Part shown: positions 1 to 64,000 of the stretch, piece after piece
Layout: every line of letters begins with the position of its first letter
How positions within the stretch are numbered: the stretch's first letter is position 1
Assembly (NCBI GenBank): GCA_963556825.1
Contig: CAUWAM010000005.1
Coordinates: 2,609 to 66,608 of the forward strand
Source: an uncultured Clostridia bacterium
Lineage (GTDB): Bacteria > Bacillota > Clostridia > TANB77 > CAG-508
Direction: 5' to 3'
Length of the DNA stretch: 64,000 nucleotides
Notes under the pieces: model-generated
Told to the model about the DNA's origin: nothing
Seen by the model: the letters and a program-made list of their open reading frames with translations, nothing else
Databases searched by the model: none
Position numbers and translations under genes: made by a program

Positions 1-597
1 GAAGGAGTAAAAGTTTTAGATAATGTTTCATTTACTGTAAAACAGGATGATAAAATTGCATTTTTAGCAGATAATGAAATTGCTAAAACAGTTCTTTTTC
101 AAATAATTGCTGGAGAATTAGAACCAGATGATGGAGAATTAGTATGGGGAACAACAATTACAATGTCTTATTTCCCTAAAGATAATAATTATTTATTTGA
201 AACAGATGAAAATATAACAGAATGGCTAAGAAAATATTCAAAAGATCCAGACGAAACATATGTAAGAGGATTTTTAGGAAGAATGTTATTCTCAGGAGAT
301 GAAGCTTTAAAGCAAGTAAAAGTTTTATCAGGAGGAGAAAAAGTTAGATGTGTTCTTTCAAAAATGATGCTTTCAGGAGCAAATTTATTGATATTTGATG
401 AACCAACAAACCATTTAGATATGGAGAGTATTACTTCAGTAAATGAAGGTATGAAAAAATTTATTGGAAATATTTTATTTACATCACATGACCATGAATT
501 AACACAAACAGTTGCTAATAGAATTATAGATATAAAAAGTGATGGAAATGTAGTAGATAGAGAAGTTACTTATAATGAATATTTAGGGATTGAATAG
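1..597 (+). CDS. ABC-F family ATP-binding protein, C-terminal part (5' end lies outside the window)
   Basis: Frame 1 is open from nt 1 (EGVKVLDNVSF...) into the listed ORF. ABC signature LSGGEKVR and Walker B LLIFDEPTNHLD are present, with no TM segments. Confidence 0.85.
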   Translation, partial: EGVKVLDNVSFTVKQDDKIAFLADNEIAKTVLFQIIAGELEPDDGELVWGTTITMSYFPKDNNYLFETDENITEWLRKYSKDPDETYVRGFLGRMLFSGDEALKQVKVLSGGEKVRCVLSKMMLSGANLLIFDEPTNHLDMESITSVNEGMKKFIGNILFTSHDHELTQTVANRIIDIKSDGNVVDREVTYNEYLGIE

Positions 598-608
598 AAA
601 TAAAAAAA

Positions 609-638
609 TAGAGAATTTTAAAATTCTCTATTTTTTTA
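609..638. terminator. bidirectional rho-independent terminator between convergent genes
   Basis: Perfect hairpin agagaatttt/aaaattctct flanked by an A-run and a T-run. Confidence 0.6.
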
Positions 639-1421
639 TTTAATAGGATTGTTATCATCTGAAGAAGTGTTTTCTTCTATTTTAACTTCAATGTCTGAAT
701 TATCGCCATTAACATGTTTATAAAATGCTATAGAAGCAAATTGAATATAAGGTATTAAACATAAGAAACCAATACCAAATGTGAAACTTGCTAAAAGTGC
801 CCAACCTATAAAAGAAAATTGTAAACAGAATAGTTTGCCACGATTTCCAGTCATTAATTGACTACTTTTTTCAACAACATCTTTTGAAGACATTTCAGGA
901 TTTTCGATAGCAATCAAGTAAGCTAATTGATAATAATATGATTTTGGTATAGCCCAAATCATAGAAATTATAAAAAGAATAAACCCAATTACTGTTAGCA
1001 ATACAAAGTTTCCATTTAAGTCATATGTAATATAGCTTATAGAAGTAGAAACAGCTCCTATTATAATAAAAACGTAAGAAACTATTATTAAAATAACAGG
1101 CACTAACATTTTTAAAATTATTTGGAAAGTTATACCCCAAGATTTTCCAAAGTTACTAAATCCGAATTGTAAAAAATCAAAAGCTTTTACATCTTCATTT
1201 TTATATAACTTTAAAAACACATAGATAAGACCTAATGAAATAGGAATTTCAATTATAGTAGTAATAATTGTAAAAATACCTTTCATGGAATCTGGAAATA
1301 AACCTTCTAAAAATCCAATAAGAAAAAATATTACAAAATAAGCTAGAACAATGCAAACTGCTTTTCCCAATTTTCCAGTTAATTTTCTACGAGCTTCTGC
1401 TCTGAAATCTGATGAAATCAT
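636..1421 (-). CDS. DUF975-family integral membrane protein
   Basis: 261-aa ORF. N-terminus SDFRAEARRKLTGKLGKAV resembles the DUF975 consensus, and there are multiple TM helices. Assignment is from memory of the family. Confidence 0.65.
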   Translation of the reverse strand: MISSDFRAEARRKLTGKLGKAVCIVLAYFVIFFLIGFLEGLFPDSMKGIFTIITTIIEIPISLGLIYVFLKLYKNEDVKAFDFLQFGFSNFGKSWGITFQIILKMLVPVILIIVSYVFIIIGAVSTSISYITYDLNGNFVLLTVIGFILFIISMIWAIPKSYYYQLAYLIAIENPEMSSKDVVEKSSQLMTGNRGKLFCLQFSFIGWALLASFTFGIGFLCLIPYIQFASIAFYKHVNGDNSDIEVKIEENTSSDDNNPIK

Positions 1422-1601
1422 TTTGTATACCCCCTTTTATTTTATTTGATTTTATGATATATTAAACAATATAAAAAGTCAATAATATAATAACAAAAAT
1501 CGACAAAAATTTAACTATATATTGACTTACTATATATATAATTTATTATAATAATTATATTCATAATAATATAAAAAATTCAGAGAAGGAAGGAAATTTA
1601 A

Positions 1602-3782
1602 ATGGACAAAATTATAAGAATTATTGCAGAAGAATTAAATATTAAGACAAGTCAAGTTGAAAATACTATAAAATTAATTGACGAAGGAAACACGATACCA
1701 TTTATTGCACGTTATAGAAAAGAAGTAACAGGTGGATTAAGTGATGAAATTTTAAGAAATTTAGGAGAAAGATTAGGTTATTTAAGAAATTTAGAAACAA
1801 GAAAAGAAGAAATTGTAAAATCTATAGATGAACAAGGAAAATTAACAGATGAAATATTAAAAGCTATAGTAAGCGCTAAAACATTGGCTGAAGTAGAAGA
1901 TGTATATAGACCATATAAGCAAAAAAAGAAAACAAGAGCAACAGTTGCAAAAGCGAAGGGGTTAGAACCATTAGCAAATGTTATATTAGAACAAAAAGAA
2001 AAAAGAGATATAAATGAAATTGCTAAAGAGTTTATAAATATAGAAAGATTAAGTGAAGAAGAAAAGAAAAATAAAGATAAAGTTGTGGCAAATGAAGAAG
2101 ATGCAATTCAAGGAGCATTAGATATTATTGCTGAAAACATTTCAGATAATGCAAAATATAGAAAAGAAATTAAAAGGATTTGTTATAGAGAAGCATTAGT
2201 TATAACTAAAGCAAGTAAAGAAGAACCATCTAATTATGAAATGTATTATGATTATAAAGAATCTTTGAAATTTATACCAAGCCATAGAATATTAGCAATA
2301 AATAGGGGAGAAAAAGAAGAATTCTTAAAAGTAAAAATAGAAAAACCAGAAGATAAAATATTATTGTATATGGAAAAAGATATAATAAAAGAAGAAACTC
2401 AATTCACACAAATGTTAAAAGATACAATATTAGATGCTTTTAGAAGATTAATTGAACCATCTATAGATAGAGAAATTCGTTCAGATTTAACAGAAAAAGC
2501 AGAAGATAAAGCTATAAAGGTTTTTGGTAAAAATGCTAAACAATTACTTTTAGGAGCTCCAATAAAAGGAAAAACAGTTATGGGATTTGATCCAGCATAT
2601 AGAACTGGATGCAAGATTGCTGTTATTGATGAAACTGGAAAAGTATTAGATTATACAACTGTATATCCAACAGAACCACAAAATGATGTTGCTGGAGCTA
2701 AAAAAGAACTGTTAAAATTAATAGAAAAAGATAAAGTTGATATGATTGCAATAGGAAATGGAACAGCATCAAGAGAATCTGAAATGTTTGTTGCCGATAT
2801 GATAAAAGACACAGATAGACCAGTACACTATGTAATTGTAAGTGAAGCTGGAGCATCTGTTTATTCTGCATCAAAACTAGCAACAGAAGAATATCCGGAT
2901 ATAAATGTTTCTATAAGAGGGGCAATTTCAATAGCTAGAAGATTGCAAGATCCACTTGCAGAACTTGTGAAAATAGATCCTAAAGCAATAGGAGTAGGAC
3001 AATATCAACATGATGTTAACCAAAAAAACTTAGCAGAAAGTCTAACAGGTGTAGTAGAAGATAGTGTTAACAAAGTAGGAGTTGATGTTAATACTGCAAC
3101 ACCATCACTTTTAGCATATGTGTCTGGGATTAATAATACAATAGCTAAAAATATAGTAAAATATAGAGATGAAAATGGAAAGTTAAAAGAGAGAAAAGAA
3201 CTTTTAAAAGTTCCTAAGTTAGGAAAAGTAGCTTTTGAACAATGTGCTGGTTTCTTAAGGATAATAGATGGTAAAAATCCATTAGAGATTACTGCAGTAC
3301 ACCCAGAAAGTTATGAAGTAACAGAAAAATTATTAAAAAATTTAGGATTTGAAAAAGAAGATTTAAGAGATAGAATAAAAACTGATGAATTAAGACAAAA
3401 ATTAAAGACAGTAGATATTACTAAAACAGCCAAAGAATTAGAAATAGGAGAGATGACATTAAAAGATATTATAGAAGAATTAAGTAAGCCAGGAAGAGAT
3501 CCTCGTGAAGATATGCCTAAACCAATATTGCGTCAAGATGTATTAAAACTAGAAGATTTACAAGAAGGAATGATATTAACAGGAACTGTTAGGAATGTTA
3601 TAGATTTTGGTGCTTTTGTTGATATAGGAGTGAAATATGATGGATTAGTACATATATCAGAAATGAGTGATAAATTTATAAAGAATCCATCAGATTTAGT
3701 ATCTGTAGGAGATGTTGTAAAAGTCAAAGTAATAAAAATTGATAGAGAAAGAAAAAAAGTAGGATTATCAATGAAAGTTTAA
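1602..3782 (+). CDS. tex: Tex-like transcription accessory protein (YqgF/RuvC-like, HhH and C-terminal S1 domains)
   Basis: 726 aa. N-terminus IPFIARYRKEVTGGL, a YqgF-like core (GFDPAYRTGCKIAVIDETG), and a C-terminal S1 domain (GTVRNVIDFGAFVDIG...GLVHISE). RBS gaaggaagg lies upstream. Confidence 0.9.
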   Translation: MDKIIRIIAEELNIKTSQVENTIKLIDEGNTIPFIARYRKEVTGGLSDEILRNLGERLGYLRNLETRKEEIVKSIDEQGKLTDEILKAIVSAKTLAEVEDVYRPYKQKKKTRATVAKAKGLEPLANVILEQKEKRDINEIAKEFINIERLSEEEKKNKDKVVANEEDAIQGALDIIAENISDNAKYRKEIKRICYREALVITKASKEEPSNYEMYYDYKESLKFIPSHRILAINRGEKEEFLKVKIEKPEDKILLYMEKDIIKEETQFTQMLKDTILDAFRRLIEPSIDREIRSDLTEKAEDKAIKVFGKNAKQLLLGAPIKGKTVMGFDPAYRTGCKIAVIDETGKVLDYTTVYPTEPQNDVAGAKKELLKLIEKDKVDMIAIGNGTASRESEMFVADMIKDTDRPVHYVIVSEAGASVYSASKLATEEYPDINVSIRGAISIARRLQDPLAELVKIDPKAIGVGQYQHDVNQKNLAESLTGVVEDSVNKVGVDVNTATPSLLAYVSGINNTIAKNIVKYRDENGKLKERKELLKVPKLGKVAFEQCAGFLRIIDGKNPLEITAVHPESYEVTEKLLKNLGFEKEDLRDRIKTDELRQKLKTVDITKTAKELEIGEMTLKDIIEELSKPGRDPREDMPKPILRQDVLKLEDLQEGMILTGTVRNVIDFGAFVDIGVKYDGLVHISEMSDKFIKNPSDLVSVGDVVKVKVIKIDRERKKVGLSMKV

Positions 3783-3786
3783 AAAA

Positions 3787-3830
3787 ATAGGTAGGAAAAA
3801 AAGAATTGCTTTTTTCCTATCTATTTTTTA
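3787..3830. terminator. bidirectional terminator between tex and the response-regulator gene
   Basis: Hairpin ataggtaggaaaaa / tttttcctatctat (1 mismatch) flanked by A- and T-runs. Confidence 0.55.
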
Positions 3831-3832
3831 TA

Positions 3833-4907
3833 TTAGTTTTTATATCTTTCTTGAATTTCTCTTATTTCGTCATAATGATTTCTTAATATATCTAAAAATA
3901 CATCATCTAATGCAGGATCAAATTGTGTTCCTTTACATCTTTCAAATTCTGCAATAACGACATCTAATGGTAAAGCATCTCTATAAGTTCTTTTTGAAGT
4001 CATTGCATCAAAAGTATCAGCAATTGCTGTAATTCTTGCAAAATAAGGAATTTCTTCACCTTTTAATCTTCCAGGGTAACCGATTACCATCATATTTTTC
4101 GTGATGGTGTTTTACAATTAGTATAATATCTTGGAAAATTGTTGCTGTTGAAAGTATGTGTGCGCCAATAGAGGGATGATTTTTGATTTCTGAATATTCA
4201 TCATCAGTTAGTTTTGATTCTTTTCTAATAATAGAATCAGGCACTCCAATTTTTCCAATGTCATGGAATAATCCACCTATTTGAAGTGTTTTTAGGTCAG
4301 ATTCTGGTAATCCTAAGTGTTGTCCAATTAATACAGAATATGCTGCCACTCTATCTGAATGACCTCTTGTATAAGGGTCTTTAGCTTCAACAGTATATCT
4401 TAATGTTTGAATACTTTCTAGGTATGATTTTTCTAGTTTTTCATATGTTGCTGATAATTGTGAGTTTATTTTTTTGATTTCATTCATTTGATCAATTGAT
4501 TTTATACCAGATTCGATTAATAATAACAATTGGTCAAATTTATCGCTTTTTTCACAATAACCTTGTATATCTAATCTTCTTATTGTTTCCAAAGGCGGAG
4601 CTAAGTCTTTATGCCCAGTAAGCAATAAAATATATAATTCTGTATTAAATTTTCTTATTTCCTCTACTACTTGATCTCCATGAAGGGGAGTCATAATAAA
4701 GTCAAGAATTAACATATCAAAATGTTCAGTTTTAATTTTTTCAATGGCCTCTAATGGGTCTGTAACACCGGTAAAATTATATCCAGATCTTTTTAAGAAA
4801 ATAGATAGAGAATCTATAATTCCTTCTTCATCATCTACAGCTAGTATTTTATATTTGAAATTTGATTTTTCTTCTTCTGTTTGTATGTTTTGTAGTCCTT
4901 TTCTCAT
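3833..4907 (-). pseudogene. response regulator, REC + HD-GYP (c-di-GMP phosphodiesterase-type) output, split by a 1-nt frameshift at 4080-4082
   Basis: ORF 4056..4907 carries the REC domain (ILAVDDEEG...MLILDFIMTP) and HD motifs (HSDRVA, FHDIGK, HHHEKYDG). ORF 3833..4093 continues GYPGRLKGEEIP...TSKRTYR in the +1 frame. Removing one base (the C of AAT-C-GGT) restores HHEKYDGNGYPG. Confidence 0.85.
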
Positions 4908-4989
4908 TTAATCACCTCTTATGATTATAATATAAATATATTTAACTGTGCAAATATTATATTAATAAATTTAGAAAAAATCAAGTATT

Positions 4990-5031
4990 TAAAAAAAATA
5001 AACAACAAAATTATTTATATTTTGTTGTTTA
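4990..5031 (-). terminator. rho-independent terminator after the histidine kinase gene
   Basis: 11-bp stem aaacaacaaaa/ttttgttgttt, followed on the minus strand by an 8-nt T-run. It separates the NRPS-HK unit from the regulator gene. Confidence 0.6.
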
Positions 5032-5041
5032 TAAAAATATA

Positions 5042-6856
5042 CTATAATGGTAATGTTATATTAAAAGTAGTACCTTTATTAGGTTTTGATTCAAATGTAA
5101 TATCTCCATTGAAATGAGCTTTGATAGTAGAATATGACATATATAAACCAAGTCCTGTACCGTTTTTTCCCTTAGTTGTTATCATCTCTTTGAATAACTT
5201 ATTCTTAACCTTTTCAGGTAATCCTGAACCATAATCTTTAACAGAAATAATTAAATTATTATTTTGTTTTTCTAATATTAAGTCAATATTTTCTCCCTCT
5301 TTTCCATTGTAAGCTTGAATTGAGTTAGAAATCATATTATTTACAACTTGTACTAAGCTATTTACATCACCATTTATAGTTGTTTTACTATCTACATTCA
5401 TTTGGATATTTAAATATACTACAGCACTTTTTAATTCATGTTTCATTAAGATATTTACTCTTTTTACAAGTTCATTTAAGTCAAATGAAACATTTTCTGT
5501 TTCTGATAATGTAACAGCTTGTCCTTTTACAGCAGTTATTACATCTGACATATATTCTGTATATTTTTTTATTTTTTCAATCCATGACAGCATGTCTATT
5601 GCTATATCATGATGGTCTTGGCTATTTACTTCAGGGTCATCTATTGATGAATCATATTCTTTTACTAAGTCTGTTAATCCTTCTGCTGCTCCTGATATTG
5701 ACATTATTGGTGTTTTTAAGTTGTGTGCTATACCTCCAATTAATTGACCTAATGATGATAATCTTTCACTTTCCATTAAGGTTTCTTGAGCATTTTTTAT
5801 TTTTTCCATATCTTCTATATGTTGGGTTATGTCTTTTAATAGTATTAGTGTTCCTAAAGATGAGTTTTCTGATAAAATTGAATTTATTTCAATATGACAA
5901 TATCTGTTTATTTTTTTTATATATAAATCAAAAGATACTGTCTTTTCATTGTTCTTAACTTCTTGTAAAGCGTCTTTTATCTTTTGTAAATTTAAATAGA
6001 AATTGTTTTTCTTTAAAATGTATTCAAAATTTTGTCCTCTTAAATTTTTTGAGGATTTTATATTAAATGTATCTAAAAATGTTTGGTTAAAGTCTGTTAT
6101 ACATCCGTCATCATTTAATACTACATAACTATCTGAAATTCTATCAACTATTTTTTGAAGTGCTATTGGAGTAACTCCTAAAAAATTAAATTTAAAAATA
6201 GCTAAAGCAAAACATATAACTGAAATTGAAAATGCAATTGGAGTTGCAAATACAGTCATTGGTATTACTTTTAAAAATGAGCCTAATATATTTACTGTAA
6301 TAGGGATAGCTAATCCTAAGCAAATTAAAATTGATTGCTTAGAGAAAAATCCTGAATTTTTAAGTGAAAAATTCAATAAACGTACAATTCCTAGTATTAA
6401 TAAAGCATAGGAATATATTGTATGGATATAAAAATATGGCCCATATATTGTATCAGTAAAATAATACGAATAATTAATATAAAATAAGTGGTGAAAATTA
6501 TTTGTCCATAATATAAGTAAAGATAATATTGGTATAACAAATAATAGAAGATATGTCTTCTTAAATTTAATTTTCGTATTTATAAAAATTTGTCCTGTAA
6601 AAAATATGAAAACTGGTAAAAAACAGGTACCAATATAAATTATATTTTCAAACCAAATAGAGGGAATTGAAAAGTAATAATTACATATTGTTTGGCAAAG
6701 TACACCAATAGAAATTATAAGTGTACATACAAGATTTAAAATAAATATTATAGTTAATTGCTTTCTTTCCTTTCGGTTGGCTATATATATTAAAAATATA
6801 AATGTAAAAATAATAGAAAGAACAAGAAGCCAAAAGTCTAAATTGAAGTTATTCAT
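5042..6856 (-). CDS. sensor histidine kinase: N-terminal ~7-TM sensor region, PAS-like domain, HisKA, HATPase_c
   Basis: About 7 hydrophobic helices in aa 1-225. H-box GGIAHNLKTPI, N-box NNMISNSIQAY, G1 DYGSGLP, G2 GTGLGLYMS. The likely ATG at 6856 overlaps the NRPS stop (ATGAATAA). Confidence 0.85.
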   Translation of the reverse strand: MNNFNLDFWLLVLSIIFTFIFLIYIANRKERKQLTIIFILNLVCTLIISIGVLCQTICNYYFSIPSIWFENIIYIGTCFLPVFIFFTGQIFINTKIKFKKTYLLLFVIPILSLLILWTNNFHHLFYINYSYYFTDTIYGPYFYIHTIYSYALLILGIVRLLNFSLKNSGFFSKQSILICLGLAIPITVNILGSFLKVIPMTVFATPIAFSISVICFALAIFKFNFLGVTPIALQKIVDRISDSYVVLNDDGCITDFNQTFLDTFNIKSSKNLRGQNFEYILKKNNFYLNLQKIKDALQEVKNNEKTVSFDLYIKKINRYCHIEINSILSENSSLGTLILLKDITQHIEDMEKIKNAQETLMESERLSSLGQLIGGIAHNLKTPIMSISGAAEGLTDLVKEYDSSIDDPEVNSQDHHDIAIDMLSWIEKIKKYTEYMSDVITAVKGQAVTLSETENVSFDLNELVKRVNILMKHELKSAVVYLNIQMNVDSKTTINGDVNSLVQVVNNMISNSIQAYNGKEGENIDLILEKQNNNLIISVKDYGSGLPEKVKNKLFKEMITTKGKNGTGLGLYMSYSTIKAHFNGDITFESKPNKGTTFNITLPL

Positions 6857-9800
6857 CAATATTACCTCCGTTAATAAAATTTATTTTTTTAAAATAGTCC
6901 ATATATCTAATAATATAATTTTTATCAATATCTTGCCAATCAAATGATAAGAGTTTTAAATATTGCTCTGTAAAAGATGCATGTAATCGTACATCATATG
7001 TATAAATTAGCTTTTTACTTTCATCTAAATCATAAATTATGCCAGATAATATATCTTTTTTATTATTATCAGATAATATACCAGTAAGTAAAGATGAAAA
7101 CATATCATTAGGCATTGGCAAAATATCGTAATTTAAACTCTTTAATGTTTCAATTAGTAAAGGTATTGGTAATAATTTAGTATTATATATATGAAAAACA
7201 TTGCATTTACTATTATGATTTAAGATTTTTATAATAGCATCTGAAGCTAAATCAACAGGAGTTAGTTCTATAGAATGTTTTAACATATATTTTGGAGCGG
7301 CTCCTATTTCAACAAATGATTTAATTCTTTTAGCAAAAGCGTTATTATCAACATTTTGTTGAAATACACCATCAGAATACCTATTGGTAATATTACCTAA
7401 TCTTAATATTTGAGCATCTAGCCCATTATATATAGCTTCTAACACAATTAATTCTGCTCTATATTTTGTTGTTGTATAAATACCTTTAATTTTTTGACCA
7501 ACAAATAAATTAGTCTCATAAAATTGTTTTTTATTATTTATATTTTCAGGAGTTTCTACTATTGCTTCTTCTTTTTCACCACTGCCTGAAACACTCATAG
7601 TAGATATATGTAATAATCTTTTGTTTTCTTTTTTACAGAAATCTACAACATTTTTTGTTCCTTTAACATTAATTTCTTCAAATTCATTTTTTAATCCATA
7701 ATGTTTTACTATAGCACCAGAATTTATAATAACATCAATATTATTTTTTAATAAATTATAATCATAATTAGATAATCCTAAATTTTCTTTTGTTATATCA
7801 CCAGTAATAACTTGAATCCTTTTTAAGAAATCGTTTATGTATTTGTCACCAAAATAGAATGTTAAGGTTTGTTTTAATCGATCAACAGGATTAATATTGT
7901 TTTTTGGTCGTATTAAACAATAAAGAATTCCAGAATTTTGTTTTAAAAATTCATCAATAATATGTGAACCTAGAAAACCAGTACTTCCAATTAATAGAAT
8001 ATTGTTTACTTTAACAGGAACAATAGTTGAAAAATTATCTATATTATTTCTAGCTAATACACTATTTATTTTATTATAATCATAATTTTCAATAAAACTT
8101 ATTTCTGAAGATGGTAATTTATTAGATAATTTTTTTATTGTTGGATAATTAAATATATCAGCATATTCAAAAGAAAGACCATATTTAATAGCTTCTATCT
8201 GCATTTGAATTGCAGAAATTGAGTCTCCACCAATATCAAAAAAATTATCATTTATATTAATGTCATCTATTCCTAAAATATTTTTCCAAATTTGTAGTAA
8301 TTTTTCTTCGTTTGAATTTAATTCATCAATATTTATCTCTTTACTAGGTATGGTTTTATGTAGGTTAGGTAAAGGAAGTGCTTTTCTATCTATTTTTCTG
8401 TTTATAGTATAAGGCATTTTATCTAATCTAATAATATAAGCAGGAATCATATATTGAGGAAGAGCTTCTTTTAATGTTTCTTTTACTAATGATTCTGAAA
8501 CAGAAGAGTTAGAAACATAATAACCACACAAAACTTCTTTGCCATTAATTTCTATTTTGTTTACTATAGAGTCAGTAACTCCATCAATATTATGCATAAT
8601 ATTTTCAATTTCGCCGAGCTCAATTCTTAATCCTCTTAATTTTATTTGATTATCTAATCTTCCTAAACATTGAACCTTGCCATCAAAAGTCCATCTACCA
8701 ATATCACCAGATTTATATATTTTTCCACTACCAAAAGGATTATCTAAAAATTTAGATGCTGTCATTTCAGCTTTTCCAATATATCCAAGACCAACTTGAA
8801 TTCCTGAAATATAAATTTCACCAATTACACCTATTGGGACCGGTTTCATATTTTTATCTAATATATGAATTTGAGTATTCATTATAGGAGGTCCTACGGT
8901 TATCTCTTTTTCTCCGTTTAGATTTTGTACATTTGAAAGTATTGTAATTTCACTAGGACCATAAATATTATAAATAGTAATATCACTTGATAAAGTTTTT
9001 AAGTCTTTTACAAATTTTTCTGGTAATGGTTCTCCTCCAAACACCATATTTTTAACTAAAGCCAATGCCGAATCTGGTTCTCTATTATCATAATTAATTT
9101 TCATTAAACTTGGAGTAACAGTCATAACATCAACATTGTATTTTCTAATTAAAGCATCTAACAATTTTGGGTTTCTATGTTCAGCATTATTTGCCATTAC
9201 AACTGTTAGTCCATGGGTTAATGATACAAAAATTTCATATACAAATATATCAAAAGGTGTTGATGTAACTGATGCTAATGTATGCTTATTCCCATCTCTT
9301 AAATAATCTAAAGCTTTTGTCATTGCTTTAGCCATATTGGCAAAACCAACTTGATGTAACATAACTCCTTTTGGAGTTCCTGTTGAACCAGAAGTATAAA
9401 TTATATAAGATAAATCATATGGTTCAACTTTTATGTTTGGATTTTCACAAATTTTATTATATAATTCATTATTATCTAAATCAATTTCAAGACAATTTTC
9501 AATAGTATCTACTCTATCTTTTAAATCTTTTTGAGTTAATACATATTTTGTTTTACTATCTTGAATATAGTATTTTGTACGCTCAATAGGATAAGTTGGA
9601 TCAACATTGAAAAATGCAGCACCAGCTTTTAAAATACCAAGCATACAAATTATAGTTTCTAAAGAACGATTTGTCATAATACAAACAATATCATTTCTTC
9701 CAATTCCTTTTGATATTAACAAACTTGCTAAACTATTAGCTTTATTATTTAAATCTTTATAAGTTAATGTTTTATTATCACAGATTAATGCTATATCATT

Positions 9801-12800
9801 AGGAGTTTCTACTACTTGGTTTTCAAATAAAGATATAATAGTATCATTATTTATTGGAGAAGAGGTATTATTAAAAGTATCTATTAATTCTTTTTCCTTT
9901 GGCGTTATTATATTAGTAGTAGATATAACTTGTTCCGGTTTTTCTAATAAACTTTTTAATAGATAAATATAATGTTTTATGAAGTTTTCTGCAGTTTCGT
10001 ATTTAAATATATCTGTATTATATTCTAATCTAATTGTATTCATATCAGGTATAACTTCTAATAGTAAATTAAACTTTGAAGTTTTTGTATCTGGCCTTAA
10101 AATTTTAATGTTGTGATCATCTAATTTTAAAGTATCACTATGAGGAGTCTGATAAGTAAATACAACATCTAGTAAAGAATTAAAATTCAATTCTTTATTA
10201 AGTTTATCATATGGATATGGTTGATTTAGTAATGCTTCTTTAATTAATGTATGTGTTGAATTTAAAAATTCACTAAATGTTTTAGAAGTATCGAACATAT
10301 TTCTTAAAACAATATTATTAACAAACATTCCTATTATATTTTTTAATTCAGGCATTATACGTAAATCTGCTGGTGTTCCAACAATAATATCATTTTGACC
10401 AGTATATTTATAAAGTAAAATATAAAATACACTTATAAAAAATGTGTAAGGAGAAATACTAAATTTTTTAGAAAATTGATCTATAAGTTCAAATATTTTT
10501 TTATCAATATTTAAATTTATACTATCTCCATTAAATGATTTTATATTAGAAATTGCATAGTCATAAGGTAAATTTAATATTGGTAAATCATTATTATTAA
10601 ACTTATTTAACCAGTAATTTTCTATATTACTAATTTTATTACTATTTACAAAGTTATTTTCCCAAACAGTATAGTCTATATAATTAATATTTAGATTTTT
10701 AATTTTTTTACCATTATAAATTTTACAAAAGTCATTTAGTATAATAGATAGAGAAGTTCCATCCATTACAATGTGATGAGAATCAATTAATATTAAAGAT
10801 TGACCATTATTCAAAAAATATAGGGAAACTCTAAGAAGAGGGGCTTTGTCCAAATCAAATGGCTTTGGGAAATTATCAATTATTGCTTGTATATTATCTA
10901 TATTTTCTGTGTATGTTTTAATATCAAATTGTACATCATCTAAAACGGATTGATATGCTATTCCATCAATGGTTTTAAATATTGTTCTAAAAGCAGGTTG
11001 AACTCTAATGATTTCGGTAAATGCTTGTTTTACTTTATTCGAATCTAGTATAGTATCAATTAAAAATCCACAAGATACATTATATACTGTTGAATTTTTA
11101 TCAATTTTTGAAACATAAAACATTTCTTTTTGTGAATAAGAAAGTGGGTAATAATCTTGTTTTTGAGCTTTCCCAATATGTTTTATATCAGTTTTTGAAG
11201 AGGAAACTATTAAGTTTGATAATTCAACGAGTGAATGTATTTCATATAAATCTTTTATAGAAAGGCTTACACCAAATTGTTCTTGGATTTTATATGAAAG
11301 ATTAATAATTCCGATAGAATCTAGACCGATATTAAATAAATCATCTGTTGTACTTATATTATCACTAGGTACAATAGTTGAAATAATATCATATAATTTT
11401 TGTTCAGTATCATTTTTAGGTAAAGTTTTTTCTTTAGAAACTTTTACTAAATCAAGATTCAAAGCTTTTCTATCAATTTTTCCATTTGGTGTAGTAGGTA
11501 AGTCATCTAAATGGATAAAATATGTAGGCATCATGTATATAGGTAGCTTACTTAGTAAGTATTTTTTTAATTTATCAATATCTACATTTTCAGTTGATGT
11601 ATAATATGCACAAAGAAATTGCATATTTTCTGAATTTTGGCAAGCTACAACGCAAGATGAAATACCTTTAAAAGTGGATATTGAGTTTTCTATTTCTCCT
11701 AATTCTATTCTATATCCTCTAAATTTAACTTGAAAATCAGCTCTACCCATATGAATGATTTCTCCATTAGTATTATAATAAGCTAAATCATTAGTGTTAT
11801 ATAGAAGTTGATTTTTAATGTAATCTAAATGTATAAATTTTTCATTTGTTAAGGAATCATTATTAAAATAACCTTTAGATACACCTTCTCCACCTATATA
11901 TAAGTTACCTATTACAAAAGGAGGAAGGAGATTAGCGTTTTTATCTAAAATATAACATGTTGTATTTGCAATTGGTTTTCCAATTGTTATATTATCTTCA
12001 TAAGTTAAATCTTTAAATGTAGACCACACTGTGGTTTCTGTAGGGCCATATACATTAAAAATATTTGCATTAGAAGAATTTTTTAGTTGTATTAATAATG
12101 TGTCAGGGAAAGATTCTCCACCAACAATAATATCTTGTAATTTTTTTAAATAGTCTAAAGAAGACGTATCCTTAAAAAAAGCCAAAAAACGAGATGGAGT
12201 AGTTTGCATCATAGAAACATTATATTTTAAACACAATTTATTAAAAGCATGTACATTTTTTTGTTCGGTTTCGTTTGCTATAATTACTTTTAATCCATTA
12301 GTTAAAGAACACCAAAGTTCTAATCCAAAAATATCAAAACAAATGGTTGTTAAAGAAACCATAGTTTTATTTTTAGAAAAGTTTATTTTTTGTGATATAC
12401 CCATAATGAAATTGCTAAAATTGTTATGAGTTATCATGACACCTTTTGGATTTCCTGTAGATCCAGAAGTATATATTAAATACATTAATTGCATTGGTGA
12501 AATGTTTAAATGTAAATTATTAGTATTATTAAAATTAAATATATTTTCTGTATTAGAAATATTAATTTTTTTATAGTTTTTTGATATTAAATTTTCTGTA
12601 TTATTATTTACTAAGACAAATTTTGCATTACTAGTATCTAATATATAAGAAATTCGCTCAGAAGGATAATCCGGGTCTATAGGTAAATATGCAGCACCTG
12701 ATTTTAAGATACCTAATAAACCAATAACCATTTCTAAAGAACGATTAATTAAAATTCCAATAATGTCATTGTTTTTTATTCCAGAATATACTAAATAATT

Positions 12801-19362: not shown

Positions 19363-22300
19363 ATGAACTTAAAAAAATTATGCATCACTATAATAATGAG
19401 CACAATTTTATTTACTACAACAGTTTTTGCAGAAAACTTAAACACAGAATTAACAACAAACAAAGAAGAAATTCAAGCGAGCAAAGAAGAAGAAATTGTT
19501 CTTAATTTAGAAATTAAGGATTTTCAAGAAATTGAAAGTGGATTATACGCATATAAAGGGCAAATTCAATATGATAAGAATGTTTTTTATGAATTAGAAA
19601 CAAATAGTTTTGAAACTAAAAACATGTGGACAAATTTTAAATATAATAAACAAAATAATGAATTTGTGCTAATAAAAAAAGCAGGAACAACTAATGCAGA
19701 AGAAGTTTTACAAATAAAGTTAAAAGTAAGAAATGATGCAAAAGCAGGAGATTCAAGTATAATAATTAAGAATCAATCAACTTCAGAGGGAAAAAAAGAT
19801 ATAAGGATACAAGATTCAAAAATAGATATTAAAGTTATCCAGGAAGATAATAATACAGACGGTAATAATAATTCTGGAACAGACGATAATGATGATAATA
19901 ACAATTCAGAAAATAATAATCCCGGGACAGGAAATAATGAAAATAACAACAATTCTGGTAACAATAATCAAGAATTAGGGAAACCTTCAACAGAAATACC
20001 AAAAACAGGATTAGGAAATCATCAGACACTTATTGTTATTGCAATAGAAATATTAGTAATTATTGCAGGATATTCATTTATAAAATATAAAAAAATAGAT
20101 AAGAAAATAAAAATTAAAAACAAAAAAATAATAGGAATGCTTTTAGCAGTTGTATTTACTGTACAAATAGCAGGAACTACATATGCAGTAGTTAAGAATA
20201 TTGTACAAAAAGGAGAATTAAATGGAGATGGATTAATTGACTACGCTGATGTGGGATTAGTTGAAAAACATTTAATACAACTTGAAAAATTACCAGATGA
20301 AAATTTAGAAAATGCAGATTTAAATGATGACAAAAAAATAACAATAACAGACTTAACACTTTTAATAAAAAAGATAGAGAATAAAAGAGAATATATAGTA
20401 AAACTAGAAAATATTAGTGCAGACAATTACTATCCAAATAAAAATGAAGAAATAAAAGTATCGTTTATAGCAAATATAAACTACGAAGATACATTGATTA
20501 GAAAAGTAATAATAGATGATGTAGAATATGAAGTAGAGACATTAAATGGACGCGAATATACATTTATGATAAATGTAGGAGACAAAGCAGAGAAAAAAGA
20601 CTTTAAATTTTCAAAAGTAATACTTTCTACAAATGAAGAAGTAAAAATAGATTATGACTTTTCAATAAGTGTATTAAAAGAAAGACCATTTATGGATGAA
20701 AAAAGTTATAAACTAGAAGAAACTTTTGAAGGAAAAGCAAATATTAGCTTTGACTTAATTGATACAGAAAACAGCATTATTTCTGCACAATTTACTACTT
20801 ATGAAAAAACAGGAATAGAAGGAGAAAGTAAAGCAGTAGTTCAAACACCTATAAAAGCAGGAAACAATAAACAAGAAATACCAGTACAAGATGGAAAAAC
20901 TTATATAGTTAATATAGAAGTAGACTATAATTTAGCACCAGAGCAATTGCCAGGAAATGAATACAAAGGAGAAAGCATTATCTATTCAAAAGAATTTACA
21001 ATGAATTTAGATTATAAGTTTAAAATATCTAATATAAAAACATTAAAAGATGAGCTAGCAAATACAATCTTTACAAGAGAAGAACAAATTCAAGTTTCTT
21101 TTGATAGTACAAATGCAGCATTCGAAGATACAAAAAACAATACTTTTAAGCCAACTACAGTAACAATTAATGGAAAAGAATATCAAGTAACAGAAAAAGA
21201 TAATCATTATATAGCTACAATAGATGGAATAGAAGCTCTAGGAAATCAAACAATAACAATAGAAAAAGTAAAACTTGGAAATGGAAAAGAATTTAGTTTA
21301 GACAAAAATAACAGTGTTCAAGTTAGAATAGAAGAAAAGAAACCAAGTATAACTGATTTTGAAGCAGAAGAAAATTTGCCAGAAAGAAATATTAAAATTA
21401 AATTTAATATTGTAGATGAAGTAAAGGCAATACAAAGTGCAAAAGTTGTACTTTATGATTGTAAAAATAATGTGATCGAAAGCAAAAATTTGAGCATAGA
21501 AGAAATTAGAAGTGGAACAATAGAGGCAACTTTAAAAACAAAAGAAACGATAAAATATCTAGTACAAGTAATTGCAAACTATAGAGTAACAGATATAGAA
21601 ATGACACAAGATAAGGTATTACTAGAAAAAGAAGTTCCAGCTACTATATATGCTAATATTAAACAAGCAGAGATAGACAAAACAGAAATAGAAAAAAATG
21701 AAAATGTAAATATTACATATGAAATTGAAACTAATAGAGAGCAAACTATACAAAAAATTCGTGTAAACAGTGTAAATTATACAGCAACAAAATTAGCAAG
21801 TGGAAAATATAAAATTACAGTTAAAACTAGAAATGTACCACAAGTACTAAATCTTGAAACTACAAAACTTATATTTGTAGATGGATGGGAAGCAGATGTT
21901 ACAAATACACTACAGGTTAATATATTAAAAGAGATACCAACAATTAGTGATATAAGACAAGAAGATAGTGTAGGAAATCACGAAGTAACATTACATTTTG
22001 AAATAAATGATACAGATAAGAGTTATATTAGTGGAAAAGTCCAATTAGTAAATAAAGACCAAATCGTAGAAGAAAAAGAAATTACAATAGATGAAAATGG
22101 AAAAGGCACTGTTATTTTTACACATGTAGAAGAAAGTGTTGAATACACTGCAAAAGTTTTAGTTACATATAACAGATTTACGGAAACAGAAGAACATATT
22201 CAAAAAGACCAATTACTAGAAGAAATTCCAGTTATACTAATACATGATTATAAATTACAAGTAAGCGATTTAAAAACAGCCAATGCAAATAAAGAAACAA

Positions 22301-25300
22301 TATATTTTAATAAAAACGAAGAAATTATTTTAAGCTTTACTAGCACAAATGCCTCAAGATTTGTACCTGAAAGTGCAATAATAAATGGGAAAAACTATGA
22401 ACTTACAAGAAAAGTAGGAACAGATAAATGCTCAACTACATTACCAGGTTATAGTACAAGTGGAAAACAAGAAATAAAAATAGAAAAAATTATTTTATCA
22501 AATAGTGTAGAATTAAAACCTGCAAATGAAGAAAAAATCGAAGTAGAAGTTATAAAAGAAAAACCTATAATTACAGATTTTTCATATAATGAAGATGCAG
22601 AAAATCAAAACAAAATAAAAGCATATTTTATATTAAATGATAATGAAAATACACTTTTAAGTGGAAAAATTATTATTACAGATCAAAAGAAAAATGAAAT
22701 AAAAACACAAGACTTACAAGCAAATAATAATGAAATAATTTTTGATAAAACAGATAGTGAATATTACTATATTAAAGTAGTAGCAGATTACAATTTAGGA
22801 ACAGACCAAAATAATCTACATAAATCTCAAATTTTATTACAAGAAGAAATGGAATTTGCAATTCGTAAAATAGAAATGAAAGATATTTTAGATGTATATT
22901 TATACAGAAAAAATAGAGACAAAGTAGAAGAAGTATCAAGTATATACACTTATGAATTAACAAATACAGAGCAATTTTTAGTAAAAGTTGAAATGAAAGA
23001 CATGCCAGCTTTTTATGCTGCATTAAAAAGTTCTAGAGTAGAAAATAATATTTTAAAACTAGAATTAGAGTATGAAAATGCAGTTCAATATCAAAATGAT
23101 ATGAAGCAAGATAAACTAGAAGTAGACTATGGAACAGTAGAAAATGGCAAAGCTACTAATGATTCACTTGCAAGTTTAATAAGACAAATGAAAACAAATC
23201 CAAATGGAACATTTACATTAACAAGAGATTATGATGCATCAACATTTCTTGGTGATCACAGATCTCTAGTAGGAGCAGACATAACATTTACAGGAACATT
23301 AAATGGTAATGGACACAAAATATATAATTTATCTAAACCAATTTTTGACTATTTAGAAGGTGCTACTATTAAAGATTTAGTATTAGAAGATATTTATTTA
23401 TCTAATACAGATAATGTTACAGGAAGAGGAGCACTTGCAAACGAAACAGGAAAAAATTCTACTATAAGTAATGTGCATGTTAAAAATATGACAATTACAA
23501 CAGCATTAAAATATTCTTACTATGGAGGAATTACTGGAAAACTTATAAGCAGTACACTTAAAGAATGTAGTGTGACCAATCTTGTTATAACAGGACCACA
23601 CAATGATATTGTTGGAGCTCTAGGAGGAATTACAGGATATATTAACACATCTACTATTGAAAACTGCTATGTAACAGGTACTATTGCTGGAAAAACAGAA
23701 ATAGGAGGAATAGCAGGGTTAGTAGAAAGATATGTAGATGAACCAAGTAATATAAAAAATTGTATAACAAAAGTAAACTTAGAACCAACTGGTGGAGCAA
23801 ATGGAGTAGGTGGAATTGTAGGATTTGCAAGAAAGGCAAATCAAATTAAACTAAAACAAAATATAAGTTTATCACTAGGAAGAACTGGTTATAAATTATA
23901 TGGTACAGAAGCTACATTAGATATGTTTACAAAAAATTATGTGATGGAAGAATCTACATTATCAGATAATAACAGTTTACAAGTTAAGAAAATAGCTAAA
24001 AATGATGTTAATGAAGACTTCTTCAAAAATAAAGCAGGATTTGACGAAAGTATTTGGGATTTAAAAGACAGCAATTATGATAAATTACCAACACTTAATA
24101 ATGCAGATCCAAATAATACAAAAGAAGAACAACAAGAACAAGATGGTAATTGTTATATTCCAGACAAGGCTCGACTAGAAAAAATGCTAGAATATAATAA
24201 AAACAAGGAAATGTTATATAGTAACTTGTATAAACTAATGCCATTTTATGATGCTAAATATTTAATATTAGATGGAAGAAAAATTAATGAGGACAATATT
24301 TTAAATAAACAAACAATTAAGACAGTATTACCATATGATAATAAAGAAAACTTACTAATTGCACTTACAAAAGAAAACTATAAGACAATTAGTAAAATAA
24401 AAGTAGTATTTAATAATGATGAAACAAAAGAATATACAGTAAAATTTAGAGATACTTACGGAAATGTAGCAAATTATCAAATTAATGAGTTACAAGTTGG
24501 TTATAATTTTAATACATATATTATAGAACAAAATGCAGGTGTTGTAAGAGAACTAAGTAATTATATTCAAAACCTAGAATATGAAAAAGACTTACAAGGA
24601 ATGGTAGCTCTAGATAGAGGACATCCAGCATATAAAGTGCATTTTAATGAAGTTATAAGAACAGCAGAAAATTCTAATAATTTTATTTATAAATATTTAT
24701 CAAATTCTCCTGGATACAGTGTAACAGTAGACAATGATATCTTAAATACAGTTATAAAAGATAAATTAATTAATAATAACCAAATAAAGAGAATTCTATT
24801 TGCATATAATTATTATTCTCGTTTTTACGGAATAGATATGAATGGAACAAACTTATCAGATGTAATGCTATTTAAAGGAGAACTATACAAAGAAAATACA
24901 AAAATTGATAATTTAGTAACAGAATTCTGGAATAGTAAATGGAAAAACAGCCATGTAAATTACCAATTCTATAGAGATACACTAGCACCTAGATTTGGTA
25001 TAGAAAAACTTGGAGATTTTATAGAATATAATGTTAAAATTTTAACAGATTATGAAGATCCAAATAACTGGTTTACAGATAATTTTAATGGGCTTTTAGT
25101 AGAAGCCCCAGCAAAAGGATATGAAGATGTTGTAGATTACAGAGCATGGACACAATTAAAGAAAAGAAATGATTATATATTAGCACTTCTAACATTACCA
25201 GAAAATGCAGGATATATGATATCAACACCGGCAGCTTTTTATGTAGGATCACAAAGAGTATATATAACAGACCCTACAAAGCCAGTACAACAACAAGATT

Positions 25301-28300
25301 TATTAACTAAAATGCAAAACTTTGCAAATCAAGTAGCAACATTTTATGGAACAGCAGCAGGATTTATCGAAAGTAGATATTTTAACGCTATATGCGACAT
25401 AGTAATAGATACTAGATTTTTACCAGAACTTGGGGAACAATCAAATGGAAAAACAAATGATTTATTCCATAAGAACTTTAATGAAATCTTAAATTCATGG
25501 TCTTTGATAGGTGGAGTAGGAGCTTATGCAGGAAGCCAAAGAATCTATTTTGTAACAAACCATGCACTAAATAGTTATTCAGTGTGGTCACATGAAACAG
25601 GACATAACCAAACAGCTAGATTATTTTTTAAAAATAATGGATTTAGACCAATTGGTGGAGGAGCATCAGCAGATGGTATAACTGGTTCAGAAGATTACAC
25701 AGATGGAAATACTTCGCAAGGATTTGGAGATGGAGAAGTAAACTTCAATTTAACTTACAATTACAGTGAAGATCAATTAATAACAACAAACTTAACACCA
25801 GAAAGAATAAATTCTAAAGAGAAAATTGAAAGCTATTATAAGAGAATGTTTGAAATAATTGACTTTTTAGATTATGTAGAAGCAAAAGCCTTTTTAGAAT
25901 TAACACCAGAAGAACAGTCAAAAATAGCAGTGCAAATTTACTATCCAAATGAACCAGGAGATTATTCAACAGTAGGATGGAAAACGCTATCAAAAGAAGA
26001 ATTTGAAAAAATGAATTTACAAACAGTAGATGACTTATGGAAAAATAGAATTACTATAAAACCAGGAGTAACAGGAAATACAACGCAAACAGGAATAGGC
26101 GACTATGGTTCAGAAGGTATGTATATAAGAAGATGGTACCAACCATATAACGAAAAAGGAAGAACACATACTTTCGGATTTAAATATACAGCTTGGCAAA
26201 TGCTTGGAATAGGCGGTTATGACGGTGGATATGTTACATATTATAGTGGAAAAAGTAGAGATGACTTAGATGCTATTAAAAAAGTAACAAAAGACGATAC
26301 AATGACATGGGAAAAATTTAAGAAGCAGCGTTATGAATTAATGCAAGATAATTGGAATACAACTCCATACATAAATGCAGATGAATTATTAGATACTTAT
26401 GTAAAAGCATTGAAAAATGATGCACAAAATGGTGATAGAAATGTTACAAATAGTACAAATGTTAGAAGAAGAAATTATCACTATGTAAAACGTGTAACAG
26501 ATGACTTTAGACAAGAAGTTTTAAATGGAGACCATGGTATTGAAAGAATTTACATAACAACAGCAGAAGAATTTAAGCAAAAAATAACAGAAAATTCAAC
26601 AGGATATTTTGTATTAAATAATGACATTGATGTATCTTCTTTAACTGGAACAAATGCGATTATAAATGGATATTTCATGGGGAAAATAGATGGACAAGGA
26701 CATAAAATAACAGGAAATACACTACCAATTTTCGATTGCTTAAAATTTGCACATATTTCTAACTTAAATATAGAAAACAGTAAAATTTCTAACACAGTAG
26801 CAGATGTAGGAGCTTTAGCTAGAAAAGCAGAATATAGTGAAATTGAAAATGTAATTGGAAAGAAAATATCACTTACATCAACTAATAAACAAATTGGTGG
26901 ACTAATTGGAAGTGTGACAAGTTCATTAGTTAAAAATACACATATAACAGAAGCTACAGTATCTGGAGATTCTAGAGTTGGTGTACTTGCAGGTTATGTA
27001 GGACAAAGCCAAGTAGAAGAAAGTACAGCAAATGGAAAAGCAACATCAAAAGGAAATGCAACAGGAGGATTTATAGGAGAAATTTACAATAAAACTACAA
27101 TTTTAAACTGCTATTCAGTAGGAGAAGCAAAAGGAAACCAAGACATTGGAGGTTTCATAGGATATGTAAATAATTCTTCTATTATAAACAGCTTTAGTAA
27201 TACAAAAGCAACAGGAAATGCAGGAACAGCAAGTTTTGTAGGACAAACTATAAATAATAGTATTATTAAAAATAATATTACATTAACAAACCAATTATCA
27301 GGTTATAAATTTGATGGTAGAACAGCTAATGACAAATTTACAAACTTTAGTGGAAACTATGAAAATAAAGGAAACATAGGAACATCTACATTAACAAGAC
27401 CAAACATAGACTTTACAGATAAAATAAGTGTGGCAGAAGAAAGTGATGTACAAAGCCCAAGTTTCTATACAGGAACTTTAAATTGGGATAGTAGCATTTG
27501 GGACTTTAACAAAGTACAAACAGGAGGATTACCAAAATTAAAAAATTCAGATCCTAATGACATTTCAAGTACAGTATCAAGATATGAAATTAGAACAGCT
27601 AATGAATTTGAAACATTATTAAAAGAACATCCAGATAGTATCTTTAGTATAGAGGAAGATATTGACTTATCTACATTAAACTTAACTAATAAAAACACAA
27701 TTATTAGTGGAGATTTTATGGGAAGAATAGAGGGAAATAATCATACTTTAAGTGAAAATACAAAACCAATATTTGAAAACTTAAAATATGCTCGTATTTC
27801 AAATCTTAAAATAGAGGGAAGTATAATTTCTTCAGGAACTAAAAATATAGGAGCACTTAGTCAAAAAGCAAATAATGCAGAAATAAAAAATATAGTAGCA
27901 AATAACATAAAAGTAAATTCTACTAATAGCGAAGCAGGTGGCTTAATTGGTACAATATCAAATTCAAGTTTAGAAAATGTTCATATTACAAATTCTAAAG
28001 TATCAGGAACTAGCAGAATAGGATTGATTACTGGTTATGCTACAGAAAATACTAATATCAAAGCATCTAGTAGTAATGGAAATGTTATTGCTACAGGAAA
28101 TACAGTTGGAGGATTAGTTGGAGAAGTAGCAAATTCTTCTAGAATAGAAAATAGTTATTCATTAGGAACAGCACAAGGAAATACTAATGTTGGAGGGATT
28201 GTAGGATTATTAATAAATTCTTCTATTACAAAAAGCTTTAGTAGAGTAAGTGCTAATGGAGAAAATGCAGTAGCAGGATTTGTAGGAAAATCAACAAACA

Positions 28301-29697
28301 ATTCTACAGTGCAAAACAATATTTCACTTGGAAATCAAAACAAACAATATAAATTTGATGGAGCAACAACAGAAAAAGATTTAAGTAGATATCAAGGAAA
28401 TTATGAATATGAAGGAACTGTAGGAACTTCTACATTAGAAAGAAAAGATATTAACTTTGCTGGAAAAATAAATGTTGCAACAAAATCAGATATTACTAAT
28501 ATAGATTTCTATAAAAATATTTTAGGGTGGAGCCAAGAAATTTGGAATTTAAAAGAAGTTGTAAATGAAAAAGTTCCAAAATTAAAAAATCTAGATCCTA
28601 ATGAAGAAACTCTTATAACAGTAGTAGTAGAAAATATAAATTCAGCAGACGAATTTATAGAAAAATTATCAAAAAGACCAGATGGTAAATATACAATAAT
28701 GAAAGATTTAGATTTTGCAGGAAAAACATATAAAGTAGGAAGTGTATTAATACCAGGAGTATTCTTTGGTAGAATTGAAGGAAACGGATATACGATAAAG
28801 AACTTAAGTAATGCAACTATATTTGAACAATTTAATGGAGAAGTACAAAACTTAAATATCAAAAACTTCCAACACGGTGTTGTTTGGAACAAACCACCGT
28901 ATGGACATCTTGTTTCAACAGGTGAAAGTGATAAAACTCAAAATAATGTATCTGCTTTTGCAAAGAAATCATCGAGTGCGAAATTCTACAATATGAGATT
29001 AGAAAGAATCATTATGTTTGGAAACAACAATCTTGCAATAATAACAACAAATGACAAAGATTCTACTTTTGAAAAAATAAGTGTAACACAAGCACTTGTA
29101 ATGACAGCTTCAAAGGCTAAAGATTGTGGAAATAAGGCATCAACATTTATCAGTGAAAAAACAGGAGGAAGTATCAAGAACTGTTATGTTCAAGGAGAAA
29201 TGCACTCAGCAGGAAATGATAGTGGTGCAATTATAGGACTAAGCCACGGAGGAGTTATTATTGAAAATGTAGTATCTAATATTATTGGTAGAGCTTATAT
29301 AGAAGAAGTTGGTAAAACAAGTGGATTATTTATTGGAAAAATTGATGGAAAAACAATAATTAAGAATTCTGTATCAATAGGAAAATTACAAACCAATGGA
29401 TATTTATTAAATAAATTTGCTAACATACCAAATGTAGAAAATATTGAATATATTACAAATTCTTATGAAAATGGAGCAGAAAATGGAATTTCTAATAGTA
29501 ATGGTATAAACATAAAAACAGCAACAAAAGAACAATTACTAAACAAGGAATTCTACACAGATGTACTACACTTCGATGAGAGTATATGGAATTTAGATAA
29601 TATACAACAAAGAATTTATTCAGAAAGCCCATATCCACATAGTACAGACCCTACAAAATTTCCAACTATAATAGATTTTGGTGGATTAAAAAAATAA
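19363..29697 (+). CDS. giant (3444 aa) multidomain surface zinc metallopeptidase, Zmp/IgA-protease (M26)-like, with cohesin and dockerin modules
   Basis: Uninterrupted ORF with RBS gggaagaaggga and signal peptide MNLKKLCITIIMSTILFTTTVFA. Domain evidence is given in the sub-features. Confidence 0.9.
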   Translation: MNLKKLCITIIMSTILFTTTVFAENLNTELTTNKEEIQASKEEEIVLNLEIKDFQEIESGLYAYKGQIQYDKNVFYELETNSFETKNMWTNFKYNKQNNEFVLIKKAGTTNAEEVLQIKLKVRNDAKAGDSSIIIKNQSTSEGKKDIRIQDSKIDIKVIQEDNNTDGNNNSGTDDNDDNNNSENNNPGTGNNENNNNSGNNNQELGKPSTEIPKTGLGNHQTLIVIAIEILVIIAGYSFIKYKKIDKKIKIKNKKIIGMLLAVVFTVQIAGTTYAVVKNIVQKGELNGDGLIDYADVGLVEKHLIQLEKLPDENLENADLNDDKKITITDLTLLIKKIENKREYIVKLENISADNYYPNKNEEIKVSFIANINYEDTLIRKVIIDDVEYEVETLNGREYTFMINVGDKAEKKDFKFSKVILSTNEEVKIDYDFSISVLKERPFMDEKSYKLEETFEGKANISFDLIDTENSIISAQFTTYEKTGIEGESKAVVQTPIKAGNNKQEIPVQDGKTYIVNIEVDYNLAPEQLPGNEYKGESIIYSKEFTMNLDYKFKISNIKTLKDELANTIFTREEQIQVSFDSTNAAFEDTKNNTFKPTTVTINGKEYQVTEKDNHYIATIDGIEALGNQTITIEKVKLGNGKEFSLDKNNSVQVRIEEKKPSITDFEAEENLPERNIKIKFNIVDEVKAIQSAKVVLYDCKNNVIESKNLSIEEIRSGTIEATLKTKETIKYLVQVIANYRVTDIEMTQDKVLLEKEVPATIYANIKQAEIDKTEIEKNENVNITYEIETNREQTIQKIRVNSVNYTATKLASGKYKITVKTRNVPQVLNLETTKLIFVDGWEADVTNTLQVNILKEIPTISDIRQEDSVGNHEVTLHFEINDTDKSYISGKVQLVNKDQIVEEKEITIDENGKGTVIFTHVEESVEYTAKVLVTYNRFTETEEHIQKDQLLEEIPVILIHDYKLQVSDLKTANANKETIYFNKNEEIILSFTSTNASRFVPESAIINGKNYELTRKVGTDKCSTTLPGYSTSGKQEIKIEKIILSNSVELKPANEEKIEVEVIKEKPIITDFSYNEDAENQNKIKAYFILNDNENTLLSGKIIITDQKKNEIKTQDLQANNNEIIFDKTDSEYYYIKVVADYNLGTDQNNLHKSQILLQEEMEFAIRKIEMKDILDVYLYRKNRDKVEEVSSIYTYELTNTEQFLVKVEMKDMPAFYAALKSSRVENNILKLELEYENAVQYQNDMKQDKLEVDYGTVENGKATNDSLASLIRQMKTNPNGTFTLTRDYDASTFLGDHRSLVGADITFTGTLNGNGHKIYNLSKPIFDYLEGATIKDLVLEDIYLSNTDNVTGRGALANETGKNSTISNVHVKNMTITTALKYSYYGGITGKLISSTLKECSVTNLVITGPHNDIVGALGGITGYINTSTIENCYVTGTIAGKTEIGGIAGLVERYVDEPSNIKNCITKVNLEPTGGANGVGGIVGFARKANQIKLKQNISLSLGRTGYKLYGTEATLDMFTKNYVMEESTLSDNNSLQVKKIAKNDVNEDFFKNKAGFDESIWDLKDSNYDKLPTLNNADPNNTKEEQQEQDGNCYIPDKARLEKMLEYNKNKEMLYSNLYKLMPFYDAKYLILDGRKINEDNILNKQTIKTVLPYDNKENLLIALTKENYKTISKIKVVFNNDETKEYTVKFRDTYGNVANYQINELQVGYNFNTYIIEQNAGVVRELSNYIQNLEYEKDLQGMVALDRGHPAYKVHFNEVIRTAENSNNFIYKYLSNSPGYSVTVDNDILNTVIKDKLINNNQIKRILFAYNYYSRFYGIDMNGTNLSDVMLFKGELYKENTKIDNLVTEFWNSKWKNSHVNYQFYRDTLAPRFGIEKLGDFIEYNVKILTDYEDPNNWFTDNFNGLLVEAPAKGYEDVVDYRAWTQLKKRNDYILALLTLPENAGYMISTPAAFYVGSQRVYITDPTKPVQQQDLLTKMQNFANQVATFYGTAAGFIESRYFNAICDIVIDTRFLPELGEQSNGKTNDLFHKNFNEILNSWSLIGGVGAYAGSQRIYFVTNHALNSYSVWSHETGHNQTARLFFKNNGFRPIGGGASADGITGSEDYTDGNTSQGFGDGEVNFNLTYNYSEDQLITTNLTPERINSKEKIESYYKRMFEIIDFLDYVEAKAFLELTPEEQSKIAVQIYYPNEPGDYSTVGWKTLSKEEFEKMNLQTVDDLWKNRITIKPGVTGNTTQTGIGDYGSEGMYIRRWYQPYNEKGRTHTFGFKYTAWQMLGIGGYDGGYVTYYSGKSRDDLDAIKKVTKDDTMTWEKFKKQRYELMQDNWNTTPYINADELLDTYVKALKNDAQNGDRNVTNSTNVRRRNYHYVKRVTDDFRQEVLNGDHGIERIYITTAEEFKQKITENSTGYFVLNNDIDVSSLTGTNAIINGYFMGKIDGQGHKITGNTLPIFDCLKFAHISNLNIENSKISNTVADVGALARKAEYSEIENVIGKKISLTSTNKQIGGLIGSVTSSLVKNTHITEATVSGDSRVGVLAGYVGQSQVEESTANGKATSKGNATGGFIGEIYNKTTILNCYSVGEAKGNQDIGGFIGYVNNSSIINSFSNTKATGNAGTASFVGQTINNSIIKNNITLTNQLSGYKFDGRTANDKFTNFSGNYENKGNIGTSTLTRPNIDFTDKISVAEESDVQSPSFYTGTLNWDSSIWDFNKVQTGGLPKLKNSDPNDISSTVSRYEIRTANEFETLLKEHPDSIFSIEEDIDLSTLNLTNKNTIISGDFMGRIEGNNHTLSENTKPIFENLKYARISNLKIEGSIISSGTKNIGALSQKANNAEIKNIVANNIKVNSTNSEAGGLIGTISNSSLENVHITNSKVSGTSRIGLITGYATENTNIKASSSNGNVIATGNTVGGLVGEVANSSRIENSYSLGTAQGNTNVGGIVGLLINSSITKSFSRVSANGENAVAGFVGKSTNNSTVQNNISLGNQNKQYKFDGATTEKDLSRYQGNYEYEGTVGTSTLERKDINFAGKINVATKSDITNIDFYKNILGWSQEIWNLKEVVNEKVPKLKNLDPNEETLITVVVENINSADEFIEKLSKRPDGKYTIMKDLDFAGKTYKVGSVLIPGVFFGRIEGNGYTIKNLSNATIFEQFNGEVQNLNIKNFQHGVVWNKPPYGHLVSTGESDKTQNNVSAFAKKSSSAKFYNMRLERIIMFGNNNLAIITTNDKDSTFEKISVTQALVMTASKAKDCGNKASTFISEKTGGSIKNCYVQGEMHSAGNDSGAIIGLSHGGVIIENVVSNIIGRAYIEEVGKTSGLFIGKIDGKTIIKNSVSIGKLQTNGYLLNKFANIPNVENIEYITNSYENGAENGISNSNGINIKTATKEQLLNKEFYTDVLHFDESIWNLDNIQQRIYSESPYPHSTDPTKFPTIIDFGGLKK
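19432..19845 (+). other. cohesin-like beta-sandwich domain (aa ~24-161)
   Basis: EIVLNLEIKDFQEIESGLYAYKGQIQYDKNVFYEL...LQIKLKVRNDAKAGDSSIIIKN resembles cohesin-domain proteins of Firmicutes. Assigned by eye only. Confidence 0.55.
19849..19980 (+). repeat. Asn/Asp/Gly-rich low-complexity stalk (coding)
   Basis: NNTDGNNNSGTDDNDDNNNSENNNPGTGNNENNNNSGNNNQ. Confidence 0.8.
19996..20187 (+). other. internal sortase-type sorting signal (IPKTG + TM + Lys-rich tail) followed by a second hydrophobic, signal-peptide-like segment
   Basis: IPKTG at 19996-20010, TM LIVIAIEILVIIAGYSFI, tail KYKKIDKKIKIKNKK, then IIGMLLAVVFTVQIAGTTYA with an AxA-like site ending at 20187. Confidence 0.75.
20212..20376 (+). 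other. type I dockerin (two Ca-binding repeats)
   Basis: GELNGDGLIDYADVGLVEKHLI and ADLNDDKKITITDLTLLIKKI match the duplicated DxNxDGxIDxxD dockerin repeat. Confidence 0.85.
20398..22810 (+). repeat. four tandem ~200-215-aa two-domain (Ig-like) units
   Basis: Unit starts are near 20398, 21013, 21650 and 22249. Each unit has an xxING/VxY.VT segment followed by (E/K)KP.ITDF...Y.V.V.ANY/DYNL. Confidence 0.7.
23158..24120 (+). repeat. GLUG-motif beta-helix-like module 1
   Basis: FTGTLNGNGHKIYNLSKPIF, IGGIAGLV, VGGIVGFA, ending IWDLKDSNYDKLPTLNNADPNN. Paralogous to the modules at 26551-29694. Confidence 0.65.
24120..26540 (+). other. Zmp/M26-like zinc metallopeptidase region with HExxH at 25591-25605
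   Basis: SVWSHETGHNQTARLF (HETGH, aa 2077-2081). The flanking GLUG modules and the N-terminal sorting signal are hallmarks of streptococcal IgA1-protease/ZmpB-type enzymes. Confidence 0.6.
26551..29694 (+). repeat. three further paralogous GLUG modules (about 26551-27560, 27582-28605, 28621-29694; the last is divergent)
   Basis: Each starts with (T/S)A(E/D)EF...D(I/L)D...G.F.G.I(D/E)G.GH.I/L and contains IGGLIG/VGGLVG/VGGIVG-type motifs. The first two end in LPKLKN.DPN. Confidence 0.7.
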
Positions 29698-29753
29698 TTT
29701 AAATATTGATAATTTATAACATATATGCTATATTGAAGAGGGAGGTATAACAT

Positions 29754-30317
29754 ATGAATAAGAAAAATATAATTATAATAGCAATTATATTACTAATTAT
29801 AGTAATTGCTTTAGGAACAATACTTACAAACCAAAAACCAAAAACAAAATTAAATCCAATAGAAAAACAGGAAGACTTATCAACATTAATTAACGAAATA
29901 TATAAAGGAAAAGAAGGAACATTGCCTAGATTAAACACACAATTTATAGACCCAACAGATACTGATAGTGTAAAAAATTCAACTGGACTAGAAAACGGAA
30001 ATGATTTACAATATATTGCTGTATCTGAACCAATGATGAGTTCACAAGCATATTCACTTGTACTGGCAAAAGTAAAAGATGGAGTTAATGCAAATAGTAT
30101 TGCAAAAGACATGTCAGAAAAAATAGACACAAGAAAATGGATATGCGTTTCAGCAGAAAAGCTTTATGCAACAAGTAGTGGAGATGTAGTATGTTTAGTA
30201 ATGTCTAGTGAAGAATGGGCAAAACCTGTTTATGAAGGATTTAAAACATTAGCAGGAACAGTTCAAGAAGAATATACAAAAACAGAAGAACTTCCAGAAC
30301 TACCAGAAGAATTATAG
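29754..30317 (+). CDS. DUF4358-like lipoprotein/secreted protein
   Basis: 187 aa with an N-terminal TM/signal sequence. It sits in front of MBOAT+DHHW genes, as commonly seen in Clostridia. Family assignment is from memory. Confidence 0.5.
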   Translation: MNKKNIIIIAIILLIIVIALGTILTNQKPKTKLNPIEKQEDLSTLINEIYKGKEGTLPRLNTQFIDPTDTDSVKNSTGLENGNDLQYIAVSEPMMSSQAYSLVLAKVKDGVNANSIAKDMSEKIDTRKWICVSAEKLYATSSGDVVCLVMSSEEWAKPVYEGFKTLAGTVQEEYTKTEELPELPEEL

Positions 30318-30324
30318 TAAAGAA

Positions 30325-30364
30325 ACAGGACATGATTAAATTTTACATGTCCTGTCTTTATTTT
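30325..30364 (+). terminator. hairpin + T-run after the DUF4358 gene (possible attenuator before MBOAT)
   Basis: Perfect 10-bp stem acaggacatg/catgtcctgt followed by ctttatttt. Confidence 0.55.
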
Positions 30365-30382
30365 AAGATATAAGGGGGATTT

Positions 30383-31774
30383 ATGGTATTTTCGAGCGTA
30401 ACATTTTTGTTTTATTTCTTACCAATTGTTTTGATAACATATTATTTAGTACCAAATAAGTATAAAAACACAGTTTTATTAATTTCATCTTTTGTATTTT
30501 ATTTTTATGGAGAACCAAAAAAAATATATATAATGATATTTTCTATAATTTTTACATATTTTTTTGGAGTGTTAATTGATAAATACAAAGGAACAAAGTA
30601 TGCTAAAATATTTTTAATATCAGATATTTGTATAAGTATAGGATTGTTAATTTACTTTAAATATACAGATTTTATAATTAAGAATATAAATTTATGGTTA
30701 ACGAACAAACTAGATTTAATACATGTAATATTGCCAATAGGAATTTCTTTTTATACTTTCCAAATGATAAGTTACATAGTTGATGTATATAGAGGCGAAG
30801 CAAAGGTACAAAAAAATATTTTTAAATTAGCTACATATGTATCACTATTTCCACAATTAATTGCAGGTCCAATTGTTAGATATACAACAATAGAAAATCA
30901 ATTAGACAATAGACAATATAACATGAAAAATTTTGCAATAGGTGTAAGAAGATTTATAATAGGTCTAGGCAAAAAAGTTATGATTGCAAATATAATAGGA
31001 AATTTAATTAGCATTTTTTCAGCAAGTGGTGAAAAAAGTGTGCTATTTTATTGGCTATATGCAATATCTGTAATGCTACAAATATATTTTGATTTCTCAG
31101 GATACTCAGATATGGCAATAGGACTAGGAAAAATGTTTGGATTTGAATTTTTAGAAAATTTTAACTATCCATATATAGCAACAAGCATAACAGACTTTTG
31201 GAGAAGATGGCATATTTCCTTAAGTACATGGTTTAGAGACTATGTATATATTCCATTAGGAGGAAACAGAGTAAACAAATTGAAATGGCTTCGTAACATA
31301 ATAATTGTTTGGCTACTAACCGGTTTATGGCATGGAGCAGAATGGAATTTTGTTATATGGGGATTATATTTTGGAATATTGCTAATTATAGAAAAAATAA
31401 TTTTACTAAAATGCTTAAAAAATACACCTAAGATTATTAACAGAATATATACACTATTTATTGTAATGATTAGTTTTATAATCTTTAATGGAGATGGAAT
31501 ATCTACAATACTAGAAAATATAGGAGGATTATTTGGGATTGCAAATATACCACTAATAACAAATGAAAGCATATATTACCTAAAAAGCTATGCAATCGTA
31601 ATTATAGTAGGAATTATAGGAGCAACACCAATATGCAAAAAAATAGCAAATAAAGAAAGATTAAAGAAAATAATAAATATAATTGAACCAATATGTTTAC
31701 TATTAATACTTGTTATAAGTACAAGCTATATTGTAGATGGGTCATTTAATCCATTTTTATATTTCAGATTTTAA
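30383..31774 (+). CDS. MBOAT-family membrane O-acyltransferase (AlgI/DltB/PatA-like)
   Basis: 463 aa and polytopic. Contains FWRRWHISLSTWFRDYVYIPLGGNR and GLWHGAEWNFVIWG with the conserved His. Confidence 0.9.
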   Translation: MVFSSVTFLFYFLPIVLITYYLVPNKYKNTVLLISSFVFYFYGEPKKIYIMIFSIIFTYFFGVLIDKYKGTKYAKIFLISDICISIGLLIYFKYTDFIIKNINLWLTNKLDLIHVILPIGISFYTFQMISYIVDVYRGEAKVQKNIFKLATYVSLFPQLIAGPIVRYTTIENQLDNRQYNMKNFAIGVRRFIIGLGKKVMIANIIGNLISIFSASGEKSVLFYWLYAISVMLQIYFDFSGYSDMAIGLGKMFGFEFLENFNYPYIATSITDFWRRWHISLSTWFRDYVYIPLGGNRVNKLKWLRNIIIVWLLTGLWHGAEWNFVIWGLYFGILLIIEKIILLKCLKNTPKIINRIYTLFIVMISFIIFNGDGISTILENIGGLFGIANIPLITNESIYYLKSYAIVIIVGIIGATPICKKIANKERLKKIINIIEPICLLLILVISTSYIVDGSFNPFLYFRF

Positions 31775-31785
31775 GAGGTGAAATA

Positions 31786-32878
31786 ATGCAAGAAAACAAG
31801 AAAAATATATTAATTTCTATAGGATTTATCTTAATTTTAACAATAGTTTTTGTTACAAATATTTTAAGCAAAGATAAAGAAATATCAATTGCAGAAAGAA
31901 GAAAGTTAGTACAATTTCCAGAAATTACAACAAAAAGAATATTAAATGGAACAGTATCAAAAGAATTTGAAGAATATGCAATGGATCAATTGATAGGTAG
32001 AGACATGTTAAGAAGTATAAAAGCATTGTTTAATTTTGGAATATATAGACAAAAAGATAACAATAAGCTCTTTATAGAAAATGATAGTATTTATAAAATT
32101 GAATATCCATTAAAAGAAGAATTGATAGAAAAAACTGCAAAACAAATTAACCAAATAAAAGAAGAGTATTTAAAAGGAATGAATGTATATTATTCTATTA
32201 TTCCAGACAAAAACTATTTTTTAGACAATAGTAATTTAAAAATAGATTATGAAAAACTACAAAACATAATAAAACAAAATTTGAAAGATATTAAATACAT
32301 AAATTTATTCCCTGAATTAAGTAGTCAAGATTATTATAGAACAGATATACATTGGAAACAAGAAAATCTTAGAAAAGTTGTAAGTGAAATAGAAAAAGAA
32401 ATGAACTTAAAAGATACATCAAAAATAGAGTATGAAGAAAAAGAATTAGATGATTTTTATGGTGTGTATTATGGTCAAATAGGAGTAAAAGTAGAGCCAG
32501 ATAAAATAAAATATTTAACAAATGAAACCATAGAAAAGTGTATCACATATAACTTTGAGACGAAACAAGAACGGAAAGGTTTATGATTTAGAAAAATATA
32601 AAACATCAACGGATAAGTACAATTTATATTTGTCTGGACCAACAGCTATAATAACTATTAATAATCCAAATTTATCTACAAAAAAAGAATTGATATTATT
32701 TAGAGATTCGTTTGGTAGTAGTATAGCTCCATTATTAATAGAGAATTATAGTAAAATAACTTTGATAGATTTTAGATATATTAATAAAGAATTACTAAAA
32801 AAATATATAAAATTTGAAAATCAAGATGTATTATTTTTATATAGTGTTCCGGTTTTAAATAGTGGAATATTAAGATAA
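31786..32878 (+). pseudogene. DHHW-family (AlgJ/AlgX/PatB-like) extracytoplasmic acyltransferase partner, split by a 1-nt frameshift at 32572-32574
   Basis: The N-terminal ORF has a signal anchor and YYRTDIHW. The C-terminal ORF (frame +1) has FRDSFGSS. Removing the C of GAA-C-GGA gives a continuous NFETKQEGKVYDLEKY. Confidence 0.8.
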
Positions 32879-32982
32879 ATTAAAACAAAGAATTTTAAAA
32901 ATAAACAATGGATTATAAGACGTAGAATATAAATAATTAATAAAAAAGTTGCTTGATAAAATTAGCAAACAACTGATATAAC

Positions 32983-33058
32983 TGGTTGCGGGGGGAGGAC
33001 TCGAACCTCCGACCTTCGGGTTATGAGCCCGACGAGCTGCCAACTGCTCCACCCCGCG
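32983..33058 (-). tRNA. initiator tRNA-fMet (CAT)
   Basis: Cloverleaf folded by hand: C1:A72 mismatch, anticodon loop CTCATAA, GGG/CCC in the anticodon stem, TTCGAGT T-loop, encoded CCA. Confidence 0.85.
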
Positions 33059-33299
33059 ATGTATCGACATTTTTTATTATACATCTTATACATGGTTTTT
33101 GTCAATAGTTTTAGAGAATTTAACAAAAAATATCTGTTAGAAAAAATTTCTCTTATATAATATATGCTAAATTCTCTAAAATATTACTATTTTTAATATC
33201 CTATACAGATTACATATCTAAATGGAAAATAGTTAATATTGATATTTAAAAATAAATATAGTAAAATATATACATAAAACACAAGAAGGTGAGATAATA

Positions 33300-34409
33300 A
33301 TGAGATATACAAAAGACTTTGGTATTTTAGGCTTACCAGAAGATTTTAAATTTGGAATAGAATTAGAAGCTTATAATGTAAAAACAAAAGGAAATAATAG
33401 TTTATATACAGGAGAAAGTGCCAAATATATAAAAAGTAAAAATTGGCACATGGCAACCAAAAGTGAAGAATCACTTGTTGGTGAAGGTGGAGCAGAGTTG
33501 GTATCGCCCATATTAAAAGATACAGAACAAGATTGGAAAGATATTTCTGCTATGTGTGAGCAAATAAAGAAATTTCCTGGAAACAAAGGAGATAAAGTTG
33601 TTGCAGATAGTAAATGTGGGTTACATATACATTTTGATGCAGAATGTATAGCTAAAGATCCAAATAAGATGAGAAACTTTTTGCGATTATATGCTGAATC
33701 AGAAGAACTATTATACAAAATGTGTAATGATAAAGATAATCCAATTAGAGAAGGTGCTATAAATAAAGATTTTAAGGGAATACATATTATTTCTTCAATG
33801 TGGAGAAATGGAATGGCAGCACCTACTGGAAAGCATATATTAAAACATATACAAGATCGCACATTAAAAGTATCATACAAGAAATTTGGAAAATTGAGAA
33901 TGCTTGCAAGCAAATATAAATTAGATGAAAGACGTTATGCAGGACTAAATTTAACCAATATTGGAAATAGCAAAAAAAATACTATTGAATTTCGAATGGC
34001 AAATGGAACATTAGATCCTGAAGTTATAAAACAAAATGTATTTTTATATTCTTCATTAATGAATACTGCAATTAAAATGACTGATAATCCTGAACTATAT
34101 CAAGATAGATTATCAGAGTTTTATAAAACAGATGTAAGTGAAAAGGAAAAAGCTGAAAATTTCTTAAACCTTATTATAGAAAATTCTGAAGATAGACAAA
34201 TTTATATGGATAGGTGGGAATCTGTAAAAAAAGCAAAGGTGTTTCAAAAAAATGATAGAAAAAGTTTCGCACAGAATAGATTTAAAAGAGAACAATTTAA
34301 GCAAATAACAATGAGGACACCAGCAAATTTAGTACGTTCAACATATTCCCAAATTAAAGAAATGATGATTAGGGAAAATGATAAAGGAGAAATGGCTTAT
34401 GATAGATGA
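33300..34409 (+). CDS. amidoligase-family protein (glutamine-synthetase-like COOH-NH2 ligase fold, Amidoligase_2 type)
   Basis: FGIELEAYN, GGAELVSPIL, CGLHIHFD, YAGLNLTNIG...NTIEFRMANGTLDPEVIKQNV match the family motifs as I remember them. Confidence 0.65.
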   Translation: MRYTKDFGILGLPEDFKFGIELEAYNVKTKGNNSLYTGESAKYIKSKNWHMATKSEESLVGEGGAELVSPILKDTEQDWKDISAMCEQIKKFPGNKGDKVVADSKCGLHIHFDAECIAKDPNKMRNFLRLYAESEELLYKMCNDKDNPIREGAINKDFKGIHIISSMWRNGMAAPTGKHILKHIQDRTLKVSYKKFGKLRMLASKYKLDERRYAGLNLTNIGNSKKNTIEFRMANGTLDPEVIKQNVFLYSSLMNTAIKMTDNPELYQDRLSEFYKTDVSEKEKAENFLNLIIENSEDRQIYMDRWESVKKAKVFQKNDRKSFAQNRFKREQFKQITMRTPANLVRSTYSQIKEMMIRENDKGEMAYDR

Positions 34410-34848
34410 AATATACAGAAATTCTTTTAAAGAGGTTTATGATATATTAGAAAACACAGAAGAAGAATTAATAACAAAAATTCCAACTAAATTTATGAAT
34501 TTCTTAAAAAAGAATATGAATGTAAATTATAAAACTAATATAAATCCAGATGAAGAAATAGATAAGCAATATTTATTGAAAGAAACAGAAGCAATTTTAT
34601 CTTTAATTTACAGAAGTTACTGGGCAACAGATGAAGAAAAACAAGAAATTTCTAGAAAAGACCAACAAGAATATATTAAGAAGGAAGAAAAGAAGAAAGA
34701 ACAATATGAAGGGAAAGATATTTACCAGATATTTGAAGAAAGAAAAAATTTAAATCAAATTACTCTAGATAATAATTTGATGGTAATAAGAAAAGAAAAT
34801 TTCATAAAAAGAATTTTTAATAAAATATTAAATATTTTTAAAAGATAA
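34399..34848 (+). CDS. hypothetical Lys/Glu-rich protein, translationally coupled to the amidoligase gene
   Basis: ATG 34399 is preceded by aaggag and overlaps the upstream stop by 11 nt. No family recognised. Confidence 0.5.
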   Translation: MIDEIYRNSFKEVYDILENTEEELITKIPTKFMNFLKKNMNVNYKTNINPDEEIDKQYLLKETEAILSLIYRSYWATDEEKQEISRKDQQEYIKKEEKKKEQYEGKDIYQIFEERKNLNQITLDNNLMVIRKENFIKRIFNKILNIFKR

Positions 34849-34880
34849 AAGGTCGTAGAATAATCTATGACCTTTTAAAA
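34847..34880. terminator. bidirectional terminator
   Basis: 12-bp perfect stem aaaaggtcgtag/ctatgacctttt. Confidence 0.6.
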
Positions 34881-34883
34881 TTA

Positions 34884-35948
34884 TTAAAAATCCTTAAAAT
34901 TATATTTCCTAGAGAAATCCTTAGTCTCAGTATTATTCATAAAAACAGAAGAAGTATTTTTTCTTAAGAATTCTATTATATTATAAACATCAATCCAAAT
35001 TTCGTTTTTTCCATCTACTTGTGATTCATCAAAAATTAATTGCATTCCAAAATGAAGATGGGGAATATTTATATTATTTACATTCTCTTTTGTACTATAG
35101 CCAGTCATTCCTAAATAACCTATAACATCTCCTGCAGTTACTTTAGACCCCTCACATAATCCAGAAGCAAAAGGATGATTTTTTCTTAAATGGGCATAGT
35201 AATAATATCTTTTTCCATCTAGACTTCGTATACCAACACGCCAGCCACCATATTGATTCCAACCTAGATGTTCAACAGTACCAGATTCAACAGCTATAAT
35301 AGGAGTACCAATATTACCCATTAGATCATTTCCTAAATGAGTTCTTTTAAAACCATAAGATCTAGAAGCACCAAAATCATCATAATGGCTAAAACTATAA
35401 TTTTTAGCAATAGGTAAAAAAGCTTTGATACCATATTTATTTTCAAAATGAGTTGTTCCATTTTCATCAGGAATCTCAATAGAATAGTTGCCAATAAAAC
35501 CATTTAAAACAGCAGAATAACTTTCGTAATAGTAAGGGTAATATTTCATATTTTTTGTTAAATCAGCCATAGTAGAACCACTATCTAATTGATTTATTAA
35601 TTTAGTTAAATCGTTTTGATTAAATTTTTTGAAATTACCACCATTTTTACAAGCTAAATAAGCTAATAATTCAATCCAATTATATTTTATAGTAGAATCT
35701 GAATTATGAGATTTAATATCTAATTTGGATGTTTTATCCAAAGCTTCGTATGTTATTTTAAAATCAACCCATTTTATAAAATCTTTATTTTCTGAAATTT
35801 CATTTTTTGTATCATTCCAAAAAATATAAGTATTCTGACTTACAGATTTTGAATTAAAAAAATAATAACTTATAGAAGTAAGAGCAATAATTAAAATCAA
35901 TGTGATAGAAGTGAGTTTTATATTTAATTTATAAGATTTAATAATCAT
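34884..35948 (-). CDS. M23-family (LytM-type) metallopeptidase with N-terminal membrane anchor
   Basis: HLGNDLMGNIGTPIIAVESGTV, GDVIGYLGMTGYS and PHLHFGM motifs. Confidence 0.85.
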   Translation of the reverse strand: MIIKSYKLNIKLTSITLILIIALTSISYYFFNSKSVSQNTYIFWNDTKNEISENKDFIKWVDFKITYEALDKTSKLDIKSHNSDSTIKYNWIELLAYLACKNGGNFKKFNQNDLTKLINQLDSGSTMADLTKNMKYYPYYYESYSAVLNGFIGNYSIEIPDENGTTHFENKYGIKAFLPIAKNYSFSHYDDFGASRSYGFKRTHLGNDLMGNIGTPIIAVESGTVEHLGWNQYGGWRVGIRSLDGKRYYYYAHLRKNHPFASGLCEGSKVTAGDVIGYLGMTGYSTKENVNNINIPHLHFGMQLIFDESQVDGKNEIWIDVYNIIEFLRKNTSSVFMNNTETKDFSRKYNFKDF

Positions 35949-36050
35949 CTAAGACACCCCATAAAAGTATATTAAATAAAAAAATTTTTATGATTTTAAT
36001 TGAATGATTTGCAGAAATATAATATACTTTTATTAGAAAGAAGGGATTTT

Positions 36051-36512
36051 ATGAATACATATATGGAAAAAGCAAAACAAAATGCTGATAAAGGAATAAA
36101 AAATAAAGAAGGTGGACCCTTTGGAGCTGTTATTGTTGATAAAAACGGAAATATTATATCAAATGGTAATAATAAAGTAATAATGAATAATGATCCAACT
36201 GCCCATGCTGAAGTTGTAGCAATAAGAGATGCTTGTAAAAAGTTAAATACTTATGATTTATCAGATTATATTTTATATACTTCTTGTGAACCTTGTCCAA
36301 TGTGTTTGTCTGCAATTATTTGGGCAAATATTAAAGAAGTTTATTACGGTTGTTCTAAAGAAGATGCAGGAAATATTGGATTTAGAGATGATATTATTTA
36401 TGATTATTTAAAAGGTAGTAATAAAGATTTAATATGTTTAAAACAATTAGATAGAGATGAATGTTTGAAAACTTTTGAAAAATATAATAAAGATAATGGA
36501 ATTATATATTAA
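36051..36512 (+). CDS. CDA-fold nucleoside/guanine deaminase (GuaD-like)
   Basis: GGPFGAVIV, DPTAHAEVVAIRDA, YTSCEPCPMCLSAIIWA and GFRDDIIYDYL resemble Bacillus GuaD. The start is set at the ATG after gaaagaaggga. Confidence 0.75.
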   Translation: MNTYMEKAKQNADKGIKNKEGGPFGAVIVDKNGNIISNGNNKVIMNNDPTAHAEVVAIRDACKKLNTYDLSDYILYTSCEPCPMCLSAIIWANIKEVYYGCSKEDAGNIGFRDDIIYDYLKGSNKDLICLKQLDRDECLKTFEKYNKDNGIIY

Positions 36513-36527
36513 GAAGGAGTTGAATTA

Positions 36528-39032
36528 ATGGAAAAATATAAAATTGCAAGTAAATTTTATTTAGATAAAGAAAAAGATATAGTGGTTAATTTATTAGAAG
36601 AAAAAGAAGATGAATTAACATATATCTTAGAAACACCAAACCACGGTACAGGAAATTTAATTACAAATTTAGCAGAAATCTGCGGAATGAAAACAATAAA
36701 AAATGAGAAAGACATGAAAATCATAAAAGGTGTAATTCCAGCAAGTATAAATGGTGATAATGAAGAAGTTTATATTTTTAGGATGGGAGGAATAAAAGTT
36801 GCTAATATCTATAGAGATGGAAGAGTAGCCATAAAGGCAACAATACCAGCAATAAGTAAGACATTAATGTCACAAACAAAAAACTATAATTTTAGTATAA
36901 ATAAAACATTAGTTAAATCTTATATATTGAAAAAAACAAAATTTAGAACGGATTTGCATACACACATGAATGCAAATCTACCATCTGATTGTTTAATTGC
37001 GTTAGGATTAAAGCATCAAGTTAGATATCCATTATATTATATAAAAAAATTAGGATTAACATTGAATAAAAAACAAGAAGAAATAATTTACCAGCAAAGA
37101 GAAGCGGTTGAAAAATTATTTGTTGATTCTGATTTAAAAGGAAAATATCTAACAAGAAAAATAGATGATAATACATTTATAAATTTTGCTGATTTAATAT
37201 TAAATAATTTAGAAAATGCAAAAGAAAATATAAAGAAAATTAGTAAAAGTTTAGAAATTCTAAAAGATGGACAAGCAGTTTTTACAAATTTAGAAAAATT
37301 ATATATTTATAGATATGTTTTTTCAAAAGGAATAGAAAGCGAAAATAAAATAGAATTAGATATAAATAAAATAAGGCAAATACCAGAAAGAGATATAAAA
37401 AAATTTTTAATAAGAATGTTAAAAGATACAGAAGAAACTAGCCCATATTATAACAATAATTTAAGACAAGACAAACTTTTATGGATTGCAAGAGAATATC
37501 AAAAACAAGGAATTTATTATGTTGAAATAGCAGATACAGTTTTAACTAAAAAAGGAATACCAGCAATAGAATTACTAGAAGAGTTAGAACAGATAATGCC
37601 TCAAATTGAAAAAGAAACAGGAGTGAAAATTAGATTTTTAGTAGCTATTAGAAGAATTCCATTAACAATTATAAAAGATAACAAAATTAGTAAAGATTAT
37701 CTAAGAGAAAATTTAAATGTTTTAAAAGCTGTATCTAAAAGCCCATATGTAGTTGGAAGTGATTTTATTGGAGAGGAAATTAATGATATATCAGAATTAA
37801 GCCCAGCAATAAAAGAAATTGTACAATATGTAGCAAAAGAAGATAATGGATATACAATAAGAATTCATGCTGGAGAAAATGATAGCTTAAGAGATAATGT
37901 TAAAAAATCAATTCAATGTATTAAAGATGGATTAGAGCCAGGGCAAAAGATGCCAAGGTTTAGATTGGGTCATGGGTTATATACTGAAGATTTAGATACA
38001 AAAGAGGGGAAAAAGTTAATAAAAGAAATGAAAGAAACTGGAGCAGTACTAGAATTTCAATTAACTTCAAATGTCAGACTAAATAATTTGAGTTTACTTG
38101 AAAAACATCCATTAAAAAAATATTTGGAAAATGGTATAAAATGTGTACAAGGAACAGATGGATTTGGATTTTATGGAACAGATACGATAGATGAACAATT
38201 AGCTTTACAAAATTTATTGGAGTTAACAGATGAAGATTTTATAAAAATGAGAAAAGTAGAAGATGAAATTATAGAGCATCAGAATAAATACTTTGAAGAA
38301 AAGAATAAAAAGTTTCAGAAATTTTTAAATGGAAGGACAATTAGGGAAGCAATTTTAGAATTAGAAGAAGAAATTGAAGAAAAAAGTAAATTAAATACAA
38401 TACAACTTAGATTAAATAATAATATATTATCAGAAATTGCTTTAAAAGACAAAATAAAAACATTACCAAAAGAAAAAATGCCAATAATTATAGCAGGTGG
38501 TAGTTTTAATGCAAAAAATAGAAATACAATTGTAGATGAAAAAGGAAAAGAAATTTTAAAAATATTAATGGAAAATATTGATTCGGAAAAAGCATATTTT
38601 GTAATTGGACATCAAGTTAAAGGATATGAAAAAGTAATTATTGAACTTGAGGAAGAATTAAATAAAAAATTCGAAATTTATGCAATTATTCCTAAAACAA
38701 TTTCAGAAGTGGTAAAAGAACGATTACTAGATGAGAGGATTAATGGAGTTTGTATTTCTACAGAGAGTGATGAGTTTGGTATATATAAAAGTTTTAATTA
38801 TGAAATTTTTGAAAGAAGGAGTTCTATTGTTATTGCTTTTGATGGAAATTCGCCGGTTTCTAATTTGGTGCAAGAGGCTAAGAATGGTAAGGGGAAAGCT
38901 AAGATATATGTTAATGAGGAAAATGAGAGTTTGAAGGAAAAAGCTAGATTGTTAGAAGGTTATGTTGTTTCTTTTAATCTGAATAATGGTGTAGAGAAGA
39001 GGATTTTAGAGGATAATCCAGAAATTAGATAA
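36528..39032 (+). CDS. 834-aa multidomain protein: unknown N-domain, adenosine/AMP-deaminase-fold metallohydrolase, coiled coil, C-terminal Rossmann-like (LOG/SLOG-like) module
   Basis: Deaminase-fold motifs DLHTHMN (HxH), SDFIGEE, RIHAGEN, RLGHGLY, LTSNV, QGTDG. The C-terminal MPIIIAGGSF...YFVIGHQVKGYE...VIAFDGNSPVSNLVQEA looks like a nucleotide-binding Rossmann module. Confidence 0.65.
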   Translation: MEKYKIASKFYLDKEKDIVVNLLEEKEDELTYILETPNHGTGNLITNLAEICGMKTIKNEKDMKIIKGVIPASINGDNEEVYIFRMGGIKVANIYRDGRVAIKATIPAISKTLMSQTKNYNFSINKTLVKSYILKKTKFRTDLHTHMNANLPSDCLIALGLKHQVRYPLYYIKKLGLTLNKKQEEIIYQQREAVEKLFVDSDLKGKYLTRKIDDNTFINFADLILNNLENAKENIKKISKSLEILKDGQAVFTNLEKLYIYRYVFSKGIESENKIELDINKIRQIPERDIKKFLIRMLKDTEETSPYYNNNLRQDKLLWIAREYQKQGIYYVEIADTVLTKKGIPAIELLEELEQIMPQIEKETGVKIRFLVAIRRIPLTIIKDNKISKDYLRENLNVLKAVSKSPYVVGSDFIGEEINDISELSPAIKEIVQYVAKEDNGYTIRIHAGENDSLRDNVKKSIQCIKDGLEPGQKMPRFRLGHGLYTEDLDTKEGKKLIKEMKETGAVLEFQLTSNVRLNNLSLLEKHPLKKYLENGIKCVQGTDGFGFYGTDTIDEQLALQNLLELTDEDFIKMRKVEDEIIEHQNKYFEEKNKKFQKFLNGRTIREAILELEEEIEEKSKLNTIQLRLNNNILSEIALKDKIKTLPKEKMPIIIAGGSFNAKNRNTIVDEKGKEILKILMENIDSEKAYFVIGHQVKGYEKVIIELEEELNKKFEIYAIIPKTISEVVKERLLDERINGVCISTESDEFGIYKSFNYEIFERRSSIVIAFDGNSPVSNLVQEAKNGKGKAKIYVNEENESLKEKARLLEGYVVSFNLNNGVEKRILEDNPEIR

Positions 39033-39071
39033 AAAAATTACCGCCCAGTATAAATGAACGATAATTTTTGA

Positions 39072-39105
39072 AATAGAGAAAGTATGTACTTTCTCTATTT
39101 GTTTT
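39072..39105. terminator. bidirectional terminator
   Basis: 13-bp perfect stem aatagagaaagta/tactttctctatt, then tgtttt. Confidence 0.6.
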
Positions 39106-40279
39106 ATATGTCTCTTAAATTTCTATATTTAATATAAACAAATATAGATCCGCTTATTAGTAAAATTATTGTAGAAATTAACCCAATTCCCAAACCTGCG
39201 TGTGGCAATTTTCCAGTTGCTATTGTATTGTCTTTTTTTTCATCTGTGACATTATTATTTGTTGTTCCATTATTATTTGAATTTCCATTATCAGGAGTAT
39301 TTGTTTCTGGATTGTTATTATCTTGATTATTGTTATTAGAAGCTTCAATTACTGAAACTGTACATGTAGCTTTTTTATTACCGTCTTTTGATGTAGCAGT
39401 GATTGTTGCGGTACCTTCTGATATTGCCATTACTTTTCCGTTTTCAACCTTAGCTACAGCTTCATTATCACTTGACCATACAACTAATTTATTAGTTGCG
39501 TCAGAAGGGTTTATTGTTGCTACTAAAGTATAATTGTCGCCTTCAGTTATAGTTAATGATGTTTTATCTAAACTTATTGATTCAACTAAAATTTCTGTTG
39601 GTTTTGTTCCTGACATAGTATATGTTGCTTCATCATAGGATATTGTTCCATCGGAACTAACCAATTTTGCCCATACTGCAAATGCTTTATCCCCAGAGAA
39701 TTGAGATAAATCTATTGAAAAATTTCTATCTTTTGTTTTAATCCAGTTGCTTTCAACATAGTTTGGGACTAATTTTTTTATATTATTATTTATTTCTTCA
39801 GATTTAGTTTTATATTCTGATACTTTTTTATTATATTCTGATACTTTATTTTGGTAATTTGTTTTTGCTGTTTCATATGCTGTTTTTGCAGTTGCTATTT
39901 CTTCATCACTAGCACCATTTTCAGTTTTTGATTTCCATGTATCAAATGCTTTGTCATAACTAGATTTTAAATTATCACATTCTGCATCTAATTTTTTTAA
40001 TTCTCCATCTAATGCATCTAAAGTTGTTTTACCATTATTCTGTATTTCTTGCATTTTCATATAATTGGCATTTGGTATTTCAACTGCTTGATAATATAAT
40101 GAATATCCTGTTTGGGATTTATCTATTGATATTGTTCCTTCTCCATTTGAGATAAGCCAAGGAAATGATATCAATTTTTCTGGATCTAAATCAACAGAAT
40201 GAGCATTAACATTGCTAAAAGGTATAATGTTAATACATAATATTAAAAATAATATAAATAATACTTTTGTTTTTTTCAT
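39104..40279 (-). CDS. cell-wall-anchored surface protein: coiled-coil region, Big_2 Ig-like domain, Asn-rich stalk, LPHAG sorting signal
   Basis: Start is at MKKTKVLFILFLILCINIIPFSNVNA (signal peptide; RBS aaaggaa). Big_2 segment: ISLDKTSLTITEGDNYTLVATINPSDATNKLVVWSSDNEAVAKV. C-terminus is KLPHAGLG + TM + KYRNLRD. Confidence 0.8.
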   Translation of the reverse strand: MKKTKVLFILFLILCINIIPFSNVNAHSVDLDPEKLISFPWLISNGEGTISIDKSQTGYSLYYQAVEIPNANYMKMQEIQNNGKTTLDALDGELKKLDAECDNLKSSYDKAFDTWKSKTENGASDEEIATAKTAYETAKTNYQNKVSEYNKKVSEYKTKSEEINNNIKKLVPNYVESNWIKTKDRNFSIDLSQFSGDKAFAVWAKLVSSDGTISYDEATYTMSGTKPTEILVESISLDKTSLTITEGDNYTLVATINPSDATNKLVVWSSDNEAVAKVENGKVMAISEGTATITATSKDGNKKATCTVSVIEASNNNNQDNNNPETNTPDNGNSNNNGTTNNNVTDEKKDNTIATGKLPHAGLGIGLISTIILLISGSIFVYIKYRNLRDI

Positions 40280-40680
40280 AAAATAAATTCCTTTCTTTAA
40301 ATTATATTTTATTGATTCATTTGTATAAAATCTTACAATAATTTTATTATAAAATTTTGGAAAAATCAAGAGATTATTACTAATTTCGTATGAAATTATT
40401 CTTGAATTATTATAGATATTGATTTTGAAAAAATATATAATATAAATGTTAAAAAAATAAAAATTTATATAGGAAAAAATAAATATGGGAAAAGGAATAG
40501 ATATAGATGTTATGTTTTTATGCAAATTATAATGAAAACTGTACAGGGATTGGACAAGTTACAGAAACAATGTATCAATTTATTACTGTAAATGCGATGT
40601 TTCATAAAATTTTGTAATAGATAAAAAAGAAAAGTTTTATAAAAAATATCAGGTTAAAATTTAATTTTAACCTGATATTT

Positions 40681-40757
40681 TGGTGTAGCTGATAGGACTT
40701 GAACCTACAACCTTCTGGTTCGTAGCCAGATACTCTATCCAGTTGAGCTACAGCTAC
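40681..40757 (-). tRNA. tRNA-Arg (ACG)
   Basis: Hand-folded cloverleaf: acceptor GTAGCTG/CAGCTAC, anticodon loop CTACGAA, TTCAAGT T-loop, encoded CCA. Confidence 0.85.
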
Positions 40758-40958
40758 ATATATTTTTCAACTTGAATAAGTATAACATAGATTTAAAAAA
40801 TATACAACTAAGATATTGATATATACACTATATTATAATTGCTTTTATTATAATTTTCAAGATGTTTTATAATATTTTATAAAAAAATTTACAAAAATTG
40901 TTGCAAAACTATAAAATATGTGCTATTATATATAAGCGTTGAGCAAAAAATAATATTT

Positions 40959-41034
40959 CGAGGCGTAGCGCAGTTGGTAGCGCGCGTGGTTTGGGACCAT
41001 GAGGTCGCAGGTTCGATCCCTGTCGCCTCGACCA
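40959..41034 (+). tRNA. tRNA-Pro (TGG); its 3' end is the attachment site of the adjacent mobile element
   Basis: Acceptor CGAGGCG/CGCCTCG, anticodon loop TTTGGGA, TTCGATC T-loop, encoded CCA. Confidence 0.85.
41023..41034 (+). repeat. attL core (tRNA-Pro 3' end)
   Basis: tcgcctcgacca, identical to 53613-53624. Confidence 0.7.
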
Positions 41035-41190
41035 AAAAAAGACTATTTTTAAGAGAATTCATAAGAATTCAAGAATAGTCAAAAGCATATAAAGTACTAT
41101 TTTCTAAGGAATTTAGAGAATAGTATTTTTTTATTTATTTTCAAAAATTCTTAAGAATTCTAAAAAAACCGAATATTTTATTCAGCAAAA

Positions 41191-41233
41191 TGTTCCGCAA
41201 AGATTTTTATAGTCAAAATTTGTGTTCCGCAAA
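41191..41233 (+). repeat. two direct copies of TGTTCCGCAAA (candidate integrase arm-type sites, left arm)
   Basis: Copies at 41191-41201 and 41223-41233, in the same orientation as the copies at 53528-53551. Confidence 0.5.
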
Positions 41234-41322
41234 TTTCTGCAAAAGAGTTTTTATTGATATATAGATACTTTCAGCAATTTTAAAACAAAAAATTTAAAAG
41301 AACTGAAAGGAGAACTATTGCT

Positions 41323-41883
41323 ATGAATTTTATACCTTACAAGGCTAATGAATGCCTTGAAAATACTTTTTACCAAATCCCAAAAGAACTATTTATAAAT
41401 CCAGCATATACAAAGTTAAGTTCAGATAGTAAATTACTATATGGCTTATTATTAGATAGATTATCAATTTCAATAAAAAACAACTGGGTTGATAAAGCTG
41501 GAAATATATATTTAATTTTTTCAAGAAAAGAGGCACAAGAAAAATTAAATCTATCAGACAAACCAGTTACAAAAGCTTTTAGACAATTAAACGAAGCAAA
41601 ACTAATACACGAAGTTAGACAAGGCTTTAAGAAAAACAATATCATATATGTTGGTAAATTAAATCATATTGATAATGATAAATTTATGAATCGTAAAATC
41701 TCCGATTCAGGAAACGGAAATAATACGAATCAAGAATCGGAGAATGTACGAAGTAATAAGAATAAATATAATAAAAATAAATCTAATAATATTTCAGACA
41801 CAAAAAAATCTTTTACAAATCACGAACAAAGACAATATGAAAATTTAGATTTTTTATATGCAAATAAAATATTTGAGAATTAG
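41323..41883 (+). CDS. RepA_N-family replication initiator-like protein
   Basis: FYQIPKELFINPAYTKLSSDSKLLYGLLLDRLSISIKNNWVDKAGNIYLIFSRKEAQEKLNLSDKPVTKAFRQLNEAKLI matches the RepA_N consensus. RBS aaaggag. Confidence 0.7.
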   Translation: MNFIPYKANECLENTFYQIPKELFINPAYTKLSSDSKLLYGLLLDRLSISIKNNWVDKAGNIYLIFSRKEAQEKLNLSDKPVTKAFRQLNEAKLIHEVRQGFKKNNIIYVGKLNHIDNDKFMNRKISDSGNGNNTNQESENVRSNKNKYNKNKSNNISDTKKSFTNHEQRQYENLDFLYANKIFEN

Positions 41884-41899
41884 AAAAGGAGAATTAAAA

Positions 41900-42295
41900 A
41901 TGGAACATATAGAATTAAAAGAAAAATTTATAGATGAAAAAACAGGAATTGAATATATAAGAAAAGGAGATTATTATTACCCTAATTTATATATTCCTAA
42001 AGCTCGTAGAAAAGGCAATATTGGAAAATATGGGTTAATGAGATTAAATTATATTAAGAAATATAAAAAAAACTTATACACCGATTTATTATTGAATAAT
42101 GAACTATCAAGTCATTTATTAGATATAGATGATGAATGTAAAAAAAGATTAGATGTTTTAATAAATCAAATAAAGAGGCAAGAAAATGTTACAGAAGAAT
42201 TAAAAGAAACTAATCAAATGGAATGGGTTGGTATGATGAATAATATAAAAAATCGTGCTGAAGAAATTGTATTTAATGAGATAATTTATAACTAA
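41900..42295 (+). CDS. tnpV: TnpV-family protein (as on Tn4451-type clostridial elements)
   Basis: GDYYYPNLYIP...IGKYGLMRLNYIKKYKKNLYTDLLLNNELSSHLLDID...TNQMEWVGMMNNIKNRAEEIV. Start is at the ATG after aaaggag. Confidence 0.7.
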   Translation: MEHIELKEKFIDEKTGIEYIRKGDYYYPNLYIPKARRKGNIGKYGLMRLNYIKKYKKNLYTDLLLNNELSSHLLDIDDECKKRLDVLINQIKRQENVTEELKETNQMEWVGMMNNIKNRAEEIVFNEIIYN

Positions 42296-42341
42296 AAATT
42301 AAAAGAACTGGTACAGAAATTCATATGTTTCTTAATCAATT

Positions 42342-42602
42342 CTATTTTAAATTATCAAAATATTCATCTGTTAAATCATTAACAGAAAGGCCAAAACATT
42401 TAGCGAAACCGCATAATTCATAATCAACAACAGTTCTTTTACCAACTTCAATATTATAAATAGCTTGTTTATGAATATCTATCCCAAGCAACATTAATTG
42501 GTCCGATAATTTTTGATATGACATCTTATTTTTTTCTCGATAATATTTAATTTTTGGGCCAACAACATTTAAGTTTCCATTAATTTTTCTTGAATTATTC
42601 AT
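42342..42602 (-). CDS. XRE-family helix-turn-helix regulator
   Basis: 86 aa. IKYYREKNKMSYQKLSDQLMLLGIDIHKQAIYNIEVGKR is a typical HTH_3 sequence. Confidence 0.75.
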   Translation of the reverse strand: MNNSRKINGNLNVVGPKIKYYREKNKMSYQKLSDQLMLLGIDIHKQAIYNIEVGKRTVVDYELCGFAKCFGLSVNDLTDEYFDNLK

Positions 42603-42722
42603 ATCTGCTCCTTGTAAAAATATGTATTTCTATTGATTTTATAATAAAAATTTGCTAATATATAAATACACGCATTTATAATGTGCAAAATAATAAAAAT
42701 TATTATTTATAAGGAGCAATGA

Positions 42723-42941
42723 ATGAAAAATAATGAAATGGTAGACAATTATAATTTAATAAATAAACTAATTAAAGATAACAAAATTAAGTTTGAATAT
42801 TATAATAATAAACAAGTTTCACTTGATTTAATTCAAATTTATCATAACCAAAACGATGATGCAATAGAACTAAAATTTAGAAATATTATGCAAGAATATC
42901 TTGATGAAATAAAAGAAATTACAAATAAAAATGAAAAATAA
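42723..42941 (+). CDS. hypothetical small protein
   Basis: 72-aa ORF with RBS aaggag, divergent from the XRE gene. No family recognised. Confidence 0.4.
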   Translation: MKNNEMVDNYNLINKLIKDNKIKFEYYNNKQVSLDLIQIYHNQNDDAIELKFRNIMQEYLDEIKEITNKNEK

Positions 42942-43039
42942 AATATACAAAAAGTTATACTTTTTCAGTATGTTTTGCACAAGTTTTTAGCAAAATGTGT
43001 ATAAGTATAGTTAGGAATTTGTGTGTTAGGATTTTTAAA

Positions 43040-43125
43040 GCAAGCGTCGCATTTTAACTCCCGTTAAAACACTGCTTGTCAATTTTAGATTAAAATTGAA
43101 AGATGGGGAATTCTTCCCCAAACCC
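43040..43125 (+). promoter_or_regulatory. candidate oriT (nested inverted repeats upstream of mobC-relaxase)
   Basis: Imperfect hairpin caagc..ttttaac-tccc-gttaaaa..gcttg (43042-43078) and hairpin ggggaa-ttc-ttcccc (43105-43119) in a non-coding stretch just 5' of mobC. Confidence 0.35.
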
Positions 43126-43203
43126 CTTAATAAAATATAAAATTTTTGAAACAGTCGTACAAAAAGTAAGGCTGTTTTTTTTCGTGAAAGGAGAATTTAA
43201 TTT

Positions 43204-43527
43204 ATGAGAAAAAGAAATATAAAAAAACAAATATGGATTGATACAAAAGAAGACGAATTATTAAAAAGAAAATCAAAAGAAGCAGGACTATCTGAAGCAG
43301 AGTTTATTAGAAGTTTAATTAAAGGTTATAGAATAAAAGCACAACCAACTGAAATAATAAAAGAATTTCAAAAACAATTATATGGAATTGCAAATAATAT
43401 AAATCAAATTGCTAGAATTTCAAATTCAAAATTTAGTACCTCACATGATGATTACGAAATTATCAATGAAATGTTAAGCAACTTTATTTTAGATTTTGAA
43501 AAGAAAGTTTATTCAAGAAAAAAGTAG
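43204..43527 (+). CDS. mobC: MobC-family relaxosome accessory protein (RHH)
   Basis: KEAGLSEAEFIRSLIKG...GIANNINQIARISN motif, immediately upstream of the relaxase. Confidence 0.75.
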   Translation: MRKRNIKKQIWIDTKEDELLKRKSKEAGLSEAEFIRSLIKGYRIKAQPTEIIKEFQKQLYGIANNINQIARISNSKFSTSHDDYEIINEMLSNFILDFEKKVYSRKK

Positions 43528-43537
43528 GAGGTGTTCC

Positions 43538-44818
43538 ATGGCTGTTACAAAATATAAAGTAATAAAGAAAAATTTAGAGGCAGTTATAAATTATGCAATG
43601 AACGGAGAAAAAACTGAAAATGGAATTTTAGTATCAGAATTAAATTGTTTACCTAAAACTGCATATAGTCAAATGATGCTTACTAAAAAGAACTTTCATA
43701 AAGAAGATGGAAGATTAGGTTATCACATTATACAATCATTTAATGGTAACGAGGTATCGCCAGAAAAGGCAAATCAAATTGGGATAGAACTTGCTCAAAG
43801 TTTATGGGGCGATAAATATCAAGTTGTGGTATGTACACATACTAATAAAGATAATGTTCATAACCACATTGTATTAAATTCAGTTTCATTTATAGATGGC
43901 TCAAAATATCACAATTCAAATGTAGATATAGCTTTAATAAAAGAAACTAATGATGAATTATGTATGAAGTATGGCTTGTCAGTTTTAGATACCTACAAAG
44001 CAAATAAAGAAAAACAAATTGCACGAAGTAGAATAGCAAACTACAACAGAAATTCAGGTAAAATGGAGCTTATAAAAAATGATATTGATGAGGCAATTAG
44101 CAAATCAAGAAAATATCAGGACTTTATAAATATTTTAAATAGTCAAGGCTATTATATAAAAAAAGGTGGATCATCTATATCAACGCCTTATTATAATAGA
44201 AATATAAGATTAGCAAGAGCTTTTGGAGATGAATATTCTGTTGAAAATATTAAAGCTAGAATATATAATTATGCAATTAAACCATCTGAAGAAAATAAAT
44301 ATAAAGTTAGAATTTATGATGGAGTGAAAATTGATAGTGAATTACTAAAAACATCACACTTTTATAGACTATATGTTCATTATTTATATGTGTTTGGAAA
44401 GTTGCCTGCTAAAATTCATTACGAAGAAAGAAGTGCAGAATATTATAAGGCTATCGAGAAAATGGATAAAATAAGTGAAGAAATTAGGTTTATTGGAAAA
44501 TATGATATTCAAAGTAAAAGTGATGTTGAAAAAATTAAAAGTGAACTTATAGAAAATGTTTCGAAACTAAAAGAAAATAAAGAAAAGCTATTAAAAGATT
44601 ATATTAAAGCTGATGATATTGATAAAGAAAATATACAAACTAAAATTGAAAATATTACTGTTAAAATAACTAAAATAACAGAAGATATTAAGATTTGTAA
44701 AAGAATTATTTATAATGCTGAAAGAGGAGAAAAAGAACAAAAACAGATAGAGCAAAGGAAAAATGAGAATTTACAAAATAGTAAAAAAGATGTGAAAAAA
44801 AAAGAATATATTAGGTGA
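43538..44818 (+). CDS. MobA/VirD2-type relaxase (mobilisation nuclease)
   Basis: His-triad motif HTNKDNVHNHIVLN, with LGYHIIQSF upstream. The ATG is preceded by aggagg. The C-terminus is a long coiled coil. Confidence 0.8.
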   Translation: MAVTKYKVIKKNLEAVINYAMNGEKTENGILVSELNCLPKTAYSQMMLTKKNFHKEDGRLGYHIIQSFNGNEVSPEKANQIGIELAQSLWGDKYQVVVCTHTNKDNVHNHIVLNSVSFIDGSKYHNSNVDIALIKETNDELCMKYGLSVLDTYKANKEKQIARSRIANYNRNSGKMELIKNDIDEAISKSRKYQDFINILNSQGYYIKKGGSSISTPYYNRNIRLARAFGDEYSVENIKARIYNYAIKPSEENKYKVRIYDGVKIDSELLKTSHFYRLYVHYLYVFGKLPAKIHYEERSAEYYKAIEKMDKISEEIRFIGKYDIQSKSDVEKIKSELIENVSKLKENKEKLLKDYIKADDIDKENIQTKIENITVKITKITEDIKICKRIIYNAERGEKEQKQIEQRKNENLQNSKKDVKKKEYIR

Positions 44819-44857
44819 TATAAAACGAAAATAATAAAATAGGAACTCACAGAGTTC

Positions 44858-45340
44858 TTATTTTATTATTTTATGCTCTAAATTATAATCACCATTCATT
44901 AATTTCTCTTTAAGAAATTCAGGTCTAAAATCAAAATTGTTTAAAGATTCTATATCAAGCCATTCAAAATTATGAACTTTGATTTCTCCTTCATCATTTT
45001 CTACTTTTTCATAATTTTGTAATGAAATTTTATCAAAATTTTCAGGACTAACTATATAGTAAAAGCTCAATTCATGAGTTTGAAGCCCTTTCTTATCCAT
45101 ATAAAAATTTTCTACAATAGCTATTTCTTTATCGATAGAAACAGGTGTATCTATTTCTTCTAACATTTCTCTTAAAATAGCTGTTTGAGTGTCTTCTCCT
45201 AATTCAACATGTCCACCAGGTAGACAATAAGATACATTATTCTTCATTTTAATAGTTAAAATCTTATTGTTATAAATTACGATACCATTAACTCTATATT
45301 TAAACTTTTGTGTTTCATTTTTGAATTCAATATCTTTCAT
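44858..45340 (-). CDS. Nudix hydrolase (cargo)
   Basis: Nudix box GGHVELGEDTQTAILREMLEEID. Confidence 0.8.
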   Translation of the reverse strand: MKDIEFKNETQKFKYRVNGIVIYNNKILTIKMKNNVSYCLPGGHVELGEDTQTAILREMLEEIDTPVSIDKEIAIVENFYMDKKGLQTHELSFYYIVSPENFDKISLQNYEKVENDEGEIKVHNFEWLDIESLNNFDFRPEFLKEKLMNGDYNLEHKIIK

Positions 45341-45452
45341 TTACATTCCTCCCTATAAAATTTGGTATATTTTATCAAATTTTCAATTAAAAGTCAAAAA
45401 AATTTGTTTAACCCAATTAGTGTGTGATAAAATAACTATGGAGGTAAAAGGT

Positions 45453-45986
45453 ATGAATATAAATAATAAAATAACATGTATAACTATGTTTGACAAACAC
45501 AGTTTAGATAAAATTAATGCATATATAAACGATATTGATTTTAAATTATGCAAACTTAAATATGATGAAGAAAACAGAGAGGATAAAGATTTATTGCCAT
45601 TTCATTCAACAATATGTGTATGGAAAAATAAAAATTCTACAGAAATAAAAAAATTAATAGAATCAATTGATTTTTGTGAATTTAAAATGCAAATTATAGG
45701 AACACAAATAAAAGAATCTACTCAAGGTAGTTATAACCTATATTTTGAAATACAAAAGAGTGAAGAATTAAATAAAATACAAGAATTAATATATCAAAAT
45801 GAAAATTATAGAGTAGAAAAATATAAACCAAATGTATTTATTCCGCATATAACAATTCATATAGATAAGGATTTAAAAAAAATAATAAAATTACAAGAAA
45901 AAATAATGAAAGATTTTAAACCATTTGAAGTTAAAGTATGTAAAATTGGACTATATAAAATATATCCACCAAAAGAACTGGTATAA
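45453..45986 (+). CDS. 2H phosphoesterase superfamily protein (LigT/cyclic phosphodiesterase-like)
   Basis: 177 aa with two HxT/S motifs (FHSTI and PHITI) about 95 residues apart. Start is at the ATG after ggaggt. Confidence 0.6.
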   Translation: MNINNKITCITMFDKHSLDKINAYINDIDFKLCKLKYDEENREDKDLLPFHSTICVWKNKNSTEIKKLIESIDFCEFKMQIIGTQIKESTQGSYNLYFEIQKSEELNKIQELIYQNENYRVEKYKPNVFIPHITIHIDKDLKKIIKLQEKIMKDFKPFEVKVCKIGLYKIYPPKELV

Positions 45987-46091
45987 ATTGACAAAATAAG
46001 AAAAAAATGTTAAAATCTTATGTAAACAGTCACTGTTATAGAATGTTTTAATTAAAAGAATCTATTTAGCAAAACAGAAAGGAGGATACAA

Positions 46092-47873
46092 ATGGAAAAA
46101 TATCTAATTGTTTTAGATTTGGATGACACACTATTACATTCTGATAAAAGTATATCAGAGTATTCCAAATTTATTTTGAGAAAATGTCAAGACTTGGGGT
46201 GCAAAGTGGTAATTAATACAGCTAGAAGCCATATAAGAACTATTAATTTTGCAGAACAGGTGAATGCTGATTTTATTTGTTCGTTTAACGGAAACTTTGT
46301 TTGTGACAGATATGATAATATAATATATTATAATCCTATTTCAAATGAAGTATCTAAAAATGTAATAGAGGAATTAAGCAAACATACAAAAAACATAATT
46401 AATGAAGGCTTATATGGCTCTTTTTGTACTGACAAAAGCGATATTGATTTTGTAGATTCAAAATTCGCATCTATAAACTTTGTGAAAAATCTACAAAGTT
46501 GTAAGTTGATATTAAGATGTCAAGAAGAAAATTATGCGTCTATAAAGAGTATAATAGAAAAGTACAATTTATCTATAACCTTTTCAAGAGAGAAAAATAC
46601 AGCCAGGATTCTACCTTCTGGAACAGACAAATGGATTGGAATAGAACATATAAAAGAGTACTTAAAAAACGATTATAAAGTAATTGCATTTGGGGATGAT
46701 ATCACTGATTTGGAAACGTTAAAAAATGCAGATGTAGGCGTCAGAATGAAAAATTCTATTTCAGAAATCATTGAAAATGTAAGTTTTTCTACATCTTCTA
46801 ATGATAATGATGGTGTAGCTGAATTTTTATGTCATTATTTTAATTTGGAACAAGAAAATATTGATTACAGTAATGTAAAAATATTAGATTGTTCATTAAG
46901 AGATGGCGGACACTTAAATAAATCCAATTTTGGATATGATACAATAAAGGGATTTATTGAAAAATTAGCTATGTCTAATACAGATATAATTGAGATAGGT
47001 TTTTTGCAGGACAGTGAATTTGATAAAAATATAGCAATCTATCCAACAGTTGCAAAAGCAGAAGAGATACTTAAAGATATTGATTGCAAGAATTCAATAA
47101 TTTCGCTGTTAACACAAGTAGACAAGTTCGATATTTCTAAGCTTGAAAAATGCTGTGGAAAGGTTAAGATGATAAGAGTATCTTTTCATAGCAATTTGAT
47201 TGATTTAGGAATGCAATATTGTGAAGAAGTAAAGAAAAAAGGATATTTATGTTCAGTAAATCCTATAAATTTTTCACACTATAACAAAGAAGAAGTAGTA
47301 AGTTTAATTTCCAAAGTTAATAAAATCAATCCAGATGTTTTTTCAATTGTTGATACCTTTGGTGTGTTGTTAAACAATGACTTTAGAAATAAGTTAAATC
47401 TTATTAATCATCTTCTTAATAAATCAATAAAAAGGGGGATTCATCTTCATGAAAACGTCAATTTAGCCTTTTCATCTGCACAAACATTAATTCAAACAAA
47501 TGCAATTGATGAAGAAGTTATCATTGACACTTCTGTATCAGGTATAGGTAGAGCTCCAGGTAATTTAAAGACAGAATTTATGGAGTACTACATAAACCAG
47601 TTGATGAGAAAAGAAAGATATTCAATGGATTCAATCTACTCATTGATGGAAAATGAAATACCAATTTTGAAAAATGAACTTGATTGGAATAATTATTTTG
47701 CATATGGAATTACAGCATTTGAAAAAACACATAGAACATATGCAGAATATCTGATGAACAAGGGACTTTCTTTATTAGAAATTGAAAAATTGATTAAACA
47801 GATTCCATATAAAAATAGAGGGAGATTTGATGAAAAGGTAATCGAAACAATTTATCAAGCCAGCAAAAAATAA
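46092..47873 (+). CDS. fusion protein: Cof-type HAD-IIB phosphatase (N) + DRE-TIM/HMGL-like aldolase-type domain (C)
   Basis: HAD motifs LIVLDLDDTLL, NTARS, FGDDITDLETL. The C-terminal half starts at ILDCSLRDGGH...IIEIGF, typical of the pyruvate carboxyltransferase / 4-hydroxy-2-oxoacid aldolase fold. Confidence 0.65.
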   Translation: MEKYLIVLDLDDTLLHSDKSISEYSKFILRKCQDLGCKVVINTARSHIRTINFAEQVNADFICSFNGNFVCDRYDNIIYYNPISNEVSKNVIEELSKHTKNIINEGLYGSFCTDKSDIDFVDSKFASINFVKNLQSCKLILRCQEENYASIKSIIEKYNLSITFSREKNTARILPSGTDKWIGIEHIKEYLKNDYKVIAFGDDITDLETLKNADVGVRMKNSISEIIENVSFSTSSNDNDGVAEFLCHYFNLEQENIDYSNVKILDCSLRDGGHLNKSNFGYDTIKGFIEKLAMSNTDIIEIGFLQDSEFDKNIAIYPTVAKAEEILKDIDCKNSIISLLTQVDKFDISKLEKCCGKVKMIRVSFHSNLIDLGMQYCEEVKKKGYLCSVNPINFSHYNKEEVVSLISKVNKINPDVFSIVDTFGVLLNNDFRNKLNLINHLLNKSIKRGIHLHENVNLAFSSAQTLIQTNAIDEEVIIDTSVSGIGRAPGNLKTEFMEYYINQLMRKERYSMDSIYSLMENEIPILKNELDWNNYFAYGITAFEKTHRTYAEYLMNKGLSLLEIEKLIKQIPYKNRGRFDEKVIETIYQASKK

Positions 47874-47885
47874 AGGAGGATTACT

Positions 47886-48890
47886 ATGTGGTTAGAAAAG
47901 TATGTAAAAGAGGTTGGGATTGAAACAGATTATCCAAAATTTAATGGAGAAGAATGTATCTACATCGACCTTAAAACAACGGATTTATTTTTGGCACAGT
48001 ATTTTAATGGTGAATTCAATGCCTTAGATATTGTAGTTAAATATTTAGCAATTGAAAATTACTACAATAAGAACGACTTCGGCTTTGAATTATATCGGAA
48101 AATGCAGTTAAAGCGAGTTGGTGAAGATTGGAATGAAAGATTTGTGAATTTGATAAGATCGTTTGAAAAGGGAATCGATATGGATTCTTGGATTAAGACG
48201 GATTTATCTTATTCCATTCACGATGGAGCACACAGAGTTGCATTAGCACTTTATCACGATTATGAAGATATACCTGTAAGAGTCTTCAATGTAAATATTC
48301 AAAGAAGATATTATGGTATTGATTGGTTTAGAGAAAATGACTTTTCTGAATCAGAAATAGCAATTATTAAAGGAAAATTGGAAGAATTGCTTTCCAAATG
48401 CAGAAAGCCATATTATTGTATTTTATGGACACCAGCAAGATATCAGTTTAACAATATTATAAACTGTCTCGAAAAAGTTGAAGAAGGAGTTCATATCATT
48501 AATATGGAAAAAGTTAGTCTTACAAATGAAGATTTAAAAAAATTCATATATGATATATATGAAACAGATGATATTATGAAATACAAATTGGATCTCAAAT
48601 ATCAGCATATGATGCTCTCTCTTGAGGCTGACAATTATAGTGAACAGTTATTTGAAATTTGCGTAATTGAACTTAAATTTGATAATCCTGACTTTAGACT
48701 TAAACCGTTAAGTGGACTTCCACAGTCAAAAGCAACAATGAGGGTCAAGAAGAAAATCAGAGATTTGTTCAAAGATAAAATAACAGATTATTATTATGAC
48801 ATCATTATGCACTTAACAGACAATCAGATACAAAATGATGATGTCAAAAAAATAATAAAAGTTGCAAAAAACAACACAAAAACATTTTAA
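47886..48890 (+). CDS. hypothetical protein with ParB/Srx-like motif
   Basis: 334 aa. SIHDGAHRVALALYH resembles the DGxHR signature of the ParB/sulfiredoxin fold. RBS aaggagg. Confidence 0.4.
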   Translation: MWLEKYVKEVGIETDYPKFNGEECIYIDLKTTDLFLAQYFNGEFNALDIVVKYLAIENYYNKNDFGFELYRKMQLKRVGEDWNERFVNLIRSFEKGIDMDSWIKTDLSYSIHDGAHRVALALYHDYEDIPVRVFNVNIQRRYYGIDWFRENDFSESEIAIIKGKLEELLSKCRKPYYCILWTPARYQFNNIINCLEKVEEGVHIINMEKVSLTNEDLKKFIYDIYETDDIMKYKLDLKYQHMMLSLEADNYSEQLFEICVIELKFDNPDFRLKPLSGLPQSKATMRVKKKIRDLFKDKITDYYYDIIMHLTDNQIQNDDVKKIIKVAKNNTKTF

Positions 48891-48903
48891 GGAGGGCAAC
48901 ACT

Positions 48904-49641
48904 ATGAAAGAAAAAATAATTGGATTAATTCCTGCAAGAATGGGAAGTTCAAGATTTCCTGGTAAGCCAATTGCTAATATTTGTGGAAAACCAATGGTGT
49001 ATTGGGTATATAAGCAGGCAGAAAAAGTCAAAGAACTTGATGAAATCTATGTTGTAACAGAGGATGATATTATTGCTGAAAAATGTGCTGAATTTGGAGT
49101 TCCTTATTGGATTGAAAAAGAAGAGACAACAACAGCAGCTGAAAAATTATCCTATACAGCAAGAAAAATGGATGGAGATATCTACTTGAATATTCAGGGA
49201 GATGAACCATTAATTAAACCTGAAGCAATCAAACAGGTTATTGATGCAATGAAGGCGAACAAAGATGTAGACTACGTAGGACTTCGTTCAAAGATTGATA
49301 CGGAGGAAGAGTTTAGAAATCGGAATGTTGTAAAAGTTGTTGTTGATGCAAACGGATTTGCAATGTATTTTTCGCGTAGTCCAATTCCGTACACATATGA
49401 TTCTAATAATACTTTTAGAGTTTTAGGATTGTATGGATACAGAGCAGATTTCTTAAAGAAATTTGCGGATTTTAAGAGAAGTAAATTAGAAAGTCTTGAG
49501 TGTGGCGTAGAAATGTTAAGGGTGATGGAAAATGGATATAGAATTCAGTTAATTGAAACTGAATATACAACCATTGGGGTTGATTTACCGGAACATATTG
49601 CCATTATTGAAGAAAAATTGAAAAATTCGGTTCAATATTAA
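48904..49641 (+). CDS. KdsB/NeuA-type cytidylyltransferase (CMP-ulosonic acid synthetase family)
   Basis: GLIPARMGSSRFPGKPIANICGKPMVYWV, NIQGDEPLI, YFSRSPIPY. The ATG is preceded by aaggaggg. Confidence 0.8.
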   Translation: MKEKIIGLIPARMGSSRFPGKPIANICGKPMVYWVYKQAEKVKELDEIYVVTEDDIIAEKCAEFGVPYWIEKEETTTAAEKLSYTARKMDGDIYLNIQGDEPLIKPEAIKQVIDAMKANKDVDYVGLRSKIDTEEEFRNRNVVKVVVDANGFAMYFSRSPIPYTYDSNNTFRVLGLYGYRADFLKKFADFKRSKLESLECGVEMLRVMENGYRIQLIETEYTTIGVDLPEHIAIIEEKLKNSVQY

Positions 49642-49662
49642 GATTTAACTTATTAAAAAGTG

Positions 49663-49694
49663 ACAGACTACTCAAAATTGAGTAGTCTGTTTTC
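49663..49694. terminator. bidirectional terminator inside the element
   Basis: 11-bp perfect stem acagactactc/gagtagtctgt, then tttc. Confidence 0.6.
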
Positions 49695-49744
49695 AACGTA
49701 TAAAAGTATTTTGAAGTTATTGATTTATATTTGCAATAAATGCA

Positions 49745-50170
49745 TTAAAATAGGTATTGAACTGTTTGTTCAGGATACAAGACAAATTGGTTACTCTTAA
49801 ATTTTTCAATATCTATCCATATTGCTTCTAATTCCGAATTATCATCGATGACATTGTATTGTTCTTTATAGTCTTTGGAATCGATATAAGCTTCGTAGAA
49901 GAATACTAATTCATGTGCATCTTTTCCTTTATAATGAAAGATATTTTCTGAGATTCCTAAATATTTTCCAATTTTAATTGATACATTAATTTCTTCTTTG
50001 AACTCTCTTTTTAGAGCGTCTTCACTTGTTTCTAAAAATTCTATTCCTCCACCTAAACATCTAAAAAATTCTTGATTTTTTTGTTTATCATAAAATCGAC
50101 TAACTAATAATTTTCCATCATTTTTAACTAATCCTAATACAATAGGTCTAATTTCCTTGAATTTGTCCAT
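49745..50170 (-). CDS. Nudix hydrolase (second cargo copy, not a close paralog of the first)
   Basis: Nudix box GGGIEFLETSEDALKREFKEEINV. The start is chosen at MDKFKEIRP. Confidence 0.75.
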   Translation of the reverse strand: MDKFKEIRPIVLGLVKNDGKLLVSRFYDKQKNQEFFRCLGGGIEFLETSEDALKREFKEEINVSIKIGKYLGISENIFHYKGKDAHELVFFYEAYIDSKDYKEQYNVIDDNSELEAIWIDIEKFKSNQFVLYPEQTVQYLF

Positions 50171-50383
50171 AAAAATACAATTTCCTTCCATAATATAATT
50201 TTCTAATAATCATAATTTAATATTAATAAGCATTTACTAATTTATTTATTATTAAATACTATTTAACTTTTCCAATGTCATTTGTTCTTCAGTGCCATCA
50301 TCATTTAAAAGCATAATATCTTTTAAATTACCACCTAATCTAGTATGCTCATTTCCACCATCACTATATACTTATGGTTTCAA

Positions 50384-51334
50384 TTACTTTAATTTTAAAT
50401 TCTTTGTAATATCATCTGATAAGTCTTTACTAGGAATTTTAACAAATATACCTTTTTCAGTTTGTATAACATTTTTTGAAATAGATTTACTTCTACTTTT
50501 ATAAACATTAGCTTTATTCTTACATTGAGGTGTATCATATTCAGCCTTTGGATTATTTGCAATAAAAGCCTTATTACAGAAATTACAAACTTTAAGTAGT
50601 CTAACATCCTGTGCCATTTGCATTGAATATGCAATATCAACAGCTTGTTTTAAATAATTAATTGTAATTCCAAAACTACTATTTAAATATAATTCTCTTA
50701 TATTAGATGTTATGTGATTTGCATTTAAGAAAGGCAAGTCCATTGTTACATTTTTATTTTCTAATGTTGAACTTAAAGTTTTATATAATGACCTAGCATA
50801 ATTTAAAACTAATTCAACAGACTCTGCATAATTTACATTATATATTAGGTATTCATTTATTATTGATGTTAAATAACTTTCTTTTTTAGTATCACTAGCA
50901 ACATCTTTACATTTTTTAATTATAGCATTTATTTCTTTCTTATTTAATTTAGGTAAGAAGAATTTTAAATATTCATCTACATTCATAAAATCAACATTCT
51001 CTTTATTATTTATATAGAACGGATCTCTTATTGTAACTTTATCTTCAAATATAAAATATCTACTAATTGCTAAATCTATCATAAATCCAAAAGAACCATA
51101 TTTAGAATAGAAGTTAAGCAACTCAAAATCTTCAAGAGGTTCTTTATAAAAAACTTTCTTACCAATATTTAAAACTTCAATTAGTAATTCATCAATATTT
51201 TCTGTTATGCTAATAGTTCTTTTTGTAGCATTTTCTTCAGGTAGAATATATCTCTTTCCTTTAAATTTTTCTATTTTATATTTGCTAAATGCATAACAAA
51301 AAGAAGATGATTCAATTCTAAAATTTACTTTCAT
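50384..51334 (-). CDS. hypothetical protein with C-terminal Cys4 zinc-ribbon-like tail
   Basis: CNFCNKAF...YDTPQCKNKANVYKSR at the C-terminus. The start is at ATG 51334 after gggag. No family recognised. Confidence 0.5.
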   Translation of the reverse strand: MKVNFRIESSSFCYAFSKYKIEKFKGKRYILPEENATKRTISITENIDELLIEVLNIGKKVFYKEPLEDFELLNFYSKYGSFGFMIDLAISRYFIFEDKVTIRDPFYINNKENVDFMNVDEYLKFFLPKLNKKEINAIIKKCKDVASDTKKESYLTSIINEYLIYNVNYAESVELVLNYARSLYKTLSSTLENKNVTMDLPFLNANHITSNIRELYLNSSFGITINYLKQAVDIAYSMQMAQDVRLLKVCNFCNKAFIANNPKAEYDTPQCKNKANVYKSRSKSISKNVIQTEKGIFVKIPSKDLSDDITKNLKLK

Positions 51335-51369
51335 ATTTTTAACTCCCAAATTTTTTTAAATAAATTTAT

Positions 51370-51459
51370 TGTAATCTATTAATAATAATAACCGATTACA
51401 TTATAATATTTTTATAGAATGTAATTGATTATTTGTAATAATAGAATACATCAATTACA
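51370..51459. promoter_or_regulatory. operator-like inverted repeats built from TGTAAT(C/T) half-sites in the divergent region upstream of xis
   Basis: tgtaatc (51370-51376) pairs with gattaca (51394-51400). A 10-bp perfect inverted repeat tgtaattgat (51420-51429) pairs with atcaattaca (51450-51459). An extra tgtaata lies at 51434. Confidence 0.45.
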
Positions 51460-51720
51460 ATCCACTGTCAAGAGAATTGACTAAAATTCTTGGAAAGCAC
51501 ATTGAAAATTGAATACCCAATAGCTAAATACATTATAATGATACACTTACACAGCCACAGCTCGAGCGTGATAAAACCGTCGCAAGCAATGGGTGTAACT
51601 TGGCTAGATAGCGAAGTGGTGAGAGTCCAGTGAAGTATAAAATACTTGTTTAGAATTGCCCAGAATAGAGGGACAGGAAAAATATCATTCAAAAATACAA
51701 CAAAAGGAGGAATAATAAAT

Positions 51721-51933
51721 ATGGGAGTTAATACACAACAAAACTTAATGAATATTTTAACTACAAAAGATGTAATGAAAATCTTAAAAATAGGAAATAA
51801 AGCCTGTTTAGAGCTATTTCACAAAAAGGACTTTCCTTGTATGAAAATAGGCAGAGCCTTTGGAATTACAGAAGAAAATTTTGTAGAATATTTTAAAACA
51901 AGAAGAGTTGAAGATGATGAAAGAGGAAATTAA
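51721..51933 (+). CDS. xis: excisionase-type helix-turn-helix protein (Xis)
   Basis: 70 aa. LTTKDVMKILKIGNKACLELFHKKDFPCMKIGRAF is HTH_17-like. RBS aaaggagg. It lies directly upstream of the integrase. Confidence 0.65.
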   Translation: MGVNTQQNLMNILTTKDVMKILKIGNKACLELFHKKDFPCMKIGRAFGITEENFVEYFKTRRVEDDERGN

Positions 51934-52101
51934 AAAAGAAGATTTAAATATGCGACATTTAAATCTTCAAATACACTTATGTATTATTAAACTGAAAGAA
52001 AAACTATTGCTATTAGTTTCCTTAACTGATATAATTATACCATAAAATTCAGATTTAGCAATAGTTTTTCTTTAAATTCAAATAGAAAAGGAGAAATCAA
52101 T

Positions 52102-53469
52102 ATGATAGAATTTAAAGGAATAACTGTTGGAACTTATATCTCAAGAAAGCCGAAAAAGGGACAACCAAAAGATATTTGTTCTAATTGCGAAAGTATAAAA
52201 AAATTACAGAAGAAAAAAGTAGACAAAGAAAAAGAATATGACATATGCAAAATTTGCGAAAAATGTTATGTTTCAAAATCATCAAAGGCACTTTTAATGG
52301 TTGGACGAGATCAAACAACAGGTAAAATAAACAGAAAGACATTTGTTGCAGATACTGAAGAAATAGCATTACACAAGGCACTAGAATATAAACTGGAGCT
52401 AGACAAAAATGGCGGACCGAGAATTATTACTAAAAGCAACAAAACATTAGTAAAACTTGTAAAACCTGTTTTAGAAGAACAGTATAAGTTAAAAGATATT
52501 AAAGCTTCAACTTTTAAAAGAAAAACTGATACATTGAAAAAAATAGGAGAAGAAAAATTTGCAAATAAGCCTATTGCGAAAGTTACGAGAAAAGAAGTTG
52601 TAGATTATCTATCAACATTAGTACCATATTCAACATCAACAATTAAGCAAATTTATGAACTAATTTGTATAGGGTATGGGGAAGCACAAAACCAAAAAAT
52701 CATAGAAGAAAATTTTATGACTGGATACAGGAGAATTTCCAAACCAAAAAGCGAATACAACTCTGACAAAAGAAAAGCATTAACCATTCAAGAAGAAAAG
52801 ATACTTGTTGATTACCTTAATTCAGTAGATTATAGCAAATGTAGAAATAAATACTTATTTTTACTAATGCTAACAACTGGAATAAGAATAGGCGAAGCAC
52901 TTGTTATTGACTACGAAAAAGATATTGACCTAAAAAATAATGAATTAACAATACGAAGAACACAAACAAAAGATGAAGATGGAAAAATGATTATTGGAGA
53001 AACAACAAAAACCGATAATAGCCTTAGAACAATAAAAATGAATAACATTAGTAGGTCAATAATAGAGCAAGCCTTAAAATACAAAATAACGAACAAAGAA
53101 AAGCTTTTATTCTGTCAAGCAAATGGAAAAATGCACGAAGAAACATCAATAAATAGTTGTTTAAAAAGAATTGCAATAAAATTAGATATTGGAACTTTTG
53201 AAGATACAAATAACAAAGGAAAACTTGTAACAAAGACTGATGTTCATAATCATATGTTAAGAGGAACTTTTGCAACAAGATGTGCAGAGGCTAAAATTGC
53301 TCCAGTAGTATTACAACAAATACTTGGTCATAAAGATATTACTATAACAATGGAATATTATATTGACGTAGATACTGAATTTATTGAATCTGAAACAGAT
53401 AATGCAATTCAATATCTAATTGATAAAAATATCTTTGGAGTTGTATTACCAGAAGAAAAAGTAGCTTAA
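52102..53469 (+). CDS. int: tyrosine-type site-specific integrase
   Basis: Catalytic-region motifs TGIRIGEAL, HNHMLRGTFATR, LGHKDITITMEYY. There is an N-terminal Cys-rich (CxxC...CxxC) extension. Confidence 0.85.
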   Translation: MIEFKGITVGTYISRKPKKGQPKDICSNCESIKKLQKKKVDKEKEYDICKICEKCYVSKSSKALLMVGRDQTTGKINRKTFVADTEEIALHKALEYKLELDKNGGPRIITKSNKTLVKLVKPVLEEQYKLKDIKASTFKRKTDTLKKIGEEKFANKPIAKVTRKEVVDYLSTLVPYSTSTIKQIYELICIGYGEAQNQKIIEENFMTGYRRISKPKSEYNSDKRKALTIQEEKILVDYLNSVDYSKCRNKYLFLLMLTTGIRIGEALVIDYEKDIDLKNNELTIRRTQTKDEDGKMIIGETTKTDNSLRTIKMNNISRSIIEQALKYKITNKEKLLFCQANGKMHEETSINSCLKRIAIKLDIGTFEDTNNKGKLVTKTDVHNHMLRGTFATRCAEAKIAPVVLQQILGHKDITITMEYYIDVDTEFIESETDNAIQYLIDKNIFGVVLPEEKVA

Positions 53470-53527
53470 TTAAACTGAAGAAAAATTGTGGAAATTCAGC
53501 AGAATTTCATAGTATTTTAAACTAGAA

Positions 53528-53551
53528 ATTTCCGCAAAAATGTTCCGCAAT
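53528..53551 (+). repeat. two direct copies of (A/G)TTTCCGCAA(A/T) (candidate arm-type sites, right arm)
   Basis: atttccgcaaa at 53528-53538 and tgttccgcaat at 53541-53551, between the int stop and attR. Confidence 0.5.
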
Positions 53552-53612
53552 GCGAAAAAAATTGGTTGTAAGTATTGATATATCAAAGAAAATAGTACGA
53601 GGTGAACTACCC

Positions 53613-53624
53613 TCGCCTCGACCA
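53613..53624 (+). repeat. attR core (displaced copy of the tRNA-Pro 3' end)
   Basis: tcgcctcgacca, preceded by ccc as in the tRNA T-arm. It lies 144 nt downstream of the integrase stop. Confidence 0.7.
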
Positions 53625-54170
53625 TATTAAAAACTCTATCTCATAGTATTTGAAGATATTCCACAATATCAGAGAATATTTGAGGTAGTATTTTTTTGCC
53701 TTATTTTAGCTGTGTATAGCCGACAATATTCTCTAGTTGCATTAAAACTATATTAAAAATATCAAATTTTTGTTGAATTTTATATAGTTATAGAAATTTA
53801 AAATATTTTTATAAAATATTTTAGAAATTTTAATATGTTCGTTGAAAACTTACATAGAGCGGAAAGGGAGCAAAGTTATATGACTAATCCTGACCTTATT
53901 CTAAAATTGGTTGAAATGCTTTTATCTCTTTCAGCTAATAACTTTTCAACCAATTCTCGAATAAGTTCGGCTTGTGTCATCTTGTTTACCCTCCTTTCCG
54001 TTTTTAAGCAAAAACTACCTTTAGACAAGAAAGGTTCTACCTACTATACAACAAAATTCAATGATGTAATTAAATAATTACGTTAAAAAGTATTTTAAAT
54101 TAATATAATTATAGTTAATAATATAAGAGCTAAAACTAATAATAATTACTAGTTTTAGCTCTTTAAAAAA

Positions 54171-55937
54171 TTAATTCAGTATTGTTTCTACTACTTGTAA
54201 GTTCATGTTTAAGTTATACCATTCCTCATATATGCTATTTGTAATCTTACTTGGTATTCCAAAAGCTGTTGCGTAAGCTAAATATTTATCCCAAATAATA
54301 ACAGATTCTAAATCTCTATTCTTTATTAAACTATAATCGTTTATATAATTTTTCAATTCTAACAGTTTTAATTGCTCTTTCTTTCCTTCTTTAGTTAAGA
54401 TAATACCTTGACTACGATGTACTATATAAATATTAAGAAAAATTGCAAGTAATGTAAATATGAAAAATATAGTATGATATTTAACAATATTTATAGAAGT
54501 ACTTATTATTATAAATATTGTTAATATAATTGCCAATACTAGTCCTATATCTATTGCATTTTGCTTTTGATTTTGCTTTTGCTCTTGATTATTAGTTATA
54601 AATTCTTCTCTTATAGTCTTTTTGCTAATATAACTTTTTATATAATAAAAAATTATAAAAAAGTTTAATATAAAAAATAACATTCCCATTGAATTTGGAC
54701 CATTCAAAAATATTCGTGGCATATTTATACTAATTAAAATAGAACAAAGTCCAATAGCTTTATTTAAAAATGTAAGTCCCTTAGAAAAAATATTCATAGA
54801 GTAAAGTTTTTCTAATAAAAATTTTTTAATTAAACTTATTTCATTAGAAAATTGGATTGTTGATTTATTTGAATTAGCAAAAATATTATTTATATCGCTA
54901 AATGTTATAGTTTCATTTTTAAATAAAAGATTTACAATACTTTTCTCATGTGTTTCAAGGTTATCATAAGATACTAGTTCTAATGTATTATTATTAATAA
55001 TATTGATATTTCCTTTAATGCTTAATTCTATAATAGTAGACATTATTAATTCCTTTAAACCAATTTTCCTATCTATAATAGCCTCAGCCAAAATTGGAGA
55101 AACTAAATCTGATGTATCTCTTCGATAGTTAGTTACCTTTTGTTTTTTATTAATAATTAATGAAATTATTAATAATATTACTGAAATAATAATTATTATT
55201 ACTAAAATATATATTCTTTCATTAATATAGCCATATTCTTTAATTTCATTTGAGATATTAGGATTAATAAAATCGGAGTTTATTGTGTTACTAAGATATG
55301 TATTTATATTAAATAATATATTCATATCAGTAGTTTTATTTAGATTATTCACATAAGCAACATATCCATCTGTAGTTTTACTTATTTTCGCATTATCTAC
55401 AGTTAAGTTTGTAATTGTATTATTTGAACTTAAGTTTATTGTTAAATTATTCAAATAATCAATATTTTCTAAATCTATATAATATGAAAAAACATCTGTG
55501 TTCGTATATCTTGCAATATAATCTAAATCTAGTTCATATGTTAATTTTATATTTACATTTTTATTTGTGATTTTTAAAAGATTTAATAACCTTTTATCTA
55601 TATTTATATAGCCTTTTAATAAATCCATATTTAAATTTGTTGAATAAAAATCATCTGAATTGTTTATATAAAGTTTGACATTATCTAAATATTCATATTC
55701 TTTAAAAAAATCATATTTAATTTCTTTTTTTGAAGCAATATCAAAAACCATTACATCTTCACAAATTATTTTATTATCTAAAATATTAATATTTATTGTT
55801 CTACTATCTATTCCTACATTTTTAATGTTTTGCTTGTTAGTTGAAGTAGTAGAATCATTTATGCAAAATAAACATATTAGAATAGCTATTATAATCATTA
55901 ATATTGATATTATTATTTTCTTTATTGATTCTTTCAT
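54171..55937 (-). CDS. DUF2207-like membrane protein
   Basis: 588 aa: signal anchor, large extracytoplasmic N-domain, and a C-terminal TM cluster ending WDKYLAYATAFGIPSKI. Assignment is from memory. Confidence 0.55.
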   Translation of the reverse strand: MKESIKKIIISILMIIIAILICLFCINDSTTSTNKQNIKNVGIDSRTININILDNKIICEDVMVFDIASKKEIKYDFFKEYEYLDNVKLYINNSDDFYSTNLNMDLLKGYINIDKRLLNLLKITNKNVNIKLTYELDLDYIARYTNTDVFSYYIDLENIDYLNNLTINLSSNNTITNLTVDNAKISKTTDGYVAYVNNLNKTTDMNILFNINTYLSNTINSDFINPNISNEIKEYGYINERIYILVIIIIISVILLIISLIINKKQKVTNYRRDTSDLVSPILAEAIIDRKIGLKELIMSTIIELSIKGNINIINNNTLELVSYDNLETHEKSIVNLLFKNETITFSDINNIFANSNKSTIQFSNEISLIKKFLLEKLYSMNIFSKGLTFLNKAIGLCSILISINMPRIFLNGPNSMGMLFFILNFFIIFYYIKSYISKKTIREEFITNNQEQKQNQKQNAIDIGLVLAIILTIFIIISTSINIVKYHTIFFIFTLLAIFLNIYIVHRSQGIILTKEGKKEQLKLLELKNYINDYSLIKNRDLESVIIWDKYLAYATAFGIPSKITNSIYEEWYNLNMNLQVVETILN

Positions 55938-56088
55938 TATTTATCTCCTAGTAATTTTTATTATTTCAATTTTATTTTTCAAAACATTTTTCTGATTTTT
56001 GAACAAAGCAATTCATCTAAATATAAAGAAAAATTGACTTTGTTTTTATATATTTATATAATAACACTTTTTTTATGTTTGTCAAATG

Positions 56089-56784
56089 CTAAGAGTTCAA
56101 ATATTGATAACTTCCATCCATAAACACAAACAAATCGCCTTCTTTAGCACTTTCATATAAATCTTGTGGAAAAGCTACTTCTTCAATACCATCACTTGTA
56201 CCATCAATACTATTCAAATCATAAAGCCATATGCGACCAGAAGATTTTTCGCCAACTTCATAAACATGTCCATCAATTCTATGGTGTGATAAATATTGCT
56301 TTTGTTCTTCGATTTTTTCCATAATCATAGAATTAATTTGACTAGAAACAACATGGGTTGCTTCTAAATCTAAAGACAATCCATCAGAACTTTTAATTAG
56401 AATACTTCCAAGTTCAGAACCAGTTGGTAAATTATCAAGACTTTCAGTTAGAATTTCATTAGTCTTGCAATTATAAAGATTATAACAATTATTTTTATTA
56501 GAACTTATATTATAAATATAAAACATATCTTTATTTTCAGTAATACAATTAGCATAATTTTTTAAAATATTATTTCTTTCAATTAAAATTTCATCTCTAT
56601 ATTTTGTAGTTATTTTAGTATTGAAAAGAGTTAAATCATCTAAAGATAAATCAACCCAATTATTAGTAAAAGAATTGTTTGAAGAGTTTTTTTCTAAATA
56701 ATTTGATAATTCTTTTGTAAAGTTTTGAACTAATTTATTTTCTTTTAAATTATTAAATAAATTATTTATTAAGTCTAAATTCAA
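56089..56784 (-). CDS. hypothetical cytoplasmic protein downstream of the nuclease gene (possible nuclease partner/inhibitor)
   Basis: 231-aa ORF with RBS aaggaggg, 27 nt after the nuclease stop. There is no signal peptide. Confidence 0.45.
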   Translation of the reverse strand: MNLDLINNLFNNLKENKLVQNFTKELSNYLEKNSSNNSFTNNWVDLSLDDLTLFNTKITTKYRDEILIERNNILKNYANCITENKDMFYIYNISSNKNNCYNLYNCKTNEILTESLDNLPTGSELGSILIKSSDGLSLDLEATHVVSSQINSMIMEKIEEQKQYLSHHRIDGHVYEVGEKSSGRIWLYDLNSIDGTSDGIEEVAFPQDLYESAKEGDLFVFMDGSYQYLNS

Positions 56785-56811
56785 TATACAATCCCTCCTT
56801 TTTATAAAAAT

Positions 56812-57540
56812 TTATTGAATATGACTTTCTCCTGTTGCATAATCAATAATTATTCCAGGTTGTACATTATAGCAATAAACATTAAAACAAATACCGCGTC
56901 CGTTATCTTCAATTGACCAAGCTTCCATTTGAACACCACTTGCCAAAAGATTATTATCTTTAAAAATAGGAGTTATTTTATACAAAACGTGATTATTTTT
57001 GTTTTCTTTAATATAATTTGCAACTTTATTTTCAAAAGGTAACATTCCTTCTACATTTAAATATCTTGTACCTGTAATTAGATTTTGTTTGTTTGCATCT
57101 TCATCTGATAATTGGTAACCAATTAAATGACATCTATTGTATAAATATTCTCCATTATATTTCTTTTGTTTCCAACCAGTTGGCTTAACAGAACTAATTT
57201 CTCCACGCTTATCTCCAGCAGGGGGCATTGTTTCTTTGCAAATATTTGCAAATGCTACACCACATCTACTAAGTATGTCTAATTCACTATAGTTTTCAAA
57301 ACTTTTTGTAGTATAATCTTGTTCATTAAAAGATGGAATATTATTATTTATTTCTACATATGGACTTGATGAATATGCAGGTATTGAAGATAAATCTATT
57401 GATAAATTTTCTGTATTTTTATTATCTGTTAAATTTGCAGTTTGAATTATAAATCCATAAAGTACAATACAAATTAAAATTATTATTGATGCAATAATTT
57501 GAATATAATTCTGTTTTTTATTTCTTTTTCTTTTGCTCAT
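56812..57540 (-). CDS. membrane-anchored DNA/RNA non-specific (DNA-entry, EndA/NucA-like) nuclease
   Basis: TGWKQKKYNGEYLYNRCHLIGYQLS...NLITGTRYLNVEGMLPFE matches the Endonuclease_NS_2 type. There is an N-terminal Lys-rich segment plus a TM helix. Confidence 0.7.
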   Translation of the reverse strand: MSKRKRNKKQNYIQIIASIIILICIVLYGFIIQTANLTDNKNTENLSIDLSSIPAYSSSPYVEINNNIPSFNEQDYTTKSFENYSELDILSRCGVAFANICKETMPPAGDKRGEISSVKPTGWKQKKYNGEYLYNRCHLIGYQLSDEDANKQNLITGTRYLNVEGMLPFENKVANYIKENKNNHVLYKITPIFKDNNLLASGVQMEAWSIEDNGRGICFNVYCYNVQPGIIIDYATGESHIQ

Positions 57541-57735
57541 ATAATTACCCCATTTAAAAATATTCATAAAATCTAATTTTTTAGTAAAAAGAACTAGATT
57601 ATCACGAATGAAGAAATCTAGTTCAATAAATAAAAAATATATAAATATATGAATTTATAAGCAAATTGTAGCAAAAACAATAAAATAAGTCAACAAAAAA
57701 AGCTAAAAAAGTTTAAAAACTCAACAAAAATAAGA

Positions 57736-64000: not shown

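Follow-up and report, generated by a model that had tools for sequence, protein, structure and literature searches.

The gene at 6849..14291 on the minus strand of the window (the whole stretch of 64,000 nt that was analysed) encodes a real bimodular nonribosomal peptide synthetase (NRPS) with a reductase release domain. Together with the downstream genes for a 7TM-PAS histidine kinase and a REC-HD-GYP regulator it forms, as judged from sequence comparison, a conserved three-gene operon. The best explanation of this locus, to which we give an even chance, is that the NRPS makes an (N-acyl) Gly-X aldehyde that could be the cognate ligand of the kinase, within a pherotype-like cassette whose output would be c-di-GMP.

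Operon organization and distribution

The NRPS-kinase-regulator trio is present in more than 100 loci of gut Clostridia genomes and metagenomes. The comparative data consist of MAGs and metagenome contigs of Clostridia from the gut of human, rabbit and mouse, with 74 loci in genomes and 80 in metagenomes, and the 74 loci in gut MAGs bear out the link to gut Clostridia that the first-pass annotation had proposed. Downstream of the NRPS gene, the kinase is found in 73 and the regulator in 70 of the 74 genome loci, and both likewise lie downstream of a three-module relative. Among at least 556 kinase relatives, the NRPS precedes the kinase in every metagenome locus with sufficient upstream DNA. 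The features of the operon in the window are as follows:

14292..14467, no strand: divergent intergenic region of 176 nt between the NRPS gene and htrA, presumed promoter region (ORF map)
6849..14291, minus strand: NRPS gene, C-A-T-C-A-T-R, 2,480 aa, the operon's first gene (ORF list, start context, Pfam, motifs)
5042..6856, minus strand: histidine kinase gene, 604 aa, with 7TM sensor, PAS, HisKA and HATPase_c (Pfam HisKA_7TM, PAS_9, HATPase_c)
4056..4907, minus strand: response regulator gene, REC and N-terminal HD-GYP, 283 aa, truncated by a frameshift (Pfam Response_reg, HD_5, HD)
3833..4093, minus strand: rest of the HD-GYP domain in a different frame (three-frame translation against L029 and L001)
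3782..3829, no strand: palindromic hairpin resembling a terminator, located between the regulator gene and the convergent tex, likely operon end (terminator scan)

The NRPS reading frame is open from a TTG (6849..14363, minus strand), and the ATG at 14291, with AAAGGGTG on its 5' side, yields the 2,480-aa protein. At the NRPS/kinase junction, GGAGGTAATATTGATGAATAA, a Shine-Dalgarno sequence (GGAGG) is located within the last NRPS codons and the kinase ATG lies 5 nt before the NRPS end, an overlap of start and stop from which the kinase is predicted to be translationally coupled to the NRPS. The terminator scan detected no terminator within the operon upstream of the hairpin at 3782..3829, and no riboswitch or other Rfam element was found near the operon. 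The promoter scan returned 99 candidates against 100 expected from shuffled sequence and is uninformative in such AT-rich DNA. The gaps adjoining the NRPS measure just 176, 134 and about 50 nt. On its divergent side, the NRPS adjoins a gene for an HtrA serine protease in 57 of the 74 genome loci; a functional NRPS-htrA link was considered and set aside, as it amounts to conserved synteny without co-variation evidence.

The output of the regulator is enzymatic (HD-GYP) and not DNA-binding, as judged by Pfam. Regulator homologues span 350-357 aa, whereas that of the window is interrupted by a 1-nt insertion (a C near 4082) at the GYP motif, where the DNA reads gatggtaatCggttaccctgg. The same split recurs in an independent assembly, L078, which is 99.9% identical, while L029, L081 and L085 have an unbroken gene and the GYP motif is present in homologues. 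Thus, the output arm may be defunct in the window's lineage. This lineage combines an intact NRPS with a frameshifted HD-GYP regulator, an observation that counts against a signalling role. The first-pass annotation missed the kinase and regulator, whose linkage to and co-variation with the NRPS tell more about the locus than any other feature.

Domain organization of the NRPS

The NRPS is divided into the following domains:

12957..14291, minus strand: C1, condensation (aa 1-445), HHIISD at aa 133-138 (Pfam; H134 and D138 invariant)
11457..12902, minus strand: A1, adenylation (aa 464-945), DILQIGVVWK, Gly-like, the family's most often swapped block (codes, identity profiles)
11187..11429, minus strand: T1, carrier (aa 955-1035), GLDS with Ser992 (Pfam PP-binding, motif, S992 invariant)
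9885..11162, minus strand: C2, condensation (aa 1044-1469), LCL-like, HHIVMDG (Pfam; 248 bits to the TycC6 C domain 2JGP)
8376..9839, minus strand: A2, adenylation (aa 1485-1972), DIYTVGIILK, conserved in the family (codes, identity)
8112..8324, minus strand: T2, carrier (aa 1990-2060), GGDS with Ser2024 (Pfam, motif, invariant residue)
6882..8009, minus strand: R, terminal thioester reductase (aa 2095-2470), GSTGFLG and T2231/Y2272/K2276 (NAD_binding_4 1e-47, PDB matches)

Pfam matches to two Condensation, two AMP-binding (with AMP-binding_C) and two PP-binding domains and to NAD_binding_4 have E-values from 1e-165 to 1e-24, the last of these profiles spanning residues 2101-2353 (1e-47), and Pfam detects no thioesterase domain in the protein. 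Regular expressions locate the condensation motifs HHIISD at 133 and HHIVMD at 1172, the A3 motif SGSTGxPKG at 608 and 1633, the A5 motifs NVYGPTE and NIYGPSE, two copies each of the A8 and A10 motifs, the carrier motifs GLDS at 989 and GGDS at 2021, and the reductase motifs GSTGFLG at 2102 and Y2272-TTT-K2276. Residues H134, D138, S992, S2024, T2231, Y2272 and K2276 are unchanged in all 14 homologues compared. Profiles and catalytic motifs, all of them intact, therefore bear out the C-A-T-C-A-T-R order proposed in the first-pass annotation, and the profile search supports its further claim of a terminal SDR-type reductase without a thioesterase. It had also reported that no PPTase, MbtH or tailoring genes are adjacent; correspondingly, neither a PPTase (ACPS) nor MbtH nor a tailoring enzyme turned up when most window ORFs of at least 100 aa, all but three at 61340-63849, were scanned with Pfam. 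Nor was any exporter or acyl-supply gene linked to the NRPS.

Substrate selection and product release

Alignment with MAFFT to the pocket region of GrsA-PheA, in which this reference was returned as DAWTIAAICK, gives DILQIGVVWK for A1 and DIYTVGIILK for A2, identical to the codes that had been read by hand in the first-pass annotation. The A1 code is Gly-like, as had also been proposed: it shares 7 of 10 residues with the Stachelhaus Gly code DILQLGLIWK, the other three being conservative changes, and close relatives in the same A1 cluster carry DILQLGMIWK, a classical Gly code as well. The whole domain scores equally against the Val and Gly domains of LgrA (304.9 and 305.6 bits), so that it is the code alone that argues for Gly. 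A1 codes vary among the family loci and include Gly, Val, Pro, Thr and unassigned types. A2, in contrast, has a mean pairwise identity of 74% across the family, versus 41% for A1, and its code, DIYTVGI[IV]LK (DIYSIGIILK in one variant), is shared by 94 of 107 loci and by 100 of 100 two-module database homologues. The A2 pocket code contains no charged residue and is not known to match any assigned code; of the classical codes, Gly (5/10) and Cys, Phe and Tyr (4/10 each) are about equally near. This near-invariant code marks an adenylation specificity without assignment, which merits characterization.

C1 would be a starter domain by its position and its conserved catalytic His and Asp, but by profile score its sequence leans towards LCL domains. 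Specifically, it stands at the N-terminus without an upstream carrier domain and retains HHxxxD, with H134 and D138 invariant in 28 family members. Its profile scores 170 bits against BacC and 167 bits against TycC6, both LCL, versus 125 and 119 bits against the starter domains RzmA-Cs and SrfA-A-Cs (all PDB); this ranking is ambiguous as to the C1 subtype. Position and catalytic residues would be compatible with the N-acylating C1 proposed earlier, whereas the scores do not favour affinity to starter domains. In the Pfam scan of window ORFs, no acyl-ACP or ligase gene was found linked to the NRPS.

In the PDB, the R domain is matched best by an archaeal PCP-R structure, 6VTJ (182 bits), and next by 4F6C, the reductase of AusA, which forms an aldehyde (140 bits); the alcohol-forming MxaA scores below both (104 bits). 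The best NCBIfam model for the NRPS is AusA (NF047350), with 1,409.7 bits over aa 382-2469, below the cutoff of 2,500. The predicted route starts with the loading of Gly onto T1. C1 would probably acylate this Gly, with an acyl donor encoded elsewhere than nearby, and C2 would join it to a residue X on T2. R would then release the (N-acyl-)Gly-X aldehyde at the expense of NAD(P)H, two- and four-electron reduction being indistinguishable by sequence.

Allelic cassettes and co-variation of A1 with the kinase sensor

Comparison of closely related loci delimits two further features:

6150..14291, minus strand: hypervariable allelic cassette comprising the NRPS and the kinase sensor (delimited relative to the nearest genome backbone)
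6161..6856, minus strand: 7TM sensor region of the kinase, aa 1-232 (hydropathy, identity profiles, permutation test)

DNA identity between the window and L029 is 50-80% within the cassette and 84-93% outside it. L081 and L029 share flanks of 99-100% identity, whereas the stretch from the NRPS start to approximately kinase aa 216 falls to 52-80%. The identity profiles place the breakpoint inside the kinase gene at about aa 200-260, i.e., at the 7TM/PAS junction. L081 (Gly), L029 (Pro) and L085 (Thr) carry three cassette types between flanks that are 99-100% identical, with regulators of 99.7-100% identity.

Other pairs are two-block mosaics, i.e., their divergent blocks are separated by DNA of 95-100% identity. 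Between L009 and L011, A1 is replaced and so are Rc and kinase aa 1-212; L032 and L056 form a two-block mosaic too. L141 differs from L108 in A1-T1 and kinase aa 130-340, and from L123 in C1-C2 and in R plus the kinase sensor, on either side of a 99-100% identical A2, whereas L107 and L114 differ in A1-T1 and in a small patch of the 7TM region. A1 and the sensor are thus both replaced even where the A2-T2 region between them is 99-100% identical. L011 matches L022 in A1 (91%) and in the 7TM region (86%), and matches L009 in C1 (100%), the kinase catalytic domain (97%) and the regulator (100%).

Among 95 close pairs, neither block is swapped in 71, both are swapped in 14, A1 only in 10 and the sensor only in none. 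The 10 A1-only pairs all represent one comparison, DAQFLGGICK versus DVCYLGGICK, in which a change is seen elsewhere in the sensor. These two codes share one 7TM cluster and were considered as a counter-example, which was rejected on account of a second divergent sensor block that either spans aa 130-340 or forms a patch around aa 116-166. When types were permuted within backbones, the A1 type predicted the 7TM type in 20 of 27 cases versus 8.3 expected (p about 2e-4), with no association for C1 versus 7TM type (p = 0.13) or for the kinase PAS domain (p > 0.15). An association with the 7TM type was likewise seen for T1, C2, Rn and Rc, so that the association of A1 with the sensor could partly reflect linkage. 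Partial Mantel tests and MRM, applied to distance matrices, gave significant results for all NRPS blocks and did not single out A1; they were replaced by tables of block types, permutation within backbones and profiles of DNA identity. The pairing is not strict: one A1 code can occur with several 7TM types, L043, L064 and L040 are discordant, and the Rc and PAS blocks are also mosaic. Ten backbones are polymorphic, and the same combinations of A1 and 7TM type turn up in more than one backbone and sample.

Candidate functions of the cassette

These patterns suggest that the 7TM kinase encoded downstream may have the molecule released by the NRPS as its cognate ligand and would signal to the HD-GYP protein, a predicted c-di-GMP phosphodiesterase. 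Such a circuit would be of the autoinducer type and would exist in allelic types ("pherotypes"), each NRPS variant being matched with its sensor. A precedent is provided by another system, in which autoinducers derive from peptide aldehydes (PMC11480411). The lack of a linked gene for an exporter, a PPTase or acyl supply, and a C1 that by profile score departs from the canonical starter type, count against this reading. In its broadest form, the proposal is one that we advance tentatively and at somewhat less than even odds: in an abundant clade of uncultured gut Clostridia, an NRPS-made (N-acyl) dipeptide aldehyde or a derivative would be a strain-specific autoinducer, A1, which would select residue 1 of the peptide, and the 7TM region of the co-transcribed kinase would form matched pherotypes under balanced polymorphism, and HD-GYP would provide the readout by hydrolysing c-di-GMP. 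No pherotype system built on an NRPS would have preceded it. The searchable literature yielded no report of a reductase NRPS in an operon with a co-varying 7TM kinase and an HD-GYP regulator, and nothing relevant on the A2 code, on NRPSs in TANB77/CAG-508 or on NRPS pherotypes.

The strongest alternative, which we consider rather unlikely, is that a secreted N-acyl dipeptide aldehyde acts as a protease inhibitor, directed against host cathepsins or against bacterial or own proteases, and that the kinase and regulator are merely a neighbouring or regulatory system. Architecture and gut origin fit the published gut NRPS peptide aldehydes, which include N-acylated members (PMC12282076; PMC8210680; ruminopeptin, PMC12327764), and the R domain is AusA-like. 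Moreover, a near-invariant A2 at the aldehyde-bearing P1 position is what would be expected for a target with a conserved S1 pocket; with the warhead at P1, a conserved enzyme such as a protease fits at least as well as a receptor. The HtrA gene, divergently adjacent in 57/74 loci, points in the same direction. The sensor would then hitchhike with the NRPS, as there is no conserved DNA between them. However, this model accounts neither for a breakpoint that every comparison places within the kinase gene, at the 7TM/PAS junction, nor for the joint replacement of A1 and the sensor across 2-5 kb of 95-100% identical DNA, nor for an A1-7TM association that holds while C1 and PAS shuffle freely. 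In addition, the regulator has no DNA-binding domain and is therefore not a classical cluster regulator. Protease inhibition and signalling are not mutually exclusive.

A second alternative retains a sensed or active product and changes its chemistry: C1 would not acylate, and the free dipeptide aldehyde would cyclize, as in the case of AusA, to a pyrazinone or its dihydro form (dihydropyrazinone), this heterocycle being the active or sensed species. Such a route agrees with AusA being the best NCBIfam model (1,410 bits, aa 382-2469), with the AusA-like R domain, with a C1 that by profile score is not of the starter type and has no linked acyl-ACP or ligase gene, and with the role of pyrazinones as autoinducers elsewhere (PMC11480411). 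We nevertheless regard it as improbable: the retention of a full-length C1 with His134 and Asp138 invariant in all family members argues for its activity, the AusA score is well under the model cutoff of 2,500, and, on chemical reasoning, A1 alleles with a Pro code (a secondary amine) are ill-suited to the pyrazinone route. Least probable is hypervariability unrelated to ligand-receptor matching, in which other pressures, e.g., from phages or immunity on exposed loops or from strain antagonism, diversify the membrane sensor and the NRPS each on its own, with a block pattern due to metagenome assembly or recombination mechanics; sensor domains do evolve fast in general, Rc and PAS are mosaic as well and the data derive throughout from MAGs and metagenome contigs, but chimeras at the conserved A2-T2 would destroy rather than produce an A1-sensor association, identical A1/7TM pairings occur in different backbones and samples, and sensor-only swaps number 0 in 95 close pairs.

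The ligand-sensor reading, if true, has wider implications. Gut NRPS peptide aldehydes have so far been interpreted chiefly as host protease inhibitors; if the product is sensed by the co-varying kinase, part of this widespread family would be strain-specific bacterial cell-cell signals. The locus would then open a way into the social behaviour of never-cultured organisms and their control of c-di-GMP, and would offer a natural set of matched and mismatched synthetase-sensor alleles, e.g., the Gly, Pro and Thr types within one species.

Comparison with known systems

One comparison is with AusA, the aureusimine synthetase of Staphylococcus aureus, whose A-T-C-A-T-R core aligns with the window NRPS and whose homologous reductase releases an aldehyde. 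The window NRPS differs in its additional N-terminal C domain, in its specificity codes and in a score under the AusA cutoff. The top solved match to its T2-R region (222 bits over aa 1995-2472) is the Methanobrevibacter PCP-R didomain 6VTJ/6VTZ, which comes from an archaeal NRPS and is comparable in the terminal didomain only.

Closer in setting is the gut-commensal NRPS peptide-aldehyde family, reportedly described by Guo and colleagues in 2017 (Cell 168:517), together with ruminopeptin, said to have been described by Schneider and Balskus in 2018; both are outlined in PMC12282076, PMC8210680 and PMC12327764. The window NRPS has the two modules, reductase and missing thioesterase of this dipeptide-aldehyde family, and its own family occurs in gut anaerobic Firmicutes (74 genome and 80 metagenome loci). 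Shared features are thus gut Firmicutes hosts, a short reductase-ended NRPS without thioesterase and a predicted dipeptide aldehyde; the N-terminal C domain is common to the window NRPS and the N-acylated members. By the descriptions of that family, the window subfamily is set apart by its uncultured hosts of the "Clostridium sp. CAG" type with about 25% GC, by its near-invariant A2 code and by an operon with a co-varying 7TM kinase and HD-GYP regulator.

Another example is provided by Xanthomonas rpfF-rpfC-rpfG, the DSF signalling system, in which the enoyl-CoA hydratase RpfF makes a fatty acid. Here, as for the putative signal synthase of the window, the synthase gene shares a cluster with the genes of a membrane-bound sensor kinase and of a REC-HD-GYP regulator. 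RpfC, however, is of the hybrid type and carries receiver and HPt domains, whereas the window kinase has neither and the synthase is an NRPS.

The staphylococcal agrBDCA and Bacillus comQXPA loci are peptide-based quorum-sensing systems with pherotypes. In these loci, signal synthesis and the kinase's N-terminal membrane sensor fall within the hypervariable block, the kinase domain and regulator are conserved, and each species has several deeply diverged alleles that are common to different species. The locus described here likewise shows a hypervariable synthase-sensor block, several alleles within one species and the same alleles across backgrounds. It would differ from agr and comQXPA in having a non-ribosomal signal and an HD-GYP (c-di-GMP) output in place of DNA binding.

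Gene organization of the locus

The NRPS reported in the first-pass annotation is genuine and was described accurately, its domain order (C1-A1-T1-C2-A2-T2-R) and core motifs all being recovered by Pfam and motif searches; what that reading overlooked is its sensor kinase and regulator context. Within an ORF at 6849..14363 (-) whose first start codon is TTG, an ATG at 14291 with AAAGGGTG just 5' of it gives a protein of 2,480 aa. Pfam profiles detect two Condensation, two AMP-binding and two PP-binding domains, followed by a C-terminal NAD_binding_4/Epimerase reductase (aa 2101-2353), and no thioesterase in the protein, in line with the reductive terminus proposed earlier. The motifs comprise HHIISD in C1 (aa 133), HHIVMD in C2 (aa 1172), two copies each of A3, A5, A8 and A10, the carrier motifs GLDS (aa 989) and GGDS (aa 2021), and GSTGFLG (aa 2102) and Y2272xxxK2276 in R; catalytic residues show no variation among the homologues compared.

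The start of the kinase gene (604 aa; HisKA_7TM sensor, PAS and catalytic core by Pfam) overlaps the NRPS stop codon (junction GGAGGTAATATTGATGAATAA), and its Shine-Dalgarno sequence lies within the final NRPS codons. A REC-HD-GYP response regulator follows the kinase after a gap of 134 nt.

3782-3829, palindromic terminator-like hairpin 3' of the regulator, before convergent tex
3833-4907 (-), REC-HD-GYP regulator
6849-14291 (-), NRPS, first gene of the operon
14468-16737 (+), htrA region, upstream of the NRPS and divergent

The regulator carries a 1-nt insertion near 4082, exactly at the GYP motif, where the window reads gatggtaatCggttaccctgg and homologues encode DGNGYPGRLKGEE, so that the gene falls into two ORFs of 283 aa and 86 aa. 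An independent assembly from another sample, L078 (99.9% identical, few SNPs), is split likewise. The regulator is whole (357 aa) in sister genomes and intact in the homologous loci L029, L081 and L085. Therefore, the output arm may be inactive in the window lineage; NRPS and kinase are intact.

Among the window ORFs scanned, which exclude three at 61340-63849, there are no PPTase, MbtH or tailoring genes, as previously noted for the genes adjacent to the NRPS. Near htrA, a maltose O-acetyltransferase-like gene (recurring in L029 only) and a YbgC-type thioesterase gene (partial match in L020 only) are unlikely pathway members because they hardly recur. The window also contains:

19363-29697 (+), 3,444-aa ORF with M26 IgA1-specific metalloendopeptidase N-terminal region, GLUG motifs and dockerin; by appearance a giant surface protein, IgA-protease-like, of a gut commensal
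30383-32878 (+), MBOAT acyltransferase, then a DHHW-family protein apparently in two overlapping ORFs (31786-32586, 32555-32878), maybe also frameshifted
33300-34409 (+), Amidoligase_2 protein
36528-39032 (+), 834-aa protein with adenosine-deaminase domain
~40680-53470, mobilisable element, probably integrated, adjoining two tRNA genes (40684-40757, 40959-41031); RepA_N, TnpV, NikA/MobC, MobA/VirD2 relaxase, pemK RNA motif (51535-51633), tyrosine integrase (52102-53469)

Domain types and substrate codes

C2 belongs to the ordinary LCL type (248 bits against TycC6), and C1 is far more divergent. The proposed N-acylating role of C1 agrees with its N-terminal position and conserved H134/D138, but a C1 family profile (28 members) favors the LCL domains of BacC (170 bits) and TycC6 (167) over the starter domains of RzmA (125) and SrfA-A (119); C1 is thus a 'starter' by position and conserved residues, not by sequence type, and N-acylation is plausible. 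The R domain scores highest against the archaeal PCP-R 6VTJ (182 bits), followed by the aldehyde-forming AusA reductase 4F6C (140) and the alcohol-forming MxaA (104). AusA is also the top NCBIfam model for the whole protein, at 1,410 bits (below its 2,500 cutoff) and over aa 382-2469 only.

Alignment to the GrsA-PheA pocket segment, in which the reference returned its own code (DAWTIAAICK), yielded exactly the codes previously extracted by hand: DILQIGVVWK for A1 and DIYTVGIILK for A2. The Gly-like assignment of A1 stands on this code, since whole-domain similarity does not distinguish the Val from the Gly domains of LgrA; DILQLGMIWK occurs in relatives of the same A1 cluster. The A2 pocket contains no charged residue, and we know of no specificity for its code, for which a full-text literature search returned no match.

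Family distribution and conservation

The protein database holds thousands of NRPS relatives, more than 100 of them of equal length (54-83% identity). With each species represented by a single genome, 74 loci were obtained, almost all from uncultured gut Clostridia (e.g., Clostridium sp. CAG:452, CAG:389, CAG:780, 26_22, 28_17), with MAGs of Hadza, Nepali, rabbit and mouse origin; L019, L063 and L067, which carry the bin labels Bacteroidaceae, Lachnospiraceae and Bacteroides helcogenes, are probably mis-binned contigs. The kinase lies 3' of the NRPS in 73/74 loci; the HD-GYP regulator is present in 70, syntenic htrA in 57 and tex in 49. With the kinase as sole query, a metagenome scan found at least 556 relatives, and in the 80 loci retrieved a large NRPS ORF ends at the kinase start wherever upstream DNA sufficed. 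Some lineages carry three-module versions (~3,510-3,540 aa), whose last code is mostly Gly-like or DIFQxAGVFK rather than DIYTVGI; one of these (L076, protein P0030) occupies the same htrA..NRPS-kinase..regulator-tex locus.

The front end of the NRPS is variable and its warhead end conserved:

Mean pairwise identity by domain
C1, 46%
A1, 41%
T1, 36%
C2, 46%
A2, 74%
T2, 68%
R, 60%

Correspondingly, the A2 code is DIYTVGI[IV]LK in 94/107 loci (DIYSIGIILK once) and in 100/100 two-module database proteins. A1 codes vary, being Gly-like (DILQxGxxWK), Val-like (DAF[WF]LGGTFK), Pro-like (DVQFIAHVAK), Thr (DFWNIGMVHK), or one of several recurrent codes that to our knowledge have no assignment: DIFQ[MIT]AG[IV]FK, DV[CAS]YLGGICK, DAQF[SL]GGICK and DMVLQGGACK. 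Unrecognized codes occur in L006, L007, L008, L012, L027 and others; two such A1 domains, 43% identical, share a similar xxxLGGICK pocket and almost the same kinase 7TM type.

Block replacement of an NRPS-sensor cassette

Together, the NRPS and the kinase sensor make up an allelic cassette whose breakpoint falls within the kinase gene. Regulators of L081 (Gly code), L029 (Pro) and L085 (Thr) are 99.7-100% identical despite different samples. L081 and L029 share 99-100% DNA identity in both flanks, yet only 52-80% between the start of the NRPS and kinase residue ~216; between L081 and L085, C1 is 93-99% identical and divergence runs from the A1 start to about the same residue. The window behaves likewise against L029 and L085. 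Several other pairs have a near-identical interior and two separate divergent blocks:

Locus pairs with two divergent blocks
L009/L011; interior 99-100%; divergent in A1 and in the last ~150 aa of R with kinase aa 1-212
L032/L056; interior 88-95%; A1-T1 and C-terminal part of R with kinase 7TM
L141/L108; interior about 94-99%; A1-T1 and kinase aa 130-340
L141/L123; A2-T2 99-100%; C1-C2 and R with kinase sensor
L107/L114; interior 90-100%; A1-T1 and a small 7TM-region patch

L011 is matched by L022 in both A1 (91%) and the 7TM region (86%), and by L009 in C1 (100%), kinase core (97%) and regulator (100%).

Association between A1 and the sensor

Among 95 close pairs, neither A1 nor sensor was swapped in 71, both in 14, A1 only in 10 and the sensor only in none; all ten A1-only swaps involve one single pair of similar codes. 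Ten genomic backbones carry 2-4 cassette types each, and identical A1/7TM pairings reappear in other backbones. Shuffling sensor types within backbones gave an expectation of 8.3 cross-backbone comparisons, out of 27, in which A1 type predicts 7TM type; 20 were observed (p about 2e-4). Assembly chimeras would erode such an association, not create it. Linkage contributes to the signal, since T1, C2 and both R halves are likewise associated with 7TM type, and distance-matrix tests did not single out A1. No association with 7TM type was detected for the C1 block, which adjoins A1 (p = 0.13), or for the kinase PAS block (p > 0.15).

Proposed function

We infer that the NRPS would join Gly to an uncharged residue X, that C1 probably N-acylates the peptide and that reductive release would yield an aldehyde. 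The 7TM kinase may sense this product and control the HD-GYP c-di-GMP phosphodiesterase. Autoinducers derived from peptide aldehydes have precedent (PMC11480411). In the literature, gut NRPS aldehydes have been interpreted as inhibitors of proteases (PMC12282076, PMC8210680, PMC12327764); this is a live alternative that an invariant P1 residue fits well, and it is compatible with signaling. As a biosynthetic enzyme the NRPS is of an already known type; the coupling of this enzyme to a sensor kinase, both conserved and co-varying, is unreported as far as searched and makes signaling a specific, testable functional hypothesis. The same cassette pattern is known from agr and comQXP, both pherotype loci, and the combination of NRPS, kinase and regulator genes is reminiscent of rpfF/C/G.

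Follow-up and report, generated by a model that had tools for sequence, protein, structure and literature searches.

A candidate self-docking surface protease encoded as a single precursor in an uncultured gut Clostridium

A single 3444-aa gene of an uncultured gut Clostridium is predicted from its sequence to encode both a cell-surface anchor and a dockerin-headed IgA1-protease-like enzyme. It lies within the window, by which is meant the whole 64-kb stretch of DNA analysed. The product is probably a precursor that is processed to a surface-anchored cohesin and a protease headed by a dockerin, and these would then re-dock 1:1; the binding and both of the cleavages are predicted. The features of the gene are as follows.

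19363..29697, + strand: whole precursor gene, a single ORF without interruption, 3444 aa
19363..19431, + strand: signal peptide 1 (aa 1-23), with a KK n-region, a hydrophobic core and VFA/EN; hydropathy segment 6-22
19432..19845, + strand: cohesin (aa ~24-161), predicted extracellular; PF00963, profile match to 3ul4_A, AlphaFold2 (AF2) and Foldseek
19846..19995, + strand: Asn/Asp/Gly-rich disordered stalk (aa 162-211), from composition and pLDDT <50
19996..20010, + strand: IPKTG sortase-type motif (aa 212-216), from the translation
20020..20082, + strand: TM1 (aa 220-240), the hydrophobic stretch of the putative sorting signal, predicted stop-transfer; hydropathy, AF2 helix 220-242
20083..20127, + strand: Lys-rich loop KYKKIDKKIKIKNKK (aa 241-255), predicted cytoplasmic
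20128..20187, + strand: TM2, predicted internal signal peptide (aa 256-275), ending AGTTYA
20212..20376, + strand: type I dockerin (aa 284-338), two Ca-loop/helix repeats; PF00404
20395..22764, + strand: spacer with repeated beta-rich modules (aa ~345-1134); only weak Y_Y_Y and Ig_J matches, giving no family
22765..26268, + strand: M26 (IgA1-protease/Zmp-type) metalloprotease region; Peptidase_M26_N, PDB alignment, HExxH
26512..29694, + strand: C-terminal extension with further M26_N/GLUG-like repeats visible in the translation; approximate boundaries

Modules of the precursor gene

The translation and a hydropathy scan give the order signal peptide, cohesin, Asn-rich stalk, IPKTG, TM1, Lys-rich loop, TM2 ending in TYA, type I dockerin and M26 metalloprotease with HETGH. 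The order as far as the dockerin had been proposed in an earlier note made from the DNA letters, and it and the other structural statements of that note are all borne out by translation, hydropathy and profile scans. No stop codon separates the two halves, as had been claimed, and 19363-29697 reads through in a single frame. Between the sortase motif and the dockerin, likewise, the frame has a single start codon, the ATG at 20137 (aa 259), and AGGA abuts it directly. A separate protease translated from this internal start was considered and rejected, since nothing spaces the AGGA from the ATG, which itself falls within the hydrophobic core. A megablast search of 19000-23000 against plasmids gave no match.

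The one-ORF layout is kept in 19 out of 19 species-level genomes of relatives, at 34–77% identity, and these genomes are independent, coming from different samples and hosts. Signal peptide 1 is present in all 20 of the aligned orthologs. More widely, 91 of 196 collected proteins have a head with the cohesin-TM-TM-dockerin layout, two hydrophobic segments being found in 88 of them. The 91 heads represent approximately 90 protein clusters from a representative library. A sortase-like motif is found in no more than about one third of these heads, 29 by a strict and 39 by a loose definition. The conserved core of the family is cohesin-TM-TM-dockerin, with wall linkage as an optional addition.

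The cohesin matches PF00963 over aa 40-146 when aa 1-175 are scanned (E=1.4e-5; 25.7 bits against a cut-off of 24.1). Pfam scans of the full-length protein and of aa 1-338 did not report the cohesin at E<=1; since the shorter scan gives the match, the miss in the longer scans is a search artefact and no evidence against a cohesin. PF00963 is found in 20 out of 20 aligned sequences, with a best E of 3.5e-10, and the family profile matches the cohesin chain 3ul4_A (E=0.0012). Over the AF2 models the domain has a pLDDT of 75–96 (93–96 in the second model), and it shows the nine-stranded beta-sandwich fold of cohesins, being superposable on solved structures. Foldseek searches of the PDB with the modelled domain returned cohesins as all of the top 19 matches (first model) and all of the top 33 (second model), with a TM-score of up to 0.77. 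The cohesin assignment made in the earlier note is thus upheld by a Pfam match for aa 1-175 above the curated cut-off and by the fold.

The two-repeat type I dockerin that had been placed at aa 284-338 is matched by Pfam Dockerin_1 (PF00404) over aa 286-338, with E=1.4e-8 and 35.2 bits against a cut-off of 22.9. Nearly all PDB sequence matches to this segment are dockerin modules or dockerin-bearing enzymes. In the translation the loops read E285-N287-D289-D293-D296 and D319-N321-D323-T327-D330, and D296, D319 and D330 are invariant in the 91 heads. The dockerin has a pLDDT of 87–94 in the AF2 run with 16 diverse sequences.

In the protease cargo, Peptidase_M26_N is found at aa 1135-1374 (E=2.7e-43), HETGH is at aa 2077-2081 (nt 25591-25605), and about 1140 aa align with the solved IgA1 proteases 7uvk, 6xja and 6xjb (E~1e-41). 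Over the protein there are four Peptidase_M26_N stretches and six GLUG stretches by Pfam. The NCBIfam models for ZmpA-D (NF046017/19/21/24) give 107–162 bits and do not reach their cut-off of 3000. On these scores the protease is a distant M26 relative and none of the four named streptococcal enzymes ZmpA-D.

Predicted sorting signal and membrane hairpin

Asn makes up 21 of the 45 residues in aa 162-206 of the stalk, the length of which varies among orthologs. The position aligned with IPKTG reads [LI]PxTG in 19 of 20 orthologs. The motif, hydrophobic segment and positive tail of a sorting signal are all readable, the first residue of the motif being Ile; the LPXTG_anchor model TIGR01167 gives 12.8 bits, below its cut-off of 15.9. 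The putative sorting signal is internal, not C-terminal, at aa 212-255 of 3444, which is like the Zmp family. No TLxTC-type sortase ORF was found by a regular expression run over the ORFs of the 64-kb window.

Of the 15 residues in the loop following TM1, nine are Lys and one is Asp, giving a net charge of +8, and a basic loop can be read directly in several orthologs. The positive-inside rule is the established basis for placing a Lys-rich loop in the cytoplasm. The loop is predicted to have two roles, as charged tail for the sorting signal and as n-region for signal peptide 2. Three hydrophobic segments are present in each of the 20 orthologs, all of which conserve the motif Q-x-x-G-[TS]-[TV]-[YF]-[AG] at the end of TM2, where a signal peptidase I site is predicted after A275.

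The streptococcal Zmp/IgA1 proteases have a signal peptide, an LPXTG, two hydrophobic segments and a second signal peptidase site (PMC3518915). This documents the precedent for the N-terminal topology to which the earlier note had pointed. The spacing is nearly identical, as the small-x-small end of TM2 is 55–59 residues downstream of the sortase motif across the orthologs and the mature pneumococcal IgA1 protease begins 56 residues past its LPXTG (PMC9637739). The precursor shares the atypical N-terminal topology of the Zmp proteases, here as predicted from sequence.

Proposed processing and re-docking, and alternative explanations

In the proposed mechanism, signal peptide 1 would export the cohesin and the Asn-rich stalk, and transfer would be stopped by the cell-wall sorting signal made up of IPKTG, TM1 and the Lys-rich loop. 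The loop would then serve as the n-region of TM2, which would act as an internal signal peptide, restarting export, and be cut after TYA (A275). Sortase would cut IPKT/G and join the cohesin-stalk to peptidoglycan; in the members without a sortase motif, TM1 would keep the cohesin in the membrane. The freed M26 metalloprotease, of approximately 3170 residues, would begin 8 residues ahead of the type I dockerin, and the dockerin would hold the cohesin by non-covalent binding that presumably depends on Ca. The outcome would be a surface-tethered protease with a built-in 1:1 stoichiometry, in which anchor and cargo are co-localised.

The N-terminal part reads as an anchoring scaffoldin fused to cargo. 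Its 250 aa resemble the complete product of a standalone cohesin-LPXTG gene, and the standalone relatives consist of a signal peptide, a cohesin, an Asn-rich linker, an LPxTG-like motif, a TM, KKYK and a stop. In three independent contexts these standalone cohesin-anchor genes directly adjoin genes of large dockerin-bearing proteins. Two-gene cassettes, with one cohesin gene beside one dockerin gene, are found at loci L022, L023 and L025. A split version is present at locus L021, where a signal-peptide-dockerin gene of the same family directly follows a cohesin(-dockerin) gene.

A partnership of the cohesin and the dockerin is supported by this gene context, by the split version and by AF2 modelling with paired sequences. 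When AF2 was first run on 8 close sequences, the cohesin alone was folded and the dockerin stayed unfolded (pLDDT 28–40; pTM 0.42). The second run, with 16 paired and diverse heads, reached a pTM of 0.66. Since the cohesin makes up only 39% of the modelled chain, this value is estimated to need a confident mutual arrangement of the modules. It is only from the pTM that we infer docking of the dockerin on the cohesin. Covariation (MIp) places three of five pairs joining G143, D146 and I147 of the cohesin to I328 and T329 of the dockerin, positions 10 and 11 of its second repeat, among the ten strongest inter-domain pairs. Of the covarying pairs, just the top two lie above every one of 20 random re-pairings, and the third is level with the maximum of this null, which ignores phylogeny. 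The top pairs fall at canonical dockerin positions, but the signal is marginal and no more than a hint. Own-partner binding has been found elsewhere: the dockerin of R. bromii Amy4 binds the cohesin of the same protein (PMC4611034), and a single adjacent pair of cohesin and dockerin genes in C. lentocellum encodes modules that bind (PMC13487519).

In classical cellulosomes, the dockerin of a scaffoldin does not usually bind the cohesins of the same scaffoldin. The two modules could be part of a wider cohesin-dockerin network without binding each other, the cohesin displaying other proteins and the protease plugging into another scaffoldin. Homologous cohesins in the relatives do serve dockerins on other proteins, and the upstream cohesin gene of L021 encodes a different dockerin of its own, for which another cohesin partner is implied. 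The R. bromii scaffoldin Sca2 also binds many dockerins (PMC4611034). This network is nevertheless unlikely, as no other cohesin or dockerin is found in the 64-kb window or in the 19 loci of the relatives (~7–13 kb each), and the pair is strictly co-inherited over the 91 heads and their different cargos. The one-cohesin, one-dockerin cassette is a recurring pattern, and the pTM obtained with paired sequences also argues for binding within the pair.

Alternatively, there may be no proteolytic separation, leaving a single polypeptide with a two-helix membrane hairpin and its two large parts outside, in which the cohesin and dockerin form an intramolecular clasp or a multimerising contact in trans at the surface, and not the tether. 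The sortase motif is absent from about two thirds of the family, one ortholog (L018) has lost it and retained the hairpin, and signal peptidase cleavage of TM2 rests on prediction. Self-recognition of the Amy4 type has been proposed to multimerise the protein (PMC4611034). Set against this are the very divergent heads, which keep the small-x-small end of TM2 just before the dockerin (for example VYA/FG, ALA/LG and NVNA/MG), and the split relatives P0011 and P0013, in which a separate protein has the segment at the TM2-equivalent position as its bona fide N-terminal signal peptide. The streptococcal Zmps are also reportedly processed downstream of LPXTG (PMC9637739). An unprocessed polypeptide is on this evidence quite improbable, and separation of the precursor into anchor and enzyme is the preferred reading.

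The third possibility, a sequencing or assembly artefact, a frameshift, or a very recent and functionless joining of a protease gene to an anchoring-scaffoldin gene (recent fusion being the alternative given in the earlier note), is suggested by the exact likeness of the N-terminal 250 aa to a whole standalone product, but is refuted by the continuous frame in 19 out of 19 independent genomes, the same layout in the 91 collected proteins and the absence of a usable internal start or RBS.

Known systems and other cargos

Peptidase_M26_N, GLUG and HExxH are shared with the streptococcal and Gemella M26 enzymes (IgA1 protease ZmpA, ZmpB, ZmpC and ZmpD). The published descriptions of the Zmps name a G5 domain and repeats, and speak of neither a cohesin ahead of the LPXTG nor a dockerin past the second hydrophobic segment (PMC3518915, PMC9637739), both of which are present here. 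At 3444 aa the protein is also much longer than the streptococcal Zmps. Among the papers searched, none links a dockerin to M26, Zmp or IgA1-protease enzymes, in keeping with the remark in the earlier note that the arrangement is not known to have been described.

The architecture of the N-terminal fragment is that of anchoring scaffoldins such as R. flavefaciens ScaE, R. bromii Sca2 and Limousia cSca5 (PMC4611034, PMC12997984), and it is homologous to standalone proteins with one cohesin and a sortase signal. In contrast to ScaE, Sca2 and cSca5, there is no stop after the basic tail and the sequence extends through a predicted second signal peptide to the cargo. An anchoring scaffoldin is an independent gene product, whereas here the frame continues and there is one translation product.

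Amy4 of R. bromii similarly has an enzyme, a cohesin and a dockerin in one polypeptide, with self-recognition shown experimentally (PMC4611034). Both of its modules are C-terminal, however; no membrane hairpin or sortase motif has been described as lying between the two, and the protein is proposed to multimerise. In the present precursor the modules lie on either side of a predicted sorting signal and internal signal peptide, an arrangement proposed to give an anchor plus cargo. Clole_2599/2598 of C. lentocellum also has one cohesin and one dockerin encoded together, and these form a 1:1 complex (PMC13487519). That pair is in two genes with a cellulase cargo, whereas here there is one gene and a protease cargo.

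The scheme is one of known parts in a new assembly logic, combining N-terminal sorting of the sortase/Zmp type with cohesin-dockerin assembly, each of them a well-studied means of surface display in Gram-positive bacteria. Making anchor and cargo as one precursor would guarantee matched stoichiometry and local capture. The enzymes concerned are giant IgA1-protease-family proteins of abundant, uncultured Clostridia of the human and mouse gut, and their retention at the surface is relevant to the degradation of IgA or mucin. If true, the scheme would be a model for surface retention of the streptococcal Zmp/IgA1 proteases by way of their N-terminal LPXTG, in which an anchored N-terminal fragment holds the mature enzyme non-covalently. 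The head, of about 345 residues, would be a natural tag for self-assembling surface display, with a possible use in engineered Gram-positive bacteria.

There is a somewhat better than even chance that the cohesin-TM hairpin-dockerin head is a widespread and portable "split-and-redock" cassette, in which anchor and cargo are encoded in one ORF, cleaved during export and reassembled 1:1 at the surface. In gut Clostridia this cassette may be set on M26 proteases, BNR propellers and DUF4874/DUF4832 enzymes. Cargos other than the protease on which the same head is found are DUF4874/DUF4832, BNR propellers and an N-terminal fragment with LRR plus cohesin.

Modules of the precursor

The frame at 19363..29697 (+) of the window, which has a G+C content of 25.7%, runs for 3444 codons without interruption. 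Its elements were ordered from the translation and a hydropathy scan, which agree with the order that the earlier note had placed in one ORF; the coordinates and statements given there for the ORF are all correct. Boundaries of the C-terminal repeats are approximate.

Elements of the precursor head, all on the (+) strand
aa 1-23, signal peptide, ending ...TTVFA/EN
aa ~24-161, cohesin (beta-rich domain)
aa 162-211, linker, with Asn at 21 of the 45 residues within aa 162-206
aa 212-216, IPKTG (nt 19996-20010)
aa 220-240, TM1, hydrophobic segment
aa 241-255, inter-TM loop KYKKIDKKIKIKNKK
aa 256-275, TM2, second hydrophobic segment, ending QIAGTTYA
aa 284-338, dockerin, starting KGELNGDG

The loop between TM1 and TM2 is basic, with nine Lys and one Asp in the precursor itself. 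The sole in-frame start codon from IPKTG to the dockerin is the ATG at nt 20137; as first read from the sequence, it lies within the hydrophobic core and has AGGA directly against it, without a spacer.

The dockerin is matched by Pfam Dockerin_1 (E=1.4e-8, 35.2 bits, cut-off 22.9), and its matches among PDB sequences are nearly all dockerin modules or enzymes bearing dockerins. The Pfam cohesin model is not listed at E<=1 in scans of the whole 3444-aa protein or of aa 1-338; a scan of aa 1-175 finds PF00963 at aa 40-146 (E=1.4e-5, 25.7 bits against a gathering cut-off of 24.1), so that both modules proposed from the sequence exceed their Pfam cut-offs. Annotation pipelines run on proteins of this size may for that reason overlook the cohesin, and this could be why the architecture has drawn no comment. 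PF00963 is matched by all 20 aligned sequences, these being the precursor and its orthologs (best E=3.5e-10), and the family profile matches 3ul4_A, the cohesin chain of the Coh-OlpA/Doc918 complex, at E=0.0012. Across two AlphaFold2 models the cohesin domain has a pLDDT of 75-96. In Foldseek searches of the PDB with these models, the best 19 and best 33 matches respectively are cohesins throughout, with TM-scores <=0.77 and non-cellulosomal Clostridium perfringens cohesins among the top matches.

The cargo contains Peptidase_M26_N (E=2.7e-43) and GLUG motifs by Pfam, approximately 1140 of its residues align at E~1e-41 with IgA1 protease structures from Gemella haemolysans and S. pneumoniae, and it has an HETGH motif at aa 2077. 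On these matches the cargo is assigned to the M26 peptidases. Matches to the ZmpA-D models are partial, with scores far under their cut-offs, and the precursor is placed by its sequence as a distant M26 member outside ZmpA-D.

Conservation of the head and its relatives

Searching a single genome for each bacterial species revealed 19 ortholog loci with 34-77% identity; their sources are uncultured gut Clostridia of human and mouse, among them Clostridium sp. CAG:273, and also a MAG with the label Erysipelotrichaceae. Cohesin, hairpin and dockerin follow one another in a single frame at all 19. An [LI]PxTG is present at the aligned position in 18; the exception, L018 (CAOJNP010000021.1, 296-1426), has ...EEKITRTKKIYIWLLF... 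and retains TM1, the basic loop, TM2 and the dockerin. TM2 ends in Q-x-x-G-[TS]-[TV]-[YF]-[AG] in 20 out of 20 sequences, and the cleavage site predicted there is 55-59 residues past the motif Gly in the 19 motif-bearing sequences.

When the head profile was run with HMMER against all 1.84 billion cluster representatives, 3184 matches reached E<=0.001 and 155 of them reached E<=1e-30. The order cohesin-hydrophobic-hydrophobic-dockerin was found in 91 of the 196 proteins collected, with two hydrophobic segments in 88 of these heads. The longest of these proteins has 6181 aa, and in many an HExxH lies some 2000 residues from the N-terminus. A sortase-like motif precedes TM1 in only 29 of the 91 heads by a strict definition and in 39 by a loose one. 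The invariant core is therefore cohesin-TM-loop-TM-dockerin, with wall linkage as an optional extra.

Among the collected proteins this head also carries other cargos: DUF4874 and DUF4832 in P0120, and a BNR/Sortilin-type propeller in P0169 and P0133. In P0133 (2056 aa) the cohesin-LPKTG-TM-TM-dockerin cassette is mid-protein (aa 1040-1348), preceded by approximately 1000 residues of LRR, giving an N-terminal fragment of LRR plus cohesin, and followed by the propeller. Processing of P0133 would, from this layout, yield a wall-anchored LRR-cohesin adhesin and a docked enzyme. Two further collected proteins, P0164 (836 aa) and P0181 (928 aa), carry 8-9 dockerin modules in tandem between a signal peptide and a C-terminal anchor, which is LPYAG plus TM in the former and a hydrophobic segment in the latter; they look like an inverted scaffoldin built of dockerins.

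Many small standalone proteins were found in a cohesin-only search, composed of a signal peptide, cohesin, Asn-rich linker, [LI]P[KQ]TG (or PKAG, DYAG), TM, KKYK and stop. This is the layout of the classical one-cohesin anchoring scaffoldin, such as ScaE, Sca2 and cSca5 (PMC4611034, PMC12997984), which corresponds to the N-terminal fragment of the precursor but is encoded by a separate gene. In three independent contexts the standalone cohesin gene directly adjoins that of a large dockerin protein.

Neighbours of standalone cohesin genes
L022, GH5 + LRR + dockerin protein
L023/L024, 1260-aa dockerin protein, 38 bp off
L025, 1046-aa dockerin protein

Split versions of the precursor family are present on two short, low-coverage contigs, L021 (2-1597) and L020 (3-1346). 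The upstream gene of L021 encodes a homologous cohesin with its own C-terminal dockerin, of adaptor type and without LPXTG, and stops 24 nt ahead of a gene that opens with a short signal peptide (...LGVIYA/TN...) followed by the dockerin and repeats of the precursor family. The upstream gene of L020 likewise has a terminal dockerin.

Proposed pairing of cohesin and dockerin and proposed processing route

AlphaFold2 pTM, conservation and covariation point to the cohesin and dockerin of the precursor binding each other. With eight close sequences the cohesin alone was folded (pTM 0.42), while 16 diverse paired heads gave a pLDDT of 93-96 for the cohesin, 87-94 for the dockerin and 55-76 for the hairpin, at pTM 0.66. 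The cohesin makes up 39% of the modelled chain and the linker of 50 residues is disordered, from which it is estimated that this pTM needs a confident relative placement of the two modules. In solved type I complexes the dockerin-binding sheet is formed by strands 8-3-6-5. Among the cohesin strands, beta-3, beta-5 and beta-6 show the highest conservation over the 91 non-redundant heads, so conservation concentrates on this sheet; W89 is invariant, and Y70, D71, Y94, N95, S141 and D146 are almost invariant. The ten strongest inter-domain pairs include three of the five that join cohesin G143/D146/I147 with dockerin I328/T329, residues that occupy positions 10 and 11 of repeat two, the canonical recognition positions. 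Only the top two pairs score above all 20 random re-pairings, and the third ties with the highest null value; phylogeny is uncontrolled, and the covariation is a hint only.

It is probable that the precursor is split and then docks on itself, both cleavages and the binding being predicted from sequence and models. The cohesin would be exported by the first signal peptide, and transfer halted by the sorting signal of IPKTG, TM1 and Lys-rich tail. The positive-inside rule places the Lys-rich loop in the cytoplasm, where it would double as the n-region of TM2, which would restart export and be cut after A275. Sortase would join Thr215 of the cohesin-stalk to peptidoglycan; in heads without the motif, TM1 would be the cohesin's membrane anchor. 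The protease would begin at ~V276, and its dockerin, 8 residues beyond the new N-terminus, would dock on the cohesin. Surface retention appears to be due to the built-in pair, and fusion may offer a 1:1 match in amounts and capture where export takes place.

That the cohesin and dockerin have other partners and not one another is unlikely. No second cohesin or dockerin was found in the 64-kb window or the 19 loci, and the fused, adjacent and split arrangements provide Rosetta-stone-type support for the two as functional partners. Slightly less likely still is an uncut precursor, with the pair as an intramolecular clasp or trans multimeriser. The best support for TM2 as a cleavable internal signal peptide is that the segment at its position in the split relatives, which shares the ending ...G-x-x-Y-A, heads a separately encoded secreted protein as its N-terminal signal peptide. 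An assembly artefact, or the recent fusion of two genes that the earlier note had allowed as its alternative, has a negligible chance of being correct and is refuted by the one-ORF arrangement at every ortholog locus, despite identities as low as 34%, and by the 91 heads sharing the layout.

Known systems and neighbouring genes

The parallel drawn with streptococcal Zmp enzymes (N-terminal LPXTG, then hydrophobic segments) holds in topology (PMC3518915) and in spacing, the mature enzyme starting 56 residues past LPXTG (PMC9637739) against the 55-59 predicted here. The streptococcal and Gemella Zmp/IgA1 proteases share the catalytic family and N-terminal topology of the precursor, but no cohesin or dockerin is mentioned in two descriptions of them (PMC3518915, PMC9637739). 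By this comparison the precursor can be described as the streptococcal Zmp topology with an explicit tether. R. bromii Amy4 has a cohesin and a dockerin within one enzyme, with demonstrated self-recognition (PMC4611034), but no hairpin is described between them such as the one in the precursor. Also among the closest known systems is the minimal cohesin-dockerin pair of C. lentocellum, in adjacent genes (PMC13487519). In the mucinolysome, dockerin-bearing peptidases and the cohesin-LPXTG scaffoldin are separate proteins (PMC12997984). Within the literature searched, no relevant paper combined dockerin or cohesin with M26, ZmpB, IgA1 protease or IgA protease.

Genes near the protease gene in the window
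5042-6859 (-) and 4056-4907 (-), 7TM histidine kinase and response-regulator-HD protein, beside the NRPS
6849-14363 (-), 2504-aa two-module NRPS (Condensation x2, AMP-binding x2, PP-binding x2), 5 kb from the protease gene
14468-15655 (+), HtrA/DegP-type serine protease with PDZ domain, 3.7 kb upstream
29754-32586 (+), three genes directly downstream, namely a 187-aa ORF with no Pfam match and the two listed next
30383-31774 (+), MBOAT O-acyltransferase
31786-32586 (+), DHHW protein

The terminal domain of the NRPS is a reductase (NAD_binding_4), so its product may be released as a reduced dipeptide; a link between NRPS and protease is speculation. A similar HtrA/DegP-type gene is near the standalone cohesin of L025, which may be coincidence. 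The MBOAT and DHHW proteins look like a cell-envelope O-acylation pair.

What the first reader, a model, noticed from the sequence alone, without database searches (positions are those of the whole stretch)
44858..51334. IME cargo: synthase-like + phosphatase + cytidylyltransferase set bracketed by two Nudix hydrolases and a 2H phosphoesterase, with no glycosyltransferase
The plus-strand block has three genes: a HAD-IIB phosphatase fused to a DRE-TIM aldolase-type domain (46092-47873), a ParB/Srx-like protein (47886-48890), and a KdsB/NeuA-type cytidylyltransferase (48904-49641). It is tightly packed, with 12-13-nt gaps and strong RBSs. Its logic mirrors the three-step routes to CMP-Kdo/CMP-Kdn/CMP-sialic acids (condensation, dephosphorylation, CMP activation). 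However, it uses a non-orthologous aldolase fold fused to the phosphatase. No transferase, flippase or polymerase that would use a CMP-sugar is on the element. Instead the block is flanked by nucleotide-directed hydrolases: Nudix 44858-45340, 2H phosphoesterase 45453-45986 and Nudix 49745-50170. There is also an unknown 316-aa zinc-ribbon protein. 2H phosphoesterases on mobile elements include enzymes that destroy cyclic-nucleotide immune signals (for example Acb1). So the cargo could be a nucleotide- or nucleotide-sugar-based conflict or modification module rather than capsule biosynthesis. This is speculative.
Basis: inference. Interest (0 to 1): 0.6.

Follow-up and report, generated by a model that had tools for sequence, protein, structure and literature searches.

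The report
Mobile aldolase-based CMP-sugar-acid operon
A small mobile element in an uncultured gut bacterium carries a self-contained, undescribed enzyme set that most likely makes a CMP-activated Kdo-like sugar acid from pyruvate, yet no enzyme to attach that sugar was found on the element or in the genome, so its use is unknown.

Summary
In detail: all seven genes, their domains, the 12-13-nt gaps and the ribosome-binding sites are as described.

**Conserved module.** Across 12 independent contexts the unit is a HAD-IIB phosphatase fused to a DmpG-type pyruvate aldolase, a 334-aa ParB/Srx plus NDK-fold protein, a KdsB-like cytidylyltransferase and a Nudix hydrolase. The Nudix is adjacent in 11 of 11 evaluable loci and fused to the cytidylyltransferase in four of them.

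**Other genes.**
- The 2H phosphoesterase belongs to a tiny family that lay beside the cassette in every context I looked at.
- The 316-aa protein is element backbone, not cargo.

**Support for a pathway.**
- Distant relatives of the aldolase-cytidylyltransferase pair sit in polysaccharide loci. There, other HAD types fill the phosphatase slot, and in one locus a PfkB sugar kinase stands beside the pair with no ParB/NDK homologue seen in the stretch fetched.
- The host lacks KdsA, NeuB and KdsD.

**Best reading.** A non-orthologous route of precursor release, phosphorylation, aldol condensation, dephosphorylation and CMP activation.

**Open puzzle.**
- No transferase was found on the element or, among the known families searched, in the 96%-complete genome.
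- Close relatives lack the cassette.
- Sister elements carry AbiE, Gabija or Thoeris-like defence genes in the same slot.

A conflict role is therefore not excluded.

The parts
40959..41034 (+). tRNA-Pro(TGG), the integration site. The left att core TCGCCTCGACCA is at 41023-41034.
   Evidence: ARAGORN; sequence read; the same 12-mer recurs at 53613-53624.
41323..44818 (+). Element backbone, left part: RepA_N (41323-41883), TnpV (41858-42295), HTH (42342-42602, minus strand), MobC/NikA (43204-43527), MobA/VirD2-type relaxase (43538-44818).
   Evidence: Pfam. The same gene order occurs in sister elements L029, L032 and L038.
44858..45340 (-). NudixA, a type-A Nudix hydrolase with an intact Nudix box. 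It is a conserved partner of the cassette.
   Evidence: Pfam NUDIX 1.2e-12. Orthologues at 36-79% identity lie next to the cassette in L001, L010, L011, L017 and L021. Best solved structure is 2PQV, of unknown function.
45453..45986 (+). 2H (LigT-like) phosphoesterase with both HxT/S motifs. It is an accessory gene specific to the mobile-element clade of the cassette.
   Evidence: Pfam and NCBIfam. The family has only 15 clusters. It lay beside the cassette in every context examined: window, L007, L017/18 and L038-40.
45988..46016 (+). Promoter-like site (TTGACA, 17 nt, TG-extended TAAAAT) for the three-gene core operon.
   Evidence: Best match in the region, 11 of 12; sequence read. This is a consensus match only.
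46092..47873 (+). Fusion of a Cof-type HAD-IIB phosphatase (residues 1-250) with a DmpG/3DXI-type DRE-TIM pyruvate aldolase (residues 260-593).
   Evidence: Pfam. Best solved structures are 3DXI (3e-19) and DmpG 1NVM (7e-11). LRDGGH and HLH(E/D/N)N are kept in all 11 fusion proteins examined. The HAD motifs DxD(x)T and GDDxxD were found in 9 of the 11; the pattern search did not match them in two proteins each.
47886..48890 (+). Two-domain protein of unknown family: an N-terminal ParB/Srx-like domain (DGAHR at 113-117) and a C-terminal NDK-like domain (invariant R292, H309, D312). It is a putative phosphotransferase.
   Evidence: AF2 model with pLDDT 94. Foldseek top 50 are all NDKs, probability about 1. 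The N-domain hits are nearly all ParB/Srx but weak. MAFFT aligns H309 with the NDK catalytic His. No Pfam family for any of 36 members.
48904..49641 (+). KdsB-like CMP-ulosonate synthetase (cytidylyltransferase).
   Evidence: PF02348 1.7e-45; TIGR00466 kdsB 169.4 bits, above the 155.2 cut-off. E 8e-42 to the Aquifex KdsB structure 2Y6P. CTP-loop R/K and both Mg-binding Asp residues are kept.
49663..49690 (.). Hairpin with a 12-bp stem between the convergent cytidylyltransferase and NudixB genes; a likely two-way terminator.
   Evidence: Scan; sequence read (T run after the stem on the plus strand).
49745..50170 (-). NudixB, a second Nudix with an intact box and 33% identity to NudixA. It was seen only in this element type (window and L007).
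   Evidence: Pfam; blastp comparison; tblastn across loci.
50384..51334 (-). 316-aa protein with a C-terminal Cys cluster. It is a backbone gene of the element family, divergent from xis-int, and not cargo.
   Evidence: 372 homologous clusters, none with a Pfam family. In L023-25, L029-30 and L032 it keeps the same position next to xis-int while the cargo differs.
51646..53469 (+). Excisionase-like HTH_17 protein (ORF 51646-51933) and tyrosine integrase (52102-53469).
   Evidence: Pfam.
53613..53624 (+). Right att core TCGCCTCGACCA, a repeat of the tRNA-Pro 3' end.
   Evidence: Sequence read.

Best explanation
The cargo is a self-contained, horizontally mobile cytoplasmic pathway that makes a CMP-activated 3-deoxy-2-ulosonic acid. 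The product would be Kdo-like, probably not Kdo itself. Every canonical enzyme except the last is replaced by a non-orthologous one.

**Proposed order of steps.**
1. A Nudix hydrolase frees an aldose or aldose phosphate from a common nucleoside-diphosphate sugar such as an NDP-hexose or ADP-ribose. This step is inferred.
2. The ParB/Srx plus NDK-fold protein transfers phosphate through His309. Most likely it primes the aldose. Alternatively it recycles CMP and CDP to CTP. This step is inferred.
3. The DmpG-type metal aldolase condenses pyruvate, not PEP, with the aldose phosphate.
4. The fused HAD-IIB phosphatase removes the phosphate at once, which pulls the reversible aldol reaction forward.
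5. The KdsB-like enzyme joins CMP to the C2 hydroxyl.

Steps 3 to 5 rest on domain identity, conserved catalytic residues, the gene fusion and conserved gene neighbourhood.

**Other genes.** The 2H phosphoesterase and the second Nudix are accessories found only in the mobile-element versions.

**What is not known.** The acceptor and the transferase are unknown, and so is the biological role. Candidates are a surface decoration or a conflict function.
For: **The core always travels together.**
- The core trio is present in all 12 non-redundant loci with a close homologue of the 334-aa protein.
- A Nudix is adjacent in 11 of 11 evaluable loci. It is fused to the cytidylyltransferase in L004, L012, L013 and L014 (three non-redundant contexts) and is a tandem double Nudix in L021.
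- No other neighbour recurs.

**The enzymes look active.**
- Aldolase: LRDGGH plus HxH, matching the DmpG catalytic Arg, Asp and His and the two metal-binding His.
- HAD: DxD and GDxxxD.
- Cytidylyltransferase: passes the kdsB equivalog cut-off and keeps R, K and both Mg-binding Asp residues described for Aquifex KdsB.

**The middle protein looks like a phosphotransferase.**
- The NDK fold is supported by Foldseek (probability about 1, E 3e-3).
- Its invariant His aligns with the NDK phospho-histidine.

**Other enzymes fill the same slots elsewhere.**
- L019: HMGL-like (39% identical), CTP_transf_3, a short HAD and a long ParB/NDK homologue, inside a polysaccharide locus with a Maf-like transferase, Wzx and Epimerase_2.
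- L048: aldolase, KdsB-like enzyme and a PfkB sugar kinase next to Wzx. tblastn found no ParB/NDK homologue in the 11.5 kb fetched.
- L049: aldolase, KdsB-like enzyme and a HAD_2 phosphatase.

**The wider ParB/NDK family is tied to glycans.**
- It is fused to a Maf transferase, methyltransferases and PglD_N.
- It lies in a flagellin glycosylation island.
- It resembles giant-virus glycosyltransferase proteins.

**The host cannot make the substrate otherwise.** It has no KdsA/DAHP-synthase family, no NeuB family and no KdsD above cut-off.
Against: - No glycosyltransferase, flippase or membrane protein is in any of the 8 Pfam-annotated cassette contexts.
- The host genome is 96% complete and has no Maf/MptE-like, WaaA-type or KpsC/S-type transferase. 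The GT52 test was uninformative because no control genome matched. A CMP-sugar without a user is odd.
- A Nudix cannot cleave a CMP-sugar phosphodiester, so its role is a guess.
- The NDK and ParB/Srx assignments rest on fold only. hhalign probability was 1.4%, Pfam found nothing and the N-domain Foldseek E-values were 0.06-3.
- The aldose substrate is unknown.
- Nothing here is biochemical evidence.
Confidence: 0.5

Rival explanations
1. The cassette is a conflict module, either anti-phage defence or counter-defence. On this reading its output is not a glycan building block. It could be a soluble cytidine-linked compound, or a controlled drain or rerouting of nucleotides: CTP consumed by the cytidylyltransferase, and NDP-X or cyclic or ADP-ribose-derived signals cut by the Nudix and 2H enzymes. 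This concerns the biological role and could hold even if the CMP-sugar-acid chemistry is correct.
For: - Three of three sampled sister elements share the Int-Xis-316aa...relaxase backbone and carry defence genes in the same slot. These are AbiEii plus Gabija-like genes (AAA_15/OLD-TOPRIM and UvrD), ThsB_TIR-like plus ThsA_Macro, and AbiEii plus a 902-aa protein.
- The cassette is sporadic. In the class sample it is absent from 3 same-genus, 5 same-family and 7 same-order genomes, and only 2 of the other 398 scored genomes had even a distant homologue.
- It rides on at least five kinds of mobile context.
- It is wholly cytoplasmic and no known transferase was found in the host.
- The extra nucleotide hydrolases, 2H and NudixB, occur only in mobile-element versions.
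- Both Nudix proteins give partial hits to the PADLOC candidate PDC-S07.
Against: - The three core proteins match no PADLOC model.
- There is no sensor, nuclease, protease or membrane effector.
- Chromosomal copies (L001-4, L033) are not in defence islands.
- Distant relatives of every core component sit in ordinary glycan loci.
- The PDC-S07 hits cover only the generic Nudix core.
- Cargo hotspots also carry non-defence genes.
Confidence: 0.2
2. The product is a CDP-activated phospho-compound, for example a phosphorylated hydroxy acid. The kinase-like protein phosphorylates the aldol product. The cytidylyltransferase makes CDP-X. The Nudix edits or recycles CDP-X. The HAD acts on a precursor or by-product.
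For: - A Nudix fused to the cytidylyltransferase would have a natural substrate, because CDP-X contains a diphosphate.
- A kinase-like protein is always present.
- Earlier scan notes describe CDP-type readings for related aldolase fusions (unchecked).
Against: - The cytidylyltransferase scores as KdsB at equivalog level, with the KdsB catalytic residues.
- KdsB/NeuA-type enzymes act on the anomeric hydroxyl of 2-keto acids, not on phosphates (established knowledge of the family).
- The phosphatase is fused to the aldolase. That argues for immediate dephosphorylation of the aldol product.
Confidence: 0.12
3. The genes are unrelated housekeeping or sanitising enzymes that merely sit together on the element. 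There is no common pathway.
For: Nudix, HAD and 2H families are often generic house-cleaning enzymes. No product is known.
Against: - Gene fusions join HAD to the aldolase, and the cytidylyltransferase to the Nudix.
- Order and spacing are kept at 45-99% identity over 12 contexts in different bacterial classes.
- Translational coupling signals are present.
- No other neighbour recurs.
Confidence: 0.03

Closest known systems
CMP-Kdo pathway (KdsD, KdsA, KdsC, KdsB) of Gram-negative bacteria
   Same: The last enzyme is a true KdsB-family member. It passes the equivalog cut-off and keeps the catalytic residues. The logic is the same: condensation to a phosphorylated 3-deoxy-2-ulosonate, dephosphorylation, then CMP activation.
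   Different: - There is no KdsA-type PEP-dependent synthase. A DmpG-type, metal-dependent pyruvate aldolase stands in its place.
- The phosphatase is a Cof-type HAD-IIB fused to the aldolase, not a KdsC-type HAD-IIIA.
- There is no KdsD, so arabinose 5-phosphate is unlikely to be the acceptor.
- There is no Kdo transferase.
- The host is a monoderm Firmicute.
- A Nudix and a ParB/NDK-fold protein are added.
Animal-type sialic acid route (GNE hydrolysing epimerase/kinase, NANS, NANP, CMAS) and the Bacteroides Kdn-9-P route
   Same: The five-step logic is the same: release a free sugar from a nucleotide sugar, phosphorylate it, condense, dephosphorylate with a HAD enzyme, then CMP-activate.
   Different: Every enzyme is of a different fold or family: Nudix in place of an epimerase-type hydrolase, ParB/NDK in place of a ROK kinase, and a pyruvate aldolase in place of a NeuB-type synthase. 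The assignment of the first two steps is inferred, not shown.
DmpG/BphI 4-hydroxy-2-oxovalerate aldolases, and the structural-genomics protein 3DXI from Bacteroides vulgatus
   Same: Same DRE-TIM fold, the RDGxH and HxH catalytic and metal motifs, and the expected pyruvate enolate chemistry.
   Different: It scores far below the DmpG equivalog cut-off (63 against 286 bits). It has no partner aldehyde dehydrogenase, is fused to a phosphatase, and sits in a biosynthetic rather than a catabolic context.
Aldolase plus KdsB-like modules in polysaccharide and flagellin-glycosylation loci of gut bacteria
   Same: Homologous aldolase (26-39% identity) and cytidylyltransferase, with phosphatase and kinase-type partners.
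   Different: Those loci include glycosyltransferases, a Wzx flippase and sugar-tailoring enzymes. The cassette here stands alone, always has a Nudix, and moves on integrative elements.
Defence cargo of integrative mobilizable elements (AbiE, Gabija, Thoeris)
   Same: Same element backbone and the same cargo slot as in sister elements. Distribution is sporadic and horizontally spread.
   Different: No homology to any known defence protein except generic Nudix similarity. There is no recognisable sensor or effector.

Membership tests
KdsB / CMP-ulosonate synthetase (CTP_transf_3) | Profile score above the curated cut-offs | tested here: met
   PF02348 155.9 bits (cut-off 22.6); NF003952 246.8 (193); TIGR00466 kdsB equivalog 169.4 (155.2). 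E 8e-42 to Aquifex KdsB 2Y6P.
KdsB / CMP-ulosonate synthetase (CTP_transf_3) | CTP-loop Arg and Lys, and the two Mg-binding Asp residues (R10, K19, D95, D219 in Aquifex KdsB) | tested here: met
   The alignment gives R12, K21, QGDEP and GVD. The residue roles come from PMC3149649. QGDEP and GVD are kept in all 12 cassette enzymes examined.
KdsB / CMP-ulosonate synthetase (CTP_transf_3) | The substrate is Kdo | not testable with these tools
   The genome lacks KdsA and KdsD, so Kdo proper is unlikely. The EQLR motif of KdsB reads EMLR here; what that means for specificity is unknown.
Canonical CMP-Kdo / CMP-nonulosonate pathway | PEP-dependent synthase of the KdsA (PF00793) or NeuB (PF03102) family | tested here: not met
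   Neither family is in the 96%-complete genome; the control genomes matched.
Canonical CMP-Kdo / CMP-nonulosonate pathway | A transferase that uses the CMP-sugar (WaaA, KpsC/S, Maf, sialyltransferases) | tested here: not met
   PF04413, PF05159 and PF01973 are absent from the genome. The PF07922 test was uninformative because no control matched. No glycosyltransferase is in any annotated cassette context.
DmpG-type class II pyruvate aldolase (DRE-TIM metallolyase) | Metal ligands (Asp, HxH) and catalytic Arg and His (RDGxH) | tested here: met
   LRDGGH at 269 and HLHEN at 451 align with DmpG R17, D18, H21 and H200, H202. They are kept in 11 of 11 homologues. The residue roles are from my knowledge of the 1NVM literature.
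DmpG-type class II pyruvate aldolase (DRE-TIM metallolyase) | Orthology to DmpG (equivalog score; partner acylating aldehyde dehydrogenase) | tested here: not met
   TIGR03217 63 bits against a 286 cut-off. No dehydrogenase gene is beside it in any locus.
Nucleoside diphosphate kinase | Sequence-profile membership (PF00334) | tested here: not met
   No Pfam hit for any of 36 family members even at E up to 10. hhalign probability 1.4%.
Nucleoside diphosphate kinase | NDK fold with the catalytic His in place | tested here: met
   The top 50 Foldseek PDB hits are all NDKs (E 3e-3 to 2e-2, probability about 1, TM 0.5-0.6 on the target). MAFFT aligns invariant H309, R292 and D312 with NDK His, Arg and Asp of NxxHGSD and GTIRGD. 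The lysine of the KPD motif is not kept.
ParB/sulfiredoxin superfamily | Fold and the DGxHR-type motif | tested here: inconclusive
   DGAHR (D113, G114, H116, R117) is invariant or nearly so. Foldseek hits of the N-domain model are almost all ParB, Noc, KorB, PadC, Srx or Osa, but E is 0.06-3 and TM is low. No Pfam hit.
Known anti-phage defence systems (PADLOC-DB v2) | Match of the core proteins to a defence model | tested here: not met
   No hit for the fusion protein, the 334-aa protein or the cytidylyltransferase. The Nudix proteins hit candidate PDC-S07 only over the Nudix core. The 2H protein has a weak hit (3.7e-4) to PDC-S53.
Acb1-like viral 2H phosphodiesterases | Two HxT/S motifs, and sequence relationship to phage families | tested here: inconclusive
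   The motifs are present (HSTI, HITI). There is no PHROG family hit and no solved-structure hit. Activity on cyclic oligonucleotides is not testable here.
Integrative mobilizable element | Integrase, excisionase, relaxase with accessory protein, and att repeats at a tRNA gene | tested here: met
   Pfam. A 12-bp direct repeat lies at the tRNA-Pro 3' end and at 53613-53624. There are no T4SS genes on the element.

The most novel reading that the evidence does not exclude
The operon is a new kind of mobile conflict system. It would be a soluble, transferase-free pathway whose cytidine-linked sugar acid, or the nucleotide flux it creates together with its Nudix and 2H partners, protects the host or the element against phages or against host immunity. 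It occupies the same cargo slot that sister elements fill with AbiE, Gabija and Thoeris-like genes.
Probability: 0.15. Interest if true: 0.85.

Novelty: new variant of a known kind. Interest (0 to 1): 0.62.

Why it matters
**A third route to these sugars.** All textbook routes to Kdo, sialic, pseudaminic and legionaminic acids use a PEP-dependent KdsA- or NeuB-type synthase. If the reading is right, gut Firmicutes instead use a pyruvate aldolase driven by a phosphorylation and dephosphorylation cycle. I found no paper describing this.

**A large unnamed family gets a hypothesis.** The reading would give a first functional hypothesis to the ParB/Srx plus NDK-fold family, which has about 1,650 clusters at 50% identity.

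**An unusual mobile form.** The version here is stripped of any transferase. It spreads on integrative elements among uncultured gut bacteria and sits in a slot that otherwise holds defence systems. Either an unknown acceptor system exists, or CMP-sugar chemistry has been put to a non-glycan use.

**Practical value.** The enzymes could be useful for making CMP-activated keto-sugar acids without PEP.

Tried and rejected
**Searches that found nothing.**
- Pfam, NCBIfam, PADLOC and PHROGs on the 334-aa and 316-aa proteins.
- PDB sequence search with the family profile gave only noise.
- hhalign of the family against a genuine NDK gave 1.4% probability, so it is no statistical support, although the aligned stretch was in register.
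- tblastn of the 334-aa protein against the plasmid and phage collections gave no match.
- Five literature searches found no paper on an aldolase-based ulosonate route or on the ParB/NDK family. I also read the SugarBase preprint, which is not relevant.
- I looked in two KdsB papers for the Kdo-binding residues. Only the catalytic residues were given, so sugar specificity could not be judged.
- The repeat finder with seed 12 missed the att repeat. I found it by reading the two ends.

**Tools and limits.**
- The GT52 search was uninformative because no control genome matched.

**Ideas considered and set aside.**
- The 316-aa protein as the missing transferase. It is an element backbone gene present with quite different cargos.
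- A phosphonate or MeOPN-type pathway. There is no PEP mutase. The PPDK_N/PEP-utilizer gene is a neighbour only in L004, and I did not check its near-duplicate L012.
- The NDK-like domain as a simple replacement for a missing host Ndk. The whole genus lacks Ndk, so this does not discriminate.

Full report
**1. Observation.**
The window is AT-rich (about 25% G+C). It lies in a 1.34-Mb, 96%-complete genome of an uncultured gut Clostridia bacterium.

The finding sits inside an integrative mobilizable element inserted in tRNA-Pro:
- The att core TCGCCTCGACCA is at 41023-41034 and again at 53613-53624.
- The backbone is RepA_N, TnpV, HTH, MobC/NikA, relaxase, then the cargo, then a 316-aa protein, Xis and a tyrosine integrase.

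The three plus-strand core genes are separated by 12 and 13 nt, each with an AAGGAGG-type ribosome-binding site. The best promoter-like site of the region precedes them, and a hairpin followed by a T run comes after them. None of the cargo proteins has a membrane-like segment.

**2. What travels together.**
The 334-aa protein has about 107 close homologous clusters, all from gut metagenomes or MAGs and none with a Pfam family. I examined 12 non-redundant contexts with these results:
- The HAD::aldolase fusion, the 334-aa protein and the cytidylyltransferase are always together.
- A Nudix gene is adjacent in all 11 loci where the flank is available.
- The Nudix is fused to the C-terminus of the cytidylyltransferase in L004, L012, L013 and L014, which are three non-redundant contexts.
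- Two Nudix subfamilies take this place: type A, which includes the window's NudixA, and a second type. L021 has both, fused in tandem.
- No other neighbour recurs.

The 2H protein belongs to a family of only 15 clusters. It lay beside the cassette in every context I looked at, on two kinds of mobilizable element and one conjugative-type context. NudixB is confined to this element type.

**3. The 316-aa protein is backbone.**
It has more than 370 homologous clusters. In sister elements it keeps its place next to Xis-Int while the cargo differs:
- AbiEii plus a Gabija-like pair plus a HopA1-like protein in L023-25.
- A ThsB_TIR-like plus ThsA_Macro pair in L029-30.
- AbiEii plus a 902-aa protein in L032.

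In a second element type, DUF6076 holds the equivalent position.

**4. The enzymes.**
- **Aldolase domain.** Its closest solved structures are the structural-genomics protein 3DXI and then DmpG. It keeps RDGxH and HxH, as do all 11 homologues examined.
- **HAD domain.** It is Cof-type IIB with its catalytic motifs.
- **Cytidylyltransferase.** It passes the kdsB equivalog cut-off. It has E 8e-42 to Aquifex KdsB and keeps the CTP-loop Arg and Lys and both Mg-binding Asp residues.
- **Nudix and 2H.** Both Nudix boxes and both 2H HxT/S motifs are intact. Both Nudix proteins are closest to 2PQV, of unknown function.

**5. The 334-aa protein.**
- An AF2 model with pLDDT 94 gives only nucleoside diphosphate kinases as its top 50 PDB neighbours. 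These cover the C-terminal half.
- A separate model of residues 1-172 (pLDDT 92) gives weak hits that are almost all ParB/Srx members.
- An alignment with two genuine NDKs places invariant H309, R292 and D312 on the NDK catalytic His, Arg and Asp. hhalign gives no statistical support.
- The wider family is large: 1,653 clusters at 50% identity with E up to 1e-3. Most members are 450-650 aa.
- Members are fused to a Maf-type transferase, methyltransferases or PglD_N.
- Members lie in a Roseburia flagellin glycosylation island and in a polysaccharide locus.
- The family resembles giant-virus multidomain glycosyltransferase proteins.

I read it as a phosphotransferase tied to glycan pathways.

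**6. Why a pathway, and in what order.**
In more distant lineages the aldolase and a KdsB-like enzyme stay adjacent while other families fill the partner slots:
- L019 has a short HAD, a long ParB/NDK homologue, Epimerase_2, a Maf-like gene and Wzx.
- L048 has a PfkB sugar kinase and Wzx beside the pair. tblastn found no ParB/NDK homologue in the 11.5 kb fetched.
- L049 has a HAD_2 phosphatase.

So a phosphatase accompanies the aldolase-cytidylyltransferase pair in three lineages, and a kinase-type partner in at least two. That fits the order: phosphorylate, condense with pyruvate, dephosphorylate, CMP-activate.

The host has no KdsA/DAHP-synthase family, no NeuB family and no KdsD above cut-off. 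The cassette must therefore make its own substrate, and that substrate is probably not Kdo proper.

The Nudix role is inferred by analogy. I propose it releases the aldose or aldose phosphate from a nucleotide sugar or ADP-ribose. That would match the hydrolysing step of sialic-acid-type routes and the Epimerase_2 slot in L019.

An alternative role for the 334-aa protein is CMP and CDP to CTP recycling. That would also explain its fusions to CMP-releasing Maf transferases, and the host genus lacks a canonical Ndk.

**7. The puzzle.**
- No glycosyltransferase, flippase or membrane protein accompanies the cassette in any of 8 Pfam-annotated contexts.
- The host genome lacks Maf-like, WaaA-type and KpsC/S-type transferases.
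- In the class sample (399 genomes scored) the cassette is absent from 3 same-genus, 5 same-family and 7 same-order genomes. Only two genomes elsewhere in the class had even a distant homologue.
- At least 5 of the 12 contexts carry mobile-element hallmarks. These are two tyrosine-integrase elements, two contexts next to T4SS coupling proteins and one next to large serine recombinases.

A CMP-sugar pathway that moves alone between hosts, with no known user, is unusual. Either an unrecognised transferase exists, possibly the 334-aa protein or a host enzyme, or the product serves a non-glycan purpose.

The defence cargo in the same slot of sister elements makes a conflict role worth testing. Against it, the core proteins match no PADLOC model, and the chromosomal copies are not in defence islands.

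**8. Comparison and novelty.**
The closest known system is the CMP-Kdo pathway. Only the last enzyme is shared; the synthase and the phosphatase are non-orthologous and the transferase is missing. The five-step logic resembles the animal sialic-acid route more than the bacterial one.

I found no paper describing this route. Earlier unchecked notes of this scan reach the same chemical reading for related loci. I re-derived the main points here independently.

I class it as a new variant of a known kind. My confidence is about 0.5 for the stated mechanism, about 0.2 for a conflict role and about 0.12 for a CDP-type product.

**9. Limits.**
- Everything here is computational.
- All carriers are uncultured, so tests need heterologous expression.

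Noticed in passing
L023-L025, L029-L030, L032 (sister elements): Elements with the same Int(455 aa)-Xis-316aa...relaxase-MobC-TnpV-RepA_N backbone carry AbiEii, a Gabija-like pair (AAA_15/OLD-TOPRIM plus UvrD), a HopA1-like 650-aa protein, or a ThsB_TIR-like plus ThsA_Macro pair in the cargo slot. This is a family of small defence-carrying mobilizable elements in gut Firmicutes.
   Followed up: partly
window 50384-51334 (-): The 316-aa backbone protein has more than 370 homologous clusters, no Pfam family and a C-terminal CxxC...C cluster. It always lies divergent from xis-int. DUF6076 holds the equivalent position in a second element type (L038). It may be an element regulator.
   Followed up: partly
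whole genome G000 and 12 same-genus genomes: No canonical nucleoside diphosphate kinase (PF00334) in the host or in any of 12 other genomes of its genus. Only one other genus of the order has it.
   Followed up: no
whole genome G000: No DAHP-synthase/KdsA family gene at all, so the shikimate pathway entry enzyme of that family is missing. This fits a reduced 1.34-Mb genome.
   Followed up: no
L021:6048-7010 (-): A 320-aa tandem double Nudix joins the two cassette-associated Nudix subfamilies in one protein. This suggests the two types do different jobs in the same system.
   Followed up: partly
L004:6349-8067: A 572-aa PPDK_N plus PEP-utilizers protein lies directly upstream of the cassette. 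It has an ATP-grasp and a swivel-His phosphotransferase domain but no TIM-barrel domain, so it is another phospho-histidine enzyme. I saw it only in L004 and did not check the near-duplicate locus L012.
   Followed up: no
L033:3502-13733: Here the cassette, together with a UvrD-family helicase gene, lies between two paralogous HisKA_7TM histidine kinase genes. A Ham1p-like (ITPase) gene follows the second kinase. This looks like an insertion into a duplicated sensor locus.
   Followed up: no
L027 (G167:C7:215962-219813): A 902-aa open frame fuses a long ParB/NDK-family domain to an MptE/Maf-like domain. This is a second, independent fusion of these two domains besides P0298.
   Followed up: no
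BFVD hits A0A481Z0W0, A0A1V0SAX2, A0A5K0UAL1, A0A3G5A8I7: Giant-virus (Mimiviridae-like) multidomain proteins annotated as glycosyltransferases are the best viral structural neighbours of the 334-aa protein (E 4e-6 to 3e-4). The family therefore reaches into giant-virus glycan machinery.
   Followed up: no
window 49663-49690: A perfect 12-bp-stem hairpin lies between the convergent cytidylyltransferase and NudixB genes. It probably terminates transcription from both directions.
   Followed up: partly
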